64,000 nucleotides of DNA from Calditrichota bacterium (lineage in GTDB: Bacteria > Electryoneota > RPQS01), in assembly GCA_020637395.1 (NCBI GenBank), contig JACJWA010000003.1:10380-74379 (forward strand), written 5' to 3'. The position numbers were made by a program, and so were the translations under genes. Shown piece by piece: positions 1 to 64,000 of the stretch. How positions within the stretch are numbered: position 1 is the first letter of the stretch; each line of letters starts with the position of its first letter. The notes beneath the pieces were generated by a model. It made no database searches and was not told the origin of the DNA. It saw only the letters and a program-made list of their open reading frames with translations.

Positions 1-319
1 GTGGCCTATTTTCGAGATAATGAACATGAATTCTCCCTACGACCAATCCTTGCACGACGATCTCCGCAGTCTGCGACCAGGGCGAGTGGGCAAAATTGCT
101 CGAGCAATACGCATGGTCGCCGTAATCCAGTTTGCAGCAGCAAACATCGGAGAATTGCCATCCTGTCGGAATAGCTTCAGCGACCTTGGATAGTACGTCG
201 TCAAGCTCGCGCCCATAGTCCTTTAGCAACTCTTCAATTTGGTAGAGGCAATTAAGCTCTTTTGCACGTTCCGAGAGGTCGTGTAAAAGCTTGTCAATGT
301 TCGGCCCGTTCTCATTCAT
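1..319 (-). CDS. hypothetical protein, N-terminal fragment (continues past left edge)
   Basis: Own minus-strand translation from ATG 319-317: MNENGPNIDKLLHDLSERAKELNCLYQIEELL...FSDVCCCKLDYGDHAYC..., open to nt 1. Start overlaps the TGA of the upstream gene (ATGAATGA). Absent from the ORF track because there is no stop in the window. Function not recognisable. Confidence 0.45.
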   Translation of the reverse strand, partial: MNENGPNIDKLLHDLSERAKELNCLYQIEELLKDYGRELDDVLSKVAEAIPTGWQFSDVCCCKLDYGDHAYCSSNFAHSPWSQTAEIVVQGLVVGRIHVHYLENRP

Positions 320-2084
320 ATAGTATTATTCCGCGTCTTGTTTTGCCGTCAACCATAGTCTTGAATGGTGATCTTGCTCTCAGTAATAGAACAAAATTGG
401 TTTCTTCGATGACGTCACAAGCATCCAAGACATCCCATGCGATATCGCGCAGAGAGTTTTCGTGAGGCATGGAGAAATAGAAAACTCGAAAACTTGTCAA
501 GTTGTGAAAAAAGTGCGAGCCCTGGCTGGGAGAAACCACCATACCTGGCAGCGTTGCTTCAACTATCACTCTCGCTGAAGAGATCTGCCCTACGTGCACG
601 GGAATCCCGCGCCATTCGTCTGTCGTACCCCAGCGGCCATAGCCTACTAAGATACTATTCCTATTCTCACGAATCAACCGCGCATTCAAGTATTCGATTT
701 CGTTGGCGATAGCCGGCGTGTGCTTCCAGTCAAACAAATCCCGCCGGACGAGAATAATATCTTCAATAGTATCGATAATTCCGTTACCCAAAGCATTGTC
801 TGAAGCCAACAAGACATTTGTCGCTTCGAAATCCTCATCACCAAACTCGACGTTTACGGAGTCGATGACAATTGGCCGGACTTGCAAAAACCCGAAGCTC
901 GCCGGCAGTCCATCCTCGAGATCCAAGGACATCGCAAACTCGATCTCCACGGGACTGCCGAGCGCTGTCTCGCATTCCTTCAGCAACAGCTTAAGAAGTT
1001 GATTCAGCGGAACTCTGTCGTGAGTCAATATTGGGGTGAAGTTTAGCAACCTCGGTCCGCGCGTGCTGATTCCGCTCCGAATTCGCCCTGACTCCGCATC
1101 AAACGTCGAAGCGAGGAATTTGAGACTTCCGTCAGCTTCGGCATCCGGCAATTCGCAGCGAATCAAGTATTCGGCTTCATTTACAGGATCATAGACGGTC
1201 GGTTTCTCCATATTCACTGCCCAGAACGCCACCTGAGAATGTTTGAGCATGTCGGAGATTGTATTGAAGGGCGGCCCGACGTGAGGCAGATGCGGGGAAT
1301 AAGTCCACGCCGCTTCACCGTCCACAACGGTTTTGCCAAGTCCAAGGGCCAAGTCGATAACGCCATCTTCAGGACGCACCCAATTCATAGCGTAAAAGTT
1401 AAAACACCTCGCTACTCCTGAAACTTCGGGATAGAATCTTTTGCCGTGTCGCTTTCCGACAACTTCTTGCAGAATGACAGCCATCTTCTCATCCGTCGTG
1501 TCATCAGTGCAGTTTTGTCTGTAGATTCTTGCTTCTCGGAAATATGTTGACGCATAAACATATTTGATCGCTTCAAGTAGACGCATAAAGCGTTCTGACG
1601 GACTGAATTGATTGTTCGGCACCATCTTTGTCCCGTACACGCCGGCAAAGGGACGGTAAAGTGCATCCTCAAGCCTGCTTGAAGACCTTACTGCTATCGG
1701 AGTTGTCAGACTTTGCGCAAGAGTCATCAAATCGCCAACGCACTCGGTTGGAAAATCGCCCCGCTGGAATGCATCTGCAATTCGGACATCTGACGTTTCC
1801 GATTTGACAAGCTCTTGCAGTTCGTTTCGCTCCATGAACAAGTCGAAGACTTCGGTTGTGAGAACGACCATGCGGGGAATCGATACGGAAACACCTTCGA
1901 GTTCGCCCGCGAGATCAAGCCTGTCGATAAGGGCTCTGGCGGCCAGAAGCCCGTGCGCTTTCCCTCCGATTTCACCAGAGCCAATCCGTGTAATAGGAGT
2001 CCGGTGAAATCCAATATCCCGAGAGTACTCTGGAATCAGATCAAGAATCTGCTCATGTGTATGCGTAAAGGGAGTGAGTTTCAT
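312..2084 (-). CDS. PEP/pyruvate-binding domain (PPDK_N-type ATP-grasp) protein
   Basis: ORF 312..2129. GGKAHGLLAA and IAVRSSSRLEDA..FAGVYGT resemble the nucleotide-binding domain of PEP synthase/PPDK. No GGxTSHAAI swivel-His motif seen. Start moved to ATG 2084 (MKLTPF...). Confidence 0.7.
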   Translation of the reverse strand: MKLTPFTHTHEQILDLIPEYSRDIGFHRTPITRIGSGEIGGKAHGLLAARALIDRLDLAGELEGVSVSIPRMVVLTTEVFDLFMERNELQELVKSETSDVRIADAFQRGDFPTECVGDLMTLAQSLTTPIAVRSSSRLEDALYRPFAGVYGTKMVPNNQFSPSERFMRLLEAIKYVYASTYFREARIYRQNCTDDTTDEKMAVILQEVVGKRHGKRFYPEVSGVARCFNFYAMNWVRPEDGVIDLALGLGKTVVDGEAAWTYSPHLPHVGPPFNTISDMLKHSQVAFWAVNMEKPTVYDPVNEAEYLIRCELPDAEADGSLKFLASTFDAESGRIRSGISTRGPRLLNFTPILTHDRVPLNQLLKLLLKECETALGSPVEIEFAMSLDLEDGLPASFGFLQVRPIVIDSVNVEFGDEDFEATNVLLASDNALGNGIIDTIEDIILVRRDLFDWKHTPAIANEIEYLNARLIRENRNSILVGYGRWGTTDEWRGIPVHVGQISSARVIVEATLPGMVVSPSQGSHFFHNLTSFRVFYFSMPHENSLRDIAWDVLDACDVIEETNFVLLLRARSPFKTMVDGKTRRGIILYE

Positions 2085-2166
2085 GTGACACAAAAAGTAG
2101 AAATGGAACCGGAATATCTCCGGTTCCATTTCGTTTGTTATATAGGAATTGTTTCAGTCCGTTCGT

Positions 2167-3453
2167 TTACACCCAACCTCTGTCACGGCACGCTTTCGCA
2201 ACGCGGTCCACGGCAATCGTGTAGGCGGCGTCACGCATATACAGCTTCTTCTTTCTCGCAAGTTCGCTGACACGCAAATATGCGGACGTCATCTTAGTGT
2301 CCAGTTTGCCGAGTACTTCATCCTTCTCCCAGAAGTAATTTATGTTGCTCTGCACTTGCTCAAAGTAGCTACACGTCACTCCTCCCGCATTGGCCAATAG
2401 ATCGGGAAGCATGAAAATGCCGCGCTTGTGGATCTCGATGTCCGCATCGGGAGTGGTCGGCCCATTCGCGCCTTCGGCGATGATCTTAACTCTCTTTGAA
2501 ATCTTGTTGACGTTTGAAGCAGTTATCTGATTCTCCATTGCGGAGGGGAAGAGAATATCGACCTCTTGCTCAATCCAAGCTTCACCCGGAAGGACCTCAT
2601 AGCCGAGGTCCGTAGCCTTATCTTTGTCGACTCCGCCAAAACGGTCTGTGATCTGCAGCAATGCGCCCAGATCTATTCCGTCTTTCTTACGCAGGGTGCG
2701 CGGAGTCTGTTCCTTTTGGTCCCAATAGGAGATGGCGATAACTTTGCCGCCAAGTTGCGTATAAAGTTGGATCGCGTACTGTGCCACGTTTCCAAATCCC
2801 TGAACACTTGCTATCGTGTCTGCGGGCTTGATATTCATCTCTCGCAGTGCTTCCCGCACCGTGAAGACCACACCATATCCGGTGGCTTCAGTGCGCCCCA
2901 ATGATCCGCCCATACCGACTGGCTTGCCCGTGATCAACCCCGGGAATCTCGCTCCTCGAATCGTTTCGTACTCGTCAAGCATCCAGAGCATGTGCTGGGC
3001 ATTAGTCATCACATCAGGAGCCGGAACATCTCGATCCGGTCCAATGTCTTGCGCGAGTTGCCGGACCCATCCACGGCAAATTTGTTCTTGCTCACGGCCG
3101 CTGAGATTGTGCGGATCGCAGATTACGCCGCCTTTGCTGCCGCCCAAGGGGATGTCTACGACGCTGCACTTCCAGGTCATCCACATTGACAACGCGCGAA
3201 CCGTATCAAGCGTTTCCATAGGGTGAAATCGAATGCCGCCCTTACCCGGGCCGCGTGCGTCGTTGTGCTGGACTCTGAAACCGCGGAAGACCTGTGTCGT
3301 GCCGTTGTCCATTCTCACGGGTATAGCAAATGAGTACTCTCGAAGCGGTTGGCGCAATAGCTCGCAGGTTGCCTGATCGAGACCGAGCTGCTTTGCCGTT
3401 TGATCGAATTGCGCTTGTGCCATTTCGAACGCGTTGAATGACTTAGTAGCCAT
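2167..3453 (-). CDS. gdhA: glutamate dehydrogenase (Glu/Leu/Phe/Val dehydrogenase family)
   Basis: ORF 2167..3492. GKGGIRFHP and PLGGSKGGV motifs; about 428 aa. Start set to ATG 3453 (MATKSF...), preceded by GGAGG. Confidence 0.9.
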   Translation of the reverse strand: MATKSFNAFEMAQAQFDQTAKQLGLDQATCELLRQPLREYSFAIPVRMDNGTTQVFRGFRVQHNDARGPGKGGIRFHPMETLDTVRALSMWMTWKCSVVDIPLGGSKGGVICDPHNLSGREQEQICRGWVRQLAQDIGPDRDVPAPDVMTNAQHMLWMLDEYETIRGARFPGLITGKPVGMGGSLGRTEATGYGVVFTVREALREMNIKPADTIASVQGFGNVAQYAIQLYTQLGGKVIAISYWDQKEQTPRTLRKKDGIDLGALLQITDRFGGVDKDKATDLGYEVLPGEAWIEQEVDILFPSAMENQITASNVNKISKRVKIIAEGANGPTTPDADIEIHKRGIFMLPDLLANAGGVTCSYFEQVQSNINYFWEKDEVLGKLDTKMTSAYLRVSELARKKKLYMRDAAYTIAVDRVAKACRDRGWV

Positions 3454-3970
3454 TACTGTGATTCCTCCGAATCGTTGTGCTGCAGGCGGCAATCTAATAC
3501 CACATGCACACAGTTAAGTTTGGGAATTCATCCTGCTTCCAGGAGCTGGCCGTTCACAATGAACTTTCAGCACCACAAATGTACGAAAGTGCAAAATCGT
3601 CCGCTACAGGCAGCTTTCCCCTACTTTAATACAAACAATTATAAATGTTACATATACGAGACTGTGATTAGCACACACAACGTTTGAGAAATATTTCACA
3701 ACAAAACATCGTCCCTTTTGCATTTCAGGGATCATTTCCCGAAAAGTCATTACCCGCTTTAGCACCAGAAGTCGAAAGCCCCTGGATTTCAGGCCAAGGG
3801 CTTTGGGTCACTTTTACTTTGATTCAAAGCATTTCATCATGGTCGACAGAATCAGATCACGTGCAAACCAAACTGACAGTTCTCCCTAAAGTCGAGTCTA
3901 CTCATGAAGAACTCCCAGAGCATTGGCTTAGAACGAATGAAACTGAACTCGCAAAAAGCGAACTGCTTTG

Positions 3971-4402
3971 CTAAGGCTGCGGAATCCAGAGTTTCTTCTC
4001 ACGCATTTTAACAAGATCCGCAATTGTGGTCAGTTTCAGGAAAGACTCGACCTCTGCTTTCTTGGTTTTCCACAGTTGATGCACGCAGCACGCCGTTTCG
4101 TCGCTGCAGACGCCGTGGCCAAGTATACAGTCTTGCGCAAGAGTCAGTCCGTCGAAGAGAATAAACACATCATAGAGCGCTATCTCATCAGGCTTGCGCA
4201 GAAGCGTGAATCCGCCTCCCGGCCCTTTGCTCGAGTTGACGAAGCCGTTTGACGATAGATCGCGAAGCAACTTCGATAGAAAAGGTGCCGGTAAATTTTC
4301 AGTCTTTGCGATCGCGCTCGCCAAAACAGCGCCATTATTCATGTTCTGTGCAAGGTGCACCAAGGCACGTATTGCATAACCGGTCTGTCGGGAAAATATC
4401 AT
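3971..4402 (-). CDS. Rrf2-family transcriptional regulator (Fe-S type, three clustered Cys)
   Basis: MIFSRQTGYAIRALVHLA N-terminal wHTH; C-terminal CILGHGVCSDETACC cluster-ligand-like cysteines. Confidence 0.85.
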   Translation of the reverse strand: MIFSRQTGYAIRALVHLAQNMNNGAVLASAIAKTENLPAPFLSKLLRDLSSNGFVNSSKGPGGGFTLLRKPDEIALYDVFILFDGLTLAQDCILGHGVCSDETACCVHQLWKTKKAEVESFLKLTTIADLVKMREKKLWIPQP

Positions 4403-4543
4403 TTCCCTATCCTTTTACCTATCACAAAAGATCTACTATTGTTCAAAATAACACTCAATGTAAGCTACGATCATTAATCATGTTTTTGTGACTAAGCCAA
4501 CTACAAAACCTTTTTCAAGGTATTGAAGTTGACCCGCTCGCCA

Positions 4544-5320
4544 TTAGAACGAATGCCAAGCCCTTAGCGTTGCAAGTATAAGCTTTATTGAAGCCATAAG
4601 CAACACGATTGCAAGAAGTCGTCGCAGCCAATTAGGACTTACTCGGTTTGCTCCGACATAGGAACCGAGCAATCCACCAAGAAAGGCCCCCACAATAACT
4701 CCCGCTGCGGGCGCGAGCGTCAGCTTATTTGACATGGCGCGGCCAGCCAATCCAGCAAGTGAGTTAACCAGAATGAACAGTGCAGACAAAGTCGCAACAG
4801 GTTTTACAGTCGCCCAGCGCATCAGTAGAGCCAACGGACTCAGAAAGATGCCTCCGCCCACACCAACAATTCCGGACAATAGCCCAATCGCGCTTCCGCT
4901 TCCAACCACACTCCATGTATGTGGTGTTCTCAGTGCATCTAATTGACCACTGTTTCTCACAACACCAATCCGTGCCGCAGCAAATACCAACACCGCCGCC
5001 AACAGCAGCTTATAGATATGCGCGTCAACTCGAAGCATTCCCCCGATAAACGCAAACGGAACGGCAAAAAGTATGATTGGCCACGAGAAAGCCGGGAGTC
5101 TGTGCCCACCCCTGCGGTACATTGCAAATGCAAGTGTTGCAACCATAACATTCAGCAGCAGAGCTGAACTTGACATCTGTTCCGGCGAAAACGCGAAGAA
5201 GCTCATTACGGCAAGGTAGCCTGAAGCTCCTCCGTGCCCGACGGAGGAATAGACAGCCGCAACAAGGAAGATTATCGACGGTAGCAAAAGATAATGTAAA
5301 GTGTTGGACTCAATCATCAA
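4544..5320 (-). CDS. TauE/SafE (DUF81) family anion permease
   Basis: 258-aa polytopic membrane protein. Two-fold repeat with G-rich helices (VGHGGASGY, GVGGGIF) typical of the family. Confidence 0.7.
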   Translation of the reverse strand: MMIESNTLHYLLLPSIIFLVAAVYSSVGHGGASGYLAVMSFFAFSPEQMSSSALLLNVMVATLAFAMYRRGGHRLPAFSWPIILFAVPFAFIGGMLRVDAHIYKLLLAAVLVFAAARIGVVRNSGQLDALRTPHTWSVVGSGSAIGLLSGIVGVGGGIFLSPLALLMRWATVKPVATLSALFILVNSLAGLAGRAMSNKLTLAPAAGVIVGAFLGGLLGSYVGANRVSPNWLRRLLAIVLLMASIKLILATLRAWHSF

Positions 5321-5350
5321 ATATTTGCGAGGGAACTTACTAACAAAGTC

Positions 5351-6565
5351 TTAAGTCCAAGGCAACAAAATCACCTTAACTATGTCATCCCCGCGAATGG
5401 TTCCAGGTTCACCATCGCAAACAATCAAACAGTCTGCGTTGACCAACCCTCCAAGCATATGGGATTGTTGGCCGTGGCACGGTTTCGCCTTCAATTCTCC
5501 ATATTCGGTCGAGAGCGTCGCTCTGACGAATTCGGTTCGAGGAGTACGTTTCTTGACAGTCGCGCCCAGTCTAGCCGAAATCAGTTTGGGTTCGGAGTAG
5601 ACTCCACCCGACATTACCTGTAACGCTGGCCGTACAAGTAGTGCAAACACCACAAGAGCCGCAACTGGATTTCCAGGTAATCCAAACACATGCTTTGTTC
5701 CGACCTTTGCATGGACAGTCGGCTTTCCTGGCTTGATCGAAATACTTTCTATATCAATTTCACCCCCGAGGCTTGTCAGGGCAGGCTTTACGTAATCAAC
5801 ATCTCCGACTGATGCGCCACCGGACGTGATAACCACATCGGCATTGTTTAGCGCTTCACTCAAGGCATTTTGAGTTTCACCCAAGTTGTCTTTACAACTG
5901 AAAGCGCACGAGACAGAAATTCCCATTTCGGCAAGTACTGTCATCAAACCAAGCCGATTCGAATCGTAAATTTGAGAGGATCCAAGCTCCTCGCCCGGTT
6001 GCACAAGTTCAGAACCTGTTATTACAAGTGCAACGCTGGGTTTTCTGAATACTCTGACTTGAGTGACGCCAAGCGAAGATGCAAGAGCGATGGCAGGCGG
6101 AGTCATTCGGGTTCGCTCGGGAATACAAACGGCTCCTTCCTTGAACTCTTCACCCGAAAATCGAATGTTTCGGCTGATCGCGATTGGCTCAGTGATGTTG
6201 ACAGTATCGCTTTCGCTTGTAGTATCTTCAAGCATGACGACAGAGTCAGCACCATTCGGAATTGATGCACCCGTAAAAATACGCGCTGCTTGCCCACTCT
6301 TAAGACTGAATGTTGTCGCTTCGCCTGTATGCACGGTTCCAGCAATCTGAAGCTTCGCGGGTGTATTTGTCGTCGCGGCGATCGTATCCCGTGATTGAAC
6401 TGCAAATCCGTCGACCGCGCTGTTGTCAAACCGTGGAATGGGAAACTTTGCGGTTAGCTCTTCTGCGAGGTGGTAGTTCAGCGCGTCCGCCAGCAGCCTG
6501 ACTTCGTGCCCGCTGTTCTTGCAAGAATTAAGAATTATTCCTTTCGCTTCGGCTAAGCTAATCAT
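5351..6565 (-). CDS. moeA: molybdopterin molybdenumtransferase MoeA
   Basis: 404 aa. PRFDNSAVDGFAV and ITSGGASVGDVDY motifs; overlaps the upstream gene by 8 nt. Confidence 0.9.
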   Translation of the reverse strand: MISLAEAKGIILNSCKNSGHEVRLLADALNYHLAEELTAKFPIPRFDNSAVDGFAVQSRDTIAATTNTPAKLQIAGTVHTGEATTFSLKSGQAARIFTGASIPNGADSVVMLEDTTSESDTVNITEPIAISRNIRFSGEEFKEGAVCIPERTRMTPPAIALASSLGVTQVRVFRKPSVALVITGSELVQPGEELGSSQIYDSNRLGLMTVLAEMGISVSCAFSCKDNLGETQNALSEALNNADVVITSGGASVGDVDYVKPALTSLGGEIDIESISIKPGKPTVHAKVGTKHVFGLPGNPVAALVVFALLVRPALQVMSGGVYSEPKLISARLGATVKKRTPRTEFVRATLSTEYGELKAKPCHGQQSHMLGGLVNADCLIVCDGEPGTIRGDDIVKVILLPWT

Positions 6566-7496
6566 CGCTGTTCTTCAACTTTGGATTCTCATGCCCACCG
6601 CTCCGCATCATCGGAAACGCATGCAGCAAAGCAGGGAACAGTGCATCGAGTGATTCCTGGACTCCGCGCTTCGATCCCGGAAGATTCAGAATCAGTGTAT
6701 TGCCCCGTATCCCGGCCGACGAGCGGGAAAGCATGGCATAAGGCGTGCGCTGCTGGCCGTAGGCACGCATCGCTTCCGGTATTCCGGGAATGCTGCGCTC
6801 AATGACTTCCAACATTGCCTCTGGAGTTGTGTCTCTTGGACTAAAACCGGTGCCGCCCGTCGTTACCACAAGGTCAAGTCGCGACTTATCACAGTAGTCT
6901 CTCAACTTATCAATGATGGCTACTCGGTCGTCGGGCAAAATCTCATAACTGTCGACGATAATTCCCGAGTTCGTGAGCACGTCCTTGATGAGCAGCCCTG
7001 ATGCATCTGATTTCTTGCCGGCCGAAACCGAGTCAGACAAAACCAAGACCGCAGCATGCAGCGGAGTAGCGACTTTTGTCTTAAAATCTGATTTACCCCC
7101 GCGCTTTTCAATCAACTTTACGGATTCGATTTCCATTTCGTCGTCGAGCATTTTGAGCATGTCATACACGGTCAATGCGGCAACTGCTGCCGCTGTCATG
7201 GCTTCCATCTCCATGCCCGTACGGTAAATCCCTTTCACCGTCGCAGTCAAGGTGACTCGTGATTCAACGATCTTGTGCTCTATCCCAATAAACTCGATGG
7301 GAACCGGATGACAAAACGGAATAATGTCCTGCGTTCGTTTCGCGGCCATAATTCCCGCGACACGGGCAACTTCGAGTGGATCTCCTTTGGGTACTGACCG
7401 CGCGAGTATGCGTTCAACCGTCGCCGGCGAAATTCGAATAGTGGATTCCGCAACCGCAATTCGAAGAGTTGGCGATTTCTTTGATACGTCGATCAT
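6558..7496 (-). CDS. moaC: bifunctional MoaC (cyclic pyranopterin monophosphate synthase) / MoaB-Mog-like domain protein
   Basis: N-terminal half has MoaC motifs (KGDPLEVARVAGIMAAKRT..IPFCHP). C-terminal half is a MoaB/MogA fold (AAVLVLSDS...VVTTGGTGFSPRDTTPEA). Confidence 0.85.
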   Translation of the reverse strand: MIDVSKKSPTLRIAVAESTIRISPATVERILARSVPKGDPLEVARVAGIMAAKRTQDIIPFCHPVPIEFIGIEHKIVESRVTLTATVKGIYRTGMEMEAMTAAAVAALTVYDMLKMLDDEMEIESVKLIEKRGGKSDFKTKVATPLHAAVLVLSDSVSAGKKSDASGLLIKDVLTNSGIIVDSYEILPDDRVAIIDKLRDYCDKSRLDLVVTTGGTGFSPRDTTPEAMLEVIERSIPGIPEAMRAYGQQRTPYAMLSRSSAGIRGNTLILNLPGSKRGVQESLDALFPALLHAFPMMRSGGHENPKLKNSDD

Positions 7497-8116
7497 GTTT
7501 CTTGATCTATCGAGTTATTTTTTTGTAGATGATCCAATTCAGCCAGATCTTGCGGAGTGTTCACGCTTCGAAGCAGTTCAAGTTCTGATTCGCTAATTGT
7601 CTTTATCCTTGCGTCTGCTCCAACAAGAAGGTCGCGCATTGCGGCCTTTTCGTTCTGCAGCAATTCCTCAACGCGTCCGATCACCGTTTCCGGAATAAGT
7701 GCAGGTAATGGACTGAAGTGATCGTTGTGAAGTCCTAATACCGCTGGGCGACTGTCAATCTGTAACAAAAGTTTTTGAAGCAAGTCAGGAGTCAGCAAAA
7801 TTTGATCGCATCCGACAACGAGGTAATGAGTGCCGAGCCCGCTTTGCAAGAGTCCGAGCAGTGCCCCGACCGGTCCGCGCTGCTCAACGACATCGGGAAC
7901 AACAATTGGGTTTCCCAAAGAAGCCAAATCAATACCGTGCGCATGACCGACTATCGCTTTCGGAATATTCATGCGGCTCAAAACTCCCCACACGGTTTCA
8001 AGTACTGAAAGGCCGGTCGACAACCGCACCCCGGATTTCGGCGTGCCCATTCGGGAACTCATTCCACCCGCCAGAATCGCGGCGACGACCCCATATTTTT
8101 GCTCAGACGTGGTCAT
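7493..8116 (-). CDS. mobA: molybdenum cofactor guanylyltransferase MobA
   Basis: ORF 7493..8146. AAILAGGMSSRMG nucleotide-binding motif. Start set to ATG 8116, preceded by AGGAGA; 4-nt overlap with moaC. Confidence 0.8.
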   Translation of the reverse strand: MTTSEQKYGVVAAILAGGMSSRMGTPKSGVRLSTGLSVLETVWGVLSRMNIPKAIVGHAHGIDLASLGNPIVVPDVVEQRGPVGALLGLLQSGLGTHYLVVGCDQILLTPDLLQKLLLQIDSRPAVLGLHNDHFSPLPALIPETVIGRVEELLQNEKAAMRDLLVGADARIKTISESELELLRSVNTPQDLAELDHLQKNNSIDQET

Positions 8117-8314
8117 ATCTCCTACCAATATAGCAATTCCTTGCAATCCCCCAATTGTTGAACATTAGAATAATTTCGCATCATTAGAACACATGTGGAG
8201 GAGGTTAGAAATGAAGCACCGTGGCTTCTTAGTAGGCTATTCGAGGTACGAAACATTCAACTAATAAAAAAGAAAATATATATTTATCTATTTTGGATTT
8301 TTTACTCCAAAGCA

Positions 8315-8343
8315 TTGACACGCCCACCAATATAATATATATT
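8315..8343 (+). promoter_or_regulatory. candidate sigma70-type promoter of the Rrf2-moaA-nar operon
   Basis: TTGACA (8315-8320), 17-nt spacer, TATATT (8338-8343), 27 nt before the ATG at 8370. An AAAAGA-N8-TCTTTT inverted repeat (8350-8369) lies between the -10 and the start codon. Confidence 0.4.
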
Positions 8344-8369
8344 CGGATAAAAAGATACAATACTCTTTT

Positions 8370-8813
8370 ATGTTGTTTTCACATTCAGCGGCATATGCGG
8401 TTCGAGCACTCACCTGGCTGGCCTGTCAGCCCAAGAACAGCCGCTGGTTGGCAAATGTGGTCGCAACTCAGGAGGGTATCCCTCTGCCCTATCTCAGCAA
8501 AGTCCTCGGAGTGCTGAAATCGCAGGGGTTAGTTTCTTCAATTCGCGGCCCCAACGGTGGATACACTCTTACTCAGGCACCGGACACGATCACGCTTCTT
8601 ATGATATCAGAAATGTTCGACACAGAGAAGAAACTTAGCTCGTGTGTTCTGGCCTACGGTGAATGCGGCAAAACCACGCAGTGCCCGTTCGAACAGCTTT
8701 GGGAGAATTCGCGATCTGTGGTTCGAAATCTTCTCGAATCCACAACGATTGGAACGCTTGCCAGTATCAGCCTTAAGTCAGCAAATTCAGACATACCGAA
8801 TTCAAAATCATAA
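8370..8813 (+). CDS. Rrf2-family regulator, NsrR/IscR-like (three-Cys cluster site)
   Basis: MLFSHSAAYAVRAL wHTH; CVLAYGECGKTTQC spacing typical of Fe-S Rrf2 proteins. First gene of the nar/ytfE operon. Confidence 0.8.
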   Translation: MLFSHSAAYAVRALTWLACQPKNSRWLANVVATQEGIPLPYLSKVLGVLKSQGLVSSIRGPNGGYTLTQAPDTITLLMISEMFDTEKKLSSCVLAYGECGKTTQCPFEQLWENSRSVVRNLLESTTIGTLASISLKSANSDIPNSKS

Positions 8814-8822
8814 AGTACAAAC

Positions 8823-9839
8823 TTGGAACTGTTAGCCGGAAATAAACCTGTGTCCCAACTGATCGACCGCTTCGGCAGGATACACGACTACTTGAGGATT
8901 TCCGTCACCGATCGCTGCAACCTTCGATGCACCTACTGCATGCCGGTTGAAGGTGTAGACTGGAAACCCTCCGGTCTACTTCTGGAGACCGAAGAGATTG
9001 TGCGCGTCGCCCGCTTAATGGCAGAAATGGGTGTCAAGAAGATCCGGCTGACCGGGGGAGAGCCTACAACACGCAAAGATCTCCCATTACTCGTTTCACG
9101 GCTTGTCGAAGTTCCCGGAATCGAGAAAGTATGTCTTACGACGAACGGTGTGCTCTTTTCAAAGTACGCTCAGGACCTGAAACGTGCCGGATTGTCAAGC
9201 GTAAATATCAGTCTCGACAGCCTGAATCGGGAAAACTTCATCCGAATCGCCCGCCGCGACCTACTTACCAGCGTACTCAAATCATTGAATTCCGCTCTCG
9301 AGTGTGACTACCAACAAGTCAAGCTCAATATGGTAGTAATGGCTGGTATTAACGAACACGAGATGACCGATTTCGTCGAACTTGCTCGCACGAAACCGGT
9401 AAATGTCCGATTCATTGAATACATGCCGTTCAAAGGGAATCGCTGGGATCCTTTCGGCGTTGTAACATACAACGAAATGCGCTCGCGACTCGAAGCGAGA
9501 TATGATCTTCGGGCTCTTCCGGATACATTCATAAGCAACCGTGTGGCGGAGGACTTCATGATCCCTGGATTTCTCGGAAAAGTGAGTTTCATCGCATCGA
9601 TGTCGAATAGCTTTTGCTCGACCTGCTCGCGGCTGCGCTTAACTGCCGACGGAGCGCTTAAGGCTTGCCTCTTTTTCCCTGCGCAAGTTCACCTTCGCGA
9701 GAGCCTTCGGGCAAATCAGTCCGATGAAGTCATCCGGCGTCTGATCGCAGATGCAGTGCTCAGTAAACCGAAAGGTCATCCCGATCCTTCGGAACTCGAG
9801 CAACTAAATGACCTCAGCATGATCGAAATTGGAGGATAA
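8823..9839 (+). CDS. moaA: GTP 3',8-cyclase MoaA (radical SAM)
   Basis: CNLRCTYCMP radical-SAM motif and C-terminal CSTCSRLRLTADG auxiliary cluster motif. TTG start per ORF track; GTG 8850 is an alternative. Confidence 0.9.
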   Translation: MELLAGNKPVSQLIDRFGRIHDYLRISVTDRCNLRCTYCMPVEGVDWKPSGLLLETEEIVRVARLMAEMGVKKIRLTGGEPTTRKDLPLLVSRLVEVPGIEKVCLTTNGVLFSKYAQDLKRAGLSSVNISLDSLNRENFIRIARRDLLTSVLKSLNSALECDYQQVKLNMVVMAGINEHEMTDFVELARTKPVNVRFIEYMPFKGNRWDPFGVVTYNEMRSRLEARYDLRALPDTFISNRVAEDFMIPGFLGKVSFIASMSNSFCSTCSRLRLTADGALKACLFFPAQVHLRESLRANQSDEVIRRLIADAVLSKPKGHPDPSELEQLNDLSMIEIGG

Positions 9840-9843
9840 CGCA

Positions 9844-10365
9844 ATGCCCGCGTCGCAACACGATCATTCAACAACCACAACTTCCGGCAGAGTAGTCGCG
9901 ATTTCGACGAGTATTCGCCGTGGCATTCCCAAATCAAATCGCGAAGAAGTGCGCCTGATAGAAAACTGGGGTCTTGAAGGCGACATTCATGCCGGAGAGT
10001 GGCACAGGCAAGTCAGCTTGCTCGCCATGGAAAGCGTCCAGAAAATGCGGGCCAAAGGAGTGCCCGTTCGCCCGGGTGCTTTTGCCGAGAATATCACAAC
10101 CGAATTTATCGATATCCCCAATCTTACTATCGGTACGCGAGTATCAATTGGGGAATCCGAACTAGAAATCACGCAAATCGGGAAAGAGTGCCATCAAAAG
10201 TGTGCGATCTACTATCGTGCCGGTGATTGCGTAATGCCTCGCGAGGGTATATTCGCAATCGTGAAACGGGGCGGCGTTATTAGGGTAGGCGACGATGTAG
10301 TAGTTCACACAATCCCGAGTGAACATAATCATGTCCAAATCGCACTTTGCGCGGTGAATTCATGA
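9844..10365 (+). CDS. MOSC domain-containing protein
   Basis: ORF 9829..10365 with ATG at 9844. GLEGDIHAGEWHRQVSLL and KECHQKCAIYYRAGDCVMPREGIF resemble the MOSC beta-barrel. ATGA overlap with the next gene. Confidence 0.65.
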   Translation: MPASQHDHSTTTTSGRVVAISTSIRRGIPKSNREEVRLIENWGLEGDIHAGEWHRQVSLLAMESVQKMRAKGVPVRPGAFAENITTEFIDIPNLTIGTRVSIGESELEITQIGKECHQKCAIYYRAGDCVMPREGIFAIVKRGGVIRVGDDVVVHTIPSEHNHVQIALCAVNS

Positions 10366-11165
10366 AGCACATCGTTCTTCTGTCCGCACTATTCTTGTTT
10401 CTCTCCATGAGAAACTCAGTCGCACAAGACTCGGTTTCCGTAACGACAACCGCTGATTTGACCCTATCAGCGGACACAACCGTTCAGGTCGACGTGGCGG
10501 CCCAAAGCTATGCTCAAAAGTGCGCGGGATGTCACACAATCGGGGGCGGAAAACTGACGGGACCGGATCTCCTTCCGACTCGCGCGTGGCCCAAATCGGA
10601 CCTCTCCGCAAAAATAAAACTGATGGAACCGCGAGTTGGCCCCCTGACACAGGAGGACATCGATCAGTTTGTAGACTTGCTTCACGATTCAAGGGCGCAG
10701 GAGCGCGTACACATCGCGCAAGAACTGGCCGCAAAAGCTGTAGCAGCGAAACTCGAACCTGCGTCAAAAAGCGAAGGGCAAAAGCTATTCGAGGGCACTA
10801 CCTCGTTAGCGAATGGAGGCATCGCTTGCATCACTTGTCACACGACAGGCGCACAGGGCGGCACATTTGGTCCTGACCTTACGTCACTGCATACCCGGTT
10901 GAGCAAGGTCGCAATGATATCGGCAATACAACAGACTCAGTACAAGGTAATGTCTGGAACCTATCAAAATCATCCGATTACAGCGCAAGAGGCCGTGCAC
11001 CTTGCAGAGTACCTCACTTCACCGGAGTCGATGCCTAAATCAAGTGCTGAGAAGAATGTGCCTGTTCTTGGCGCTTCGCTCGGAGTCATTGGATTCTTGG
11101 TTGTGGTCGGACTTTACAGAAAGCGCTCGCGCAACAACTTTTCGCGTCAACGAGGCATGGCATGA
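10362..11165 (+). CDS. membrane-anchored dihaem c-type cytochrome (NarC-like position upstream of narG)
   Basis: Signal peptide [15 protein letters not shown]; two CXXCH (CAGCH, CITCH); C-terminal hydrophobic anchor [22 protein letters not shown] overlap with narG. Confidence 0.8.
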
Positions 11166-14100
11166 GCTGGATTACAGATCTCTTCGACCCCAAGCAGCGG
11201 GAATGGGAAGACCTCTATAGAAACCGCTGGTCGTATGATAAGATTATTCGCAGCACACATGGTGTTAATTGCACGGGCGGTTGCAGTTGGAATATTTACG
11301 TCAAGAACGGCATTGTCACGTGGGAAATGCAAGCTCTTGACTATCCAATAATCGACAAGGATATTCCTCCCTACGAACCTCGCGGCTGTCAACGCGGCAT
11401 CTCGTACTCTTGGTATATCTATAGTCCCATTCGGGTGAAGTATCCCTACGTTCGCGGCGCCCTGATTGATTTGTGGCGCGACGCAAAACGCAATTTCCCC
11501 GACAACCCGGTTGCGGCATGGGACTCTATTGTTTCAAATCCGGAATCCCGCGCTCGCTATCATTCCGCACGTGGCAAAGGCGGATTGCGGCGGTTTAGCT
11601 GGGACGAAGCGCTTGAGATTCTCTCTGCGGCAAATATTCACACGGTGCAGAAGCACGGCCCAGACCGCATCGCTGGCTTCTCGCCGATTCCCGCAATGTC
11701 GATGGTAAGTTACGCCGCCGGAGCGCGCTTCATGCAGCTCATGGGCGGCGTTTCACTTTCGTTCTATGATTGGTACTGCGATTTGCCTCCAGCTTCTCCT
11801 GAGATTTGGGGCGAGCAGACGGACGTCGCAGAAAGTGCGGATTGGTTCAAATCGGGATTTATTGCTGTCGTTGGATCAAATGTCTTGATGACGCGAACTC
11901 CCGACGCGCATTTTCTTGTTGAAGCTCGGCACCGCGGAGCAAAAGTCGTCGTCTTTTCGCCGGATTTCTCGATGGTTTCCAAAGTCTCGGACGAGTGGGT
12001 GCCGATTCATCAGGGACAGGATTCTGCGTTCTGGATGTCCGTGGGGCATACGATTTTACGCGAGAATTATGTCGAACGAAGTGTTCCTTACTTCACGGAC
12101 TACCAGAAACGTTTTACCGACGGTCCGATTCTCGTACAGTTGCACAAACAAGCTGACGGAAGCTTTAAGCCTGGCCAATACCTGCGTGTGTCTCAAGTCG
12201 ATACAATCACTAGGATCGACAAGCCTGATTGGAAATTCTTGATGATAGATTCCAAGAACGGCGAGCTTCGTCTTCCGCAAGGAACCATCGGACATCGCTG
12301 GCAAGACAAGAAGGGTCAATGGAATCTAAAACTCGAAGACGAGCGCACGGGTGAAGAGTTTGATCCGATTTTGACGTTGGATGCAGGCAAAGACGAACTG
12401 GTCACGGTAAGTATTCCTGAGTTCTCTTCCGAAAAGGGCGAAGGACGGATCGAGTCCAAGGTTCCTGTCCGCAAGATTCAGTCGTCGCAGGGCGATATCT
12501 ATGTGACAACAGCTTTTGAATTGTTGATCGCAAGTTACGGTGTAAGCCGCAACTCGACCAAGCCGATTCCATACGACGAGCCCGATCATTGCTATACGCC
12601 GGCATGGCAAGAAAAATTTACGGGCGTGTCCGGTGATGTCGTACTTCGCTTCGCTCGCAACTGGGCGACCACTGCTGAAAAGACAAATGGCCGCTGCAGC
12701 GTTATCATAGGCGCTGGTGTGAACCATTGGTACCATAATAATCTGATTTACAGATCGATTATCTCGAGCCTCATGTTATGCGGCTGTGTCGGGAAAAATG
12801 GCGGCGGACTCAACCACTATGTTGGACAGGAGAAACTTGTTCCGCAGACATCGTGGGCGCCGATCGCGTTCGGTACCGATTGGTCCGCACCTCCTCGTTT
12901 ACAAAACACGCCATCCTTCCACTATGTCCACTCGGATCAATGGCGCTACGACGGAAAGATGGACGAAGTCTGCCCTGTCGCGGATCGTTCGCACTCAATG
13001 GCTTCCGGTCACACAATTGACCGGCAAATTCAGGCAGTGCGCGCGGGGTGGCTTCCTTCGTATCCCCAATTCGATCAATCCTCGATTGAAGTGGCTCGTG
13101 AAGCGCGGCAAAACGGTGCCGAAGATGAAGCGTCAATTATCAAGAATGTCGTTGACCGTTTGAAATCTAAGAAACTCAAGTTTGCAGTCGAGGATCCCGA
13201 CTCTCCGAAGTGTTTCCCGAGAATCTTCTATATCTGGCGGGGCAATGCGTTGATGTCTTCAGCGAAAGGACATGAGTATTTCCTAAAGCACTATCTCGGG
13301 ACACACACGAATCTCATCGCTACGGAGCGCGCGAAGGAACTCGTCGAGGATGTGACATGGCACGATAAGGTCGAACTCGGCAAAATGGACTTGGTAGTTG
13401 ACCTCAACTACCGAATGGACTCATCTGCACTCTATTCGGACATCATTTTGCCGGCGGCAACGTACTATGAGAAGAATGATCTCAACTCGACGGACATGCA
13501 CAGTTTCATTCATCCGTTGCAGGCCGCCGTTCCTCCTTGTTGGGAATCCAAAAGCGACTGGGATATATTCCGCGAGATCGCGCGTGCAACATCGAAACTG
13601 GCAGAGAAACACCTCCCGGATCCCGTCGATGATGTCGTGACTGCGCCACTCGCGCACGACACACCGGCTGAAATTGCACAACCGACGGTCAAGGATTGGT
13701 CAAAAGGCGAGTGCGAAGCGATCCCTGGCAAAACGATGCCCGCCATGAAAGTTGTCAAACGCGACTACAAGAATGTCTTTAACAAATTTGTAAGTCTTGG
13801 GCCAAATTTCAGAAACGGGCTCGGCATGCACGGTCTTCAGTTTGAAGTCGCGGACATGTACGATTCCTACATGGAAAATAACCCTACAGAAAAATGGGGC
13901 GGCAAAGAGTACCCCTCATTACGTGAAGATGTTCTGGTTTGCGAAGCGATTTTGAATTTCGCACCCGAGACAAACGGCGAGCTGGCTTTCCGTGCCTACA
14001 AAGCTGAGGCGGTCAAAACTGGAATAGATCACTCGCATGCTGCCGAAAAGACTCGCTCAGTTCGCATTACGTTTGAAGACATCTCAGCCCAACCTCGGAG

Positions 14101-14785
14101 AATTCTTACCACACCATTTTGGACGGGTGTTACTAGCGACAACAGGACCTATTCGGCGTACTGTCAAAATGTGGAAGGAGATATTCCGTGGCGCACGCTT
14201 AGTGGAAGACAGCACTACTATCTCGACCATGAAACGTATATCGCATACGGAGAAAACCTTCCCACGTACAAACCTCGTCCGGCGCGAGAAATTCTCGGTG
14301 ATTTGAAAATGTCAAAACCGGCCGGTGGAACACTGGTGCTGAACTATTTGACCCCCCACGGGAAATGGTCCATCCACTCAACTTACGGCGATACTCTTAG
14401 AATGCGCACGCTCAGCCGAGGGCACGATCCAATTTGGATCAATGATAAGGACGCATTGCTTCTTGGCGTAGATGACAATGATTGGGTTGAAATCTTCAAT
14501 GATCACGGAGTGGTGTGCACATGCGCGAACGTCAGCGCGCGAATCCCTCGAGGCATGTGTTTTATTTACCACTCTCCGGAACGTACAATCGGTATTCCAA
14601 AGTCGCCCGAACGCGGAAACCGCCGAGCTGGTGGTCACAACAGCCTTACGCGCGCGCGGCTGAAGCCACTCTTTATGATCGGCGGATATGGACAATTTAC
14701 ATATGCCTTCAATTACTGGGGTCCTCCCGGAGTGAATCGGGATACTTTTGTGGCAGTCAAGAAACTCGATAAAATAGACTATTAG
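11162..14785 (+). CDS. narG: respiratory nitrate reductase alpha subunit NarG
   Basis: 1207 aa. N-terminal [26 protein letters not shown] (FS0 HxxxCxxxC motif) is near-identical in pattern to E. coli NarG. No Tat signal. Confidence 0.97.
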
Positions 14786-14794
14786 AGGTGAACA

Positions 14795-16285
14795 ATGGAC
14801 ATTAGAGCACAAGTCTCAATGGTGTTTCACCTCGACAAATGTATCGGATGTCATACGTGCAGCATCGCATGTAAGAACATCTGGACTGACCGACCGGGCG
14901 CAGAATACATGTGGTGGAACAACGTCGAAACGAAGCCGGGAACGGGTTTTCCGCACCGTTGGGAAGATCAGGAGCGCTATAAAGGCGGCTGGAAACTAAA
15001 CGGAAGTAAATCGCTTCAGTTGAAATCGCAGTCCAAATTGAGCGGGCTGCTGAAGCTCTTCTACAACCCAAATCAACCGGGACTTGAAGATTACTACGAA
15101 CCGTGGACGTACGAGTACGAGAATCTCTTTGACGCTCCAGAGGGCGACGATCAGCCGACAGCCAGACCGGTATCTCAGATTACCGGTGAAGAAATGAAGA
15201 TCGAGGCTGGTCCGAATTGGGATGACGATCTGTCAGGCTCTCCCGTCTACGCCGCGAATGATGTAAACTACGACGGACTTACTCCAGAGGAACGGCAGCA
15301 ACTGTTCGAGATTCAGCGAGTCGCGTTCATGTATCTGCCGCGAATTTGTAATCACTGCGCCAACCCGAGTTGTGTGGCATCTTGTCCATCAGGCGCACTT
15401 TACAAACGCGGCGAAGATGGAATCGTGCTGATCAATCAGGACGTTTGCCGCGGCTGGCGCGCCTGCGTCTCAGCTTGCCCGTACAAGAAGATCTACTATA
15501 ATTGGGTAACAGGAAAATCTGAGAAGTGCATTCTGTGTTACCCACGTCTTGAAACCGGACAGGCTCCCGCTTGCTTCCATTCCTGCGTGGGCCGAATTCG
15601 CTATCTTGGCGTTCTTCTATACGACGCAGATCGTATCGAAACAGCAATGAAAACGGCTGATCCGTTGTTGGTCGAGGCGCAGCGTGACGTAATCTGCGAC
15701 CCTAATGATGAAAATGTCATCGCAAGTGCGCGCGCAAATGGAATCAGCGATGAGTTTCTTGAAGCTGCGCGCAAATCTCCCGTGTACAAATACGTCGTTA
15801 AGTGGAAACTTGCTCTTCCGTTACACATCGAGTATCGAACTATGCCGATGCTCTTCTATGTCCCGCCGCTCTTGCCGGTTATGGGAAAAGACGGCGATCA
15901 ACCGTATGATCATGCGGATCAAACGTTGTTTAGCTCTTTGGACAAAGCAAGACTTTCGATCAAATACATGGCTCGCCTCTTCAGTGCTGGAAACGAAGCA
16001 GTGGTTACGGCCGCCCTCAGAAAACTAATGGCCGTCAGATACTACAAACGTATGCAGGATGTCGGAGATGTGGACGATGACAATGTTCGCAGAATCATGC
16101 GCGAAGCTGGCACGACACCCGAAGAAGCGGAAGAAATCTACAGTCTGACTGCTATCCCGACTGTGCACAAGCGGTACGTCCTTCCGCCACTGCAACGAGA
16201 GGAAGCAATCGGTTCGCTCTGCGACGTTCAGGATTGCAAAGGCAGTTGCGGCTACATCAAGCAAGCCGGCGCGGGGAGGAAATAG
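14795..16285 (+). CDS. narH: respiratory nitrate reductase beta subunit NarH
   Basis: 496 aa. Ferredoxin-type Cys groups (CIGCHTCSIACK, CNHCANPSCVASCP, CRGWRACVSACP, CILCYPR). Confidence 0.95.
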   Translation: MDIRAQVSMVFHLDKCIGCHTCSIACKNIWTDRPGAEYMWWNNVETKPGTGFPHRWEDQERYKGGWKLNGSKSLQLKSQSKLSGLLKLFYNPNQPGLEDYYEPWTYEYENLFDAPEGDDQPTARPVSQITGEEMKIEAGPNWDDDLSGSPVYAANDVNYDGLTPEERQQLFEIQRVAFMYLPRICNHCANPSCVASCPSGALYKRGEDGIVLINQDVCRGWRACVSACPYKKIYYNWVTGKSEKCILCYPRLETGQAPACFHSCVGRIRYLGVLLYDADRIETAMKTADPLLVEAQRDVICDPNDENVIASARANGISDEFLEAARKSPVYKYVVKWKLALPLHIEYRTMPMLFYVPPLLPVMGKDGDQPYDHADQTLFSSLDKARLSIKYMARLFSAGNEAVVTAALRKLMAVRYYKRMQDVGDVDDDNVRRIMREAGTTPEEAEEIYSLTAIPTVHKRYVLPPLQREEAIGSLCDVQDCKGSCGYIKQAGAGRK

Positions 16286-16286
16286 T

Positions 16287-16823
16287 ATGTCTCGATTTAT
16301 CGTCGGTAACAATTTCGAGCAACTTGCTGTACTGCTCAGCCATCCTCAAGTCAACTATCTGGAGCTTGCCCAGGCTCTCGCGGAAGCCGTGGACTCAAAA
16401 CACGCAACCCGGCACATCAAAGCTTTTCTTAAGGAAATAGAATCGCTCTCGATCACTGATCTTCAAGAGCTGTATTCGAAGACCTTTGATTTGAATCCGG
16501 TTACGTCACCCGCCTTAAGTGTCCACCTCTTTGGAGTGGAAAGTTTCAAGAGGTCGCACTTGATGGTCGGGCTGCTCGACATGTATCGCAAGACTGCGTA
16601 TGTTTCCACAGGCGAGTCTGCCGACCACATGAGCACAGTAATTGGGTTTCTACCATGCGCTTCTGTGGTCGACCGCAAAGAACTTTCGACATACGTAATT
16701 TTACCCGGGCTGATGAAAATGGCGGAGTTTCTGGCTTCGAAAAACAATCCATTCGCGCATCTACTCAAAGCGGCTTGCGAAATCGTTGAGACCGAGGCAG
16801 GAAAGGAGGCCGTCTATGCTTGA
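16287..16823 (+). CDS. narJ: nitrate reductase Mo-cofactor assembly chaperone NarJ
   Basis: 178 aa, TorD/NarJ-like (LQELYSKTFDLNP...ADHMSTVIGFL); in the narJ position between narH and narI. Confidence 0.8.
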   Translation: MSRFIVGNNFEQLAVLLSHPQVNYLELAQALAEAVDSKHATRHIKAFLKEIESLSITDLQELYSKTFDLNPVTSPALSVHLFGVESFKRSHLMVGLLDMYRKTAYVSTGESADHMSTVIGFLPCASVVDRKELSTYVILPGLMKMAEFLASKNNPFAHLLKAACEIVETEAGKEAVYA

Positions 16824-18132
16824 GCTGTTCCTGTTCGTTGGCCTGCCGTACGCGGCCACGATCGTCTGTATCGTCGGAACCGTCCGGCGATTCAAATATG
16901 ATCGCTATGGAATCACGACGCTGTCTTCTCAATTTCTTGAAGGCAAGAAAATGCTTTGGGGTTCCGCTCCTTGGCACATCGGAATATTGACAGTATTCTT
17001 GGGTCATTTTGTCGCTTTTCTTGTTCCGGGTGTGTGGCAACGGCTGATGGCAATTCCTTCGCTGCTTACCATAGCGGAGACTCTTGGCATGGCCGCAAGC
17101 CTTATTTGCCTTGTCGGTTTGATAGTACTCATATTTCGTCGCGCTACTACAGCACGGTTGCAGAAGACAACAAAGCTTGCCGATTTCATAGTTGCATTGC
17201 TCTTGCTTGGGCAAATCGCTTTGGGGTTAATGATCGCCGGTGGTTTCCGGTGGGGTGCAAGCTGGTCCACCGGCACCTTAGCCCCGTACATTTGGAGCCT
17301 CATAACACTCGGCCCCGACATCTCGGTCATTCGCGACATGCCCGTAATTATTCAGGCGCATATTGTCGGTGCGTGGTTAATTGTCTTTATTTTCCCGTTT
17401 ACTCGGTTGATTCATATGATCACGGTTCCCATACACTACTTGATGCGATCGCCGCAAAAAGTAGTATGGACAAACCCGCGCCGCAATGCGAGTGCTGTTG
17501 TCGCCCGGGCGGACCAGAACTCCCGCAGACACTTTATCAAAGCCTCTCTCGGGTTGAGCGCCGCCGGATTGCTGCTCTCCGTCGGAGTGCTTGACAAACT
17601 TGGTCGTTTTTTTCAAATGCCCGGTTTGCATCATGACGAGGAAGCAGATCTACTTGAAACTCGGCTGCGGCGGTTGCAGTTAACTGCCGAAGAGAAACAA
17701 CTCGAATTAGAGCGCTTGCGCAGCAATGAAATCTACGTCTCCAAGCTTTCCGACCTGAATGGATCGACGGGAAAGTATTTCATTGACTATGCAATGCGAC
17801 CCGGCCTTGCTTTTAGATCAGAAGACGGTTGGCCGATGCTGCTCTCTGCCAAATGCACGCATCTCGGCTGCACCGTCGGAAATCAGGTTGACGCAAATGG
17901 CAAGATACTGTGTCCGTGCCATGTCTCGTATTTCGACGTAAAGACTGGATTGCCAAATGAAGGCGCTCCGGCGAAAGCTCCGCTCGACCGCATCGCGTGG
18001 ATTGTTCGCGACGAACAGGGTGCGGAGATCGCGACGGAAAGTTCGCGTGGTTCCCGGACCGGCCGAATTGATCCGCAAATGGCTGAATACTATTCCCTCT
18101 ACATCGTAAGATCACTCTCGGCGGAGGCATGA
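16816..18132 (+). CDS. narI: fusion protein: nitrate reductase gamma subunit NarI (dihaem b) + internal twin-Arg anchor helix + Rieske [2Fe-2S] domain
   Basis: ORF 16786..18132 with ATG 16816 (8-nt overlap with narJ). NarI His ligands in PWHIG/LGHFV and QAHIVG/RLIHM; NSRRHFIKASLGLSAAGLLLSVGVL; Rieske boxes CTHLGC (17854) and CPCH (17911). One continuous frame. Confidence 0.85.
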   Translation: MLELFLFVGLPYAATIVCIVGTVRRFKYDRYGITTLSSQFLEGKKMLWGSAPWHIGILTVFLGHFVAFLVPGVWQRLMAIPSLLTIAETLGMAASLICLVGLIVLIFRRATTARLQKTTKLADFIVALLLLGQIALGLMIAGGFRWGASWSTGTLAPYIWSLITLGPDISVIRDMPVIIQAHIVGAWLIVFIFPFTRLIHMITVPIHYLMRSPQKVVWTNPRRNASAVVARADQNSRRHFIKASLGLSAAGLLLSVGVLDKLGRFFQMPGLHHDEEADLLETRLRRLQLTAEEKQLELERLRSNEIYVSKLSDLNGSTGKYFIDYAMRPGLAFRSEDGWPMLLSAKCTHLGCTVGNQVDANGKILCPCHVSYFDVKTGLPNEGAPAKAPLDRIAWIVRDEQGAEIATESSRGSRTGRIDPQMAEYYSLYIVRSLSAEA

Positions 18133-19229
18133 TGAAGAGATCGTTTGTCGCGTCCACATTTGATTTTCTTTCCTCACGGCTTCCCATTGAGAAGTTAAGC
18201 TTTAAGCACATGGTGACGGAGAAGGATGTTCCCGTTCATCGCATGTCGTGGGGATACTACGTCGGGGGATTGGCGCTCTTCTTTTTCATCATCCAAGTAG
18301 TGACAGGGCTGATGCTCCTGTTTTATTACGAACCAACGGTCAGTGAAGCGCACGAGTCCGTGGAGTACATCACCCATTTTGTCACGATGGGTGCACTCGT
18401 CAGAAATCTTCACGCGTGGTCAGCGTCGTTCATGATCTTCTGTGTCATCACTCACATGCTAACGTCGCTCGCAATGAAGGCGTTTGCAAAGCCGCGTGAG
18501 ATTACATGGATCGCGGGTGTCCTGTTGCTGCTTGTTACTTTCGGATTCGGATTCACCGGCTATCTTCTTCCTTGGAATCAAATCGCAGTAAATGCGACCA
18601 AGGTTGGATTAGCCTCAATCGATCAGGTGGGACAGTATTTGCCGGCGGCTCTCTCTCACCTCGCTGAGGATGTACGCGTGACGATTCAGGGTGCGCCTGC
18701 AATCGGTCAGGCGACACTGAGTCGCTTCTTCGCGTTGCATGTTGTAATTCTTCCGCTGCTCGTACTTGGAGTGATCGGGCTGCATTTGTTGTCAGTTCAA
18801 CTTCACGGAATGAGTCCAGGAATCGAGGAGAAGCCCGTCCGCAAAGAGAAGTTTTTCCCGTTTTTCATTCTGAAGGACTTCAAAGAGTGGGGAATCGCGT
18901 TTCTCGTCGTCTTTGTGCTCGCACTTTGTTTGCCCTTCGATTCACTCTTTCCATACCCGCTGCTCGAACCCTACAACGCTCTCGGATCCACTCCGGACGG
19001 TATCAAGCCTGAATGGTATTTCTACTTCGTCTATTACCCAATGGAGCTGCTTCCCTTCTGGATCATTATTGTCGTCATGACTACGGCGAATCTCGGGCTA
19101 TTTGCGGCGCCCTGGATATTCAAAGGTGCGAGTCACAAATTTATGCGCTGGATTGCATCGGCGATTGCGGCGTATTTGATTATCATGACTCTGTTTGGCG
19201 AAAGCATTTATCACGCCATTAAGGGATAA
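18129..19229 (+). CDS. cytochrome b of a Rieske/cyt b (bc1/b6f-type) complex, b6 core plus subunit-IV part in one protein
   Basis: 366 aa. His pairs in LHAWSASFMIFCVITH and LHVVILPLLVLGVIGLH; TGYLLPWNQ; Qo-site PEWY motif (PEWYFYF). ATGA overlap with the upstream gene. Confidence 0.9.
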   Translation: MMKRSFVASTFDFLSSRLPIEKLSFKHMVTEKDVPVHRMSWGYYVGGLALFFFIIQVVTGLMLLFYYEPTVSEAHESVEYITHFVTMGALVRNLHAWSASFMIFCVITHMLTSLAMKAFAKPREITWIAGVLLLLVTFGFGFTGYLLPWNQIAVNATKVGLASIDQVGQYLPAALSHLAEDVRVTIQGAPAIGQATLSRFFALHVVILPLLVLGVIGLHLLSVQLHGMSPGIEEKPVRKEKFFPFFILKDFKEWGIAFLVVFVLALCLPFDSLFPYPLLEPYNALGSTPDGIKPEWYFYFVYYPMELLPFWIIIVVMTTANLGLFAAPWIFKGASHKFMRWIASAIAAYLIIMTLFGESIYHAIKG

Positions 19230-19234
19230 TAGCT

Positions 19235-19810
19235 ATGGTCAAGTTTGTTTTTATTGTGGCGCTGGTTTTCATTGGGAACTGCTTCGCTTATCCGGAGTTC
19301 CAGCGTTTTTCACAGGAGAATTCGGGCCGTCCTATAAACTGCGCCATGTGCCACGTCAATGGTGATGGACCCGAAGGCGCTTCGCGGGGCCAAATCGGAA
19401 GTCTCACTCCCGTCGAGCTGAACAGACTAAATGCCGCTCGCGGCGCCTTCGCACCCGGCATGCCCGTCGAAAGCCCAATTCTAAACGCGTTTGGTAACAA
19501 TATCATCAGGAAAATCGGCAAAACGAAATTCCTCGAGTTACGGGCGCACCCCGAGCAACTTGCCGAAGCTTACGGTTTCCAAAGCGATCTCGATGAAGAT
19601 GGAATCCCCGATGCTCAGGAATACTTGGATGGTACAAATCCTCTTAATCGCTCGCACGGCAATCCATGGAAGCTATTTGTTCACAATCTAAACCAATACA
19701 AACTGCACATATTCTTGATCATTCTCGCGACGGTTGCGGGCTTCTATGGCCTGAGCAACCTGCTGCACGGATTCGCAATTCAAGCCGAATCACATGAAGC
19801 GAGAAATTAG
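19235..19810 (+). CDS. monohaem c-type cytochrome, C-terminally membrane anchored
   Basis: Signal peptide; single CAMCH; acidic DLDEDGIPDAQEYLDGTNPLN (thrombospondin-type-3-like Ca-binding motif); C-terminal helix IFLIILATVAGFYGL. Confidence 0.7.
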   Translation: MVKFVFIVALVFIGNCFAYPEFQRFSQENSGRPINCAMCHVNGDGPEGASRGQIGSLTPVELNRLNAARGAFAPGMPVESPILNAFGNNIIRKIGKTKFLELRAHPEQLAEAYGFQSDLDEDGIPDAQEYLDGTNPLNRSHGNPWKLFVHNLNQYKLHIFLIILATVAGFYGLSNLLHGFAIQAESHEARN

Positions 19811-19834
19811 CATCTCGAAATTTGAGGGATCGCC

Positions 19835-21361
19835 ATGCAAGAAAATAGTAAGGCAATTCAAGTACTGATCCTCAATACGCTCGCGTTCACAGTCTGTTTC
19901 GCGGCGTGGATGATGAACGGTGTGTTGATTACCTACCTGGTGGACAATGGAGTGTTTCATTGGGACAAGGCTCAGATGGGATGGTTGATTGGCATACCCG
20001 TCTTGACGGGATCAATCACCCGGCTGCCTGTCGGAATTCTCACGGATAAATATGGCGGTCGTGTCGTCTACAGCGTGCTAATGCTCCTGGCCGCCGTTCC
20101 CATGTTCTTGGTGAGCTATGCCAACAACTTCACACAATTCATGTTGGCAGGACTCGGCTTTGGATTGACCGGAGCCTCGTTCGCGGTCGGAATTGCTTAT
20201 ACGTCTGTGTGGTTCAAAAAAGAGAGACAAGGCACGGCGTTAGGTATTTTCGGAGCAGGAAACGCAGGAGCGGCGCTGACAAGCATGGGAGCTCCATTTG
20301 TATTGCGTTGGCTTACGGATGGCGGCACGAATCTCGAGGGTTGGCGAATGCTCCCGAGAATGTACGCTGGAGGACTTGTCGCTATGGCCGTATTGTTTAT
20401 CCTCTTTTCACACACGAAACTTGCCGGGCACAGTCAGGGATACACTCTTAGGCAGCGCCTTGAACCGCTAAAACACATGAGAGTTTGGAGATTCGGTGCC
20501 TACTACTTTTTGGTGTTTGGCGGATTTGTCGCACTTGCACAGTGGCTGATCCCGTACTATGTCAGCGTCTATTCAGTGACAATTGCGACGGCAGGTTTGT
20601 TGGCTGCAATCTTTAGTTTGCCCTCCGGCGTAATTCGCGCGCTGGGAGGATGGATGTCCGACAGATTTGGCGCACGCAAAGTCATGTATTGGGTACTCGG
20701 GGTGTGTGTGATATGCTGCGGTCTCTTGATCATTCCCAAAATGGACATCCAGTCACCGGGACAAGGCGTAATCGCGGCGAAAGGGGGAACAGTCACCGAA
20801 GTCTCAGATTCCGCTATTTCCGTGGACGGAACACCTTACAATCTTAGGCCTAAGCCGCAAGGTTGGCGAGAACACCTTGATCAAGCAACCTATGTGATTC
20901 CGGCGGGCACATTTTGGCAAGAACCGGTCGTACAAGTCGGCGACAAAGTAAAGAAGAAGGAATTACTCGCCAAAGGCGTAACGCATCTCTACTTTCAAGC
21001 GAACATCTGGATCTTCACGGTACTCGTGTTTATCGTGGGAATCATGATGGGCATCGGTAAGGCCGCCGTATATAAACACATTCCGGACTATTTCCCCGAC
21101 GATGTTGGCGTAGTCGGAGGAATTGTCGGCGTCGTCGGTGGATTAGGTGGGTTCTTCTGTCCGATTATTTTCGGATACTTATTGAAAGGAACGGGTATCT
21201 GGACAACGTGTTGGATGTTCTTTGCAGCTTTTAGCGCCTGGTGTTTGTGGTGGATGCACCGAGTTATTCAACGAATGATGCGCGAAAAACAGCCCGTATT
21301 GATGCGGCAGATTGAGGATCATCACTCTCTGCCAATAACCACGGCAGTTCCTTCAAACTAA
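19835..21361 (+). CDS. narK: NarK-type nitrate/nitrite MFS transporter with ~87-aa loop insertion
   Basis: 12 predicted helices; NNP signature-like GxxxNxG (GIFGAGNAGAAL). Insertion between helices 9 and 10 (aa ~302-388). Confidence 0.85.
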   Translation: MQENSKAIQVLILNTLAFTVCFAAWMMNGVLITYLVDNGVFHWDKAQMGWLIGIPVLTGSITRLPVGILTDKYGGRVVYSVLMLLAAVPMFLVSYANNFTQFMLAGLGFGLTGASFAVGIAYTSVWFKKERQGTALGIFGAGNAGAALTSMGAPFVLRWLTDGGTNLEGWRMLPRMYAGGLVAMAVLFILFSHTKLAGHSQGYTLRQRLEPLKHMRVWRFGAYYFLVFGGFVALAQWLIPYYVSVYSVTIATAGLLAAIFSLPSGVIRALGGWMSDRFGARKVMYWVLGVCVICCGLLIIPKMDIQSPGQGVIAAKGGTVTEVSDSAISVDGTPYNLRPKPQGWREHLDQATYVIPAGTFWQEPVVQVGDKVKKKELLAKGVTHLYFQANIWIFTVLVFIVGIMMGIGKAAVYKHIPDYFPDDVGVVGGIVGVVGGLGGFFCPIIFGYLLKGTGIWTTCWMFFAAFSAWCLWWMHRVIQRMMREKQPVLMRQIEDHHSLPITTAVPSN

Positions 21362-21374
21362 CCGGACTACGCAC

Positions 21375-22922
21375 ATGGGACACTCCCTTACAAATTGGAA
21401 TGTTGAAGACAACGTCTTCTGGGAATCAGAAGGCAAGCGCATCGCGAACCGCAATCTCTGGATATCAATTCCTTGTTTGCTGTGCGGCTTCGCCGTTTGG
21501 ATGTATTGGTCGATTGTCACAACGAAGATGCAGGAACTTGGGTTCGTGTTCGATCCCGATCCGGCAAAGAATAAGGCGATGCTCTACACCTTGATATCCA
21601 TAGCCGGTCTCACAGGTGCGACGCTGCGCATTCCTAACTCGTTTTTCGTTGCACTGAGCGGTGGAAGAAACGTCATCGTCGCTACGACAGCTTTGTTGAT
21701 CCTTCCTGCAATCGGGCTGGGACTTGCACTGCGCGAGCCGGGCACATCCTATTCGACGTTCGTGATTCTCTCCGCGCTCTCCGGCATCGGAGGCGGTGCA
21801 TTTGCATCTTCAATGTCTAACATCAGCATCTTCTTCCCCAAACGGGTACAGGGAACGGCACTGGGATTAAATGCAGGTCTTGGAAATCTCGGCGTCAGCG
21901 TAATGCAAGTACTGTTGCCCTTCACAATGACGTTTGGAATGTTTGGTGCTTTTGGCGGCGGTGCCTACAGTATGCCCACAACCGGTGCTTCGGTGTGGAT
22001 TCAAAACAGTGGATTTGTGTGGGTGCCGATTCTGCTGGTTCTTACGATTCTTGCCTGGTTCTTAATGAACAACATGGCGACGCACAATGTCGGTTCAGCG
22101 CCCACAGCGATTGGCAAAATGCTGTATCTCACCGCTCTGGGTTTCGCGTCCGCGGCTGTCGGCTTGTATTTGCTGATTTCTCTGAAAGTGAATATGTGGA
22201 TCGTTCTTCCCATCACGATACTACTGACACTTGCGCTTATTCGCTATTTGTCGCCTGAGAAGATTCGTACAAACCTGAAAAAGCAGTATGCAATCTTCGG
22301 TGAGAAGCATAATTGGGTAATGACTTGGCTCTATGTGATGACGTTTGGATCATTTATTGGATACTCTGCGGCATTTCCGAAGTTGATACAGGACGTCTTT
22401 GGTTACCTGCCCGATGGCTCTATCAATCCCAACGCGCCGAATCCATTTGCGTACGCTTGGCTCGGGCCACTTGTCGGATCGCTAATTCGTCCGGTGGGAG
22501 GTTGGTTGTCAGACAAATTTGGAGGCGCGCGTGTCACACATTGGGACACGATCGTCATGATCGCTGCTGCGCTGGGTGTAGCTTACAACGTGAAGGCTGC
22601 GAATGACGCGCCAAACCCTGAAGTCTATTTCTTTCCGTTCCTGATTCTCTTCTTGTTGTTGTTCGTCACAACGGGCATAGGAAACGGATCTACGTTCCGA
22701 ATGATACCGATGATCTTCGAGCCTCATCAGGCAGGCCCCGTGCTGGGGTGGACTTCGGCCGTTGCCGCCTACGGTGCATTCATTATTCCGAAAGTATTTG
22801 GCGCACAAATCCAAGCAGGGCATCCGGAATATGCACTGTACGGTTTCGCCGTCTACTATGGCAGTTGTTTATTGGTTAACTGGTGGTTTTACGCGCGACG
22901 GAATGCCGAGATCAAGTGCTAA
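21375..22922 (+). CDS. narK: NarK-type nitrate/nitrite MFS transporter (second copy)
   Basis: 515 aa. RNLWISIPCLLCGFAVWMYWS start and GLNAGLGNLGVS signature, typical of NarK2-like antiporters. Confidence 0.85.
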   Translation: MGHSLTNWNVEDNVFWESEGKRIANRNLWISIPCLLCGFAVWMYWSIVTTKMQELGFVFDPDPAKNKAMLYTLISIAGLTGATLRIPNSFFVALSGGRNVIVATTALLILPAIGLGLALREPGTSYSTFVILSALSGIGGGAFASSMSNISIFFPKRVQGTALGLNAGLGNLGVSVMQVLLPFTMTFGMFGAFGGGAYSMPTTGASVWIQNSGFVWVPILLVLTILAWFLMNNMATHNVGSAPTAIGKMLYLTALGFASAAVGLYLLISLKVNMWIVLPITILLTLALIRYLSPEKIRTNLKKQYAIFGEKHNWVMTWLYVMTFGSFIGYSAAFPKLIQDVFGYLPDGSINPNAPNPFAYAWLGPLVGSLIRPVGGWLSDKFGGARVTHWDTIVMIAAALGVAYNVKAANDAPNPEVYFFPFLILFLLLFVTTGIGNGSTFRMIPMIFEPHQAGPVLGWTSAVAAYGAFIIPKVFGAQIQAGHPEYALYGFAVYYGSCLLVNWWFYARRNAEIKC

Positions 22923-22951
22923 AAACTAAAACAAAATAGGTGAAAAACAGG

Positions 22952-23650
22952 ATGGAAAATTTGCTTGAAACTCCCGTCGGGCAGCTCGTCGTTGAAAAGC
23001 CAAGTAGAGCTCGAATATTTCAAAGACACAAAATAGATTTCTGTTGCGGTGGAGGTCGGTCCCTCAATGTGGTTTGCGCGGAAAAAAACATTGACCCACA
23101 AACTATCAAAGCAGAACTGGCCGACCAAGATAGTCGGGAAGACACTAATTCGGAGCCAGATTGGTCGAATGCAAAGTTATCGGCACTTGTCGATAACATT
23201 CTTGCGCAGCACCATGACTATCTGAAGAATGCGCTTCCGCATCTTGGCGAAATGGCTGAAAAGGTCTACCGCGTTCATGGTGAGCATCATCCGGAAATGC
23301 TCGACGTTCTTCAGACTTTTTCCGGACTGTATGCTGAATTAGATTCCCACATGTACAAGGAGGAGAACATCCTTTTCCCTGCGGTCAAGAGAATTGAGCA
23401 AGGCTCCCTGCCTGCCGAAGCTGCCGCACAGCTCTTTGGGCCGATCAGCGTTATGGAGCAGGAGCACGAATCGGCTGGCCAAGCGCTGTTGAAACTTAGA
23501 GAATTGACCAATGACTACACTCCGCCGGCTGACGCATGCAACACATTTCGTGGACTATTCGCTGGGCTGGAGGAGCTTGAGCGTGATTTACATTGGCACA
23601 TCCACAAGGAGAACAACATCCTCTTCCCGCGTGCCCTAAGAGGTAAGTAA
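22952..23650 (+). CDS. ytfE: iron-sulfur cluster repair di-iron protein (RIC/YtfE/ScdA)
   Basis: ORF 22940..23650 with ATG 22952. N-terminal FQRHKIDFCCGG and hemerythrin-like H/E motifs (HHDYL, HGEHHPE, EQEHE, HIHKENNILFP). Confidence 0.9.
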   Translation: MENLLETPVGQLVVEKPSRARIFQRHKIDFCCGGGRSLNVVCAEKNIDPQTIKAELADQDSREDTNSEPDWSNAKLSALVDNILAQHHDYLKNALPHLGEMAEKVYRVHGEHHPEMLDVLQTFSGLYAELDSHMYKEENILFPAVKRIEQGSLPAEAAAQLFGPISVMEQEHESAGQALLKLRELTNDYTPPADACNTFRGLFAGLEELERDLHWHIHKENNILFPRALRGK

Positions 23651-23741
23651 ACGGGCCTGTTCACAGTTTTCTTCTTACGCCGACGTTGCCTACACAAGGG
23701 CACCAAACCCGACTACATAGAGAGACACGTTCATCTCGAAC

Positions 23742-23845
<104 letters not shown>

Positions 23846-23850
23846 ACTAA

Positions 23851-23887
23851 AGCCCTGCTAAAACATTGTTTTGCAGGGCTTTTTTTG
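23851..23887 (+). terminator. rho-independent terminator
   Basis: AGCCCTGC-loop-GCAGGGCT followed by TTTTTTTG, directly after the tRNA-like fragment and the ytfE operon. Confidence 0.8.
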
Positions 23888-24012
23888 TTTTTCGGACTTG
23901 CGCAAGTGTTCAATCGTAAGTCCAGATTTTAGCAGCCAGTGTCAACTAAGACTGTTTTCCGTCAGCGCATTTGGCACAAAAGGGTCGGGAGTATTACGGT
24001 GTGATTTAGGGG

Positions 24013-24645
24013 TGTAAGTTCAGTCGGGTGACCCGACTGAACTTAGTGGTGGCGACCCGATTTGGGGTTGCGGAGCTTCCCGGAAGGTGCGATCATGTGT
24101 GCATCGGAAAGGAAGATTTTTATGCCCAGAGGAATAGCGAAGAAGACGGTCGAGAAACCCGAGAGCGCGGCGCAGCTGATCAAGACGGTGAAGCAGCGGA
24201 CGCGCAAGATGTACAGTGCGAAAGACAAGATCCGCGTGGTGCTGGCCGGACTGCGCGGGGAGCAAACGGTGGCGGCGCTGTGCCGTCCGGAGAACCTGCA
24301 TCCACCACATCACCTCAGCGCGCAACCATCCGCAGACGAAGGGAAAGCTTGTCCTGAACGCAGTGAAGGATCAAACGTCTCAACCGTACGGCGAATGAAC
24401 GTCAGAATCTCGTGGTCTATACGATGCCGTCGGAGCTGCAAGAGGCACTGAACCGGTTCCGCGACTGGTACAACGCCGAACACGACCACAATTCGATCAA
24501 CATTTTGCACACCGCCATCGTCTACTTCGGTCGCGCCGAAGCCATCCAACGCCGCCGTAAACGGCTCCAAACCCAAACAAAAAAGACCCGTCGCCAGGTC
24601 AATACAACATCACAACCAAACTCTCAGAAGCTCCGCAACTTACAC
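24013..24645 (+). mobile_element. decayed IS element (IS3/IS481-like rve transposase remnant, internally deleted and frameshifted)
   Basis: Pieces in three frames: OrfA-like KMYSAKDKIRVVLAGLRGEQTVAALCR; HPQTKGK; C-terminal ..LNRFRDWYNAEHDHNSI..VYFGRAEAIQRRR. Short terminal inverted repeat GG(G/C)GTGTAAGTT at ~24011 and ~24633 (reverse). Confidence 0.65.
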
Positions 24646-24791
24646 GCCAAACCTGCACCTTAAAACAATAGCGCATCCTCTGCCATTTGGGCTGAAGGCT
24701 TACAATCGGAGTCCCAGAATCGAAAGAGACAAAAATGGCGAGAGTTAGACTCTGACCACAAGATCGAGTGATCGACAATTGCCTGCAATTT

Positions 24792-25505
24792 TCAGGATGT
24801 TGAAGTTATACCCGCGTTCGACTTATTTTGCGAGATTGCCAAGTGTTGTGCGGACTTTCCGTTAACCAGCCAACTCAACCAATTCTCCAATCCAATGCCG
24901 ACCTTTGCGGAAATCTCGATTACTTCCAAATCTCCGTTCACAAGATCAAGGTTTCTTCTCAGTGTGGCAATGTCCGTGTCCAGAAACGGCAGCAGGTCAG
25001 TCTTGCTCACGAGACAGAGCTGGCATTCACGAAACATCAGGGGGTACTTCATGGGTTTGTCTTCGCCTTCCGGAAGAGACAAAACAACCACCTTCTTATG
25101 TTCGCCAAGGTAGAATTCAGCGGGACAAACCAGGTTGCCGATATTCTCGATGAAAATGAAGTCTAACTCGGCCAATGGCAGCATTTGCAGCGCCGCATGC
25201 ACAAGATGAGAACCAACGTGACAGTCGCCGCCAAAAGGCGCTGTGTTTGCTTGCACGACGGAGATCTCTAAGGGCGAGAATCGTTCACTGTCAATGGTTG
25301 ATGTGATGTCTCCTTCAATGACAGCGCAGCGATAGCCCTTTTGCTTGAGCTCCGCTATTGTTCGGACTAATAGTGTTGTCTTGCCGGCCCCGGGTGAAGA
25401 CATGATATTAACGACAAACAGATTATGGACATCGAAAGTTGCTCGGTTTTTCTTCGCAAGCGCATCGCTTTCTTCCAGCACGTTACTTACAACAGGTATT
25501 TTCAT
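24792..25505 (-). CDS. hypB: hydrogenase nickel incorporation GTPase HypB
   Basis: ORF 24792..25598 with ATG 25505 (ATGA overlap with hypA). P-loop SPGAGKTTLL, ENIGNLVCP. Confidence 0.9.
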   Translation of the reverse strand: MKIPVVSNVLEESDALAKKNRATFDVHNLFVVNIMSSPGAGKTTLLVRTIAELKQKGYRCAVIEGDITSTIDSERFSPLEISVVQANTAPFGGDCHVGSHLVHAALQMLPLAELDFIFIENIGNLVCPAEFYLGEHKKVVVLSLPEGEDKPMKYPLMFRECQLCLVSKTDLLPFLDTDIATLRRNLDLVNGDLEVIEISAKVGIGLENWLSWLVNGKSAQHLAISQNKSNAGITSTS

Positions 25506-25864
25506 TCTGCGGTTTCTTTCTCTTGAATTGTGATTTCTGTCAATGTCACACCACGACCTCTTACAACCCTTACGCTGGTAGACAAACAGTGTGGACACAT
25601 AAATAACGGCTCGGCGAGTTCAAAACTCTTTGCACATTCATTGCATATGCAGAATATAGCTTCAGTCTCAATCACCAACCGCGAATTCGCAAAGCCAGAC
25701 TCTGACTTGATGGCGTCATACATGAACACAAGTGTATCTGTTACGACCGCATCAAGTTCGCCGATTCGGACCTTCACTTCGCTCACATTGATGGAGTGAA
25801 CGCGTTGCGGCAACGCCGCGCGTGCTTGTTTGACAATGCATTCCGCCAGATAAAGTTCATGCAT
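25502..25864 (-). CDS. hypA: hydrogenase maturation nickel metallochaperone HypA
   Basis: MHELYLAECIV start (ATG 25864); zinc site CNEC...CPHC. Confidence 0.9.
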   Translation of the reverse strand: MHELYLAECIVKQARAALPQRVHSINVSEVKVRIGELDAVVTDTLVFMYDAIKSESGFANSRLVIETEAIFCICNECAKSFELAEPLFMCPHCLSTSVRVVRGRGVTLTEITIQEKETAE

Positions 25865-25868
25865 CGTG

Positions 25869-26882
25869 TTAACATATTCTCGGCAACAGCTCGCCGCTTG
25901 GTCTGCGCAGGCGTCGTCGTCCACCGCCGGAAGTCTTAATGACTACGCCTGGTTCGGACGTGCCGCAGAGTTCGCCGACAATCTGCGCGTCACGGCCGTC
26001 ATGTGTTGATCGCAACGTGGACAGTAATTCACTTGCTTGGACAGATGCGACGACCATCACTACTTTTCCTTCGTTCGCCAAATGCAGCGGATCAAAGCCG
26101 AGCAGTTCGCACAGCGACCGCACGTCGTCCCGAACGGGAACGCTCGCTTCGTCCACTTCAATCAAGAATGGAATAGAGCGGGACAATTCGTCGAATGCTG
26201 CCGCAACGCCCCCTCGTGTGGCATCCCGCATCCATTTTACACCTGTGTGCTTCGTTAGAACGGATGTCACAAGTTCAACGAGCGGTGTGCAATCGCTCTG
26301 AATATTATGCATAAACTCTGGATCACTGCGTGCGCCATGTATGGCAAGAGCATGATCTCCAAGGGTCCCGGACACGATCACTTTATCGCCAACGCACATG
26401 GCCTCGGTGGACAAGCCATTCCCGAGCGGCACGAGGCCGATTCCTGACGTGTTGATGAATAGCTTGTCACAGCTGCCGCGCGGCACGACCTTTGTGTCGC
26501 CAGTGACGATTTCCACATGTGCGCGCTTTGCCGTGTCGGAAATGGAATTGACAATCCGCTCCAGGGTCTTCAGCGGGAGTCCTTCCTCGACGATCATTCC
26601 AAGGGAGAGAAATGCGGGAGTCGCGCCGACAACAAGAAGATCGTTGACAGTGCCGGAGACGGCAAGCGTTCCTATGTCGCCGCCGGGGAACTCGATCGGA
26701 TGGACAACATAGGAGTCTGTAGTAAACGCGATTCCGCTTTCGTGTACACCGAGTAATGCAGAATCCAACATTGCATTAAGCGAAGGATTAGAGAGCCGTG
26801 GCACAATTGTGTCTTCGATCAGTCTCCGCATTTGGGTCCCGCCCGCACCGTGGTCTAATGTGATCACTTTGTCAGTCAGCAT
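25869..26882 (-). CDS. hypE: hydrogenase expression/formation protein HypE
   Basis: ORF 25869..27080 with ATG 26882 (MLTDKVITLDHGAGG). AIR-synthase-like fold; C-terminal PRIC motif. Confidence 0.9.
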   Translation of the reverse strand: MLTDKVITLDHGAGGTQMRRLIEDTIVPRLSNPSLNAMLDSALLGVHESGIAFTTDSYVVHPIEFPGGDIGTLAVSGTVNDLLVVGATPAFLSLGMIVEEGLPLKTLERIVNSISDTAKRAHVEIVTGDTKVVPRGSCDKLFINTSGIGLVPLGNGLSTEAMCVGDKVIVSGTLGDHALAIHGARSDPEFMHNIQSDCTPLVELVTSVLTKHTGVKWMRDATRGGVAAAFDELSRSIPFLIEVDEASVPVRDDVRSLCELLGFDPLHLANEGKVVMVVASVQASELLSTLRSTHDGRDAQIVGELCGTSEPGVVIKTSGGGRRRLRRPSGELLPRIC

Positions 26883-27966
26883 AATCGGTGTGAAAGTTAA
26901 ACACCGCTGCGCAGGCGCCTTCGGAAGAGACCATACATGCGCCGACAGGATGATCCGGTGTGCATCCCTTACCAAAGAGTCGGCATTCTTTCGGATGAAT
27001 AGATCCCCGAAGTACATCGCCGCAGCGGCATCCATGATGTTCCATGCTCTCAACCGCCGCAACTTGTATCTCCGCGGCATCCCATTCGGAGTATTGTTCT
27101 TGAATCTTCAGGCCGCTGTCCGGAATCCTGCCAAGGCCGCGCCAAGTTGCCGCACACGGTTCCAGGACTCTGCGCATGGCCTGCTGTGCGCAGGAATTGC
27201 CGTTCGTTTCAACGGCACGACGATAACAGTTGCGTACCTCGGCACGGCCATCGCATTTCTGCTCCGCGATGTCGGCGACGCTGTTCAGTATGTCTACGGG
27301 TTCAAAGCCCGACACGGCACAGGGGATGTTCAACTGCGTGGCGATAAAATCAAACGGCGCGGTGCCGGTGATCGTTGAGACGTGGCCGGGAAGGATTAAT
27401 CCGTCGACAGAAGTTTCAGGCGAACTCAAGAGCGCGTTTAGCGCGGCGGGCATTGTCTTCATCGCAGACATAACTCTAAAGTTCTTTACATTAGTGTCTA
27501 TGGCGCGGCACAACGTCGCGGCGATCGTACAGGCTGTGGTTTCAAATCCGATCCCCAAAAAGATCACGGTACAATCCGGATGCTGTATTGCATAGTCTAG
27601 CGCTGTTGCCGAAGAATAGCAAATCAGAATGTGCGCGCCGGACGCGCGGGCGTCACTGAGCGATCCGCGAGTGCCCGGAACTCTTAGCAGGTCACCAAAA
27701 GAGGCAAGCACTATGCCTTCTTTTTCAGAGAGCGCAATTGCATGATCAACATAACTCACTGGAGTAACACAAACCGGACACCCGGGTCCGGACAGCAGCT
27801 TAATGTTCTGATGCAACAAGTGATGAAGTCCGAAGCGGTAGATTGCTGCCGTGTGCCCGCCGCAAACCTCCATGATGCGCAATGGCGAAGTTAATCCAAT
27901 TGCGTGAATGCGCGCCATGACTTGTTCAATCACTACTGGGCTGCGGAGTTTCGCCAGAGGAGTCAC
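26872..27966 (-). CDS. hypD: hydrogenase formation protein HypD
   Basis: 364 aa. CGGHT, GPGCPVCVTP and FETT motifs. Confidence 0.92.
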   Translation of the reverse strand: MTPLAKLRSPVVIEQVMARIHAIGLTSPLRIMEVCGGHTAAIYRFGLHHLLHQNIKLLSGPGCPVCVTPVSYVDHAIALSEKEGIVLASFGDLLRVPGTRGSLSDARASGAHILICYSSATALDYAIQHPDCTVIFLGIGFETTACTIAATLCRAIDTNVKNFRVMSAMKTMPAALNALLSSPETSVDGLILPGHVSTITGTAPFDFIATQLNIPCAVSGFEPVDILNSVADIAEQKCDGRAEVRNCYRRAVETNGNSCAQQAMRRVLEPCAATWRGLGRIPDSGLKIQEQYSEWDAAEIQVAAVESMEHHGCRCGDVLRGSIHPKECRLFGKGCTPDHPVGACMVSSEGACAAVFNFHTDYAD

Positions 27967-28182
27967 CTACTCTCCTTCAAGCGCGCGCAAAATGTCAAGT
28001 GTATCACGTGCTTCGTCTTCGTCAATAATGGCAAGGGCGAATCCTGCATGAACCAAAAGATAGTCACCAATGGACGCGTCCGGAACAAGCGACAAATCCA
28101 CGTTCAATGTAATGCCTGAACTCTCCGCGGTAGCGTAATTGTCACTTTTTTTGATGAGTCGCATCGGTACAGCGAGACACAT
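27967..28182 (-). CDS. hypC: hydrogenase assembly chaperone HypC
   Basis: ORF 27967..28236 with ATG 28182, giving the canonical MCLAVPM N-terminus. Confidence 0.88.
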   Translation of the reverse strand: MCLAVPMRLIKKSDNYATAESSGITLNVDLSLVPDASIGDYLLVHAGFALAIIDEDEARDTLDILRALEGE

Positions 28183-28186
28183 GAAG

Positions 28187-30532
28187 CTACTCCTGTGCGT
28201 TGGCAATACATATCTGACCCAATGCAATCGCGCCATCGTTGCAAGGGACGCTTTCCGGGAGAAGCACCCGCAGACCCTTGTGCTCCAGCTTCGTGCTCAA
28301 CTCATCGAGGAGAAATGCATTCTGGAAGCATCCTCCGGTCAATGCAACTGTATCTATCTTTAGCAAGTCAACTCCTTGGATCGTCATTTCGCTCCATGCT
28401 TCGACGATTGAGTCGTGAAACCGTCGCGACATTGTTTGGGGGGAGACACCTTGTCGAAGATCCCGCAAGAGTTCCCTGAACATTTGACGTGGATTCATTT
28501 CGATCATCCCGTTGTTTATCTCGATGCCAATACTATAAAGCCCTTGAAACTCACGATGCATGATTCCTTCAAGCCACATTGCCGCCTGCCCCTCGTACTG
28601 ATGTCGGACTCCAAAACCAATCAAAGCTGCTGTTGCGTCGAAGAGGCGACCCATACTGCTTGTCTCGGCGCACTTATTGATAAGCGCATGGTCTAATAAC
28701 AGTTGGAGTGAGTGGTCGCCGTATTTGTTCTTGATGTCCTTGATGATCACCGCATCTAATTCATAAACGTCAGCTCCAAATGCAGCATTCAGCCAAGCCA
28801 GCGCCATGCGCCATGGTTCACGCGCGGCCAAGTCGCCGCCCAGCATGGGGACGAGTGCTAGCCGCCCCATTCGATTGAAGAAGGAATTGTTCCCGTAGAG
28901 AAGCTCTCCGCCCCAAATCGTTCCGTCTGTTCCATACCCTGTTCCATCTAATATAATGCCCAGCGCAGGCTCCACTTCGTTATGTTCGGCCAAACATGCT
29001 GCGAGATGTGCATGGTGATGCTGGACCCTGCAGAGTGGAATATTGTGCGTCCTGCTCCACTTTTCCGCGAGTCTAGTCGAAATGTACTCCGGGTGCAAAT
29101 CACATACTGTTTGCTCTACATGCACGTCAAAGAGCGTCAGCATGTGATCTAGCGCGGTACGAGCTGCATCGTTGCACGAATCAGATTCGAGGTTTCCAAG
29201 ATACTGTGATAGTATCGCGGAGTCGTCCTTGCCGATAGCGAACGCATTCTTGAGATCAGCGCCGAAACCAAGTACCGGGACTTGGAAAGGCGGCTGAACA
29301 TGGACACGTCGAGGCACATAGCCGCGGGAGCGTCGCCACACTCGGGCACGATTCTTAACCACGCGTACAACAGAGTCATCGGCAAAGATCTGAATTTCTC
29401 GGTTATGCATCAGGACGCCGTCAGCGATTGTGGAGAGTCTCGTGCTCTCCAGTGAATCTCTGTATTCAATTGGATCGTCAGATACATTTGCGCTGGTCAT
29501 CACAAGCGGGCGTTGCACACTATTCATCAGCGCAAGGTGCAAAGGTGAATAGGGAAGCATCACCCCCAGCATCCTTGTGTCTGGTGCGACAGACGGTGCG
29601 ACGGGACATTCTGGCCTTCGTTGAAGCAATACGATCGGGGCCTGCGGCGAACGCAGACTTTTGCTCTCGTTTGGCGATACTTCGCACCAGCGTTCCACGA
29701 GTTGCATATCGGAAAGTAACACTGCAAACGGTTTGTCGTTTCTCCGCTTTCTGAGGCGCAGCGTCCTTACGGCCGCTTCATTGCATGCGTCGCAGCTGAG
29801 ATGGTATCCGCCAAGACCCTTGACAAGCAAAAGGCCGCCGTTTCTCAGGATCTGTGCGGCGTCATGTACGGGATCCGCTGCTTGCGACTCCGCCTGCCAC
29901 TTGCCGTTCTTGCGCCGCAGGAAACTTAATTGGGGACCGCATTCGGGACACGCGACTGGCTGCGCATGAAATCGTCGGTCAGTTGGAGTGTGGTATTCTT
30001 CAGAGCATTGTTCACACAAAGGGAATGAGGCCATCGTCGTCGCGGGGCGATCATAAGGTACTGACTTAATGATCGTGAACCGCGGTCCGCATTGTGTGCA
30101 ATTGATAAATGGATAAGCATGTCGCCTGTCGTTGTGACTCTCAAACTCGCGGCGGCAATCATTGCAGAGTGCTAAATCCGGCGGAATGTGGGCAAAGGAA
30201 GATCCCGTTTTTTCACTTTTACGAATTGTGAAACTTGAGTATTCTCTTGGCGCGTGTTCCGTAACGAGGAGTTCATCTATCCTTGCTGGAGCTGGCAAAT
30301 CTTGCTTCAGGCGCCGAACGAAGATATTTAGGTCCTTCAAGGCACCCTGCACATGTACCGTGACGCCACAGGAGTGATTCCATACTTCGCCGTTGAGGCA
30401 ATTCTCGGCCGCAAGCCGATAAACGAAAGGCCGAAAACCAACGCCTTGCACTACGCCGCGTACGTTAACTTCGTAGTGTGCGCACTGCGATTCGAGATTG
30501 ATTGCGGCAAGGTGTTCAGGAGCAGCGGCCAA
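28187..30532 (-). CDS. hypF: carbamoyltransferase HypF
   Basis: 781 aa. Acylphosphatase-like N-terminus (VRGVVQGVGFRPFVY); two CxxC-x18-CxxC zinc fingers; YrdC and Kae1-like parts. Confidence 0.95.
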   Translation of the reverse strand: MAAAPEHLAAINLESQCAHYEVNVRGVVQGVGFRPFVYRLAAENCLNGEVWNHSCGVTVHVQGALKDLNIFVRRLKQDLPAPARIDELLVTEHAPREYSSFTIRKSEKTGSSFAHIPPDLALCNDCRREFESHNDRRHAYPFINCTQCGPRFTIIKSVPYDRPATTMASFPLCEQCSEEYHTPTDRRFHAQPVACPECGPQLSFLRRKNGKWQAESQAADPVHDAAQILRNGGLLLVKGLGGYHLSCDACNEAAVRTLRLRKRRNDKPFAVLLSDMQLVERWCEVSPNESKSLRSPQAPIVLLQRRPECPVAPSVAPDTRMLGVMLPYSPLHLALMNSVQRPLVMTSANVSDDPIEYRDSLESTRLSTIADGVLMHNREIQIFADDSVVRVVKNRARVWRRSRGYVPRRVHVQPPFQVPVLGFGADLKNAFAIGKDDSAILSQYLGNLESDSCNDAARTALDHMLTLFDVHVEQTVCDLHPEYISTRLAEKWSRTHNIPLCRVQHHHAHLAACLAEHNEVEPALGIILDGTGYGTDGTIWGGELLYGNNSFFNRMGRLALVPMLGGDLAAREPWRMALAWLNAAFGADVYELDAVIIKDIKNKYGDHSLQLLLDHALINKCAETSSMGRLFDATAALIGFGVRHQYEGQAAMWLEGIMHREFQGLYSIGIEINNGMIEMNPRQMFRELLRDLRQGVSPQTMSRRFHDSIVEAWSEMTIQGVDLLKIDTVALTGGCFQNAFLLDELSTKLEHKGLRVLLPESVPCNDGAIALGQICIANAQE

Positions 30533-30535
30533 AGT

Positions 30536-31174
30536 TCAGATACCAGCTAAGAGCATCAATGCTGCGCACGAGACTATAGCGCCTCCAGCGAGAGCATGTG
30601 AGTAGTTTTTTGAGGAGTGGACGGAGATAAATGATAGTCCGCTCCAAGTGACGGCTACTGAGCCGACCATCGTACCTACGGTGAAAAACATAAAGGTGGC
30701 GCTCACTGAGATGAGGGACGCAGCACTAACAGTGGAGGCAGGAAACATCAAAAGCGGGATCAACGGTTCACAGGGACCAAGCACGAAAATGATGAAAAGC
30801 ACCCACGTTCCCGTTGAATTACCTAACCGGGATTCGTGCGAATATCGTGATTTGTAAGCATGGCGAAGTCCCCACAGCATGTAAGCGAGTCCAAAGCCAA
30901 GCAATAGCCAAGCCGCAAGTTCCCCGCGAAGTGTTTCTATGGCCTCCAACGTAAGCACTTTTGTGCCAAGATAAAGTCCTGCCAAGCCGATCACAACGGA
31001 GCTCAGGACGTGTCCAATTCCGCATAGTGCGGTCACAAGCAGGGTGCGCTTGAAGTTCCAACCGCGAGCGCGGCCAAGCGCAAGAAATGGAACATAATGG
31101 TCTGGGCCAAGAAGTGTGTGTGTCACCCCGAGCGTGGCTGCGGCGACGAGTAAGATATTGCTTTCTGTTGTCAT
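30536..31174 (-). CDS. putative nickel permease (HupE/UreJ- or NicO-like six-helix membrane protein)
   Basis: 212 aa, about 6 TM. HTLLGPDH motif in helix 1 resembles metal-permease signatures. Sits between hoxW and hypF. Confidence 0.5.
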   Translation of the reverse strand: MTTESNILLVAAATLGVTHTLLGPDHYVPFLALGRARGWNFKRTLLVTALCGIGHVLSSVVIGLAGLYLGTKVLTLEAIETLRGELAAWLLLGFGLAYMLWGLRHAYKSRYSHESRLGNSTGTWVLFIIFVLGPCEPLIPLLMFPASTVSAASLISVSATFMFFTVGTMVGSVAVTWSGLSFISVHSSKNYSHALAGGAIVSCAALMLLAGI

Positions 31175-31185
31175 GGTTTGTAGTT

Positions 31186-31638
31186 TCAGTTCTTTCTTGA
31201 AAGGCGCGTGTCAAAGGACTTGACATCCGCGACGATGTTGGGTAATGCCGCTTGAAGCGGTTCACCGAGCGAATCTCTTTCATCAAACTTGCTCGCGCCG
31301 ATGCTCAAAAGATAGGCGTCCGGCGATGCATCGAATAGCAACGCGGCCAGCTCAATCACGTCGGCAGGAGTGCAATGGTGGCTCGCTTGCGCACTACACA
31401 TTCCGTGAGGCGCGAGTGACTCAATAGTCCATTCACCTGGCGGCAGCAAAATAGACGCATCAATGAAAAGCACAGTCTCGTAATTCCTCAGTTTTTGCGA
31501 GTGTTCTATAGTTAACTGAGTTACACATTCGAGATCGGCGTGCATGTGTTGATGTGAAATAAGTTCAATTACACGCTGTGCGACACCGTCGTCGCCGCGC
31601 AGCGCGTTACCGATTCCTATGATTAGTGTTCTATGCAC
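31186..31638 (-). CDS. hoxW: [NiFe] hydrogenase maturation endopeptidase (HoxW/HycI family)
   Basis: LIIGIGNALRGDDGVAQ motif; 8-nt overlap with hoxH. Confidence 0.88.
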   Translation of the reverse strand: MHRTLIIGIGNALRGDDGVAQRVIELISHQHMHADLECVTQLTIEHSQKLRNYETVLFIDASILLPPGEWTIESLAPHGMCSAQASHHCTPADVIELAALLFDASPDAYLLSIGASKFDERDSLGEPLQAALPNIVADVKSFDTRLSRKN

Positions 31639-33061
31639 TGTCGCGGACTAACGTATCTCGAAGTTCAGAGTTGCCGTCATAGAGTTCGATGTGAAGCGGC
31701 ATCTGACCGACCGCGTGAGTTGAACAGCTTAAACACGGATCGTAGGCGCGTATCACGGCTTCAACACGGTTTAGCATTCCTTCAGTCAATTTGTCACCGT
31801 TTACATAACTGCGGGCGACTTGCAGAATGCTGCGATTCATTGCGAGGTTATTGTGGCCGGTGGCGATTATCATGTTCGCCCATTCCACCACGCCGTCTTG
31901 ATCGACATGATAGTGGTGGATGATCGTTCCGCGCGGAGCTTCCGCGACACCAATGCCGTCACGTGCGTTCGGCGCAGCTCCTGCGCGCACATGAGTATCA
32001 AGGATTGAGTCGTCAGAAAGTTTCTGTTCGAGCCGTTCAATTGAATAAAGGACTTCAATCAATCGTGCGAGGTGATTGTGATAGGAACTCGACGCCGGGT
32101 AACCGTACTTGGACCTAAACTCATCAAGTTCCGCGTCGGCCAGTGGCGTGCCGCAACGGGCAATAACATTCAATCGCGCAAGCGGCCCTACGCGGTACAT
32201 GCCATTCGGATAGCCCATCGGCTTGTAGTATGGAAATTTCATGAACGTCCACGGCTCCACCGCTTCGGCAATCAGCTCTTGGTAACGAGCGGGATCCCAC
32301 CCTTGTGTAATCACGTTTCCAGCTGAGTCAACGACTCTCAGTTTGCCGTCATAGTGCTGAATATTCCCCTGCTCATCCACCAGCCCCATGAACAGCGACG
32401 GAAAATTCCCGAAAGTTTCCATTTCGCTTTCGTATTTTCTGAGAATCGGTTTGAACGTCGCCAGGGCCCGCATCGCAATGTCTTTGACCTCGGGCAACTG
32501 TACTTGAATCCGATCTCGATGATCGGGCTTCAGGGGTTCGCTCACTCCGCCGGCCACGATCCATGCTGGATGAATGCGTTTTCCGCCCAGGAGTTCGATG
32601 GTCTGTTGACCGAATTGACGCAGGCGAATGCCATCACGGGCCAACTGCGGGTTCTTCGCGGCAAGGCCCGCAATATTTCGCGTGGCAGGGTTAGCATCGA
32701 ATCCGAATATGAAATCAGGCGCCGAAAGGTAGAACATACAGAGTGCATGGGACTGAATAATCTGTGCAAAGTTCATGATGCGGCGTAAGTCGCCCGCAGT
32801 GTCAGGAATCTTTACCGCGAGGATTTGGTCACACGCCTTGGCGCCCGCGACGAGATGCGCTACGGGACAGATACCGCACGAGCGTGCCATCAAAGATGGC
32901 ATCTCGTAATATGGACGCCCTTCACAGAATTTCTCAAAACCGCGAAACTGCGTTGTGTGAAACAGCGCACGCTCGACTGTCCCGCTGTCGTTCAAATGCA
33001 ACGTAATCTTGGCGTGCCCTTCAATCCGGGTAATAGGATCTATTGTTATGGTTTGAGTCAT
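31631..33061 (-). CDS. hoxH: NAD-linked bidirectional [NiFe] hydrogenase large subunit HoxH (group 3d-like)
   Basis: ITRIEGHAK, RSCGICPVAH N-terminal Ni ligands; C-terminal DPCLSCSTH followed by a cleavable extension. Confidence 0.93.
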   Translation of the reverse strand: MTQTITIDPITRIEGHAKITLHLNDSGTVERALFHTTQFRGFEKFCEGRPYYEMPSLMARSCGICPVAHLVAGAKACDQILAVKIPDTAGDLRRIMNFAQIIQSHALCMFYLSAPDFIFGFDANPATRNIAGLAAKNPQLARDGIRLRQFGQQTIELLGGKRIHPAWIVAGGVSEPLKPDHRDRIQVQLPEVKDIAMRALATFKPILRKYESEMETFGNFPSLFMGLVDEQGNIQHYDGKLRVVDSAGNVITQGWDPARYQELIAEAVEPWTFMKFPYYKPMGYPNGMYRVGPLARLNVIARCGTPLADAELDEFRSKYGYPASSSYHNHLARLIEVLYSIERLEQKLSDDSILDTHVRAGAAPNARDGIGVAEAPRGTIIHHYHVDQDGVVEWANMIIATGHNNLAMNRSILQVARSYVNGDKLTEGMLNRVEAVIRAYDPCLSCSTHAVGQMPLHIELYDGNSELRDTLVRDSA

Positions 33062-33067
33062 GTTGTG

Positions 33068-33601
33068 CTACTTTCCAAATCTCGTCATCAGTTTGATATC
33101 CGGCATACGTCCGCGAACCAGTTCCGTCAGCGCATAGTAGATCGTGTCGGCAGGCGGCGGACAGCCAGGCACGTGAAAATCCACTTTCACCACGTCGTGC
33201 ACGGGTACCACCTTGTCCAAAAGGCGGGGCAGATACTCCGATGGTGTAAGGGGGTTATGCTGCACCAAATGAAAATAGGCGCGGTCAATGGTCGCTTCCA
33301 CTCCGAACGGATTGCGCATAGCAGGCACATTTCCCGTGACGGCGCAATCACCGAGTGCCACGAGAGTCTTCGTGTGCGCCCGGACCTTCTTGATTTTCAC
33401 AACGTCTTCATTTGTGCTGACGGAACCTTCAATCAGCGTGATGTCTACGTTCTCGGGGAACGTTTTGATGTCCACAAGGGGACTATAAACGATTTCAACA
33501 TGCTCAAGCAACCCGAGAATTCGTTCGTCCGTGTCCAGAAACGACATGTGACAACCAGAACATCCGTCGAGCCAGACGGTTGCAAGTTTAATCTTCTTCA
33601 C
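33068..33601 (-). CDS. hoxY: [NiFe] hydrogenase small subunit HoxY
   Basis: ORF 33068..33634. GTG 33601 preceded by GGGAGG gives VKKIKLATVWLDGCSGCHMS, the typical N-terminus. Confidence 0.88.
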   Translation of the reverse strand: MKKIKLATVWLDGCSGCHMSFLDTDERILGLLEHVEIVYSPLVDIKTFPENVDITLIEGSVSTNEDVVKIKKVRAHTKTLVALGDCAVTGNVPAMRNPFGVEATIDRAYFHLVQHNPLTPSEYLPRLLDKVVPVHDVVKVDFHVPGCPPPADTIYYALTELVRGRMPDIKLMTRFGK

Positions 33602-34325
33602 GCGCTGCCTCCCGCATCTCAGCCAAGTGCGCAATCACGTCCCGATGCTTGAACTTCTCCCCGACGCTGCGCCTGCCTTTCTCTTTGATTGCTCCTGTTG
33701 GGCAAACCTGTACACACTTGCTGCAGCGTGTGCACGTGGGAGAGTTGCCCCAATCGTCGTCCAAATCGCTGACGATGCGCGCCTTGATTCCGCGTCCCAT
33801 GATGTCTAACGTGTGTGCGCCTTCTATATCGCTGCAAACGCGAACGCAGCGGCCGCAAAGGATACAGCGGTTATTATCCGACACAAAGCGGTCGTGCGTC
33901 GCATCCACGACGAATTTCGGATGGAGATAGGGCAATCGCACGTGATCCATGCCGAGCACTTCAGCAAGACTCTGAAGTTCGCAAAAGCCATTTGCGACAC
34001 AAACGGAACAAACGTGGTTGCGCTCTGTGAACAACAACTCAAGGATCCAACGCCGGAAACGCTGTAAACGCTCATTGTTGGTGATGACTTCCATCCCCTC
34101 CGCGACTTTTGTAATGCACGCGGGCACGAGTTTGTTATTGCCTTTGATTTCGACAAGACAAAGTCTGCATGCGCCGTAAGGGATTAGGCCTTCAAGATGG
34201 CAGAGCGTCGGAATGAAAACCTGATTCTGTTTGGCAACGTCGAGAATCGTTTCTCCGCCGCTCGCGCCGACGGGCTTCCCGTCTATCGTTAGTGTGATAA
34301 TCTGTACAGATTGTATTTCAGTCAT
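33588..34325 (-). CDS. hoxU: hydrogenase diaphorase Fe-S subunit HoxU (NuoG N-terminal-like)
   Basis: 2Fe-2S CHLEGLIPYGACRLC; 4Fe-4S motifs CILCGRCVRVC and CTRCSKCVQVCP. Confidence 0.9.
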   Translation of the reverse strand: MTEIQSVQIITLTIDGKPVGASGGETILDVAKQNQVFIPTLCHLEGLIPYGACRLCLVEIKGNNKLVPACITKVAEGMEVITNNERLQRFRRWILELLFTERNHVCSVCVANGFCELQSLAEVLGMDHVRLPYLHPKFVVDATHDRFVSDNNRCILCGRCVRVCSDIEGAHTLDIMGRGIKARIVSDLDDDWGNSPTCTRCSKCVQVCPTGAIKEKGRRSVGEKFKHRDVIAHLAEMREAAREED

Positions 34326-35953
34326 TTCGCGACTCCTTCAGCGGCAAGTACTTCGTGATCGGTAAGTTGAGCCTCATACTCGCTTCTGAAGAAACGCAGC
34401 GTGCTGAGTACAGGATTCGGCGCTGACTGTCCCAGCCCGCAGAGGCTGGTATGCTTGACCACTTCGCACAGTTCTTCCAGCAGTTCAAGATCGCGCTTAG
34501 TGCCTTCGCCGCGATTGATCTTGGCATGCAGCTCGTGCATTTGAGTTGTTCCGACGCGACAGGGCACGCACTTCCCACAGGATTCCGAAACCGAGAACTC
34601 CATGAAGTAGCGCGCGATGTCCACGATGCTTACGCTATCGTCAATGACCACCATGCCGCCGGAGCCCATAATGGATCCGAGGCTGGCGAGTGATTCGTAA
34701 TCCACGGGGGTATCCAGTTCGCTTTCCGGAATACAGCCTCCCGTTGGGCCGCCGGTTTGCACGGCCTTCAGTTTGTTTTGTCCTTCCATGCCGCCGCCAA
34801 TCTCATAGATGATTTCGCGCAGCGTTTCACCCATAGGCACTTCGATCAGCCCGACGTTTTTCACGTTTCCAGCAAGCGCAAAAACTTTAGTGCCCTTGCT
34901 GTTTTGGGTGCCGATGGACGCAAACCAATCTCCTCCGTTGCGAATAATGGAAGAAATATTCGCGTATGTTTCAACATTGTTAATAAGTGTTGATTTTCCG
35001 AACAGGCCGCGTTCCGCAGGATAGGGAGGTCGAGGACGTGGTGTTCCGCGCCCGCCTTCAATGGACGCGATCAAGGCTGTTTCTTCGCCGCAGACATATG
35101 CGCCCGCGCCCAGCCGCAGTTCAACATGGAAGCCATAGGTTGTGCCCATGATGCTTTGGCCGAGAAAAGTGTATTCTTCGGCCTGTTTGATGGCTTTGCG
35201 CAACCGCTCGTATGCCAATGGGTATTCAGCGCGAATATAAATATATCCTTTGTTTGCACCCACCGCATAGCCCGCGATGGCCATCCCTTCTAACACGCGA
35301 TGAGGATCACTTTCGAGCACACTTCGATCCATGAATGCGCCGGGATCGCCTTCGTCGGCATTGCAGACTACATATTTCTGCTGCTGACCAGTCTTGGCGA
35401 CTGTAGTCCACTTTAGGCCAGTCGGATAGCCCGCCCCGCCACGACCGCGCAACCCGCTTTTAATCACCTCACTGATCACTTCTGCCGGGCTCATCGTTGA
35501 GATCACCTTGTAGAGCGCGTGATAACCTTTTGCGGCAATGTAATCGTCAATCTGTTCAGGGTCAATCCTGCCGGAATTCTCGAGCACAATCTTCTTTTGC
35601 CGCGTGAAAAACGGCAGGTCTCTACTCATTTGAAGGCGCGCGACGGGTTGCTTGGCAAGGCTGTCCATGATTTCCGGCACATCCTCGGGCTTGACGGAGC
35701 AATAGACGATCCCCTCAGGCTCGATAGCGACGGCCGGGCTGCCCGCACAAGGGCCGATGCAGCCGACGCCTTTGACCAGACAAGAGTCGTTTAGACCGCG
35801 TGACGTGATTTCTTCTTGGAAGGCCCGCAGAAGTTTGCGGCTGCCTGCGGCAATGCAACCCGCGGCCACGCAAACATGAATGCGATGGTTCCGCTGTTCT
35901 TCGGCCTCACTTACTTTGCGACGGATATCGGAAAGATGATCAAGCGTCACCAT
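34322..35953 (-). CDS. hoxF: hydrogenase diaphorase NAD/FMN subunit HoxF (NuoF-like)
   Basis: GRGGAGYPTGLKW FMN site, ESCGKCVPCR 4Fe-4S, N-terminal thioredoxin-like 2Fe-2S domain. Confidence 0.92.
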   Translation of the reverse strand: MVTLDHLSDIRRKVSEAEEQRNHRIHVCVAAGCIAAGSRKLLRAFQEEITSRGLNDSCLVKGVGCIGPCAGSPAVAIEPEGIVYCSVKPEDVPEIMDSLAKQPVARLQMSRDLPFFTRQKKIVLENSGRIDPEQIDDYIAAKGYHALYKVISTMSPAEVISEVIKSGLRGRGGAGYPTGLKWTTVAKTGQQQKYVVCNADEGDPGAFMDRSVLESDPHRVLEGMAIAGYAVGANKGYIYIRAEYPLAYERLRKAIKQAEEYTFLGQSIMGTTYGFHVELRLGAGAYVCGEETALIASIEGGRGTPRPRPPYPAERGLFGKSTLINNVETYANISSIIRNGGDWFASIGTQNSKGTKVFALAGNVKNVGLIEVPMGETLREIIYEIGGGMEGQNKLKAVQTGGPTGGCIPESELDTPVDYESLASLGSIMGSGGMVVIDDSVSIVDIARYFMEFSVSESCGKCVPCRVGTTQMHELHAKINRGEGTKRDLELLEELCEVVKHTSLCGLGQSAPNPVLSTLRFFRSEYEAQLTDHEVLAAEGVAK

Positions 35954-36452
35954 GGATCACCTCCTCGAGTTTATCCAGTAACTCTTCAGCGGACAACCGG
36001 CCGAGTTCTTCTCCGTCCACACTGGCAATGGGAGCAAGTCCGCATGTGCCAATGCAGCAAGCGGATTGCAAAGTCAAGCTTCCGTCTGCGGAGACTTCGT
36101 CCAATGCCATGCCGTAGCGTTCTTTGAGCGCTTCAACCAGCTTGGGTACTCCTTTTATGTAGCAGGCCGTCCCCGTGCAGACGACGCAGTTGTGTGTGCC
36201 GGGCTTCTTTAGCGTGAAATACTGGTAAAAGGTCGCGACTCCATAGACTTTGCTTAGCGGCACACCCAGCGCGTCGGAAACATAGGTCAAGGAATCCCGG
36301 TCCAGATAGCCAAAGGCGTGCTGCACTGCGTGTAACGTTTCGATTAGCGCGTGGGGACTCTGTCCGTGCTTGCGCATCACCAATTGAACCCCTTTCCACT
36401 TCTCATCGGAATTAGGCGGATCGGGTAGATTTGATAGTCTCTGCATACTCAA
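35940..36452 (-). CDS. hoxE: hydrogenase diaphorase 2Fe-2S subunit HoxE (NuoE-like)
   Basis: CVVCTGTACYIKG ... CCIGTCGLAP cluster motif. TTG 36452 or ATG 36446 start. Confidence 0.9.
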   Translation of the reverse strand: MSMQRLSNLPDPPNSDEKWKGVQLVMRKHGQSPHALIETLHAVQHAFGYLDRDSLTYVSDALGVPLSKVYGVATFYQYFTLKKPGTHNCVVCTGTACYIKGVPKLVEALKERYGMALDEVSADGSLTLQSACCIGTCGLAPIASVDGEELGRLSAEELLDKLEEVIHGDA

Positions 36453-36475
36453 GATTTGTCTTTCATTAAGGAAAC

Positions 36476-36516
36476 TGAACAGTGTTCACTGATATGCCCT
36501 GATTGAACAGCGTTCA
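36476..36516 (-). promoter_or_regulatory. two 13-bp palindromic boxes TGAACA-N-TGTTCA (candidate operator pair) in the hoxE leader
   Basis: TGAACAGTGTTCA (36476-36488, perfect) and TGAACAGCGTTCA (36504-36516, one mismatch), 28 bp apart, 24-64 bp upstream of the hoxE start. Confidence 0.4.
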
Positions 36517-36567
36517 TTTTTTTCAACATTTTGTTACTACTTATTTTAAGTATAACGTCCTAAATAT

Positions 36568-36583
36568 TGTGAAAATTTTCACA
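36568..36583 (-). promoter_or_regulatory. perfect CRP-type palindrome TGTGA-N6-TCACA upstream of hoxE
   Basis: TGTGAAAATTTTCACA, a 16-bp perfect palindrome. On the hox sense strand, TATACT/TAAAAT -10-like hexamers lie about 22-33 nt downstream of the dyad centre. Confidence 0.45.
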
Positions 36584-36870
36584 TTTATCAACCCGTCTTA
36601 GTCAATGTGTGACTTTATTACTTCGATGCTAATCTTGAGGAATCATGATTTTAGTTAGCAGGCTTTTCGCGCAGAGGAATTGTAGGGCAGGTTCTCTTGA
36701 GAATACTGCATATAAAAGGGGTTAGATTTCGCGCCCAGCGATTAACTACGATGCGTTTGTGGGCCAGCACTTCTCATCACAAAGCTCGTGTGCCGCAACC
36801 GGAAGCAATCGGGATGGGTGTTTTAGCGCGGAAGACTGTACCAGTTTGAAAGTTAGCATATAATGGTAGG

Positions 36871-37152
36871 TTGGGGCAGCAGGAGGCTGGGATGGCAAGA
36901 GCTAAGGACAGGCCGGAGCAGATCATACGGATGCTAAGGGAGTTGGAAGTCGAGAACAGCCGGTTGAAGCGCGTGGTCGCGGATTTGACGTTGGACAAGC
37001 AGATTCTTGCGGACGCGTTAGCGGGGAAATTCTTAAGCCGAGCGGATCGCCGCAGAACGTTCCTGGCGGTCGCCGTTCGCGGGACGAAGACAGAGTATCG
37101 GAGCGGCGGGTGTGTCAGGTGGTGGGACGTTGTTTTGGACAATTGGTCTTGA
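36871..37152 (+). pseudogene. IS3-family OrfA remnant (HTH part deleted; leucine-zipper part and start of OrfB-like region retained)
   Basis: RPEQIIRMLRELEVENSRLKRVVADLTLDKQILADALAGKF matches the IS3-family OrfA C-terminus. No DDE domain follows. Confidence 0.6.
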
Positions 37153-37199
37153 AATCGAAAATTGACGATGTTCATGTTCGGTTGCGGCCACCGTGATGT

Positions 37200-37301
37200 T
37201 GTCCCAAATCTGTCGTCATCGCCTTGTAACATCATATAAAACGAACACTTCCCATTTACTCTTAATCAATTAGTTCGGGGTTCGAGTCCCTGTGGGTGCA
37301 C
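37200..37301 (+). repeat. direct repeat copy 2: non-tRNA arm + 3' half of tRNA-Lys(CUU) (ends ...TGGGTGCA-cac, no CCA, no 5' half)
   Basis: Ungapped hand alignment to 23742-23843: 89/102 identical; the last 44 nt (anticodon loop to discriminator) differ at one base. Confidence 0.75.
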
Positions 37302-37304
37302 ACG

Positions 37305-37340
37305 AAAAAGCCAGCAATCCTAATAGGTTGCTGGCTTTTT
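37305..37340. terminator. bidirectional rho-independent terminator
   Basis: AAAAAGCCAGCAA-loop-TTGCTGGCTTTTT, between tRNA-like copy 2 (+) and the convergent response-regulator gene (-). Confidence 0.8.
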
Positions 37341-37382
37341 CTCTTGCTCGGTTCTACGCACTGGCCGTCGAAAGATGGCCTG

Positions 37383-37796
37383 CTACTGCGTTTCCGGTTC
37401 CAAGGCAAGCAGTTTGGCAATCGTACTTAGAAGCACGGTGTTGTCCCACGGCTTGGGAAAGACGACGTTGGCCCCAAACATCTTGGCCGCTGACAAATAG
37501 TCATTCGGACCAACCCGGCCGCCGCCTGAAACTGCGATGATCTTGCAGTCCGGCGCAACCTGTCGGATCTCCATGATGGTCTCGAGACCTTCTTTGTCCG
37601 GCATGATGATATCCGTGATGACCAAATCTATCCGGCGCTCTCTGAGAATCGAGGCAACACCTACGCCGCTCTCCAAGCTTACGACCTCAAAGCCTTTGCG
37701 GTGCAGCAGAGTCTGTAGTGCGAGGCGTACCGCCTCGTCATCATCCACGATCAGGATGGTCGGCATTTTGTCCTCACTTTCGGACATTGTTCTCAT
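37383..37796 (-). CDS. single-domain response regulator (CheY-like receiver)
   Basis: ILIVDDDEAVR...DLVITDIIMPDKEG...KIIAVSG receiver motifs. Start may be the downstream ATG 37766 (MPTILIV). Confidence 0.88.
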   Translation of the reverse strand: MRTMSESEDKMPTILIVDDDEAVRLALQTLLHRKGFEVVSLESGVGVASILRERRIDLVITDIIMPDKEGLETIMEIRQVAPDCKIIAVSGGGRVGPNDYLSAAKMFGANVVFPKPWDNTVLLSTIAKLLALEPETQ

Positions 37797-40700
37797 TTCT
37801 ATCTAACGCAAGTCCGATGTGATCCAAGAGCTGCTCCAAGGACATGGGCTTGGACGCTATGCTTGTCACTTTGGCACAGGAACATGCGTTTGCATCAATG
37901 TTAGATGTGTTCCCCGACATGATTATGAAGGCGTTGTCATATCCCGCTTCACGCACTTTTCCGCAGAGCTGCAATCCCGAGATCTTCGGCATCATGTAGT
38001 CCGCCATGATCAAGTCGTACGACTTCACTCCCTGGGTAACTAACTCCAGAGCCTCCTCGGCCGAGTTCACAGCATCCACGAGGAACCCCGCACGCTTCAG
38101 ATAGGTGGCGTACGCCCCGCTGACCGCCAAGCCATCATCCACCAACAGAAGTTGTGCATTGCTGTGGAGATTGGCTGCTCCTTCCATCGAACTCACCTGG
38201 AGCGCGCATGCCTCTTCCGCCAACGGAAGATATATCGTAAAGACACTTCCGCTGCCGGGAACGGACTCCACGGTGATGTGCCCGTAATGCGACTTCACGA
38301 TCCCCATCACGACCGAAAGCCCCAGACCCGTCCCCTGCCCAACCTCTTTGGTCGTATAAAACGGCTCGAACAATCTGGCCATGCCTTCCGGAGTTATTCC
38401 GCAGCCGTTGTCGGTCACGGACAGCGTCAAAAAGCCCCCTTCAAACTCTTTGCCGCAAGCAGCGCACACTTTTCCGGTGATCTCCTCCGACGTCAAGGTA
38501 ATCGAGATTTGAGGTGACCGTGTGTTCTCCGTGGCATGAACCGCGTTCACCACCAAGTTCAACAGCGCCTGCTGTATCTCCACGGGACTGGCTTTCACCA
38601 AACTTGACCCTGCTCTAAGGTTCATTCTCAGATCAATCGTCTTGGGAATCGTGGATTCCAAGAACTCGAGCGACTCCGCGACGACGTTTTCGACTTGAGT
38701 CACTTCCTGCTCGGCGGATTCGTGCCGGCTGAAGGTCAGGATTCTCTTGACCAGATCGCGCGCACGCCGCGCCGCGTTTCGAATCTGCTCCAGGCCGGGC
38801 CGCGCCTGTTCGTCTTTCTGATAGTCCTCAAGCAGAATCTCGGAGTACATCGTAATCGGCACGAGAATGTTGTTCATGTCGTGCGCGATCCCGCCCGCCA
38901 AAGTTCCGATCGTCTCCATTTTCTGCGACTGACGAAGCTGACCCTCCAACCGTTTCCTGTCCAACTCACCTTGCTTCAATCTTGATATGTCAATTACAGA
39001 CACGGTGAAGAACCGCGGCTTTCCATACTCGTCAGGAATCATAGCGCCGCTGATCAATAGAGGCAGCGCTTCGCCGTCCGACCGCCGTGCATCTACTTCC
39101 TCGGCCAAAACACTTTCACCGGACAATAGTTTGCCCAGAATTCTCTCGAGCGTTTCGATCTCAAACAACTCGGTCAGACTGGTGAAGTGCCGCCCTTCAA
39201 GATCGGAAGCGCTCAGCCTGAACGTGTCCGCCAACGCCTGATTGACATACGCGACTCTTCCATCCGGTGTCGCAATGGCCGCTCCATGTGAGGCCATGTC
39301 CGTGATCGTCTTGAACACCCGAAGCTCGTTCTCTGTCTTCTTCCGATCCGTGATGTCCTGGTTCGTACCATAGGTTCGTATCGGGCGCCCGTCCTTATCC
39401 ATGTCCACTTCAAATCGCACTGCTACGTAAGCCTCCGTACCATCCGCGAAAATCGCCCGGTGCTCCAGACGTCTGAAGTAATTAGGATCTTTGGTTTCGA
39501 TTGCTCCTTTTGCCTCGCGCTCCACGACCGACATGTCATCGGGGTGCACGAACTTCTCGGCATACTTCTGCGCGGACATGACATAGCCGCCCATCTCTTC
39601 GGCACTCGTCCGGTACAGCGCGTAAAACTCATCGCTGAACGTAAAATCTCCCGTCAGCAAGTCCATCTTCCAGTGGCCGGACTTGGACATCTTCATGGCA
39701 TTCAGAAGTTGCGCTTCACTGGACTTTTGCGCCGCTTCCGCCTCTTTCTGCTGAGTGATGTCATCATAGACTCCCAACACTCCCCAAGCGACGCCCTCTG
39801 CTGACTTCAACGGCACTTTGCTCGTCTGGAGCCAGATCGTTGAACCGGATGGCGTCGTTTGCGGTTCGACAATGTTCAATTTGGATTCGCCTGATTGGAT
39901 CACACGCAAGTCGTCTTCGCGATACAGGTCTGCCTGATCCTTCCACCCCATTTCGTAGTCCGACTTGCCCAGCAAGTCCTTCGGCAACTCCCGCCCCGCA
40001 TCCAACGCAAACCTGCTGTTGCAGCCTAAATACGTCAAGTCCGCGCTCTTCCAGAAAACCCGCGACGGAATGGATTCAATAATCTGAAGCAGAACATTGC
40101 GAGAGTTCTCTATCTCGCGCGACTTTTCTCGCAGGCTTAGTTCCGTGCGCTTCAGTGCAGTCACGTCTCGGTCCGTCCCCCGATAGCCCAGCAGATTCCC
40201 ATGCTCATCGAAGAACGGCCGCGCGTTCGTCACAACAGTGACTTCAGTGCCGAGTTCGTGCAAGTTCCGATTCTCGAGATCCCTGATCGGAAGTCTCTCC
40301 GCGAGGATGTGCTGAAAGATTTCCGCAATTCTGTCCGCTTCATCCGGCGGCATGAACTCGAACGGAGTCTTGCCGATGACCTCTTCCGCTGAGTATCCAA
40401 GCACATCCGCCACACGCTCCGAACAGTACGTATACACCCCATGGTGGTCCACTTCCCAAAACCAGTCTCCGCTGGATTCCGCAATATCTTTGAAGCGCCG
40501 CTCGGACGCCGCGAGATCCACGAGCGCTCTCTGCCTGTCCGCAGCCTCGAGTTCCAGTTCTTCGGAGTATTTGCGGTAGCGTTCGATCAGCGGTCGTGTG
40601 ATTCGTGAAATCAGCAGCGCGCCGCCAAGCACCACGATCAAAGAGAGAAAAGTCGCGTACAGCGCCGCTCTGTAGAATGGCGCCATGACTTCCGACATGT

Positions 40701-41229
40701 CTATCTTCTCGACCACTCCCAATCCCAACGAAGGAAGCCCCTTGTAGGCCGCGAGGACCTCAACTCCGTGGCAATCTATTCCCTGCAAGACTCCGCTCTC
40801 GCCCTGAAGTGCCCGCTTCATCGGTTCTGCACGGTCGGCACTCCACGGAACGTAGTGAGTTGCCGTGTCGTTCAGGCTTGCGGATCTTAATAGCAGAAGG
40901 GCGATAGAGTCCCCTTCGAGCCGGGCCAGGTGCAACTCGCGGCTGCCTTCGGCATGAATCGCTGCGCCAGACTCTGAACTCAGTTGCTTCAAGGCGCGAA
41001 GAAACGAGTCGCGAAGACGTTCCCTGTCTTCGCGATCGGAACTCTCAGACTCATACTTGCCCACGGCACCCAGCAAATGCGCCTGCGTCTCGACTGAAAA
41101 CATCAGACTGTTGCTGAAATCCCTGACGTGCATCTCGTAGAGCACGTGGATTGAAAAGGCGGCAACAAATGCGCACGCCAGACTCAGAGTCAGAATGATC
41201 TGAATTTTGCTTCTGCCTGTGTCGTTCAT
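37774..41229 (-). CDS. hybrid sensor histidine kinase (periplasmic sensor domain, multiple PAS, HisKA/HATPase, C-terminal receiver)
   Basis: 1151 aa. Two TM flank a ~170-aa extracytoplasmic domain; PAS-like repeats; H-box IAHDMNNIL; DNGCGI and GTGLGLSVV ATPase boxes; receiver LLVDDG...DLIMADYMMP. Confidence 0.9.
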   Translation of the reverse strand: MNDTGRSKIQIILTLSLACAFVAAFSIHVLYEMHVRDFSNSLMFSVETQAHLLGAVGKYESESSDREDRERLRDSFLRALKQLSSESGAAIHAEGSRELHLARLEGDSIALLLLRSASLNDTATHYVPWSADRAEPMKRALQGESGVLQGIDCHGVEVLAAYKGLPSLGLGVVEKIDMSEVMAPFYRAALYATFLSLIVVLGGALLISRITRPLIERYRKYSEELELEAADRQRALVDLAASERRFKDIAESSGDWFWEVDHHGVYTYCSERVADVLGYSAEEVIGKTPFEFMPPDEADRIAEIFQHILAERLPIRDLENRNLHELGTEVTVVTNARPFFDEHGNLLGYRGTDRDVTALKRTELSLREKSREIENSRNVLLQIIESIPSRVFWKSADLTYLGCNSRFALDAGRELPKDLLGKSDYEMGWKDQADLYREDDLRVIQSGESKLNIVEPQTTPSGSTIWLQTSKVPLKSAEGVAWGVLGVYDDITQQKEAEAAQKSSEAQLLNAMKMSKSGHWKMDLLTGDFTFSDEFYALYRTSAEEMGGYVMSAQKYAEKFVHPDDMSVVEREAKGAIETKDPNYFRRLEHRAIFADGTEAYVAVRFEVDMDKDGRPIRTYGTNQDITDRKKTENELRVFKTITDMASHGAAIATPDGRVAYVNQALADTFRLSASDLEGRHFTSLTELFEIETLERILGKLLSGESVLAEEVDARRSDGEALPLLISGAMIPDEYGKPRFFTVSVIDISRLKQGELDRKRLEGQLRQSQKMETIGTLAGGIAHDMNNILVPITMYSEILLEDYQKDEQARPGLEQIRNAARRARDLVKRILTFSRHESAEQEVTQVENVVAESLEFLESTIPKTIDLRMNLRAGSSLVKASPVEIQQALLNLVVNAVHATENTRSPQISITLTSEEITGKVCAACGKEFEGGFLTLSVTDNGCGITPEGMARLFEPFYTTKEVGQGTGLGLSVVMGIVKSHYGHITVESVPGSGSVFTIYLPLAEEACALQVSSMEGAANLHSNAQLLLVDDGLAVSGAYATYLKRAGFLVDAVNSAEEALELVTQGVKSYDLIMADYMMPKISGLQLCGKVREAGYDNAFIIMSGNTSNIDANACSCAKVTSIASKPMSLEQLLDHIGLALDRNENNVRK

Positions 41230-41851
41230 TGCGCAGTTATGCTCACGTTTCGGTGCGATTGGTTTGATCTAACAGCGATCGTCGCCTCCCATCTGTGACC
41301 CATGGGTGCAAGTTTGGAACCAGAAAACTGTGCCGACCAGTCTCTATGATTCGCGACACGAATCGTCTTTCGAGATCATCATCGAGAGTCCGTCCCAGAT
41401 TTAACGTGCAAGGACATGCGCACCATTATTCCACTTTTGCGATGCAATTCGGGTCAGGGAAACTCTATCGTGCTGAGCTAACTATGAACTTGCCTGCTCT
41501 CGCAATTCCCTGCAGCAGAATTGTGCGCGACACACTGATGAAGCCCGATGCCCTGCGCCTGTCGCGAACGACTGCGAAAGTTCTTTCGCACACAGGACTT
41601 GACAGTTTCACATGGGAGTTGGTTGAGATCGGCCTCCTTGCTGGTTCAGATCAGGCAGGTTTTGCTCCGTGGCAGTCTACTTTGCCCAGTTTTGCGCATA
41701 TAATTTGAGCCTGCTTGACGCCGGTTCAATCCGACCGCCCACAGCATGATCAGCTGACTGGGACGGCCCGCCTTTCCCCAAGGCAGAGGCAGGTCAGATT
41801 GCTTTCTCGACACGTAAATGATAAGAGCCGTTTTAACAGGTATTTAACAGA

Positions 41852-41880
41852 TTGACGATCACGAAGATTTTTGCTACTTT
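41852..41880 (+). promoter_or_regulatory. candidate sigma70-type promoter of pruA
   Basis: TTGACG, 17 nt, TACTTT. Immediately preceded by tandem TTTAACAG-N3-TTTAACAG (41832-41850). A GTCCGG-N5-CCGGAC hairpin lies in the leader. Confidence 0.35.
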
Positions 41881-41961
41881 ATGGGTCCTGTCCGGCTCGA
41901 CCGGACTCGCCGCCCACCCAGCAAAATTTGATTCCTCAGAGAGAAAAGAGGTCCTCCGAAT

Positions 41962-43509
41962 ATGCTCGTCCCGTTCAAGAATGAACCCTTTACAAATTTC
42001 AATGATCCGGCGAATAAGGCCGCCTTTGAAGCTGCTCTGAAACTGGTTGAAAGCCGTTTCGGCGAGAAGATTCCGCTGATTGTCAATGGCGAAAAAATCT
42101 TCACCGACGACACCATCAAATCCACCAATCCCGCGCAGCCGGATCAGGTGCTGGCTTATGTGTCCAAAGGCACCAAAGAGCTTGCGCTAAAGGCCATCGA
42201 AGGCGCGCACAAGACCTTCCAAACCTGGAAGAACTTTGACCCTGATGCCCGCGCGCGGATTCTGTTGCGTGCCGCCGCCATCCTGCGCCGCCGCAAACAC
42301 GAATTCAGCGCAACGATGGTTCTGGAAATCGGCAAGAACTGGATGGAAGCAGACGGCGACACGGCCGAAGCGATTGACTTTCTCGAGTTTTATGGCCGCG
42401 AAATGATGCGCCTGAACGAGCGTCAGCCGGTGCTGGATTATAACGGCGAAGAGAACAATCTCTACTACATTCCGCTGGGCGTCGGCGCGGTGATTCCGCC
42501 TTGGAATTTCCCCGGTGCGATTATGGCCGGTATGACCTCCGCGTCGCTCGTGACTGGCAACACGGTGGTCTTGAAGCCCGCGTCTATCACTCCTGTGATT
42601 GCCTACCGTTTCATGGAAATTCTGGAAGAAGCCGGATTGCCTGCGGGAATCGTGAACTATCTGCCAGGGCCGGGCGGCGCGATTGGTGATACGATGGTGG
42701 ATCACAAGCTCACGCGCTTCATCGCGTTCACGGGTTCCATGGAAGTCGGTCAGAGAATTTTCCAGCGCGCCTCGGTGGTGCATCCGGGACAACTTTGGCT
42801 CAAGCGCACGGTGCTTGAGATGGGCGGCAAGGATGCGATTCTGGTGGACGACGACGCCGATCTCGAGTTTGCGGCTGAGCAGATTGTCACTGCGGCCTTT
42901 GGTTTCCAGGGGCAGAAGTGCAGCGCCTGCTCACGTTTGATTATTCACGAAAAAGTGTACGACAAATTGCTCGAGATGGTCGTTACGCGCGCAAAGCAAA
43001 TCAAGTGCGGTCCGACGAAAGATCTTGCCAACTGGCACGGCCCGGTCAGCGAAGAGGGTGCGTACAACAAGATTCTCGAATACATCGAAATCGGCAAGCA
43101 GGAAGGCCGGCTTGTGTTAGGCGGCGGCAAGGCGGGGTCACCGGGCTATTTCATTGAGCCGACCATCATCGCGGACGTGGCTCCCACCGCGCGCATCATG
43201 CAGGAAGAAATCTTCGGCCCGGTGCTCGCCGTGTGCAAGGTGAAGTCGTTCGAAGAGGGACTCGATGTCTTCAACAACACGCAGTTCGGTTTGACCGGCG
43301 GCTATTTTGGCAAGCGCCGCGAGCATCTTGAAAAAGTGCGCGTGCATGCGCATTGCGGAAATCTCTATCTCAATCGCAAGTGCACGGGTGCGCTCGTCGC
43401 CGTGCAGCCGTTCGGCGGCTTCAATCAGAGCGGCACGGACAGCAAGGCCGGTGGCCGCGACTATTTGCAGCTCTTCCTGCAAGGAAAGAGCGTGACAGAG
43501 AGATTCTAA
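41962..43509 (+). CDS. pruA: L-glutamate gamma-semialdehyde (1-pyrroline-5-carboxylate) dehydrogenase
   Basis: 515 aa. PFKNEPFTNF N-terminus typical of RocA/PruA; aldehyde dehydrogenase motifs LEMGGKDA and FGFQGQKCSACSR. Confidence 0.9.
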   Translation: MLVPFKNEPFTNFNDPANKAAFEAALKLVESRFGEKIPLIVNGEKIFTDDTIKSTNPAQPDQVLAYVSKGTKELALKAIEGAHKTFQTWKNFDPDARARILLRAAAILRRRKHEFSATMVLEIGKNWMEADGDTAEAIDFLEFYGREMMRLNERQPVLDYNGEENNLYYIPLGVGAVIPPWNFPGAIMAGMTSASLVTGNTVVLKPASITPVIAYRFMEILEEAGLPAGIVNYLPGPGGAIGDTMVDHKLTRFIAFTGSMEVGQRIFQRASVVHPGQLWLKRTVLEMGGKDAILVDDDADLEFAAEQIVTAAFGFQGQKCSACSRLIIHEKVYDKLLEMVVTRAKQIKCGPTKDLANWHGPVSEEGAYNKILEYIEIGKQEGRLVLGGGKAGSPGYFIEPTIIADVAPTARIMQEEIFGPVLAVCKVKSFEEGLDVFNNTQFGLTGGYFGKRREHLEKVRVHAHCGNLYLNRKCTGALVAVQPFGGFNQSGTDSKAGGRDYLQLFLQGKSVTERF

Positions 43510-43530
43510 GCGAGTTCTCGTCCTAAATGC

Positions 43531-43560
43531 AAGAAGCCCCGCCAATCGGCGGGGCTTCTT
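43531..43560. terminator. bidirectional rho-independent terminator
   Basis: AAGAAGCCCCGCC-AATC-GGCGGGGCTTCTT, a 13-bp perfect stem between convergent genes. Confidence 0.85.
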
Positions 43561-43572
43561 GTTGAGCTTCAA

Positions 43573-44073
43573 TCACTCGTGTTCTATCTGCTTCAGCTTC
43601 TCCGGCTTGTCTTGCCGGGGAATACACTTCTCTTTCACGACCGTCCAGTCCGTCACATCAAACTCCGCAGTTTCAGATTTCAGCACAAACACATTGCTGA
43701 CAATCTGCCGGTCCGGAAGACAGACCCGCAAGTAGTAGCGCGGCGGATCTGTGATGTATCCTACCGTCGTGAACAGCGGGTCGGACAAAAATTGTCCGGG
43801 CTTCCCGCCGATGTCCGCACTGTTGATCGAAAACGAACTCCAATTGGCCATGCCGCCCTTATCACCGACTGGAGGCAACGGGTCTTCCGCATCCGGGCCA
43901 TCCGAATCCACATCCCAGTAGATGAAAATGTCCGTCCCGTCCGGAAGCGGCGTGCCCTTGTTCAGACCCTCGTCCGTCAATACTCCCGACTCGAGGTAGA
44001 ACCCTGCCAAAGGCGGCAGCCCTTGGGCAAATCCAATCATTGACGTCAACAACATCGCGATAAGCAGTCTCAC
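43573..44073 (-). CDS. hypothetical secreted protein
   Basis: 166 aa, signal peptide MRLLIAMLLTSMIGFAQG. No recognisable domain. Confidence 0.6.
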   Translation of the reverse strand: MRLLIAMLLTSMIGFAQGLPPLAGFYLESGVLTDEGLNKGTPLPDGTDIFIYWDVDSDGPDAEDPLPPVGDKGGMANWSSFSINSADIGGKPGQFLSDPLFTTVGYITDPPRYYLRVCLPDRQIVSNVFVLKSETAEFDVTDWTVVKEKCIPRQDKPEKLKQIEHE

Positions 44074-44449
44074 GCTACACTCCTTGGTTCATATCTGCAG
44101 GTTAACTCAATATACGAATCCGCCGCCCATTCCTCAAACTCGCGGTTGGGAAAAATTGTTCGCACGAGAGGCACCTCCGCCCCAGTGTCGTTGACTGGAA
44201 ACCCGCACCAGTGTCCACGCAGTCAGGTATCTATTAATTATTCTCTTACGCATTCACTGTTCGGATCAAGCAGCATCATATGAGATTCGGAATCTAACTT
44301 GAAATGCGTGATTTTCCCTCGTGTTGTGCTTATATTCTAAAGCTAAACTGGCAATTTGTCTTGCCATAAGATTTTATGTAACAAGCACCTAAGTCGAAGG
44401 GGACTCGGACACCTACTCCGTCCCCGTCAAATCACCTCATGAGGAGAGC

Positions 44450-47428
44450 ATGAACATGATGAAAAACAGATGGTTGTGGACTGGTATCTTCGTCTGCGCC
44501 TGTATCGCTGCGGCAGTGGCCGTGCGTCCAAGCGTGAACAAGGCTACCGCAGTGGACATCGAAAAGACCCCCGGTCTCACGGTGCCCGTTCTGAATGAAA
44601 CTGCTTCACCGGCCGCGACGCTGCACAAGTCGAGCACCGGCACGAGCACGAAGACCTTTGAGCGCCGTGCCCTGACGCCGCTGGATGAGGCACTCATGTC
44701 GCCCGCCATTCGCACCGCTTCCGAAGCGGAGAAGCTTGCCTCCATGGAGGCTCGTGCTTCTGATTCCCGCCGCCCGCATACTCCGTCCCTCGATCAGGGC
44801 TCGGATAACTGCACTGGCGTGCCCGACTTGGGCTCTGCTCTGGGCGTGGCCGTGGCGACTGGCACGACCGTCGGCGCGACCAACGACCTGGATACCACCG
44901 GTTTCGTGAACTTCGCGTGCTGGCAAGGTGACTTCTTCACGCAGTCCACGCTCGGACCTGACGTCTACTACAAGTGGACGGCTCCGGCCACCGGCGACTA
45001 TACCTTCTCACTCTGCGAAGGCAGCGCCAGCGGCAACCAGTACGACACCGGAATCACCCTCTGGAACTTCACCTGCCCGACCGAACCCGCACCGACCGAT
45101 CTGATCTGTGGTAACGACGACGGCGGCGTGTGTGTCAATAACTTCGGCTCCGAGCTGACTTGCATTCCGTTGACCTCCGGCCAGCAGATCCTGATCGTGA
45201 TTGACGGCTATGGCACCGACTCCGGTCCCTATAGCCTCGACATCACCGCGTGCTCGGCGTGCGAACTCGTTTGCCCGGCCAACGGCACGCCCGAAGGCGA
45301 ACCGCTTTGCGGACCGAACTACGACGACGTCTATAACGGCGGCTGCAACAGCTCGCCCACCGCGTTTCAGACTGTTTTTTGCGGCGACACGATTTGCGCC
45401 ACCTCTGGTACCTTCCTGTTTGACACATCCGGCTTCCGTGACACCGATTGGTTCCAAATATTGTTGCCGGACACCATGCGCCTGACGTGGTACATGGTTT
45501 CGGAATTCCCGCTCGTGAGTTATCTCCTCTTGCCTGGCCCTGCCGGATTCCTGTGTGATAGCTTCAGCGTTGGCGGCGGACCGTTCAATGTTGCGGCGTG
45601 CGAAACTCTCTCCGTCTCCGGCTGCCTCGAACCGGGTGTATACTGGCTCTTCTTTGCTCCGCAGCCTGGCTTTGACGTGGAGTGCGGCGCGGACTATCAG
45701 ACCTGGTACACCTGCGAGCCTTGCGTGATTGACACGACCTGCGAAGTCGCGGGAACCGTTACGGTGGACTGCGAACTCGGTACGTCTTTCAGCGGCAGCA
45801 CCGTCGGTGCGACCAATGACTGCTGGATCGTCGGCGCGCCGAACCAGTCCGACTCTCTGAGCCCGGATCAGATCTGGGAAATCATCATTCCGACCGACGG
45901 CCTCTATTCCTTCTCGATGTGCACGACGTCGCCCGTGTGGGATTCCTACATCTTCCTGACCACGGAATGCTGCGGCGGAACGATTGTTGAGCAGGACGAC
46001 GACGGATGCGGCGCCGTGGGTGAAACCTCGGCTATCCCGTGTACGCAGCTTACGGCCGGTACCTACTACCTTGTCGTCGAAGGCTGGGAAGAGACCGCCG
46101 TGGGCGACTACACAGTCGAAGTGATCTGCTGCCCGCCGTGTATCGTCACGTGCGTGGACAACGAAGCCGAAGTCGAATGCACCGACTTCTTTGACGGTAC
46201 TAATGACGGTTGCAACATGGACGTCCCGTCGTTTGAGCCGGTTTCCTGCGGCCAGACCAAGTGCGGCACCTCCGGTACCTACGTCATCAACGACACGACC
46301 AATGGCCGTGACCTCGATTGGTACGTCATCACCGTGAACGACACGACCCGCATCACCGTCACCGCAACCGCGGAATTCGGTAACAACATCTGGATTCTGT
46401 CGTCCAACTGCGCGGCGCCGATCACGCTCGGCTTCAGCAATGCCGATCCGTGCTCCGTCAACACGACCAATGCCTGTGTCGAAGCTGGTACCTATTACAT
46501 CGTGATTGGTCCGGACGCCTTCGAAGGCTATGCTTGCGGTTCGCGCTATCAGTTCTCGGTGGCGTGCGAAGCTTGCGAAATCCTCGAAGCCGCTCCGCGT
46601 GAGTGCCTCGATGAGTACAATCTCGACGGCATCGCCATGGACCAGGTCGGTATCTACGGCACGGTCGGCGTAATCTCGGACATCAACACCAACGGTTTGG
46701 GCACCTACCGCAAGTGGGAACGCTTCACCGTGACCGATTCGATCTGCAAGGTCGAGTGGTGGTCCATTCACTTGGGCTTCAGCGGCGGCTTCATTCCGTG
46801 CGACAACGAAGACCCGATGGGCTTCCGTGTGCGTATCTACCCGGACAGCGCCGGACGTCCGAGCTCGGTGGCGACCTGCGACTATACCACGTCGCTCTTC
46901 CGCACCGCGACCGGCTTCCAGTGGAACATCACGGGCGTCGGATTGACCAACGTGTACTACTACTCGTTTGATCTGCCGACTTGTTGCTTCCTGGCCAACG
47001 GCTGGATTTCGATTGAGAGCAACTCGATTGCGACTCCGAACTGTCTCCACTACTGGAACGTGGGTGACGGCACGGACAACAACCAGCACTGGGCGCAGAC
47101 CAACACCAATCCACTGGCCTCGGGTGCGCAGGACCTTGCCTTCTGCTTGGCCACCAACCCGCCGCCGTGCAATCCGGTCACGGACCTGACCATCTACCTT
47201 GCGCCAGGCAACGGAGGAGCCAAGCTCTTCTTCAATGCCCCGCAAGACGCCGTGTACAAGATCTACAGCACCACCAATCCGAATGCCGACGGCGATCCGG
47301 ATGGCGGCTCTGATGCGGACTACACGGTCGAAGCGACGGTCTTCTTTGCGGCTGGTGCTCATGAGTGGACTGCTCCGGTCGGCTTCGCGAACTACAAGAC
47401 CTTTGTAGTCACGGCCAACTGTAACTAA
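44450..47428 (+). CDS. secreted Cys-rich modular protein (A-B-A-B array of PPC-like beta-sandwich modules + C-terminal region)
   Basis: 992 aa, signal peptide. Internally repeated modules (VGATND...Y.FS(L/M)C...G.YY(L/I)V(V/I)...GDY...C). No T9SS C-terminal domain recognised. Confidence 0.8.
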   Translation: MNMMKNRWLWTGIFVCACIAAAVAVRPSVNKATAVDIEKTPGLTVPVLNETASPAATLHKSSTGTSTKTFERRALTPLDEALMSPAIRTASEAEKLASMEARASDSRRPHTPSLDQGSDNCTGVPDLGSALGVAVATGTTVGATNDLDTTGFVNFACWQGDFFTQSTLGPDVYYKWTAPATGDYTFSLCEGSASGNQYDTGITLWNFTCPTEPAPTDLICGNDDGGVCVNNFGSELTCIPLTSGQQILIVIDGYGTDSGPYSLDITACSACELVCPANGTPEGEPLCGPNYDDVYNGGCNSSPTAFQTVFCGDTICATSGTFLFDTSGFRDTDWFQILLPDTMRLTWYMVSEFPLVSYLLLPGPAGFLCDSFSVGGGPFNVAACETLSVSGCLEPGVYWLFFAPQPGFDVECGADYQTWYTCEPCVIDTTCEVAGTVTVDCELGTSFSGSTVGATNDCWIVGAPNQSDSLSPDQIWEIIIPTDGLYSFSMCTTSPVWDSYIFLTTECCGGTIVEQDDDGCGAVGETSAIPCTQLTAGTYYLVVEGWEETAVGDYTVEVICCPPCIVTCVDNEAEVECTDFFDGTNDGCNMDVPSFEPVSCGQTKCGTSGTYVINDTTNGRDLDWYVITVNDTTRITVTATAEFGNNIWILSSNCAAPITLGFSNADPCSVNTTNACVEAGTYYIVIGPDAFEGYACGSRYQFSVACEACEILEAAPRECLDEYNLDGIAMDQVGIYGTVGVISDINTNGLGTYRKWERFTVTDSICKVEWWSIHLGFSGGFIPCDNEDPMGFRVRIYPDSAGRPSSVATCDYTTSLFRTATGFQWNITGVGLTNVYYYSFDLPTCCFLANGWISIESNSIATPNCLHYWNVGDGTDNNQHWAQTNTNPLASGAQDLAFCLATNPPPCNPVTDLTIYLAPGNGGAKLFFNAPQDAVYKIYSTTNPNADGDPDGGSDADYTVEATVFFAAGAHEWTAPVGFANYKTFVVTANCN

Positions 47429-47452
47429 TCCCTGACTTCAAGTCAGTCGAAA

Positions 47453-47490
47453 AGCGGGGCGCCCATGTGGGCGCCCCGCTTGCTTTGCTT
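47453..47490. terminator. bidirectional rho-independent terminator
   Basis: AGCGGGGCGCCCA-TG-TGGGCGCCCCGCT, GC-rich stem then TGCTTTGCTT, between convergent genes. Confidence 0.8.
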
Positions 47491-47509
47491 GCAAAGTGTT
47501 CTTTGTCCG

Positions 47510-48661
47510 CTACTGGAAGATTGTTACGTCGCGTGCTTCCAAAAGCGGAATCCAATAAAATCTTGAACTGTCCGACAACGGATTGCTCTGCGCATTCACA
47601 AAGTCTCCATCATTCAGACCATCATTGCGATAGAGCGGTTCAAGATTCGCGATCTGATTATTCTGAAGATAGAGATATCTGATCTCCGACATCCCCGATA
47701 GAGCGGCAATGTCGTGAACCTGATTGTCCGCGATACTCAGTATCGTGAGGTTCGCCAGTCCGCCGAGCGACGAAACATTTGAAAGCTCATTATCGCCTAC
47801 CGACAGATACGTCAGATTCGTAAGCTGACTCAGCGGTTCAACGCTCGTCAGTGAGCATTGGGACAAGTCCAAAGTTGTCAGCCCCGTCAGATAGCGCAGC
47901 GGCTCCGCGCTCGAAATGTCACATTGCCAGGCTGAAAGATATTCCAGATAGATTGCCTGACTCAGCACACTCAGCGACGTCACTTGTGTCGCATGTATGT
48001 CCAACTCGCGAAGATTGGGAGTCCGCGACAAAGGCGCAAGGTCCGAGACACCTGTTCTCGCGACGGAGAGATACTCAAGCTGCGGCAAGTCCCGCACAAA
48101 CTCGATGTCGTCTATCTCACTGTCGTCAAGGTTAAGCCCCAGAAGTTCCTGGCAGTCGCGCAACGGCTCTCCACTCGTGACTCCGTTCCCCGCCGCATCG
48201 AGATAGGCGAGCTGACCGTGACCTGAAAGCGGCGTGAGGTCGGGAGCCTCATTGTACGAGATCGAAAGCTCTTTCAAACCGGACAGCGGCACAAAGGCGT
48301 CCCACGATTCAATCTGATTGTAGTCCAGATAGATCGTGTCCAATTCAAACATCGAAGCGAGCGGCGTGATATCTTGGATCAGATTGATGCGAAGATTCAG
48401 AAAGTCCAGGGAGCGAAGTGCTTCGATGCCTTCCAAACTCACAATTGCTTTGCCCTGTGCGGTTAGTCTTCTTAGCCCCTCCACATCCCCAACGGTGAGC
48501 TCTCCGTCCGGCTTCAAGACCGCCGCGCGAATTGCTCCTTCAAGGTTCGAATCCGCAATCATCACCGGCTGCTCCAGTCTGCCAAATCCGCTGTCCTTCT
48601 CCCGGTCGCAGCCCGCAAGCAAAAGGGAAACCAGCAACGTGCCCCAAATCATGCTCTTCAT
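47510..48661 (-). CDS. leucine-rich-repeat (internalin-like) lipoprotein
   Basis: Lipobox LLLAGC after the signal peptide; about 14 tandem ~22-aa LRRs (L..L..L.L..N.I.D..PL). Confidence 0.85.
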   Translation of the reverse strand: MKSMIWGTLLVSLLLAGCDREKDSGFGRLEQPVMIADSNLEGAIRAAVLKPDGELTVGDVEGLRRLTAQGKAIVSLEGIEALRSLDFLNLRINLIQDITPLASMFELDTIYLDYNQIESWDAFVPLSGLKELSISYNEAPDLTPLSGHGQLAYLDAAGNGVTSGEPLRDCQELLGLNLDDSEIDDIEFVRDLPQLEYLSVARTGVSDLAPLSRTPNLRELDIHATQVTSLSVLSQAIYLEYLSAWQCDISSAEPLRYLTGLTTLDLSQCSLTSVEPLSQLTNLTYLSVGDNELSNVSSLGGLANLTILSIADNQVHDIAALSGMSEIRYLYLQNNQIANLEPLYRNDGLNDGDFVNAQSNPLSDSSRFYWIPLLEARDVTIFQ

Positions 48662-48713
48662 GTTTCCTCCGGTGGGTTGTCCCTGACAATGTACAATCGG
48701 AAATGAGGAAAGT

Positions 48714-48751
48714 CAAAACCCCCGGCGGGGAGCAGCCGCCGGGGGTCTTTT
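48714..48751 (-). terminator. rho-independent terminator of the T9SS-cargo gene
   Basis: Minus-strand sense: ACCCCCGGCGG-loop-CCGCCGGGGGTTTTGAC. Confidence 0.75.
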
Positions 48752-48771
48752 GTGAGAACGATCGGTTGCTC

Positions 48772-51009
48772 TTACTTGAGCAGCATCATCTTCTTCATGT
48801 CCGTGAAGTTCTTCGTCTCAAGCCTGTAGAAGTACATACCACTCGGCAGACTCGACGCATCGAAGTTCACTGTGTAGCGGCCCGCATTCTGCGCGCCATT
48901 CACCAGCGTCGCAACCTGACGACCCAGCAGGTCAAAGACCGCCAGATTCACGTTTGTTGCGTCCGCAAGATCATAGCTGATCTGCGTGCTCGGGTTGAAC
49001 GGGTTCGGGAAGTTCTGATGCAGCGCGAATTCGCTCACAACTGAGGAATGCGGCTCCACCAGACTCTCGACTTCGCCGACGGTCATACGATTGCCGTCAA
49101 TATCTATCGCCACCAGATTGTAGCGATACGTAACTCCCGGCTCGACGTCGGAATCCACGAACTGATAGAAATGCTGACTCGGGCTCGTGCCCGCGGCGTC
49201 CACACGAGCGCCAGCGCGCTGCCAGGCTGTTCCGTTCCAGCGATTCACTTCGAACATGTCGTTGTCCGTCTCGCTGGCCGTCGTCCACGACAGCACCACG
49301 CGGCCATCCGCACCATTCGCCGTGAAGGACATCAGCTCAACCGGCAACTGGAAGTCTTCCAGAATGTAATCTTCCGTTTCGCCCAACACTTCATCCACAA
49401 ACGTGAGCGCCGTGATGCAGTCAATCAGCTCGCCTTCGCGCGACGGAACCTGACCACCGCACGACGTCAAGCGGAAACGGAAACGACCATCGTAACGACC
49501 GATATCCAGAATGCCCGGATCCGGGAAGCAGAATCTCTCGGTCAAAGTCGCGTTCGGACCAGACGGGAACACCGGCTCACCTTCAATCAAGCACTCGTCA
49601 ATCACAACCGTGTCATCATTGTTGACCGGTTCGTAGATGTCGTCAAAATCGCAGTCGAGGTTTCCGTCTTTCCAGCCCCACACGAACAGAGGCGTGCCTT
49701 GAACATAGGCAGGACCCGTTGAAATCGTCACGTCCACGCACACATAGTCCCCCGGCATCCAGGCGCCGTTCGGACGATTCGTGGGCACGAATTCGATTCC
49801 ATCATCGCAATCATCGAAGTTCACGACGTGCGGGAACAGCTCATGCGACACGCATTCGCCCAGCCAGGCCACCTGATCTTCCGGTGCAAACACCGCGTTG
49901 GCTGGACCACCGCTCTCCGGCGTGTTCGTCGGATAGCACGGCTCCTGCCCGTCGGTGAACGGAGGCAAATCGCCTAAGTCATAGCCCACCGGTTCCGGCG
50001 GAAGCTGACCACAAGTCATATACACAACCAGCTTCGATGACCACACCTCTGTTGCCCAGGCGCACTGATCCGACATCGCGTCTATGTCCAAGAAGACGCC
50101 CACAACGCCCTGTTGAAGCGCTTCCGGTGCCACAAAGAAACGTGTCTCGGACACCGAGAGATTCGAACCCGGAGTCGTGTACGGATTCAAAATGCCCGCC
50201 GGATTGTCATTGATGAACACTTCGTCGAACTGGCAGTACGACGCTTCGCTCGCAGGACCGTACTCGTCGCAGAAATCGTTCTCATACGCGCAGATCACGA
50301 CATACGCTGAGTCAATCGTGTAATCTTCGCACTCGAAGTTCGAGAAGTCAATGTAGTGCGACCAGCCGAAGTCCTGGTTGTACCAATTGTAGAACCCAAA
50401 ACCGACTTGATTGCGGTCCGGATTCGCGGAAATGTCCTGGCAAGGTGTGCCTTCCGTCACCCATGGTCCGAAATAGTTCGGTTCGCTGGACTCTGCGTCC
50501 ACGGTTTCCACGTAGATGGCCTGATTGCCTTCATACGAGAAACCTTCCTGGAACGGCACAGACAGGCACGGGGCCTCACAGGAGGTGATACTAAGCACGA
50601 AGTCTCCGTACCCTTCGATCACCACGTAGTACGTGCCTTCTTCAAGCCACATGCAACGGATGCGATCGTAGTTCTCCACAAGGCCGCGCGGAAAGAGTTG
50701 GTCTCCGTCGCAGCAGCCGGTAAGGATGTAGATATACCCGTCATCATCAAGCTCCTCCAGATCGAATGTGTAGAGGCCGTCCTCATTCACAAACAATTGA
50801 AGGATGAACTCATCCGTAGGCCGGCGCCCGCAATTGCCTTCGGTGTCATCAATGGCGATATCAATCGTCGCGCCATTGCTTGTCGAAATTGAAGTCTCTT
50901 CATCAGCCGAACAGTCATCCAGTCGGCCGGGACTTCCTCGGTCCCCTGCCATCGCCACGCTCGCTGTCGCCAGCGCCGCGACCATAAACATACTGTACAA
51001 GATCTTCAC
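48772..51009 (-). CDS. secreted protein with N-terminal Cys-rich PPC-like module, Fn3-like domain and T9SS (Por) C-terminal sorting domain
   Basis: Signal peptide. C-terminus LHQNFPNPFNPSTQISYDL...GMYFYRLETKNFTDMKKMMLLK fits the type-A T9SS CTD pattern. Confidence 0.85.
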   Translation of the reverse strand: MKILYSMFMVAALATASVAMAGDRGSPGRLDDCSADEETSISTSNGATIDIAIDDTEGNCGRRPTDEFILQLFVNEDGLYTFDLEELDDDGYIYILTGCCDGDQLFPRGLVENYDRIRCMWLEEGTYYVVIEGYGDFVLSITSCEAPCLSVPFQEGFSYEGNQAIYVETVDAESSEPNYFGPWVTEGTPCQDISANPDRNQVGFGFYNWYNQDFGWSHYIDFSNFECEDYTIDSAYVVICAYENDFCDEYGPASEASYCQFDEVFINDNPAGILNPYTTPGSNLSVSETRFFVAPEALQQGVVGVFLDIDAMSDQCAWATEVWSSKLVVYMTCGQLPPEPVGYDLGDLPPFTDGQEPCYPTNTPESGGPANAVFAPEDQVAWLGECVSHELFPHVVNFDDCDDGIEFVPTNRPNGAWMPGDYVCVDVTISTGPAYVQGTPLFVWGWKDGNLDCDFDDIYEPVNNDDTVVIDECLIEGEPVFPSGPNATLTERFCFPDPGILDIGRYDGRFRFRLTSCGGQVPSREGELIDCITALTFVDEVLGETEDYILEDFQLPVELMSFTANGADGRVVLSWTTASETDNDMFEVNRWNGTAWQRAGARVDAAGTSPSQHFYQFVDSDVEPGVTYRYNLVAIDIDGNRMTVGEVESLVEPHSSVVSEFALHQNFPNPFNPSTQISYDLADATNVNLAVFDLLGRQVATLVNGAQNAGRYTVNFDASSLPSGMYFYRLETKNFTDMKKMMLLK

Positions 51010-51347
51010 ATGCTCCTCCGATCGTCTCCTATGTTCACGTTTCTATCTCTAATTGATTGCCTCTGGGAATTCAAACAGACCGGCAGAAACTACTTCTATA
51101 CAACTCTTTGATTTTCAACAGTCAAAGAAGGAATCTGCGATTCACCTGAGACAATATTCAACTTAGCTCTGCAATACTGCTTCTGCAATCGAAACCTCAA
51201 CTTACGTTGAAGTTGGAGGGTCGTTTCTCGTTTCCTACACCTTTGTTAATCTGACATTTGTGCTAAATATAGTAGCTATATCAGACAGCTGTTTCTTTGT
51301 GTAAGTTTATCAAACTTCACTTGTCTCTCCACACCCGCTGATCCGGC

Positions 51348-51376
51348 TTGACTATTGCCTTAACGATCAGTAAATT
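51348..51376 (+). promoter_or_regulatory. candidate sigma70-type promoter of tRNA-Phe
   Basis: TTGACT, 17 nt, TAAATT, ending 14 nt before the tRNA 5' end. Confidence 0.45.
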
Positions 51377-51390
51377 AGCGTTTCCCTCGC

Positions 51391-51463
<73 letters not shown>

Positions 51464-51939
51464 CCCGAATGCCTGGCTTCCTCTGGAGGCCGGGCATTGC
51501 ATTTTGCAAGCCCCTCCAGTTGTGCTGAACCCCGCACCGAAAGGATGACGCCTTCGTTGCGGGGTTCTTGCACAAACTCTCGACGGATATTCCGCAACGC
51601 CAAACCACTTCGGACGGTGCGACTGAAATGTAGCCTCGCAACCCCCTAAAGTCAATTCAAAACATAGTCTTAAGATTATTCGAAAGTGGAATGTGGCGAT
51701 TGCGCCGCATCTCTCGACCCGATCTGTACTTCGGCCCTATCGGTGTTATACCCCGCTTCATAACAGCTTCATCTGATCCCTTCATGAATCTGCAAGCCCA
51801 TCGCGACGCGCGCCTCTCAAGAATTTCTGCTCAGGGTCTGCAACCTGTGGCCGGTTGATGCTGTCTCATGTTGTAGATAACAGCCACGGCCATGCGCGAT
51901 CTGACGCGGGACCCATGATCGCTTTGCCTGGCTAACAAG

Positions 51940-51977
51940 AAACCCCCGACTTTGACACCGGTCGGGGGTTTCGTTTT
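51940..51977. terminator. rho-independent terminator (hairpin usable on both strands)
   Basis: AAACCCCCGAC-loop-GTCGGGGGTTT then CGTTTTT; 17 nt downstream of the stop of the minus-strand gene at 51994. Confidence 0.65.
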
Positions 51978-51993
51978 TCTATGTCTTCCTGTC

Positions 51994-53658
51994 CTATCGG
52001 GACACGTGCGAGGCTTCCTTGGCAAGATGCGGGGGCGGATCCGATACGAACAATCCGCCAGGCGGCGCCAACTGTATTGCTCCTCCCGGAAGCACTCTGA
52101 ACTGCACGACCTCCAAGGTCTGGTCTCTGCCCAGCGTGCGGTCAAAGGTCTCCACCGACGTGCGATTCACCACGCGGACATTAAACGTCTGTTGCGAAAT
52201 CTCATTGCCGCAATCCGACCACCAATCCACCCACACCGTGTAGTCGCCCACCGGTGCCGTTTGCCAAAAAATATTCTCCGGCGTTCCGTTCTCGTAGTTG
52301 CCGCAGAGATTATCGCGGTCCAATTCTCCGCCCGTTGCGGTCTGCGAGTGACCAAAGTAGCAGCGCTCGCCCGAAGGTTCGTACACCCAGAGATCCAGGT
52401 CAATGGACTCCGTGTTGAACCACTGCAAGGTAATTTGCACTTCTCCTGTTCCCACCGGAACTGAAGCGTCCGGTTCGCAATGACAGCGGCCCGCCGCGGG
52501 TGCCGCAATCGAACCGTCCGTTATGAATCCGTTCCAGTTCGCCGCGCAGCTTCCTCCTCCGTCCCACACCCTTCCGGATCCTTGGGTCACCGTGATCGTA
52601 CGCATTTGATAACGCCACGTGCCATCGTTCGCGCGCTGCTGCATACAGATTGTGTAGAGGCCTTGCGGCACATAAAGCTGTATAGACTCACGCATCCCGA
52701 GAAGACTGGAACCACTCATGGCGTGCAAGCCAAGTTCGGGGATGTAGGATTGATCCTGTGCCGGATAAGCCAAGGTGTAACTCTCCACGCACAACGATGT
52801 GATGTCCGCAGAACCATTTTCCAAGTCAATGCATCCCCATCCGCCGGAATACCCCCCGGGCGTCGTGCGAACCGCTGCAAACCAAACCGAGAGTTCATAG
52901 GTCTGCGCCGTGATCGTTCCGGAAAACTCGTCGTAAAGGCCCGCAAAACACTCCAGTTGGCTTGTCGTCGGATTGATACGGTACAGACTGACTTCCTTGT
53001 TGGCAACGTCAGCGCCGTCCAGAAGAGGCACAGTGACCTCGACGGGATAGTTGAACACAAATCCGCCCGGAGTGCAGCGATAGTAGTTGGACACGCGCGT
53101 TTGACCCGGAGGGGGGGCCGCAGAGGCTGTTGTGTCCCGGGAAATCGAAAAGACCATGGCCGCAGTCTGGCCATGTTCAGAAAGCGGCACCGCACCTTCC
53201 GGAACATGAATGCTCGCACCGTAGCGTGTTGTAATGGTTCCTTGTTCCGTGCTGCGCACGACGCCGGAGGCGGCGTCCGCATTGGTTACCGTCAGGTCTT
53301 GCTCCGCGGATGACGATCTGCCCAGGCGATCATATCCCACCACCCGCAAATCGTAGTCGCCGTCGGCAATCGTTTCGCTGTTCCATTCCCAAACACTCGA
53401 AGGACTGCTGGCCGCAGGATTCGGATCCGTGTACATCGCCACTTCATCCACGAAATACACCACTCGATCCAACGCGTCGTTGTTCACATCATGCCCGAAA
53501 ACCTCTACCCGCACCATGCCGCTCAGTTCTGTGCCCGCACCGGGGTTCAGAATAGTCAACGTCGGATTGCCGTCCTTCGGCTCGGTCGGCTCTTCGTCAC
53601 AGGCGGTGATGACAATCAGCAACGGCAGCATGCACATTGCAAGAAAAGTACGTCGCAT
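51994..53658 (-). CDS. lipoprotein with Ig-like domain and C-terminal DUF2135/YfaP-like domain
   Basis: Lipobox VITAC. C-terminal IDLDLWVYEPSGERCYFGH..GGELDRDN..GYENGTPENIF pattern. Confidence 0.7.
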   Translation of the reverse strand: MRRTFLAMCMLPLLIVITACDEEPTEPKDGNPTLTILNPGAGTELSGMVRVEVFGHDVNNDALDRVVYFVDEVAMYTDPNPAASSPSSVWEWNSETIADGDYDLRVVGYDRLGRSSSAEQDLTVTNADAASGVVRSTEQGTITTRYGASIHVPEGAVPLSEHGQTAAMVFSISRDTTASAAPPPGQTRVSNYYRCTPGGFVFNYPVEVTVPLLDGADVANKEVSLYRINPTTSQLECFAGLYDEFSGTITAQTYELSVWFAAVRTTPGGYSGGWGCIDLENGSADITSLCVESYTLAYPAQDQSYIPELGLHAMSGSSLLGMRESIQLYVPQGLYTICMQQRANDGTWRYQMRTITVTQGSGRVWDGGGSCAANWNGFITDGSIAAPAAGRCHCEPDASVPVGTGEVQITLQWFNTESIDLDLWVYEPSGERCYFGHSQTATGGELDRDNLCGNYENGTPENIFWQTAPVGDYTVWVDWWSDCGNEISQQTFNVRVVNRTSVETFDRTLGRDQTLEVVQFRVLPGGAIQLAPPGGLFVSDPPPHLAKEASHVSR

Positions 53659-53719
53659 TTCAACTCCTTACAGGTATTCGTCCCTTTCAGAGCAAATGCC
53701 GTGCGAAACTCTATCCAAC

Positions 53720-53751
53720 AAAAAAACGGGGCAGCCACACTAGCTGCCCCG
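53720..53751 (-). terminator. rho-independent terminator of the beta-barrel gene
   Basis: Minus sense: CGGGGCAGC-loop-GCTGCCCCG followed by TTTTTTT. Confidence 0.85.
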
Positions 53752-53777
53752 CTCGCATTTCTGCGAAAGTGCTTGTC

Positions 53778-54938
53778 TTATTCCTTGTCGAAATTGATCT
53801 TCAGCGACGCGCGCGTGAAGATCATGTCGTCGTAGCCCGACAGGAAGTTCGGACCATAGCCGAAGAACGACGGATGAAGAGTCACATCACCCTGGAAACG
53901 ATTCCAGCGCATCGTCGCGCCGACGTACAGGTCAGTCACGCTCGACGAATACTCCGGCTTGCCCAGCTCGGACTCTTCGGTCACGCCGCGCCAATCGCGC
54001 TCGGCACCAAAACGGCCCCACAGCCACTGGAAGAGCATGGACTCAACGCCCACGCGCCAGAACAAGTCACTCTGGGAATCAGTCGTTTCGTCGCCGCCGT
54101 CCGGCTTGAACGTCTCACCCATGCTGCGCAGTCCAATTTCGGAAATCACGAGCAGGTTTTCCTTCGGCGTCCAGTTGTTGCCCAGACCCAGGCGGAACGT
54201 CGAGGTGCTGTATTCATGCGAGGCATCGCCAAGCTTGGCGTTGTCCGTGTGCATGCCAATTGCGAGGCTCGGAACAATCGTGTACTCGTCATTGGCCATG
54301 TGCCAGTAGCGGCCAGCCAACATGATGTCGCTCGCGCCATCAGCTTCGGCCAGCGTGCTGCCGCCGTGGTCCACGGTGTAGGAACCCGAGCGGAAGCCCA
54401 ACGACACGTCGAGCTTGTCTTCCAAAGCCGTCAAGCCGAGCAGCAAGCCGAATTCGCCGTACGAATCGTCAATGTCGCCGCCGTCGGAATCCGTCACGTA
54501 GGTTTTACCGGCATAGTGCAAACCGAGGCCGACCAGCACGGCGCCCATCGGACGACCGTAGGTCACGTTCAGCTTGTTGTAGCCACCGTCCACCGCGTCC
54601 AACCCGGCCAACTGAGCGCCGGCCAGCATGCCGTAGTTGCGGTGATTCAGGTTGTCCACTGCGAGTTGCAGAACGGAAGCTTCCGAACCGAAATCGAAGT
54701 TCACATAGGCCTTGTGCAGACCGTAGGGAGCTGAACCGCCGTACGCTTCCAAACCCGCCTGCATGCCGTAGTGCTTGATCAACTGCGGCCACACCGTCGG
54801 ATTGTAGGCATCGCGAACGATGTAGTTGGTCTCTGAACCACCGAGGCCGATCAAGCGGGTGACCGTCGCGTACGACGTCATGGGAACGGCCACGACCGCC
54901 AAAACAAGGGCGGTCAAAAAGACTTTACGAAGAGTCAT
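53778..54938 (-). CDS. putative outer-membrane beta-barrel (porin-like) protein
   Basis: ORF 53778..55046. ATG 54938 preceded by AAGGAG; signal peptide MTLRKVFLTALVLAVVAVPMTSYA; alternating amphipathic strands rich in G/Y/aromatics. Confidence 0.7.
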   Translation of the reverse strand: MTLRKVFLTALVLAVVAVPMTSYATVTRLIGLGGSETNYIVRDAYNPTVWPQLIKHYGMQAGLEAYGGSAPYGLHKAYVNFDFGSEASVLQLAVDNLNHRNYGMLAGAQLAGLDAVDGGYNKLNVTYGRPMGAVLVGLGLHYAGKTYVTDSDGGDIDDSYGEFGLLLGLTALEDKLDVSLGFRSGSYTVDHGGSTLAEADGASDIMLAGRYWHMANDEYTIVPSLAIGMHTDNAKLGDASHEYSTSTFRLGLGNNWTPKENLLVISEIGLRSMGETFKPDGGDETTDSQSDLFWRVGVESMLFQWLWGRFGAERDWRGVTEESELGKPEYSSSVTDLYVGATMRWNRFQGDVTLHPSFFGYGPNFLSGYDDMIFTRASLKINFDKE

Positions 54939-55305
54939 GTACTGTTTCTCCTTGGTTTCCTGTTGCGGAACTTGCGCAAATATAGAACAATCTAAACCGA
55001 AATGCAAGGCATTTTTCTGTTCTGGACTCCATATGGGCGTCCGCAATTACTTAGATAGTCAATACCTTATGTTCGTTGCAACCATGTGTCATGTTTCACA
55101 AACCGGCAATTTTTCCCAGCATTCGAATCTCGAAAAATAATGAAAATACTCGATTTATCCACATATCCACAGGGTGTTGCATGACCAAAACCGCTTCGAC
55201 CAATTCCCCGTAATCCCCCGCTTCTGTAGCCTCGTTAATCATTGTCAAGGAGGCACCGCCGCCGACTTGTGTCCTCTTTGCCTCTCTTTTGGTTTCCCTC
55301 ACAAA

Positions 55306-55321
55306 CGGCACATCCTTTGCG
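55306..55321 (+). promoter_or_regulatory. candidate sigma54 (-24/-12) promoter
   Basis: cGGCACatcctTTGCg: GG (55307-8) and GC (55319-20) with the canonical 12-nt offset, about 55 nt upstream of the ATG at 55375. Confidence 0.4.
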
Positions 55322-55374
55322 CACTCTCACTCCGTATGTTTCGAATACCTTGAACTTTCCACCCCCCTGACAAG

Positions 55375-55746
55375 ATGCAAAAATGCTTGGTGGTTGATGA
55401 CGACCGGGGCATGCTTGACATGCTGGCTCAATGCGTGACCGATCTGGGATATGAACCAATTACGGCTGAGGACGGCGACCAGGCGTTTTCCGCCTTTCGC
55501 CAGCATCATCCGGTGCTGGTAATCTCCGACATCCACATGCCAAACCGCAACGGGCTGTTGTTGCTAAAGGACATCAAGGAAGACGATCCAACCGTCCCGA
55601 TTATTCTAATCACGGGCTGGATGCACTACAAGGCCGCCCTGAACACCGCTTCGCCGCGCCCTGACGCGCTGCTGGAAAAGCCCTTCGCCCTGGATCAGCT
55701 CAGGAAGACCATTGCCGACCTGCGCGTGGAGAGCTCCGCGGCATAA
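55375..55746 (+). CDS. single-domain response regulator (CheY-like receiver)
   Basis: CLVVDDDRGMLD...VLVISDIHMPNRNG...ILITG receiver motifs; 123 aa; no partner kinase adjacent. Confidence 0.88.
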   Translation: MQKCLVVDDDRGMLDMLAQCVTDLGYEPITAEDGDQAFSAFRQHHPVLVISDIHMPNRNGLLLLKDIKEDDPTVPIILITGWMHYKAALNTASPRPDALLEKPFALDQLRKTIADLRVESSAA

Positions 55747-55841
55747 CATCGCGAGTAAGCCGCTCCCTGTGAGAACGGCCTCGAAATACAAGAAGCCCGA
55801 TGCTTTCGCATCGGGCTTCTGACTTTTTGGAAGAACTCCAG

Positions 55842-58800
55842 CTACTTCAGGAACAGGATCTTCCGAGTGTCGAGCGCATGGCCCTCGGCCTCCAAGCGCG
55901 CGAAATAGATGCCTGTGGCCAGTCCCGTTGCGTCAAACTGGATCGTCTGAGGTCCTGCCGCGCGAAGCTCATCCATAACTGTGGCCACTTCGCGGCCTGT
56001 GATGTCGTACAGCCGCAGAGCCACCCGACTGGTCTGCGGAACGTCAAACCGGAACGTCGTGCTCGAGTTGAACGGATTCGGGTAGTTCTGATGAAGCACA
56101 AATTGCTCCGGCAGCGGTGCGCCAGAATCGTCCGCCGATGTGATGTAGTCCGTTGTGAAGCGAATCGAGCGACCCGCGCGCACCGGAGCGGCACCCGGAC
56201 CATAGAAGAGCTGATATCCGTATTGCAGTCCGACCGTACCGTCCGCGTTCTCGATACCGACGGAGGCTTCAAGCCGGCCCGTGTACTCGCTGTACAAAAT
56301 GTCTATCACGCTGTTGCCGTCGTCGCTGCCATTCACTGCCGGGTCATAGAGATGAACCTGGAATGTCGCGCGGCCCGAATCAAAATACTCAGGCACATCG
56401 TCCCACTGAATGATCGCGCGACCATTCGCCGCATCATAGTAGTACCACACTCCTCCGCCGTTCTCCGGGCGATAGTCCTGATAGAACACGGCGATGTAGT
56501 TGTCCGGTGCACCAGCCACGGGAATCGGCCAACGGCTCCAGTCGCTTGACCCCGTCGTACCGACAGCAACATGACCGTTTGCGCAAACTGAGATCACACT
56601 TTCCGCCGCGCCGTAGAATACAAGGTTGAATGGCAGCGAAAACGTGACACAATTATCGCCCGTGAGATTCAGATTCTGGCCAAGGCCTTCTGTCAGTTCC
56701 ACCCAGTCGAACTCAGGGCCGCCGAAATCCAGATCGTCATAAGCATAGTAGCCATAGGCATCCGGACCGGTCGGACCCACAAGACCTGAATAGTCAAGAT
56801 CCACATAGATTGTGTCCAGAGCGGGAGTCAAGGTTGGTGTGATGCTTTGCGTCGCATAGATCTCGACATTCTCGCCAATCACGAATTCCTGCACGCCTGT
56901 GTGCATCACCGGAAAACTCGTGTATCCCGTGGCGTCCGTGAACACGCTCTGTCCGCTCAGAGGATGCCGCACCTGAATATCCGGCACAACCACTCCTTCG
57001 GGATCGCGAACGTTGAAGATCGCGGTCGTGCCTGCCGTGATGGACATCGTCAAGTCTCCATCGTCCACCTGTCCGGCAACGATGTTGATCTGGCGCTCGA
57101 CTGTGCCGTAGCCGAACTTCTCATACGAACCAATGTAGGTACCCGGCCTCAGGAAAAGCGAGTACTCGCCCTGCGCATCCGTGTACACATCGCTCGCACC
57201 TTCGACGCGGAGCCGGACATTCGCGAGTGCCTGGCCACCCGGATTCACGGTCACCGTTCCCGCCACGGAACCCATTGCACCCATGCCGTTTCCAATCGCA
57301 GGCAGCATGCGCAGTTTTCCAAAACCCCATGTTGTGTCCGCACCCGCATCACCTGCATCCAGCGCACCGTTTACCAACACTTGATAGACTTCTTCGGGAG
57401 TGATTCCCGGAAATGCCGAGTATATCAGGGCAAGCGCACCGCCGACGTGCGGTGTTGCGCCGCTCGTGCCGCCGATTGTTCCTTGATTGCAGACGCAGGA
57501 AATGGACTGCACGCTCGTCGGCGCCGCAATGTCCGGCTTCAAGAGTCCGTGATTGCCATTGTGATAGGGATAGTCCTCAAACTCGTCGGGATACTCACTC
57601 GGCGAATCTTCCGGCCCGCACCACGGACTGCGCGGATGCACGCAGATGTCTTCGCGGGACCAGCCCGACGGCCCAACGCCGCTGGGAGTATAGAATGTAC
57701 CGTTGGCGTTGTATCCCGCGACCGCTACCACCGAACTGACTCCGCCCTGCTGATAATGACTGGCGGTCATCGAAGGCGGAGGGCAATTTGAGGGCGCCGC
57801 GCACGACAAGGGCCGCGGATTGCTCGTGCTGTCATTGCCCGTGGAGTTCGAGTGTACTATCCCCGCCGCAAGCTCCATCTCCGATACCCAGCGATGCGCC
57901 ACGTAGTTCGGGCATTCGCGAATCTGGCTGTTGTCGCATTCGCTCTGCTTGAAACTCAAGCTCGCGGAAATTACCTGCACGCCCATCAGAATCGCATATT
58001 GACTGCCTTCGAAAACTGATCCCTGCGTCAGATAGCCGCGCATCACCAACAGCTTCGCGCCGGGCGCCATGGCAATCGTATCGCTCGCCGAGACTCCTAC
58101 ATTCGAGCAAATCACCGAGGCCGTGCGCGTGCCGTGGCAGGAACCTTCGCCGCTGCTCACATCATTGGTGTTGTCGTCGAAATTCCAACCATAGAAATCG
58201 TCCACGTAGCCGTTGCCGTCGTCATCTATGCCGTTCTGTTCTTCGACGTCCAACGATCCGTTGCCGTTCAGGTCTTCGCCGGGATTGAACCAGATGCGTC
58301 CGTCAAACTTCGCGCAACCGTCAAAATTCACTCCCGAGTCCTTGTGTCCGACCAATACACCTTCACCGCGCGCTCTGAATTGCGCCCAGACTTCCGGCGC
58401 CTGCGTTTCAATCACGCCCCAGCCATTGTCCAGAGTATTGTCATAGACGGGATCATGCGTGATGTAACGAATCTCCGGAAAGTCTTTGGCCAGAGCTTCA
58501 ATCACCGTTGCGGACGCGGTCAAGCGAATGGCATTGACAATCCACAGCGGCCGCAGCAGCGAGACGTTGCCGCTTTTCTGCTCCGCGCTCAAATACTCCA
58601 TGACATTCGGGCTCATTTGCGCGAAACGCTCTTGCAGCACGTTGACCACATACTCCCGGCGCGGACCCATCGGCAGCGCGCGTGCTTCGGGATACACCTC
58701 GTCCATGGTCAATCTGTTTTCCAAAAACACCAGAACGGAAATTTTTTCGCCTTGCTGTGTGTCGGACAGGAACTGCGGCAGGAGCGGAGAGAGCTCCGCA

Positions 58801-58856
58801 GCACTTCCGATGACCGTGCCGAGGCACAGCACAAGTACGGTGATGATCGTTCGCAT
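55842..58856 (-). CDS. subtilisin-like (S8) serine protease with I9-like propeptide and T9SS C-terminal sorting domain
   Basis: ORF 55842..58937 with ATG 58856 plus signal peptide. Asp (GHKDSGV), His (HGTRTAS), Ser (GTSGATPHVGG). C-terminus LHQNYPNPFNSST...GIYFARLE...KILFLK. Confidence 0.9.
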   Translation of the reverse strand: MRTIITVLVLCLGTVIGSAAELSPLLPQFLSDTQQGEKISVLVFLENRLTMDEVYPEARALPMGPRREYVVNVLQERFAQMSPNVMEYLSAEQKSGNVSLLRPLWIVNAIRLTASATVIEALAKDFPEIRYITHDPVYDNTLDNGWGVIETQAPEVWAQFRARGEGVLVGHKDSGVNFDGCAKFDGRIWFNPGEDLNGNGSLDVEEQNGIDDDGNGYVDDFYGWNFDDNTNDVSSGEGSCHGTRTASVICSNVGVSASDTIAMAPGAKLLVMRGYLTQGSVFEGSQYAILMGVQVISASLSFKQSECDNSQIRECPNYVAHRWVSEMELAAGIVHSNSTGNDSTSNPRPLSCAAPSNCPPPSMTASHYQQGGVSSVVAVAGYNANGTFYTPSGVGPSGWSREDICVHPRSPWCGPEDSPSEYPDEFEDYPYHNGNHGLLKPDIAAPTSVQSISCVCNQGTIGGTSGATPHVGGALALIYSAFPGITPEEVYQVLVNGALDAGDAGADTTWGFGKLRMLPAIGNGMGAMGSVAGTVTVNPGGQALANVRLRVEGASDVYTDAQGEYSLFLRPGTYIGSYEKFGYGTVERQINIVAGQVDDGDLTMSITAGTTAIFNVRDPEGVVVPDIQVRHPLSGQSVFTDATGYTSFPVMHTGVQEFVIGENVEIYATQSITPTLTPALDTIYVDLDYSGLVGPTGPDAYGYYAYDDLDFGGPEFDWVELTEGLGQNLNLTGDNCVTFSLPFNLVFYGAAESVISVCANGHVAVGTTGSSDWSRWPIPVAGAPDNYIAVFYQDYRPENGGGVWYYYDAANGRAIIQWDDVPEYFDSGRATFQVHLYDPAVNGSDDGNSVIDILYSEYTGRLEASVGIENADGTVGLQYGYQLFYGPGAAPVRAGRSIRFTTDYITSADDSGAPLPEQFVLHQNYPNPFNSSTTFRFDVPQTSRVALRLYDITGREVATVMDELRAAGPQTIQFDATGLATGIYFARLEAEGHALDTRKILFLK

Positions 58857-58891
58857 AAGGGTCCCCTGCCTGAGCTTTGTTTTGAGACAAA

Positions 58892-60838
58892 ATGGCATAT
58901 CGTCGCAAAGATTCCTATATTCGAGCCATGAAAGCAATGTTCAGAGATCCGTGGTTCTGGCTGATCGCCGCGCTGGCCGTCGCGCTGCGCGTCTGGCATC
59001 TATTGCATGCCATGGGCAGCCCGACCTTTCTGGCTCCGGCTGTGGATCCCCTGTGGTATCATCAGGCCGCCGAGCGTGTCGCGCACGGTGCCTATGGTCC
59101 GTGGCCGCTTTTTCGCGCGCCGCTCTACCCCATTCTGCTCGGCTGGACCTACAAGCCCGTCGCCAATGATCTGCTCTGGGCGCGCATTCTGAACATTTTA
59201 CTGCAAACCGCGGCGCTCGCAGTCGTCTATTCCACCGCGCGCGACTACTTTGGAACTCTCGCCGCGCGCATCGCAAGCCTGTTCTTCGCCGTCAACGGCA
59301 TGCTGATTTTCTTCAGCGGCGAAACTCTTTCCACAAGCCTTGAAGTCTTGCTGGGGGCACTCTGCGCACAAAGCGTGCTCGCGCTCTCCAAGTCGCAAAC
59401 TCCGCGACATGCCGCGCTGGCCGGAGTTATCTGGGGACTCGCCGCGATCACACGACCCAATTTCCTGCTCGTTGCGCCCGTCGCGCTGCTGTTTGCGTTG
59501 AGGCGGCAAAGTCTCACGCGCTCCGGTGCTGCTGCGTTGGCCGCTTTGCTTCTGCCAATACTTCCGGTCACCATTGCGAACTTCTCGCTCGGAGGTGAAC
59601 CCGTTCTCATCGCGACTCAGGGCGGAGTGAACTTCTGGATCGGAAACAATCCGTCCGCGGATGGCATCACCTCTACGCTTCCCGGCGCGGATCGCTTCTG
59701 GACCATGGAGCAGGCTAAAGAGCTTGCGGACCGCACAAGCGGGAGAGACCTTGCCCCGGGCGCGTTGTCAGATTTCTACTATGAGAAAGGGCGCAACTAT
59801 GTGAGCGAACATCCGCTCGACGCACTCAAACTCATGGTACGAAAGTCGAGCCTGTTTTTCAATCGCTTTGAAGTTTCCAACAACAAACACATCAGCTACT
59901 TTGCGGCGCAAACACCCGGACTGCTGATTCTGATTCTGCTGAACTTCGCGCTTCTGCTTCCCTTTGCAGTCACGGGTCTTTGGGCCGCGCAGAGGTCTGA
60001 GAGTCGCTTGCTCTGGAGTCTTGTGCTGGTCTATGCGCTGAGTGTGATTCTCTTCTTCATCGCCAGCCGCTTCAGAATGCCGGTCGTTCCGTGGCTCACT
60101 GTGCTCGCTGGAGCGGGTGTGGCTGCGATGCTCAAGCTTCGAGGAGCGCGGCTCGCGATTTCTGCAATGGCCGCCGTGGTCGTGCTGCTGCTCACTCTCA
60201 GCAATCCCTATCGCGCACACGAAGCTCCCGAGTCTTCCGCGCGCTATATGGAAGGGAACGCGTATCTTGCTCTGGCAAACTATGATTCCGCGCAAGTCTG
60301 TTTTCGCGAGGCCGCGAACAATCCGGAATTGCGAAAACTTGCCACTCTGAATCTCGGCGTCGCACAACAGCGCGCGAAGCACGAAAATGAGGCTCGCTTC
60401 ACGTATCTCAAACTGCTGCGCGATTTCCCGGACTATGCTCCCGCCTTCAACAATCTCGGCAGCGCGTGTGAAGCCGTCAAGGACACCGTCTCAGCTCTGG
60501 ACGCCTATCGCCGCGCGATTGCGCTTGACCCTGCGATGTCCGACGCGAAAGAAAATCTTGCGAAACTGCTGCTCGAACTCGGCAAGCACAAACTCCGCTG
60601 GGGTGATTCGTGGGGCGCGCAGGTTCCCTTGAAAGAGAGCATCGCCGTTCTGCCCACCGCCTCAGGCTACTATCACCTTGCCGTCGCCCATGGACAATCC
60701 ATGGAATATGATCAGGGCGTCGAAGCCCTGGCGCACGCTCTGGAACTTGATCCGTCCTACGATCCCGCCGTCACTCTGAAACGTCAGCTTGAACTTGCTC
60801 TAACTGGCGTGAAAGTTCCGCGGCCTGAGATAAAGTAG
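58892..60838 (+). CDS. GT-C fold (PMT_2/ArnT-like, GT39-like) membrane glycosyltransferase with C-terminal TPR domain
   Basis: 648 aa. About 11 TM N-terminal part, then TPR-like repeats (AYLALANYDSAQVCFREA, AFNNLGSACEAV, AYRRAIALDP). Confidence 0.55.
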   Translation: MAYRRKDSYIRAMKAMFRDPWFWLIAALAVALRVWHLLHAMGSPTFLAPAVDPLWYHQAAERVAHGAYGPWPLFRAPLYPILLGWTYKPVANDLLWARILNILLQTAALAVVYSTARDYFGTLAARIASLFFAVNGMLIFFSGETLSTSLEVLLGALCAQSVLALSKSQTPRHAALAGVIWGLAAITRPNFLLVAPVALLFALRRQSLTRSGAAALAALLLPILPVTIANFSLGGEPVLIATQGGVNFWIGNNPSADGITSTLPGADRFWTMEQAKELADRTSGRDLAPGALSDFYYEKGRNYVSEHPLDALKLMVRKSSLFFNRFEVSNNKHISYFAAQTPGLLILILLNFALLLPFAVTGLWAAQRSESRLLWSLVLVYALSVILFFIASRFRMPVVPWLTVLAGAGVAAMLKLRGARLAISAMAAVVVLLLTLSNPYRAHEAPESSARYMEGNAYLALANYDSAQVCFREAANNPELRKLATLNLGVAQQRAKHENEARFTYLKLLRDFPDYAPAFNNLGSACEAVKDTVSALDAYRRAIALDPAMSDAKENLAKLLLELGKHKLRWGDSWGAQVPLKESIAVLPTASGYYHLAVAHGQSMEYDQGVEALAHALELDPSYDPAVTLKRQLELALTGVKVPRPEIK

Positions 60839-62639
60839 AATCCATCGCCAGCGCACGAGCGACCGCCGCTCGAGCTTCTTCAGTCTTTCCCATCCGCGCA
60901 AGCAGCAGTCCAAGATTGGAATGCGCTTCGGCGCGCGATGTGTCCAGCGCCAGCGCGTCCTCCTGCACAAACAGCGCGCGCTTGGTTTCACCGGTCTGCA
61001 TCAGGCGCGCGGCTTCTGCTTCCAAAAGCGGAATCCACGCACGGTCGCCGCGATTCATTACCAATTGATAGAGCCGCCACTGCGTCCGATAGAGATTTCC
61101 CGCGTTCACAATCGCCATCTTATGCGGCCACACCGGTTTGTTCTGCGGAAAGGTTTGCACGTACAAGCTGTCCGTGGCTTCAAGATGCAGCCACGCGCTG
61201 TCACGGCGCTGAGTATAGAACTCCACCAGAATCTGCTTCAGCTCATCGCCCGTGCTCGCGGAGAAGAATTCGATCTTGTCCCACAGCGGATACAGATCAA
61301 TCGCCAACGCGCGCGTCGTGGCAATCATCGGGTTGCCTGAGTATTGCTCAAGCCGCTCCGCGTGCTGTTGAGTCTCTGAAAGCCTTGCAAAGGCCAGCGC
61401 ACCCGAGCTTGCGGTTTGAACGGCCATCAAGAGAATCACTACTCCCATGGCGCGGGATTTCGGAAGGTCCGCTTGATGAAACGCGATCAAAAGCAAAGGC
61501 ACCGCAAACAACAGCAGGCGAGGTCCCCAATGAACGCCGGAGGATACCGGCACCAGCAAGAGACCCAAAACCACTCCCGCGATGGCATAGGCCATCGCTT
61601 TTGTTTTCCAGGCCCCGCGTGAAATCACAAGCAGCGCAATCCAGGGCATCGCAAAGAGCAATGAACCGCTGCTCAAAAGTGATAACGCGGGCGAGTGTGG
61701 CTGCCACGTCACGCGCAATGCAAACAACAGAAAAAGAAATGCTCCGGTCCATCCTGCGGCACGCATCACGCGCGAGGCATCCCGCAGACCTATGAGCACA
61801 AATGCCATGACCAGCACGACGAACATCGCAATCGTCTGGACAAGGTCCGGTCCCATCGCGAAGATCAGGTCCCAGATCGCGTCTATCCGCGACTTCAGGT
61901 AGCCGCCGAGACTTGCCCAGCCGGGAAGCGCATGATTCAATGCGGATTGCCGGAAGAATTCCGCCGGGCCGCACAAAGAAATCAACACCACAAGCCCCAC
62001 GGTGACTGCCGCCTTCAGCAACAGCATCTCCCGCTTGCGCTCAGCGCGCCAGAGCGCCAGAGCCAACAGCGGTACCAGCAAGACGTATTCCATGCGCAGC
62101 GCAATTGCCGTGGCAAGCAAGAGTCCCGAGAGCATAGCAAATTGTGCTGATCCGCGTTCACGCAAGAACACCTGAGCAATCGCCGGCAAGGAGAGCAGCA
62201 TGGCCAATCCGTGTTCCCAGGGCACCAATCCATAAAACGTCAGCGGCAAGAGCAGGAAAACCCACTGCATTCCGTATGCTGACAGGAACCACGCGGCACC
62301 CAGGGAAATCAAAACCGACACAACGATCAGCGCGCGGCGGCTCAGCAGCGATTCGATGCCCGCGAACAGCCGGGCGTAGGGCGAGAAGCCCACACGCACT
62401 TCGTGCTCTGCCGGTTCAGCAAACGGCGGGACGAGAATCGGATTTGCGCGCGGATCACTGAGCTTGCCGCGAATCTCACCGTCCGGAATGGCGGTGTGCC
62501 ACGCGCCCTCGCCGTAGCGCACAGAGGCTGCCTTGACCGCATCATCTATCGTCCACGTTCCCGCAGGGACATAGAAGGACACGCCGAGCATCAGCACGGA
62601 CCAGATGATCAGCCAGCGGCGAGAAATTGCGTCACTCAT
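60771..62639 (-). CDS. polytopic membrane protein with C-terminal TPR domain (GT-C-like architecture)
   Basis: ORF 60771..62669 with ATG 62639. Many TM helices, soluble domain, TPR (AHSNLGLLLARMGKTEEARAAVARALAMD). 3' end overlaps the convergent gene by 68 nt. Confidence 0.55.
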   Translation of the reverse strand: MSDAISRRWLIIWSVLMLGVSFYVPAGTWTIDDAVKAASVRYGEGAWHTAIPDGEIRGKLSDPRANPILVPPFAEPAEHEVRVGFSPYARLFAGIESLLSRRALIVVSVLISLGAAWFLSAYGMQWVFLLLPLTFYGLVPWEHGLAMLLSLPAIAQVFLRERGSAQFAMLSGLLLATAIALRMEYVLLVPLLALALWRAERKREMLLLKAAVTVGLVVLISLCGPAEFFRQSALNHALPGWASLGGYLKSRIDAIWDLIFAMGPDLVQTIAMFVVLVMAFVLIGLRDASRVMRAAGWTGAFLFLLFALRVTWQPHSPALSLLSSGSLLFAMPWIALLVISRGAWKTKAMAYAIAGVVLGLLLVPVSSGVHWGPRLLLFAVPLLLIAFHQADLPKSRAMGVVILLMAVQTASSGALAFARLSETQQHAERLEQYSGNPMIATTRALAIDLYPLWDKIEFFSASTGDELKQILVEFYTQRRDSAWLHLEATDSLYVQTFPQNKPVWPHKMAIVNAGNLYRTQWRLYQLVMNRGDRAWIPLLEAEAARLMQTGETKRALFVQEDALALDTSRAEAHSNLGLLLARMGKTEEARAAVARALAMDSTLSQAAELSRQLEQVQADVSE

Positions 62640-62708
62640 GTCGTATTGAAGAAGAGCCGCGGCGATCATGCCCGCGGCTCTCTTGTATGTCTCTCTCTTC
62701 TGTGAACC

Positions 62709-64000
62709 TTAGTTGAAGTTGAAGTTCACATCCAGATTCTGATTGAAATAGAGGATCTGGTTGGCGATCAGCATCGAAACCGACGGCACTTCACCCAGCA
62801 ACGGATGTTGGAACGGCTGATTCTTCATGTACACCAGCGGGAAACAGAACAGCGACGTACGGAAACGCGGCGTCGCTTGAATCCGCGTGATGAATCCGTT
62901 CTCCGTAATCTCGATCTCAATGTTTCCGGAGTACTTCACGAAGTTGGTCGCCACCGGCTCGTCGTGCTCGCTCGACAGGGGAATGAACACATAGCTCACT
63001 TCCAACACATCCGAATTCTCCCACTCACCCGCCGAAGCCGGAATGGAAGCGAAAATCCTCCAACGCGGCAGGAACTGGTTCGCTGACAGATTGCGAACCT
63101 GAATGAAGTCCGCGTCCACACCGCGCGTCACGTTATGAATGCGCGTGGCGGCCAAAAGCGGCAAAGATTCATTTTGCGGAATCAATACCACCACCGTCGA
63201 ATCCGACAGCGTGTCCACGTTGCAGTCGAAATTTTCAACCGTATTGGACACGATGGACGTATCGCTGGTCGTGGACTTGTAGTTGTAGATCGTGGTCGAG
63301 AAGTCAAAACTCTGCTGCACCGCAGATCGGCCAAACGTCTCGATTTCCGGTGGGTAGACCACATCCGTCGGTCCGTAGCGAAGCTGCGTCGTGAAGACTG
63401 TATCCGTCTCGAGATCAGGATACTGCACGTCGCTGGCCACCGCACCCTGGAAGTCCGCAAGACCCACCAGCGTCGGAGCGACCGAGCCGCTGTACACGTC
63501 GCGGCTGCGAACCGTGAACAGATTGAAGTAGTGCGACAGGAAGTCCACCGGAGCGCCGCCCGTTGGAATGGACATGGACTTGTTGAAGAGACGGCGGCCC
63601 GTCATCCACACGCTTCCACCCACATCCAAGTAGTTCCCGAGCACCTTAACGTAATTGATGACATCCGGGTCGTCGTTGCGCGGCGATGTGTTGTCGTCGT
63701 CAATAATCCAAACCAAATCGAATTGACTGATCAACTCGTAGGGAATCGAGTTCCCCAGACGATTGTCATACCAGAAGATGTCGTCATAGACAAACGGTTC
63801 AATCTCCGGTTGTCCCGGAATATTCACGTAAGGAATCAACTGATTGGCCAGATCAACCGCTTCGGCAACCACTCCGCTTACACCATCCGGCCCTTTGTAA
63901 AAAGCCAATAGCGTATCCGCGTTGACGCCGCCGCGCTGCAATTCGATCGCAGACGGAACCTTGTTCTCATCAACAATCATGATACGGCGCGCAAACGTCG
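62709..64000 (-). CDS. hypothetical protein (C-terminal >=423 aa; frame stays open to the right edge)
   Basis: ORF 62709..63980. The codons upstream of that Met (..TFARRI) contain no stop up to nt 64000, so the N-terminus probably lies outside the window. No recognisable domain. Confidence 0.6.
   Translation of the reverse strand, partial: TFARRIMIVDENKVPSAIELQRGGVNADTLLAFYKGPDGVSGVVAEAVDLANQLIPYVNIPGQPEIEPFVYDDIFWYDNRLGNSIPYELISQFDLVWIIDDDNTSPRNDDPDVINYVKVLGNYLDVGGSVWMTGRRLFNKSMSIPTGGAPVDFLSHYFNLFTVRSRDVYSGSVAPTLVGLADFQGAVASDVQYPDLETDTVFTTQLRYGPTDVVYPPEIETFGRSAVQQSFDFSTTIYNYKSTTSDTSIVSNTVENFDCNVDTLSDSTVVVLIPQNESLPLLAATRIHNVTRGVDADFIQVRNLSANQFLPRWRIFASIPASAGEWENSDVLEVSYVFIPLSSEHDEPVATNFVKYSGNIEIEITENGFITRIQATPRFRTSLFCFPLVYMKNQPFQHPLLGEVPSVSMLIANQILYFNQNLDVNFNFN

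What the first reader, a model, noticed from the sequence alone, without database searches (positions are those of the whole stretch)
10362..19810. A complete Rieske/cytochrome b module plus two anchored c-type cytochromes embedded inside a narGHJI operon
Seen: the genes run as dihaem cyt c (CAGCH, CITCH; ATGA overlap into narG), narG, narH, narJ, NarI::Rieske, a 366-aa cytochrome b, a monohaem cyt c (CAMCH), then narK x2. All junctions are overlaps or gaps of 25 nt or less, which implies one transcript. The cytochrome b has a b6-type 13/14-residue His spacing and a PEWY Qo motif, and carries core and subunit-IV parts in one chain. Established: Thermus thermophilus has a narCGHJIK operon whose first gene is a cytochrome c needed for active Nar (recalled from memory). 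Rieske/cyt b complexes normally pass quinol electrons to c-type cytochromes. Inference: this locus encodes a hybrid quinol-oxidising assembly. A Q-cycle-type bc module and the NarI quinol dehydrogenase would be physically and genetically coupled. This could mean a Nar-bc supercomplex, or a branch point feeding nitrate reduction and periplasmic c-type acceptors from one quinol site. No nir/nor/nos or oxidase genes lie in the window to receive the cytochrome c electrons.
Basis: partly seen in the sequence, partly recalled or inferred. Interest (0 to 1): 0.75.

Follow-up and report, generated by a model that had tools for sequence, protein, structure and literature searches.

The report
Nitrate reductase hard-wired to bc complex
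A widespread operon of uncultured bacteria, which I could not find described in the searchable literature, fuses the membrane anchor of respiratory nitrate reductase to the Rieske protein of a cytochrome bc complex; this probably lets nitrate respiration run through a Q cycle and conserve about twice the usual energy.

Summary
Window 10362-19810 (+) encodes, tightly packed: a dihaem cytochrome c (NarC), NarG, NarH, NarJ, a 438-aa NarI::Rieske fusion, a 7-helix b6-like cytochrome b, and a 191-aa membrane-anchored monohaem cytochrome c. All cofactor ligands are intact.

The same seven genes lie in the same order in 54 of 80 species-representative genomes from more than ten phyla. The other 26 are cut by contig ends, and none has lost an interior gene. 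At least 550 protein clusters carry the full-length fusion. Every named one comes from a MAG and is annotated only as "nitrate reductase gamma subunit". The nar and bc parts co-evolve as one unit.

The best explanation is an obligate Nar-bc supercomplex. Quinol is oxidised at the Qo site, and electrons pass Rieske -> c-haems -> NarI haems -> NarH -> NarG. That would give 4 H+/2e- instead of 2. This mechanism has been proposed for Streptomyces Nar1 with its bcc complex; here it would be hard-wired.

The electron path is inferred, not shown. A branch-point role remains possible.

I found no description of the fusion in ten literature searches. I rate it a new variant of a known kind, interest about 0.7.

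The 191-aa cytochrome has no family and no known fold.

The parts
8315..8343 (+). Best sigma-70-like promoter match (TTGACA-17-TATATT, 11/12), upstream of rrf2. Possible start of the 13-gene unit.
   Evidence: The total number of promoter-like sites is at chance level, so this is a lead only.
8370..8813 (+). Rrf2-family regulator, a recurrent neighbour of the operon in other phyla.
   Evidence: TIGR00738, 102 bits > 73.
8823..10365 (+). moaA (8823-9839) and a MOSC-domain gene (9829-10365). They belong to molybdenum-cofactor supply and are packed directly in front of narC.
10362..11165 (+). NarC: dihaem c-type cytochrome of 267 aa with a signal peptide, CAGCH and CITCH motifs, and a C-terminal TM anchor.
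   Evidence: Haem domain 2 is 36% identical to Thermus NarC. Haem domain 1 is 47% identical to the cytochrome c fused to Rieske in the nar-less locus L092.
11162..14785 (+). NarG, catalytic Mo-bisMGD subunit. It has the FS0 motif HGVNCTGGC (11258-11284) and no twin-arginine signal, so it faces the cytoplasm.
   Evidence: 59% identical to Thermus NarG against 47% to E. coli NarG.
14795..16285 (+). NarH, the four-cluster Fe-S subunit.
   Evidence: TIGR01660, 642 bits > 524.
16287..16823 (+). NarJ-like chaperone.
   Evidence: narJ 34 bits, below the cut-off of 59. 30% identical to Thermus NarJ, E = 9e-19. Orthologues in L001/L002 carry PF02613.
16816..17463 (+). NarI domain of the fusion: 5 TM helices, with haem ligands H54, H64, H182 and H200.
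   Evidence: Foldseek TM-score 0.80 to E. coli NarI.
17524..17592 (+). Internal twin-arginine motif (SRRHFIK; RR at 17524-17529), followed by the sixth TM helix (17536-17592), which takes the chain back to the periplasm.
   Evidence: TAT_signal. R237/R238 are invariant in 52 sequences..
17632..17721 (+). Conserved 30-residue helix between the anchor and the Rieske head. It is a hallmark of this bc lineage and is also present in unfused relatives.
17728..18132 (+). Rieske 2Fe-2S domain, with box I CTHLGC (17854-17871) and box II CPCH (17911-17922).
18129..19229 (+). Cytochrome b: 366 aa, 7 TM helices, unsplit b6 + subunit IV. Haem ligands are H95/H109 and H204/H219; PEWY is at 19008-19019. It has no haem-cn cysteine.
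19235..19810 (+). c191: monohaem c-type cytochrome with a signal peptide, mature N-terminus YPEF..., CAMCH, the motif DLDEDG (19586-19603) and a C-terminal TM anchor. It is the presumed c1/f equivalent of this bc lineage.
19835..22922 (+). Two NarK-family nitrate/nitrite MFS transporters (19835-21361 and 21375-22922).
22940..23650 (+). ScdA/RIC di-iron protein (repair of iron centres under NO stress), the last gene of the packed unit.
4544..8146 (-). Divergent TauE-moeA-moaC/mogA-mobA genes, also for molybdenum-cofactor supply. They recur next to the operon in other genomes.

Best explanation
The locus encodes one obligate membrane supercomplex. It joins a Thermus-type, cytoplasm-facing nitrate reductase (NarC-NarGH-NarI) to a complete Rieske/cytochrome b complex through a NarI::Rieske polypeptide.

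Proposed mechanism:
1. Menaquinol is oxidised at the Qo site of cytochrome b.
2. One electron goes to the Rieske cluster, then to the anchored c-haems (c191, then the two haems of NarC), and then into the periplasm-side haem bD of the NarI domain.
3. From there it crosses the membrane via haem bP to NarH and NarG, where nitrate is reduced in the cytoplasm.
4. The second electron recycles through haems bL/bH to a Qi site, completing a Q cycle.

The net yield would be 4 H+/2e-, against 2 for classical NarGHI.

The five NarI helices would be inserted first. The internal twin-arginine motif would then export the folded Rieske domain, as in the polytopic actinobacterial QcrA (recalled from memory).

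What is shown: gene content, the fusion, intact cofactor ligands, strict synteny and co-evolution. What is inferred: the topology, the electron path, the Q cycle and the stoichiometry.
For: 1. The fusion is real and under selection.
- At least 550 protein clusters (90% identity) match it full-length at E <= 1e-80, and all listed ones carry PF02665 + PF00355.
- In 52 aligned sequences the four NarI haem histidines, the RR motif and both Rieske boxes are invariant.

2. Synteny is strict. 54/80 species genomes hold narC-G-H-J-I::Rieske-cytb-c191 in order, 26 are cut by contig ends, and 0 show interior loss.

3. The nar and bc parts evolve as one unit. Pairwise-distance matrices correlate at r = 0.70-0.88, with 0/300 permutations reaching the observed value.

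4. Cytochrome b keeps what a Q cycle needs. In 75 orthologues the four haem histidines are invariant, PEWY is present in 74/75, and the Qi-side Q224/H226 are conserved in 75/75 and 74/75.

5. The topology is coherent. NarI runs N-out to C-in, is followed by the cytoplasmic RR motif and a sixth TM helix, and ends in a periplasmic Rieske head.

6. 'Rosetta-stone' fusions link the three partners pairwise: NarI::Rieske here; cyt c::NarI (P0265 in L093); NarC-domain-1-like cyt c::Rieske (P0251 in L092). NarI::Rieske fusions also exist with other Rieske and cytochrome b lineages (P0255/L095, P0279/L097, P0311), which suggests repeated fusion.

7. The E. coli Q-site Lys86 is hydrophobic in 76/81 fusions.

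8. No nir/nor/nos/nrf gene recurs within +-10 kb in 80 loci. The recurrent neighbours are NarK, Mo-cofactor genes, Rrf2 and RIC, so the two c-cytochromes have no conserved external client.

9. There is experimental precedent. Thermus NarC binds NarI and is needed for active Nar (PMC7694296). Streptomyces Nar1 needs, and co-purifies with, the bcc-aa3 supercomplex; its authors propose QcrC -> haem bD of NarI with a working Q cycle and 4 H+/2e- (PMC7931247).
Against: - No experiment or structure bears on this family. The electron path is inferred from architecture alone.
- The Q-site test is weak. Lys86 is also absent from Thermus NarI (Arg) and from a Streptomyces NarI (Tyr). The fusions share with Thermus an invariant Glu five positions later, which could belong to a different quinol site. 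NarI may therefore still oxidise quinol itself.
- In Thermus, NarC is thought to carry electrons outward, from NarI to periplasmic Nir/Nor (PMC7694296). That is the opposite direction.
- The same bc module exists without nar genes (L092 near a nosZ-like gene; L094). It can therefore act as a general quinol:cytochrome c reductase and may serve other acceptors here too.
- With E. coli-like potentials, the step from a c-haem to haem bD would be uphill. The real potentials are unknown.
- c191 has no recognisable distal haem ligand, so its redox role is a guess.
- The AlphaFold model has low inter-domain confidence (pTM 0.48).
Confidence: 0.5

Rival explanations
1. Branch-point or dual-output complex. 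NarI still oxidises quinol itself and feeds NarGH as in classical Nar. The attached bc module oxidises quinol in parallel and reduces c191/NarC, which hand electrons to periplasmic reductases encoded elsewhere (Nir, Nor, Nos, Nrf/Hao). On this view the fusion only secures co-assembly and stoichiometry.
For: - The same bc module works without nar genes, once near a nosZ-like gene.
- Thermus NarC is proposed to pass electrons outward to Nir/Nor (PMC7694296).
- The fusions share with Thermus NarI an invariant Glu that may be part of a quinol site.
- One relative has a multihaem cytochrome downstream (L002).
Against: - No nir/nor/nos/nrf genes recur near the operon in 80 loci.
- Co-regulation is already provided by the operon, so parallel function would not explain a strictly conserved translational fusion, nor repeated NarI::Rieske fusions with different Rieske lineages.
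- Lys86 is absent.
Confidence: 0.27
2. Split-electron (bifurcating) complex. Of each quinol oxidised at Qo, the high-potential electron leaves via Rieske and the c-haems to a periplasmic acceptor. The low-potential electron passes from the cytochrome b haems sideways into the NarI haems and on to nitrate, instead of reducing quinone at Qi.
For: - The fusion puts NarI beside cytochrome b in the membrane.
- Non-canonical Rieske/cytochrome b complexes with extra redox partners have been proposed for anammox bacteria (discussed in PMC5600118).
Against: - The Qi-side residues of cytochrome b (Q224, H226) are conserved as strongly as the haem ligands, which argues for a working Qi site.
- No evidence bears on the haem-haem distance between the two membrane proteins.
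- This route would give no energetic gain over classical Nar.
Confidence: 0.08
3. Reverse operation as a nitrite oxidoreductase. Nitrite is oxidised by NarG. Electrons leave via NarI and NarC to c-cytochromes, and the bc module runs backwards for reverse electron flow, as in Nitrobacter-type NXR.
For: - Nitrobacter NXR is said to have a Thermus-like gene cluster with a NarC homologue (PMC7694296).
- NarG-type enzymes are reversible in principle.
Against: - The context is that of nitrate respiration: two NarK transporters, an Rrf2 regulator, an NO-stress RIC protein, and Crp/Fnr regulators in relatives.
- The hosts by record title (Verrucomicrobiota, Obscuribacterales, Hydrogenedentota, Calditrichota and others) are not known nitrifiers, and Ca. 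Obscuribacter was predicted to respire nitrate (PMC4040986).
- The window has no oxidase and no CO2-fixation genes.
Confidence: 0.04
4. Artefact or decaying fusion: the NarI::Rieske reading frame results from an assembly or frameshift error, or the bc genes are relics.
For: None found.
Against: - The same 434-441-aa frame is present in hundreds of independent assemblies.
- All cofactor ligands are invariant.
- Gene lengths are stable across 80 loci.
Confidence: 0.01

Closest known systems
Thermus thermophilus NarCGHJIKT (cytochrome c-containing respiratory nitrate reductase)
   Same: - The operon starts with a membrane-anchored dihaem cytochrome c, followed by narGHJI and two MFS nitrate/nitrite transporters.
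- NarG, NarH and NarI are closer to Thermus (59/59/37% identity) than to E. coli (47/52/33%).
- The second haem domain of NarC is homologous to Thermus NarC.
   Different: - Thermus NarI is a free-standing 225-aa protein, with no Rieske, cytochrome b or third cytochrome in the operon.
- In Thermus the Nar is said to work without, and to substitute for, the bc complex (PMC7694296).
Streptomyces coelicolor Nar1 with the cytochrome bcc-aa3 supercomplex (Falke et al. 2021, PMC7931247)
   Same: A cytoplasm-facing NarGHI depends on, and co-purifies with, a Rieske/cytochrome b complex. The proposed path runs from a dihaem c-type cytochrome to haem bD of NarI with the Q cycle retained, giving 4 H+/2e-.
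   Different: - In Streptomyces the nar and qcr genes are unlinked, the association is loose or variable, and the oxidase is part of the complex.
- Here the coupling is fixed by a gene fusion and a seven-gene operon.
- The bc lineage is different (b6-like 7-TM cytochrome b, c191 cytochrome) and there is no oxidase.
Haloarchaeal and Methanoperedens pNar clusters with Rieske/cytochrome b genes (PMC3509893, PMC4683180)
   Same: Rieske and cytochrome b genes sit inside, or beside, the nar gene cluster. The bc complex is thought to deliver electrons to nitrate reductase.
   Different: In those systems NarG is exported by Tat and acts outside the membrane, NarI is absent, and there is no fusion. Here NarG lacks a Tat signal, NarI is present and fused, and NarK transporters import nitrate.
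Periplasmic Nap coupled to Rieske/cytochrome b (Caldithrix abyssi nap cluster, PMC5317091; Campylobacter/Wolinella Qcr, cited in PMC7931247)
   Same: Nitrate reduction is fed by a bc-type complex, in one case in the same phylum-level lineage as the window's closest named relative.
   Different: The nitrate reductase is different (NapA, periplasmic, non-electrogenic). There is no NarI and no fusion.
Cytochrome b6f and 'green' unsplit Rieske/cytochrome b complexes
   Same: - The N-terminal half of cytochrome b is most similar to cyanobacterial b6 (E = 5e-45).
- It has the H-x14-H spacing in helix D, PEWY and 7 helices in all.
- The Rieske boxes are CTHLGC/CPCH.
   Different: - b6 and subunit IV form one chain.
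- There is no cysteine for haem cn (YVGG instead of CxGG).
- Scores fall below the NCBIfam cut-offs for b6 and every other named cytochrome b family.
- The c-type subunit is neither cytochrome f nor c1.
- The Rieske protein carries an extra 30-residue helix.
Actinobacterial QcrA (polytopic Rieske protein with an internal Tat signal; recalled from memory, not tested)
   Same: A Rieske domain is preceded by several TM helices and an internal twin-arginine motif, which implies combined Sec-type insertion and Tat export.
   Different: In QcrA the preceding helices are part of QcrA itself, not a haem-binding subunit of another enzyme.

Membership tests
Respiratory nitrate reductase NarGHI (cytoplasm-facing nNar) | NarG catalytic subunit of the narG equivalog family, with the N-terminal H-x3-C-x3-C FS0 motif and no functional Tat signal | tested here: met
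   TIGR01580 scores 1537 bits against a cut-off of 1084. HGVNCTGGC lies at 11258-11284 and there is no RR motif in the N-terminus.
Respiratory nitrate reductase NarGHI (cytoplasm-facing nNar) | NarH Fe-S subunit | tested here: met
   TIGR01660 scores 642 bits against a cut-off of 524.
Respiratory nitrate reductase NarGHI (cytoplasm-facing nNar) | NarI dihaem b anchor with four conserved His ligands | tested here: met
   TIGR00351 scores 128.9 bits against a cut-off of 105.6. H54/H64/H182/H200 align with E. coli H56/H66/H187/H205 and are invariant.
Respiratory nitrate reductase NarGHI (cytoplasm-facing nNar) | Quinol-site lysine of NarI (E. coli Lys86) | tested here: not met
   The position is hydrophobic in 76/81 fusions and Arg in 2. 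It is also not Lys in Thermus (Arg) or in a Streptomyces NarI (Tyr), so this feature defines the proteobacterial type only.
Respiratory nitrate reductase NarGHI (cytoplasm-facing nNar) | NarJ chaperone gene between narH and narI | tested here: met
   The position is conserved. The gene is 30% identical to Thermus NarJ (E = 9e-19), and orthologues carry PF02613. The window's own protein is below the NCBIfam cut-off (34 < 59 bits).
Respiratory nitrate reductase NarGHI (cytoplasm-facing nNar) | Quinol:nitrate oxidoreductase activity | not testable with these tools
   Needs biochemistry.
Thermus-type NarCGHJI | Membrane-anchored dihaem cytochrome c encoded first in the operon and homologous to NarC | tested here: met
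   The protein has two CxxCH motifs and a C-terminal TM helix. BLASTP to Thermus NarC gives 36% identity over 86 aa, E = 9e-12, in the second haem domain only.
Thermus-type NarCGHJI | Free-standing NarI of about 225 aa as the last enzyme subunit | tested here: not met
   NarI is fused to a Rieske protein and is followed by cytochrome b and a third cytochrome.
Rieske/cytochrome b complexes (bc1/b6f superfamily) | Rieske protein with CTHLGC...CPCH cluster boxes, a twin-arginine signal and a TM anchor | tested here: met
   The best solved relatives are bc/b6f-type Rieske proteins.
Rieske/cytochrome b complexes (bc1/b6f superfamily) | Cytochrome b with two His pairs on helices B and D and the PEWY Qo motif | tested here: met
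   Invariant in 75 orthologues; PEWY is present in 74/75.
Rieske/cytochrome b complexes (bc1/b6f superfamily) | A cytochrome c1, cytochrome f or other recognised c-type third subunit | tested here: not met
   c191 matches no Pfam or NCBIfam family and no PDB sequence relative among cytochromes. A confident model (pLDDT 90.9) has no Foldseek match at E <= 0.001. Only its position, haem motif and C-terminal anchor resemble c1/f.
Cytochrome b6f subtype | Split b6 + subunit IV, and a Cys (CxGG) for covalent haem cn | tested here: not met
   It is a single 366-aa chain with YVGG at the aligned position. It scores below the b6 cut-off, 187.6 < 325 bits.
Cytochrome bc1 subtype | Eight-helix cytochrome b with 13 residues between the helix-D histidines | tested here: not met
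   It has seven predicted helices and 14 residues between H204 and H219.
Archaeal pNar with Rieske/cytochrome b | Tat-exported NarG and absence of NarI | tested here: not met
   NarG has no Tat motif, NarI is present, and two NarK importers are present.
Q-cycle-coupled Nar (Streptomyces Nar1-bcc model) | Nitrate reduction dependent on an active bc complex, with electron entry at NarI haem bD from a c-type haem | not testable with these tools
   Only architecture supports it here. The model itself comes from PMC7931247.

The most novel reading that the evidence does not exclude
The complex is a two-acceptor, electron-splitting machine. Each quinol oxidised at Qo sends one electron through Rieske and the c-haems to a periplasmic N-oxide reductase. 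The other goes sideways from the cytochrome b haems into the fused NarI haems and on to cytoplasmic nitrate. One quinol site would then drive two steps of denitrification at once.

A second, independent novel reading concerns c191. It may be a new class of c-type cytochrome whose haem is ligated by the alpha-amino group of its processed N-terminus (YPEF...), as in cytochrome f.
Probability: 0.08. Interest if true: 0.9.

Novelty: new variant of a known kind. Interest (0 to 1): 0.72.

Why it matters
Classical Nar conserves 2 H+/2e-. A Nar fed through a Q cycle would conserve 4. That would change the expected growth yields and competitiveness of nitrate reducers in soils, groundwater, lakes and wastewater plants, which is where the carriers were assembled.

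Whether a cytoplasm-facing Nar can take electrons from a bc complex is an open question, raised by genetics and co-purification in Streptomyces. This family offers a natural, stoichiometric, hard-wired version on which the question can be tested directly by structure and inhibitor assays.

There is also an annotation problem. Every named copy is labelled only 'nitrate reductase gamma subunit', and the third cytochrome only 'hypothetical protein'. Metabolic reconstructions therefore miss a complete complex III in more than ten phyla, including the non-photosynthetic sister lineage of Cyanobacteria.

Finally, the fusion is a new case of a haem-b membrane protein followed by a Tat-dependent domain. 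The c191 cytochrome may also represent a new fold.

Tried and rejected
- **Assembly or frameshift artefact.** Rejected: hundreds of independent assemblies show the same frame.
- **c191 as a relative of cytochrome f or c1.**
  - Profile and peptide searches of PDB sequences found no cytochrome relative.
  - Foldseek with a pLDDT-90.9 model found nothing at E <= 0.001.
  - Only a short N-terminal motif resemblance to cytochrome f remains. The cytochrome f sequence was verified.
  - The one marginal profile hit (E = 0.002) is to a segment of a parvulin-type isomerase. I treat it as unexplained.
- **Q-site lysine as a test of whether NarI still oxidises quinol.** Carried out, but inconclusive, because Thermus and Streptomyces NarI also lack it.
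- **Conserved electron acceptors (nir/nor/nos/nrf) beside the operon.** ORF clustering of the flanks of 80 loci found none recurrent.
- **A cultured carrier.** None was seen among 240 listed homologues or 80 genome loci; all are MAGs.
- **Literature.** Ten full-text searches and ten papers opened gave no description of a NarI-Rieske fusion or of this operon. Soo et al. 2017 (Science) and ten Brink et al. 2013 (BBA), which might mention it, are not held.
- **Promoter and terminator scans.** Counts are at chance level, so they neither prove nor disprove a single transcript.
- **AlphaFold model of the fusion.** Inter-domain confidence is low (pTM 0.48), and no multimer prediction was available, so subunit contacts could not be modelled.
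- **Nitrite-oxidoreductase reading.** Rejected on gene context and hosts, but not tested phylogenetically, because no NxrA sequence was on hand.

Full report
**1. What is in the sequence**

On the + strand between 8370 and 23650, thirteen genes are packed with overlaps or gaps of 24 nt or less. They are:
- rrf2, moaA and a MOSC gene;
- narC (10362-11165);
- narG (11162-14785, ATGA overlap with narC);
- narH (14795-16285);
- narJ (16287-16823);
- narI::Rieske (16816-18132);
- cytochrome b (18129-19229, ATGA overlap);
- a 191-aa cytochrome c (19235-19810);
- two narK-type transporters;
- a ScdA/RIC gene.

NarG, NarH and the NarI part all exceed the curated equivalog cut-offs.

The only correction concerns the fusion gene. 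It starts at ATG 16816 (438 aa, as in its homologues), not at the upstream TTG.

NarG has the FS0 motif and no twin-arginine signal. With two NarK genes alongside, the active site faces the cytoplasm.

**2. Anatomy of the fusion**

Residues 1-216 are a complete NarI. It has five TM helices, and its four histidines align with the E. coli haem ligands H56/H66/H187/H205. The predicted fold matches E. coli NarI with a TM-score of 0.80.

After NarI come, in order:
- a basic cytoplasmic linker ending in an invariant SRRxF(L/I)K twin-arginine motif;
- a sixth TM helix;
- a conserved 30-residue helix;
- a Rieske domain with the bc-type boxes CTHLGC and CPCH.

NarI ends in the cytoplasm, and a Rieske anchor starts there, so the fusion is topologically coherent.

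**3. The bc part**

Cytochrome b is a single 7-helix chain corresponding to b6 plus subunit IV. Its N-terminal half is most similar to cyanobacterial b6. It lacks the cysteine for haem cn and falls below the cut-off of every named cytochrome b family.

In 75 orthologues the four haem ligands, PEWY and a Qi-side QxH motif are essentially invariant.

The 191-aa cytochrome (c191) has a signal peptide, one CxxCH motif, a DxDxDG motif and a C-terminal anchor, which is the topology of cytochrome c1 or f. It has no Pfam or NCBIfam family. All database copies are 'hypothetical protein'. A confident model (pLDDT 90.9) has no structural match in the PDB.

**4. Distribution**

- A scan of one genome per species returned 80 loci from MAGs. 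Their submitters labelled them Verrucomicrobiota, Obscuribacterales/Melainabacteria, Hydrogenedentota, Sumerlaeota, Planctomycetota, Acidobacteriota, Bacteroidota, Omnitrophota, Gemmatimonadota, Myxococcota, Eisenbacteria and others.
- 54 of the 80 hold all seven core genes in the same order. 26 are cut by contig ends. None has an interior loss or rearrangement.
- At least 550 protein clusters (90% identity) match a full-length fusion at E <= 1e-80.
- The window itself is 91% identical to a copy labelled 'Calditrichaeota bacterium'. It carries type-IX-secretion sorting domains, which fits that superphylum.
- Pairwise-distance matrices of NarC, NarG, NarI::Rieske, cytochrome b and c191 are correlated (r = 0.70-0.88; 0/300 permutations reach the observed value). 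The module is therefore inherited and transferred as one piece.
- Integrase genes flank it in two relatives.

**5. Relatives that inform function**

The Nar part is of the Thermus type. NarG, NarH and NarI are 59/59/37% identical to Thermus, against 47/52/33% to E. coli.

The bc part is a lineage of its own that also exists without nar genes:
- L094 has cyt c - Rieske (227 aa, same helical linker) - cytochrome b - c191.
- L092 has a cyt c::Rieske fusion - cytochrome b - c191, near a nosZ-like gene. Its cytochrome c part is 47% identical to haem domain 1 of the window's NarC.

Further fusions exist:
- cyt c::NarI (L093);
- NarI::Rieske with unrelated Rieske and cytochrome b lineages (P0255/L095, P0279/L097, P0311);
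- NarI::MFS;
- a NarI-like::multihaem ActA in an alternative complex III operon.

Three partners (a c-type cytochrome, NarI and Rieske) are thus joined pairwise in different genomes. This is the classic signature of proteins that touch each other.

**6. Mechanism**

I propose an obligate supercomplex working in series. Quinol is oxidised at Qo. One electron goes Rieske -> c191 -> NarC -> NarI haem bD -> bP -> NarH -> NarG. The other cycles through bL/bH to Qi.

The bookkeeping per 2e- is as follows:
- 4 H+ appear outside.
- 4 H+ disappear inside: 2 at Qi and 2 in nitrate reduction.

This is twice the yield of classical NarGHI. With menaquinol (-75 mV) and nitrate/nitrite (+430 mV) it is energetically affordable, as Falke et al. 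calculated for Streptomyces (PMC7931247).

Those authors showed that Nar1 needs, and co-purifies with, the bcc-aa3 supercomplex. They proposed exactly this entry of electrons at haem bD. In Thermus, NarC binds NarI and is required for active enzyme (PMC7694296).

Additional, weaker support:
- The E. coli Q-site Lys86 is hydrophobic in 76/81 fusions.
- No periplasmic reductase genes recur next to the operon.

**7. Limits**

Nothing here demonstrates the electron path.

- Lys86 is also missing in Thermus and in a Streptomyces NarI, and an invariant Glu shared with Thermus could form another quinol site.
- Thermus NarC is thought to export electrons.
- The bc module can live without Nar.

A bifurcating variant and a reverse, nitrite-oxidising mode are less likely. 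A single transcript is plausible from spacing and a strong promoter-like site at 8315-8343, but it is untested.

**8. Comparison and novelty**

Known systems each share a part:
- Thermus NarCGHJI has the Nar side.
- Streptomyces Nar1-bcc has the functional idea.
- Haloarchaeal and Methanoperedens pNar clusters have Rieske/cytochrome b genes next to nar, but with an exported NarG and no NarI (PMC3509893, PMC4683180).
- Nap is coupled to Rieske/cytochrome b in Caldithrix and the epsilonproteobacteria (PMC5317091).

None of these has a NarI::Rieske polypeptide, this seven-gene core or the c191 cytochrome. Ten full-text searches found no description. Two likely sources are not held, so prior mention cannot be excluded.

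I class it as a new variant of a known kind: real, widespread and mechanistically interesting.

Noticed in passing
window 19235-19810; alignment A2: c191 has no conserved Met or His that could be the sixth haem ligand. In all 30 aligned sequences the predicted signal-peptidase site is followed directly by a conserved xPEF (mostly YPEF), 17 residues before CxxCH. Mature cytochrome f starts [25 protein letters not shown] (verified from PDB 6rqf_K) and uses the alpha-amino group of Tyr1 as ligand. The resemblance covers a short motif only; the folds differ (all-alpha model against the beta-rich cytochrome f).
   Followed up: partly
window 19586-19603 (c191 residues 118-123 and following): An invariant DxDxDG...E...GT motif gives a weak TSP3_bac / EF-hand-like match. 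This suggests a Ca2+ site in the periplasmic domain of c191. A marginal profile match (E = 0.002) of residues 52-101 to a parvulin-type isomerase segment is unexplained.
   Followed up: no
L092 9001-11995; L094 8576-10897: The same bc lineage (Rieske with helical linker, 7-TM cytochrome b, c191) occurs without nar genes. In L092 it appears as a cyt c::Rieske fusion about 8 kb from a nosZ-like gene. In L094 it appears as cyt c - Rieske - cytochrome b - c191 after fumarase and Sdh_cyt genes. This looks like an unrecognised type of complex III.
   Followed up: partly
P0265/L093, P0289, P0291, P0255/L095, P0279/L097, P0311: Thermus-like NarI proteins are fused to many partners: an N-terminal cytochrome c, a C-terminal MFS transporter, and at least three different kinds of Rieske domain (one with the motif CQHLGC...CCCH). 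This points to repeated, independent fusions.
   Followed up: partly
P0313; L099 7012-15776: A NarI-like dihaem-b domain is fused to a multihaem ActA-like cytochrome at the head of an alternative complex III operon (ActB-like Mo/Fe-S protein, NrfD/ActD), with no narGH nearby.
   Followed up: no
window 24792-36452 (- strand): A NAD-linked bidirectional [NiFe] hydrogenase cluster lies here. It is HoxEFUYH-like (2Fe-2S thioredoxin-like, Nuo51-like, NuoG-like, small and large subunits), with hypB, hypE, hypD, hypF and two ORFs without a family (30536-31174, 31186-31638).
   Followed up: partly
window 4544-10365: Molybdenum-cofactor genes surround the operon: TauE-like, moeA, moaC-mogA fusion and mobA on the - strand; moaA and MOSC on the + strand. 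The same genes recur next to the operon in other phyla.
   Followed up: partly
L003/L004 17231-18256; L001 43-1323: Tyrosine-recombinase (phage integrase) genes lie directly beside the operon in a 91%-identical relative and in an Obscuribacterales genome. This fits transfer of the module as a mobile island. The window has hypB at the equivalent place.
   Followed up: no
window about 38000 onward: G+C rises from about 0.50-0.52 (1-37 kb) to about 0.56-0.58 (38-64 kb). The right half encodes a PAS/His-kinase hybrid (37774-41229), an aldehyde dehydrogenase, an LRR protein, and two proteins with type-IX-secretion sorting domains (48772-51009; 55842-58937, an S8 peptidase).
   Followed up: no
window 44450-47428 (+) and 45008-47362 (-): A 992-aa ORF without any Pfam family overlaps a 784-aa ORF on the opposite strand. 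Which strand is coding was not resolved.
   Followed up: no
window 51391-51463 (+): This is the only Rfam match in the window, a tRNA gene (74 bits).
   Followed up: no

What the first reader, a model, noticed from the sequence alone, without database searches (positions are those of the whole stretch)
16816..18132. NarI (nitrate reductase gamma subunit) fused in frame to a Rieske [2Fe-2S] protein
Seen: one uninterrupted frame from ATG 16816 to TGA 18132. The first ~215 residues are NarI-like. They have five hydrophobic helices and four His in the contexts PWHIG/LGHFV (10 apart) and QAHIVG/RLIHM (18 apart). That is the same spacing as the haem-b ligands H56/H66/H187/H205 of E. coli NarI. Next comes an internal twin-arginine motif plus hydrophobic helix (NSRRHFIKASLGLSAAGLLLSVGVL, nt 17518-17592), then a charged heptad-like stretch, then both Rieske cluster boxes, CTHLGC (17854) and CPCH (17911). 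Established: NarI has 5 TM with N-out/C-in topology. Rieske proteins have an N-in anchor helix and a p-side cluster domain exported by Tat. Inference: a sixth helix after NarI places the Rieske domain in the periplasm, so the fusion is topologically coherent. It would covalently tether NarGHI to the cytochrome b encoded by the next gene (ATGA overlap). No free-standing Rieske gene exists in the operon. I know of no described NarI-Rieske fusion. A Tat motif located after five Sec-type helices also poses an assembly problem; the only precedent I recall is the three-helix actinobacterial Rieske protein, which uses Sec plus Tat.
Basis: partly seen in the sequence, partly recalled or inferred. Interest (0 to 1): 0.85.

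Follow-up and report, generated by a model that had tools for sequence, protein, structure and literature searches.

The report
Nitrate reductase anchor fused to Rieske
The membrane anchor of a respiratory nitrate reductase (NarI) is fused in one gene to the Rieske iron-sulfur subunit of a cytochrome bc-type complex; the fusion is real, occurs in hundreds of uncultured bacterial species, seems never to have been described, and may let nitrate respiration conserve about twice the usual energy.

Summary
ORF 16816-18132 (+) encodes 438 aa. It has a complete NarI domain with all four haem-b histidines, an internal twin-arginine motif with a sixth helix, a conserved 30-residue helical linker, and a bc-type Rieske domain (CTHLGC/CPCH).

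It is not an assembly artefact. The 120 best database clusters are collinear full-length fusions from independent assemblies (48-95% identity). All ligands and the RR pair are invariant, and all four regions are under purifying selection.

The gene order dihaem cytochrome c, narG, narH, narJ, narI::Rieske, cytochrome b, monohaem cytochrome c is kept across more than ten phyla, all as MAGs. A profile scan of species genomes found 559 relatives.

The same Rieske-cytochrome b-cytochrome c module also occurs free-standing without nar. A second, unrelated Rieske type is also found fused to NarI and followed by cytochrome b.

Best reading: a hard-wired Nar-bc supercomplex. I favour the version in which the bc module oxidises menaquinol by a Q cycle and feeds electrons through the c haems and the NarI haems to cytoplasmic NarGH (4 rather than 2 charges per 2e-). 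This route is inferred, not shown.

Ten full-text literature searches found no description of the fusion. Verdict: new variant of a known kind, high interest.

The parts
8370..8813 (+). Rrf2-family regulator. It is a candidate NO/Fe-S-sensing regulator of the cluster. Homologues recur next to the operon in other phyla.
   Evidence: Pfam Rrf2 E 3e-30. NCBIfam rrf2_super passes its cut-off; NsrR and IscR score only weakly. Found in 10 related loci.
8823..10365 (+). moaA-like radical-SAM gene (8823-9839) and a MOSC-domain gene (9829-10365), both for molybdenum cofactor supply.
   Evidence: Pfam Radical_SAM + Mob_synth_C, and MOSC. Recur upstream in related loci.
10347..11165 (+). Membrane-anchored dihaem cytochrome c, NarC-like by position and architecture. 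It has a Sec signal peptide, CAGCH and CITCH, and a C-terminal TM helix with a K/R-rich tail. Its stop overlaps the narG start.
   Evidence: Pfam Cytochrome_CBB3 + Cytochrom_C. Sequence and TM prediction. Both CxxCH motifs and two Met conserved in 19 homologues. Found directly upstream of narG in nearly all loci with room. Its first haem domain resembles the N-terminal domain of the cyt c::Rieske fusion P0131 (by eye).
11162..14785 (+). narG, catalytic Mo-bisPGD subunit, facing the cytoplasm. There is no Tat signal, and the FS0 motif [11 protein letters not shown] is present.
   Evidence: NCBIfam narG equivalog 1537 bits against a cut-off of 1084. N-terminus shown.
14795..16285 (+). narH, the Fe-S subunit.
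   Evidence: NCBIfam narH equivalog 641.9 bits against a cut-off of 524.
16287..16823 (+). narJ-like chaperone. The profile match is weak and the assignment is mostly positional.
   Evidence: NCBIfam narJ 34.4 bits, below the 59.35 cut-off. Conserved position in 24 loci.
16816..18132 (+). narI::Rieske fusion gene, 438 aa (the finding).
16816..17481 (+). NarI domain, residues 1-222. It has five TM helices, the haem ligands H54/H64/H182/H200, and the conserved C-terminal tail PQKVVW..RR.
   Evidence: Pfam and NCBIfam. Alignment to E. coli NarI 1q16_C. Foldseek TM-score 0.81 normalised to 1q16_C. Invariant columns.
17518..17592 (+). Internal twin-arginine motif (S-R-R-x-F-[LIV]-K) and TM6 (residues 241-259). 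This is the predicted Tat-inserted signal-anchor of the Rieske half.
   Evidence: TAT_signal 21.4 bits. R237 and R238 invariant in 121/121. TM6 is the least hydrophobic of the six helices (KD 1.77, Hessa sum +3.26) and is followed by K261 and R264.
17614..17727 (+). Hinge (residues 267-272, pLDDT below 50) plus a conserved 30-residue amphipathic helix (273-302, with the ..LELER.. motif) on the p side.
   Evidence: AlphaFold2 secondary structure and pLDDT. R286, L287, T290, L296-R300 conserved. pN/pS 0.06-0.23. The same helix is present in the free-standing homologues P0133 and P0134.
17728..18129 (+). Rieske [2Fe-2S] domain, residues 305-438. Box I CTHLGC is at 17854-17871 and box II CPCH at 17911-17922, and they include the bc-type disulfide cysteines C352 and C368.
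   Evidence: Pfam Rieske. PDB sequence hits to bc1/b6f Rieske proteins, best 9rk3_A at 2e-9. Boxes invariant in 121/121. pLDDT 84-90.
18129..19229 (+). Long cytochrome b (b6 plus subunit IV fused, 7 predicted TM). Haem ligands are H95/H109 and H204/H219 (x13 and x14 spacing). The Qo motif PEWY is present. YVGG replaces the haem-cn CxGG motif.
   Evidence: Pfam Cytochrome_B, Cytochrom_B_N_2 and Cytochrom_B_C. Best PDB hit is cytochrome b6 1vf5_A at 157.6 bits. Conservation in 82 sequences. Lies directly downstream of the fusion in 96 of 97 locus records with room.
19235..19810 (+). 191-aa monohaem cytochrome c with an N-terminal signal or TM segment, CAMCH, a TSP3-like D-x-D-x-DG repeat and a C-terminal TM anchor. 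It is a candidate cytochrome c1 equivalent of the bc module.
   Evidence: Translation. TM prediction. CxxCH conserved in 78 sequences. Follows cytochrome b in 89 of 93 locus records. No PDB or NCBIfam relative.
19835..22922 (+). Two NarK-family nitrate/nitrite MFS transporters (19835-21361 and 21375-22922).
   Evidence: Pfam MFS_1 and NCBIfam NarK family hits. Their presence implies nitrate import to a cytoplasmic active site.
22940..23650 (+). YtfE/RIC di-iron protein for Fe-S cluster repair under nitrosative stress.
   Evidence: NCBIfam FeS_repair_RIC 266.7 bits against a cut-off of 204.7.

Best explanation
The gene encodes a six-helix membrane protein that is both the gamma subunit (NarI, dihaem b) of a cytoplasm-facing NarGHI nitrate reductase and the Rieske subunit of a cytochrome bc-type quinol oxidase. 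The other parts of that oxidase are encoded in the same operon: cytochrome b, a 191-aa monohaem cytochrome c and an upstream dihaem cytochrome c.

Assembly (inferred). Sec/YidC inserts the five NarI helices co-translationally. The weakly hydrophobic sixth helix, flanked by RR on the cytoplasmic side and by K261/R264 on the other, is released from Sec. Tat then inserts it after the [2Fe-2S] domain has folded in the cytoplasm. This places the cluster domain on the p side.

Architecture (inferred). The Rieske helix is an integral part of a bc dimer. The fusion therefore hard-wires NarGHI to the bc module at 1:1 stoichiometry, giving a Nar-bc supercomplex.

Electron route (favoured, inferred). Menaquinol is oxidised at the Qo site of cytochrome b. 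One electron passes to the Rieske cluster and the membrane-anchored c haems, enters NarI at its p-side haem, crosses the membrane through the two b haems to NarH and NarG, and reduces nitrate in the cytoplasm. The second electron recycles through haems bL and bH to the Qi site. A Q cycle plus the transmembrane NarI wire would move 4 charges per 2e-, against 2 for a classical NarGHI redox loop. With menaquinol (-75 mV) and nitrate (+420 mV) this is thermodynamically affordable.
For: Shown:
- The fusion is intact and conserved, with all cofactor ligands invariant in 121 sequences. Selection is purifying in each region.
- Synteny is near-universal. Cytochrome b lies downstream in 96/97 locus records, cytochrome c after it in 89/93, and narH upstream in 88/88. 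The dihaem cytochrome c lies upstream of narG in nearly all loci with room. This holds across Verrucomicrobiota, Hydrogenedentota, Sumerlaeota, Obscuribacterales, Planctomycetota, Acidobacteriota, Bacteroidota and others.
- Cytochrome b has an invariant PEWY motif and four haem histidines, so a working Qo site is expected.
- NarG has no Tat signal and two narK genes follow, so nitrate is reduced on the n side.
- TM6 shows the Sec-release features defined experimentally for dual Sec/Tat proteins (PMC5449189).
- The Rieske-cytochrome b-cytochrome c module is a self-standing unit elsewhere (P0134, P0133, P0131).
- A second, unrelated Rieske type (with a UCR_Fe-S_N Tat signal) is also fused to NarI and is followed by cytochrome b (P0135/L034). 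Recurrent fusion argues for a functional NarI-Rieske/cytochrome b partnership.
- In 27 loci with 8-9 kb flanks, Nar is the only terminal reductase consistently linked to the module. No nirS, nirK, nrfA or nosZ was found among the recurrent flank clusters or the ten sampled flank ORFs.

Precedents for a bc complex feeding nitrate reductases:
- Haloarchaeal Rieske/cytb-Nar gene clusters (PMC3509893).
- Streptomyces Nar1, whose activity depends on the bcc-aa3 supercomplex and which co-purifies with it (PMC7931247).
- Campylobacter Nap fed by Qcr, with H+/2e- = 2 on menaquinol (PMC6195509).
Against: - No physical or electron-transfer link between the Rieske cluster or c haems and NarI haem bD is shown. 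pTM is only 0.49, so the model says nothing about domain packing.
- The NarI domain is not visibly remodelled compared with its nearest unfused relatives. The E. coli Q-site residue Lys86 is hydrophobic in 121/121 fusions, and is R or K in 43 of 75 unfused representatives. However, the closest unfused NarIs (P0128, P0130, P0137, P0138) also lack it, and P0137 sits in an ordinary narHJI-narK operon. Loss of NarI quinol oxidation is therefore not demonstrated.
- Electron transfer from a Rieske cluster or c haem to NarI haem bD would be uphill if the potentials resemble those of E. coli (my knowledge: about +20 mV).
- The free-standing module lies near nosZ in one case. It can therefore serve periplasmic acceptors, and it may still do so here.
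- The conserved linker helix is a feature of this Rieske clade and is not specific to the fusion.
Confidence: 0.5

Rival explanations
1. The two enzymes are co-assembled but electronically independent. NarI still oxidises menaquinol itself and feeds NarGH by the classical redox loop (2 charges per 2e-). The fused Rieske, cytochrome b and c cytochromes form an anaerobically co-expressed bc complex that delivers electrons to periplasmic acceptors such as nitrite, NO or N2O reductases or other cytochromes. Under this view the fusion only ensures co-expression, stoichiometry or co-localisation in a denitrification 'respirasome'.
For: - The NarI domain is complete and looks like its nearest unfused relatives, which work without a bc module (P0129 in a cyt c-narGHJI-narK operon; P0137).
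- The same Rieske-cytochrome b-cytochrome c module exists without nar, and once lies about 8 kb from nosZ.
- To my knowledge, Thermus NarC has been proposed to pass electrons from Nar outward to periplasmic reductases.
Against: - No periplasmic reductase gene is consistently linked to the operon. None was seen among the recurrent flank clusters or the sampled flank ORFs of 27 loci.
- A covalent fusion kept across more than ten phyla, and evolved at least twice with different Rieske types, is hard to explain by co-regulation alone, which operon membership already provides.
Confidence: 0.3
2. The enzyme runs in reverse as a cytoplasmic nitrite oxidoreductase (NXR). Electrons from nitrite leave through NarI to the c haems or the Rieske cluster. 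They then go either to an oxidase or, by reverse operation of the bc module, uphill to the quinone pool.
For: A Melainabacteria genome paper labelled what appears to be the same kind of gene cluster 'cytoplasmic NXR', followed by petB and narK (PMC6349859). To my knowledge, cytoplasmic NXRs are phylogenetically nested within NarG-type enzymes.
Against: - NarG and NarH pass the narG and narH equivalog cut-offs.
- The operon carries two NarK transporters, an Rrf2 regulator, YtfE/RIC and Moco genes, which is typical of anaerobic nitrate respiration.
- By their record titles, the host lineages are heterotroph-like MAGs (Verrucomicrobiota, Obscuribacterales, Hydrogenedentota) and not known nitrifiers. 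Obscuribacter is predicted to respire nitrate (PMC4040986).
Confidence: 0.05
3. The fusion is an assembly or frameshift artefact, or a decaying gene, and narI and the Rieske gene are really separate.
For: Two 50%-cluster representatives (P0122, P0144) are visibly frameshifted fragments, so errors of this kind do occur in these data.
Against: - 120 clusters and 91 distinct locus sequences from ENA, NCBI, JGI and Logan assemblies, including long-read contigs of up to 7 Mb, share the same uninterrupted frame.
- The ligands are invariant and pN/pS is well below 1 in every region.
- The spacer between the halves carries a conserved RR motif and TM helix and has no stop codon.
Confidence: 0.01

Closest known systems
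E. coli-type NarGHI respiratory nitrate reductase (NarI gamma subunit; PDB 1Q16)
   Same: - NarG, NarH and NarI pass their NCBIfam equivalog cut-offs, and a narJ-like gene sits in the usual position although its match is below the cut-off.
- NarI has five TM helices, four haem histidines with 10- and 18-residue spacing, and Foldseek TM-score 0.81.
- The active site is cytoplasmic, and NarK transporters are present.
   Different: - NarI continues into an RR motif, a sixth helix and a periplasmic Rieske domain.
- The operon also encodes cytochrome b and two membrane-anchored c cytochromes.
- The E. coli Q-site residue Lys86 is replaced by hydrophobic residues in all 121 family members. Some unfused relatives share this, so its meaning is unclear.
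Haloarchaeal Nar gene clusters with Rieske (NarB) and cytochrome b (NarC) (Martinez-Espinosa 2007; Baymann 2012, PMC3509893)
   Same: A Rieske/cytochrome b complex is encoded together with NarGH and is proposed to be the quinol oxidase that feeds nitrate reductase.
   Different: - There NarGH is exported by Tat to the p side. [quoted passage not shown]
- Here NarG has no Tat signal, a complete NarI is present, and it is covalently fused to the Rieske protein.
[quoted passage not shown]
Streptomyces coelicolor Nar1 with the bcc-aa3 supercomplex (Falke 2021, PMC7931247)
   Same: A cytoplasm-facing NarGHI needs an active bc-type complex for activity in vivo and co-purifies with it. The authors consider that Nar1 may receive its electrons from the bc complex.
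   Different: The association there is non-covalent, involves the aa3 oxidase, and is encoded at separate loci. There is no gene fusion and no dedicated bc module in the nar operon.
Dual Sec/Tat-inserted polytopic proteins: actinobacterial three-TMD Rieske QcrA, and the 5-TMD Sco3746 and polyferredoxin families (Keller 2012, PMC3471235; Tooke 2017, PMC5449189)
   Same: An internal RR motif directly precedes the last TMD. That TMD is weakly hydrophobic and is followed by positive charges. The C-terminal domain carries a cofactor and lies on the p side.
   Different: - Five Sec-type helices with N-out topology precede the Tat helix, giving six TMDs in total.
- The N-terminal part is itself a haem-binding subunit of a different enzyme.
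- The 2017 survey of complete genomes, which included an N-out search, did not report this family.
Thermus-type narCGHJIK operons, where a cytochrome c gene is first in the nar operon
   Same: A membrane-anchored dihaem cytochrome c gene lies immediately upstream of narG. Unfused relatives show cyt c-narGHJI-narK (P0129).
   Different: Homology of the window's dihaem cytochrome c to Thermus NarC was not tested. Thermus has no Rieske or cytochrome b in the operon (my knowledge).
Campylobacter jejuni QcrABC feeding Nap and Tor (Garg 2018, PMC6195509)
   Same: A menaquinol-oxidising Rieske/cytochrome b complex drives nitrate reduction and makes it electrogenic.
   Different: The acceptor there is the periplasmic Nap enzyme, reached through carriers, with H+/2e- = 2. 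Here the acceptor would be an n-side Nar reached through a transmembrane dihaem wire, predicted at 4 charges per 2e-.

Membership tests
NarI (respiratory nitrate reductase gamma subunit; PF02665 / TIGR00351) | Profile match above the curated cut-off | tested here: met
   PF02665 203.6 bits (cut-off 22.9), covering 4-218 of the protein and 2-216/217 of the model. TIGR00351 128.9 bits (cut-off 105.55).
NarI (respiratory nitrate reductase gamma subunit; PF02665 / TIGR00351) | Four histidine ligands for two b haems on helices II and V, with 10- and 18-residue spacing | tested here: met
   H54/H64/H182/H200 align with E. coli H56/H66/H187/H205. Invariant in 121/121.
NarI (respiratory nitrate reductase gamma subunit; PF02665 / TIGR00351) | Five TM helices, N-out and C-in | tested here: met
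   Hydropathy analysis with K/R-rich loops at 21-54, 108-123 and 196-240. AlphaFold2 helices. Foldseek to 1q16_C with TM-score 0.81. The orientation itself is inferred.
NarI (respiratory nitrate reductase gamma subunit; PF02665 / TIGR00351) | Encoded with narG, narH and narJ | tested here: met
   narGHJ lie directly upstream. narH is upstream in 88/88 related locus records.
NarI (respiratory nitrate reductase gamma subunit; PF02665 / TIGR00351) | E. coli-type distal quinol site with Lys86 | tested here: not met
   The column is V/A/L/F/I in 121/121 fusions. It is R or K in 43/75 unfused representatives, but is also absent in the nearest unfused ones. The residue is therefore not universal in the family, and the functional meaning is inconclusive.
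NarI (respiratory nitrate reductase gamma subunit; PF02665 / TIGR00351) | Haem b binding and quinol:nitrate activity | not testable with these tools
   Needs biochemistry.
Rieske iron-sulfur subunit of Rieske/cytochrome b (bc1/b6f-type) complexes | Rieske domain profile match, with the CxH and CxxH cluster ligands | tested here: met
   PF00355 28.9 bits (cut-off 20.3). C347, H349, C366 and H369 invariant.
Rieske iron-sulfur subunit of Rieske/cytochrome b (bc1/b6f-type) complexes | Extra cysteine pair (C-x-H-x-G-C and C-x-C-H) that forms the disulfide typical of bc-type Rieske proteins | tested here: met
   C352 and C368 invariant in 121/121. The best PDB sequence hits are bc1/b6f-type Rieske proteins.
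Rieske iron-sulfur subunit of Rieske/cytochrome b (bc1/b6f-type) complexes | Twin-arginine signal-anchor helix preceding the cluster domain | tested here: met
   S-R-R-x-F-[LIV]-K plus TM6. RR is invariant. Pfam TAT_signal scores 21.4 bits, just below its 22.7 cut-off. The motif is internal, not N-terminal.
Rieske iron-sulfur subunit of Rieske/cytochrome b (bc1/b6f-type) complexes | Partner cytochrome b with four haem histidines and a PEWY Qo motif encoded alongside | tested here: met
   The gene at 18129-19229 overlaps the fusion's stop as ATGA. PEWY and the histidines are conserved in 82 sequences.
Rieske iron-sulfur subunit of Rieske/cytochrome b (bc1/b6f-type) complexes | Membership of a named equivalog (PetC, proteobacterial Rieske, actinobacterial QcrA) | tested here: not met
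   Scores are 29-35 bits against cut-offs of 97-275. This is a distinct Rieske clade with a 30-residue helical linker.
Dual Sec/Tat-inserted polytopic membrane proteins (Keller 2012; Tooke 2017) | RR motif directly before the final TMD; that TMD weakly hydrophobic; positive charges just after it; cofactor domain at the C-terminus | tested here: met
   TM6 has the lowest hydropathy of the six helices (KD 1.77; Hessa sum +3.26). K261 and R264 follow it. The criteria are taken from PMC5449189.
Dual Sec/Tat-inserted polytopic membrane proteins (Keller 2012; Tooke 2017) | Experimental dependence of the last TMD on Tat | not testable with these tools
   Needs reporter fusions in tat+ and tat- strains.
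Haloarchaeal-type periplasmic Nar (pNar) with Rieske/cytochrome b | NarG carries a Tat signal and acts on the p side; no NarI | tested here: not met
   The NarG N-terminus [23 protein letters not shown] has no RR followed by a hydrophobic stretch. NarI is present, and two NarK importers follow.
Thermus-type NarC-containing nar operon | Membrane-anchored dihaem cytochrome c encoded as the first gene, upstream of narG | tested here: met
   Gene at 10347-11165 with two CxxCH motifs, a signal peptide and a C-terminal TM helix.
Thermus-type NarC-containing nar operon | Sequence homology to Thermus NarC | not tested
   No Thermus sequence was compared.

The most novel reading that the evidence does not exclude
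A widespread, so far overlooked mode of nitrate respiration. A covalently wired NarGHI-Rieske/cytochrome b supercomplex oxidises menaquinol by a Q cycle and returns the high-potential electron across the membrane through the NarI haems. It would conserve about 4 charges per 2e-, twice the textbook Nar redox loop. It would also be the first six-helix, N-out substrate of combined Sec and Tat insertion, joining subunits of two different respiratory enzymes in one polypeptide.
Probability: 0.4. Interest if true: 0.85.

Novelty: new variant of a known kind. Interest (0 to 1): 0.72.

Why it matters
Nar-type nitrate reduction is a major entry point of denitrification and DNRA. It is taken to conserve energy only through the NarI redox loop, with the bc complex bypassed in Bacteria (PMC3509893).

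A fused Nar-bc unit occurs in hundreds of species-level genomes from soil, freshwater, groundwater and wastewater phyla. These include Verrucomicrobiota, Obscuribacterales, Hydrogenedentota, Sumerlaeota, Acidobacteriota and Planctomycetota. Many environmental nitrate reducers may therefore use a different and possibly twice as efficient coupling scheme.

That would change growth-yield and competitiveness estimates for these uncultured groups. It would also make directly testable the open question raised by Streptomyces Nar1, namely whether a bc complex can feed an n-side Nar.

The fusion also extends the known scope of Sec-to-Tat hand-over in membrane protein biogenesis.

In practice, current annotation names these proteins only 'nitrate reductase subunit gamma', which hides both the Rieske domain and the bc module. 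One published genome analysis read the same kind of cluster as NXR followed by petB.

Tried and rejected
1. Lys86 as a discriminator. The E. coli NarI Q-site lysine is hydrophobic in all 121 fusions, and most unfused representatives have R or K. However, the nearest unfused NarIs (P0128, P0130, P0137, P0138) also lack it. P0137 lies in a plain narHJI-narK operon. I therefore rejected it as proof that NarI lost quinol oxidation.

2. Glu88 and Trp74. E88 is invariant in the fusion family and W74 is present in 120 of 121, but both are also common in unfused NarIs, so they are not specific to the fusion.

3. Search for a split narI + Rieske version of the operon.
- A genome scan with the free-standing Rieske P0133 returned only fused forms plus one locus where the contig start cuts the gene, so the form is unknown (L024).
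- True free-standing homologues (P0133, P0134) sit in nar-less contexts.
- No split nar-linked form was found.

4. Foldseek on the whole model. The Rieske half matched small Rieske ferredoxins ahead of bc/b6f subunits. This reflects the shared core fold only. I used sequence motifs and PDB sequence hits for the bc-type assignment.

5. dN/dS. Synonymous sites are saturated (pS about 0.6-1.1), so only pN/pS ratios are reported.

6. Literature. Ten full-text searches found no description of the fusion.
- The Caldithrix abyssi paper describes Nap plus Rieske/cytochrome b, not Nar.
- The Bacillus azotoformans paper is unrelated.
- Key E. coli Q-site papers are not in the library. The role of Lys86 rests on my own knowledge plus the PDB titles 1y5i and 1y4z.

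7. The dihaem and the 191-aa cytochromes c have no PDB sequence relatives.

8. Modelling the multi-subunit complex was not possible with the single-chain predictor.

Full report
**Observation**

The frame from ATG 16816 to TGA 18132 on the + strand is open and encodes 438 residues. An AGGAGG ribosome-binding site lies 6 nt upstream of the ATG. The start overlaps the stop of the preceding narJ-like gene, and the stop overlaps the start of the next gene as ATGA.

- Pfam finds Nitrate_red_gam over residues 4-218 (E 3.9e-60).
- Pfam finds a TAT_signal match at residues 235-253 (21.4 bits, just under the 22.7 cut-off).
- Pfam finds Rieske over residues 307-389 (28.9 bits against 20.3).
- The NCBIfam narI equivalog is passed, at 128.9 bits against 105.55.
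- A phmmer alignment to E. coli NarI (PDB 1q16_C) puts H54, H64, H182 and H200 on H56, H66, H187 and H205.
- The Rieske boxes CTHLGC and CPCH start at 17854 and 17911. They are the only Rieske motif in the 64-kb window.

**Not an artefact, and not rare**

A search of 5.8 billion clustered proteins gave 620 hits. The best 120 are all 434-452 aa, carry both Pfam domains, and are 48-95% identical to the query over 95-100% of it. They come from ENA, NCBI, JGI and Logan assemblies. Where a source names them, the name is almost always just 'respiratory nitrate reductase subunit gamma'.

In an alignment of 121 members, the four haem histidines, R237-R238, C347-T-H-L-G-C352, C366-P-C-H369 and S371 are invariant. 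Against five relatives at 66-79% identity, pN/pS is 0.18-0.31 for NarI, 0.20-0.54 for the RR/TM6 spacer, 0.06-0.23 for the linker helix and 0.12-0.25 for the Rieske domain. Synonymous sites are saturated.

A profile scan of one genome per GTDB species found 559 stretches that encode a relative. The best 80 are nearly all full-length fusions, and all are from MAGs. By record title they belong to Verrucomicrobiota, Hydrogenedentota, Sumerlaeota/BRC1, Obscuribacterales/Melainabacteria, Planctomycetota, Acidobacteriota, Bacteroidota, Omnitrophota, Gemmatimonadota, Myxococcota, Eisenbacteria and others.

The window itself is probably from Calditrichota. Its closest named relative is a Calditrichaeota MAG at 91% identity, and T9SS-sorted proteins are present.

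**Operon**

The cluster reads as follows:

| Gene | Coordinates |
|---|---|
| Rrf2 regulator | 8370-8813 |
| moaA-like | 8823-9839 |
| MOSC | 9829-10365 |
| dihaem cytochrome c | 10347-11165 |
| narG | 11162-14785 |
| narH | 14795-16285 |
| narJ-like | 16287-16823 |
| narI::Rieske | 16816-18132 |
| cytochrome b | 18129-19229 |
| 191-aa monohaem cytochrome c | 19235-19810 |
| two narK | 19835-22922 |
| ytfE/RIC | 22940-23650 |

- NarG has no twin-arginine signal and keeps the FS0 motif. Together with the NarK importers, this means the active site is cytoplasmic.
- The dihaem cytochrome c has a Sec signal peptide, two CxxCH motifs and a C-terminal anchor.
- The 191-aa cytochrome has CAMCH and a C-terminal anchor.
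- Cytochrome b is a long b6 + subunit IV fusion. Its haem histidines are spaced x13 and x14, GIKPEWYF is invariant, and YVGG stands where b6 has the haem-cn CxGG motif (motif as described in PMC5600118).

In 105 locus records (91 distinct fusion proteins), cytochrome b follows the fusion in 96 of the 97 with room. The small cytochrome c follows in 89 of 93, and narH precedes in 88 of 88. The dihaem cytochrome c precedes narG in nearly all loci with enough upstream sequence.

**Anatomy and topology**

Hydropathy analysis gives the five NarI helices, with K/R-rich loops at 21-54, 108-123 and 196-240. This matches the N-out, C-in topology of NarI. The RR motif lies in the last of these loops.

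TM6 (residues 241-259) is the least hydrophobic of the six helices (KD 1.77, summed Hessa scale +3.26), and K261 and R264 follow it. These are the two features shown experimentally to release a helix from Sec for hand-over to Tat in actinobacterial Rieske proteins and two 5-TMD families (PMC5449189; PMC3471235).

The 2017 survey also searched for N-out proteins with 1, 3, 5 or 7 helices before the RR motif, and it reported only a YkuE-like family. It covered complete genomes only, whereas this fusion has so far been seen only in MAGs.

AlphaFold2 with 62 sequences (mean pLDDT 82, pTM 0.49) gives the following:
- a NarI bundle;
- one long helix, residues 221-266;
- a low-confidence hinge, residues 267-272;
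- a 30-residue helix, residues 273-302;
- a beta-rich Rieske domain, residues 305-431, with pLDDT 84-90.

Foldseek matches the NarI half to 1q16_C (TM-score 0.81) and the C-terminal half to Rieske folds. Domain packing is not reliable at this pTM.

**The bc module is a unit of its own**

A search of 1.84 billion 50%-identity representatives found further fused clusters down to 38% identity: P0121, P0123, P0124 and P0126. It also found free-standing proteins (P0133, P0134, P0139; about 225 aa) that are 46-48% identical to residues 234-436. They have their own N-terminal RR anchor and the same linker helix.

- P0134 sits in Rieske - cytochrome b - 190-aa gene clusters without nar.
- P0133 is preceded by a small cytochrome c gene.
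- P0131 is a cytochrome c::Rieske fusion followed by cytochrome b and a 195-aa gene, about 8 kb from nosZ. Its haem domain resembles the first domain of the window's dihaem cytochrome c (by eye).

So a clade of bc complexes (c-type cytochrome, Rieske with a helical linker, long cytochrome b, small anchored cytochrome c) exists independently, and in many lineages it has been joined to NarGHJI.

P0135 is a NarI fused to a different Rieske type, carrying a UCR_Fe-S_N Tat signal and no linker helix. It too is followed by a cytochrome b gene. P0159 is a third NarI::Rieske form in a narGHJ operon that ends at the contig edge. NarI-Rieske fusion has therefore arisen more than once.

**Mechanism**

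Shown: both halves, the partner cytochrome b and the two c cytochromes are conserved with intact cofactor motifs, and they are inherited as one block together with a cytoplasmic NarGH.

Inferred: the Rieske anchor helix is part of a bc dimer, so the fusion ties NarGHI to the bc module in a supercomplex. I put this part at about 0.9.

For the electron route I favour a Q-cycle-fed Nar, at about 0.45-0.5. The steps are:
1. Menaquinol is oxidised at the Qo site.
2. The high-potential electron passes from the Rieske cluster over the anchored c haems into the p-side haem of NarI, and across to NarH and NarG.
3. The second electron recycles to the Qi site.

Bookkeeping (inference): the Q cycle moves 2 charges per 2e-, and the p-to-n electron transfer through NarI moves 2 more. 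That gives 4, against 2 for the classical loop. The span from menaquinol (-75 mV) to nitrate (+420 mV), values as quoted in PMC6195509, is about 990 meV per pair. This is enough for 4 charges against a proton-motive force that I take as 150-180 mV.

Support for this route:
- Fusion has occurred repeatedly.
- The module is conserved as part of the nar operon.
- No nirS, nirK, nrfA or nosZ appeared among the recurrent flank clusters or the ten sampled flank ORFs of 27 loci. The flanks hold narK, ytfE, Rrf2, Moco and haem biosynthesis genes, SLAC1, a porin and one quinol-type Nor.
- There are precedents in haloarchaea (PMC3509893), Streptomyces Nar1 (PMC7931247) and Campylobacter Nap/Qcr.

Against this route:
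- No contact between the chains is demonstrated.
- The step from the Rieske cluster or a c haem to NarI haem bD would be uphill if the potentials resemble those of E. coli (my knowledge).
- The NarI domain does not differ visibly from its closest unfused relatives.

The E. coli Q-site Lys86 column is hydrophobic in 121/121 fusions and is R or K in 43/75 unfused representatives. One of those, P0129, lies in a cyt c-narGHJI-narK operon without a bc module. But the nearest unfused NarIs also lack the basic residue, and one of them is in an ordinary operon. I therefore treat this test as inconclusive.

**Rivals**

1. Independent quinol oxidases that are merely co-assembled, with the bc module serving periplasmic acceptors (0.3).
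2. Reverse operation as a cytoplasmic nitrite oxidoreductase (0.05). [quoted passage not shown] The NarK, Rrf2 and YtfE context and the host lineages argue for nitrate respiration. Obscuribacter is predicted to respire nitrate (PMC4040986).
3. Assembly artefact (0.01).

**Comparison and novelty**

The protein meets the tested defining features of NarI, except for the E. coli-type Lys86. It also meets those of a bc-type Rieske subunit, but it fails the cut-offs of the PetC, QcrA and proteobacterial Rieske equivalogs, so it belongs to a distinct Rieske clade. It fits the sequence criteria of dual Sec/Tat substrates. It is not a haloarchaeal-type pNar system, because NarG lacks a Tat signal and NarI is present.

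Ten full-text searches found no description of a NarI-Rieske fusion or of a bacterial nar operon with an integrated bc complex, apart from the passing petB remark above. Subscription-only literature was not searchable.

I rate it a new variant of a known kind. The components and the idea of bc-fed nitrate reductases are known. New are the covalent NarI-Rieske link, the n-side Nar as the likely acceptor, the six-helix N-out Sec/Tat topology and the breadth of occurrence.

Noticed in passing
window 19235-19810 (residues 118-138): The 191-aa monohaem cytochrome c carries a thrombospondin type-3-like, calcium-binding-type repeat (DLDEDGIPDAQEYLDGTNP; Pfam TSP3_bac 19.8 bits, below cut-off). Its D-x-D-x-DG core is conserved in 78 homologues. 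No conserved Met or His that could serve as sixth haem ligand was obvious.
   Followed up: partly
L032 9001-10302 (P0131): A cytochrome c::Rieske fusion of the same Rieske clade: haem domain, TM helix, RR, TM helix, linker helix, Rieske. It is followed by cytochrome b and a 195-aa gene, about 8 kb from a nosZ-like gene and an Rrf2 regulator. The module is therefore fused to different partners in different genomes.
   Followed up: partly
L034 369-2430 (P0135) and L121 6459-7763 (P0159): NarI fused to other Rieske types. P0135 has a UCR_Fe-S_N Tat signal, no linker helix, and a cytochrome b gene next to it. P0159 has CQHLGC...CCCH and sits in a narGHJ operon. These look like independent fusion events.
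   Followed up: partly
L122 2661-3875 (P0191): A NarI-like::Rieske fusion with no narGH nearby, next to a cytochrome c gene and a UbiA-family prenyltransferase. It may be a different enzyme that reuses the dihaem b + Rieske combination.
   Followed up: no
P0171, P0193, P0145 and P0169: Other NarI fusions exist: NarI::MFS (NarK-like) transporter (P0171, 644 aa), NarI::multihaem cytochrome c (P0193), and N-terminal cytochrome c::NarI (P0145). P0169 (478 aa) has a similar N-terminal extension, but its domains were not checked. NarI appears to be a frequent fusion partner for periplasmic redox domains.
   Followed up: partly
P0122 and P0144: Two 50%-cluster representatives that looked like 'unfused' or short NarI proteins are frameshifted fragments: the sequence turns to nonsense after GKYFI and after VGAWVL. 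Lengths in the representative library can mislead.
   Followed up: yes
window 24792-36452 (- strand): Next to the nar cluster lie hydrogenase maturation genes (hypB-like, hypE-like, hypD, hypF), a NiFe hydrogenase large subunit (31631-33061) and a NuoF-like NAD-binding subunit (34322-35953). This resembles a bidirectional NAD-linked (Hox-type) hydrogenase.
   Followed up: partly
window 44450-47428 (+) and 45008-47362 (-): A 992-aa ORF with no Pfam match overlaps a 784-aa ORF on the opposite strand. It is unclear which of the two is the real gene.
   Followed up: no
window 48772-51009 and 55842-58937 (- strand): Two large secreted proteins carry Por_Secre_tail (type IX secretion) sorting domains, and one is an S8 subtilase. 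This fits an origin in the FCB group or Calditrichota.
   Followed up: no
L001, L003, L005, L006 (record titles): The closest genome relatives of the fusion (66-79% identity) are titled 'uncultured Alphaproteobacteria bacterium', whereas the 91%-identical database protein is from a Calditrichaeota MAG. The MAG taxonomy labels look unreliable.
   Followed up: no
L025 11602-13902: A quinol-type nitric oxide reductase (NorB with the cytochrome c-like N-terminal domain) lies directly after the Nar-bc operon in one Obscuribacterales MAG.
   Followed up: no
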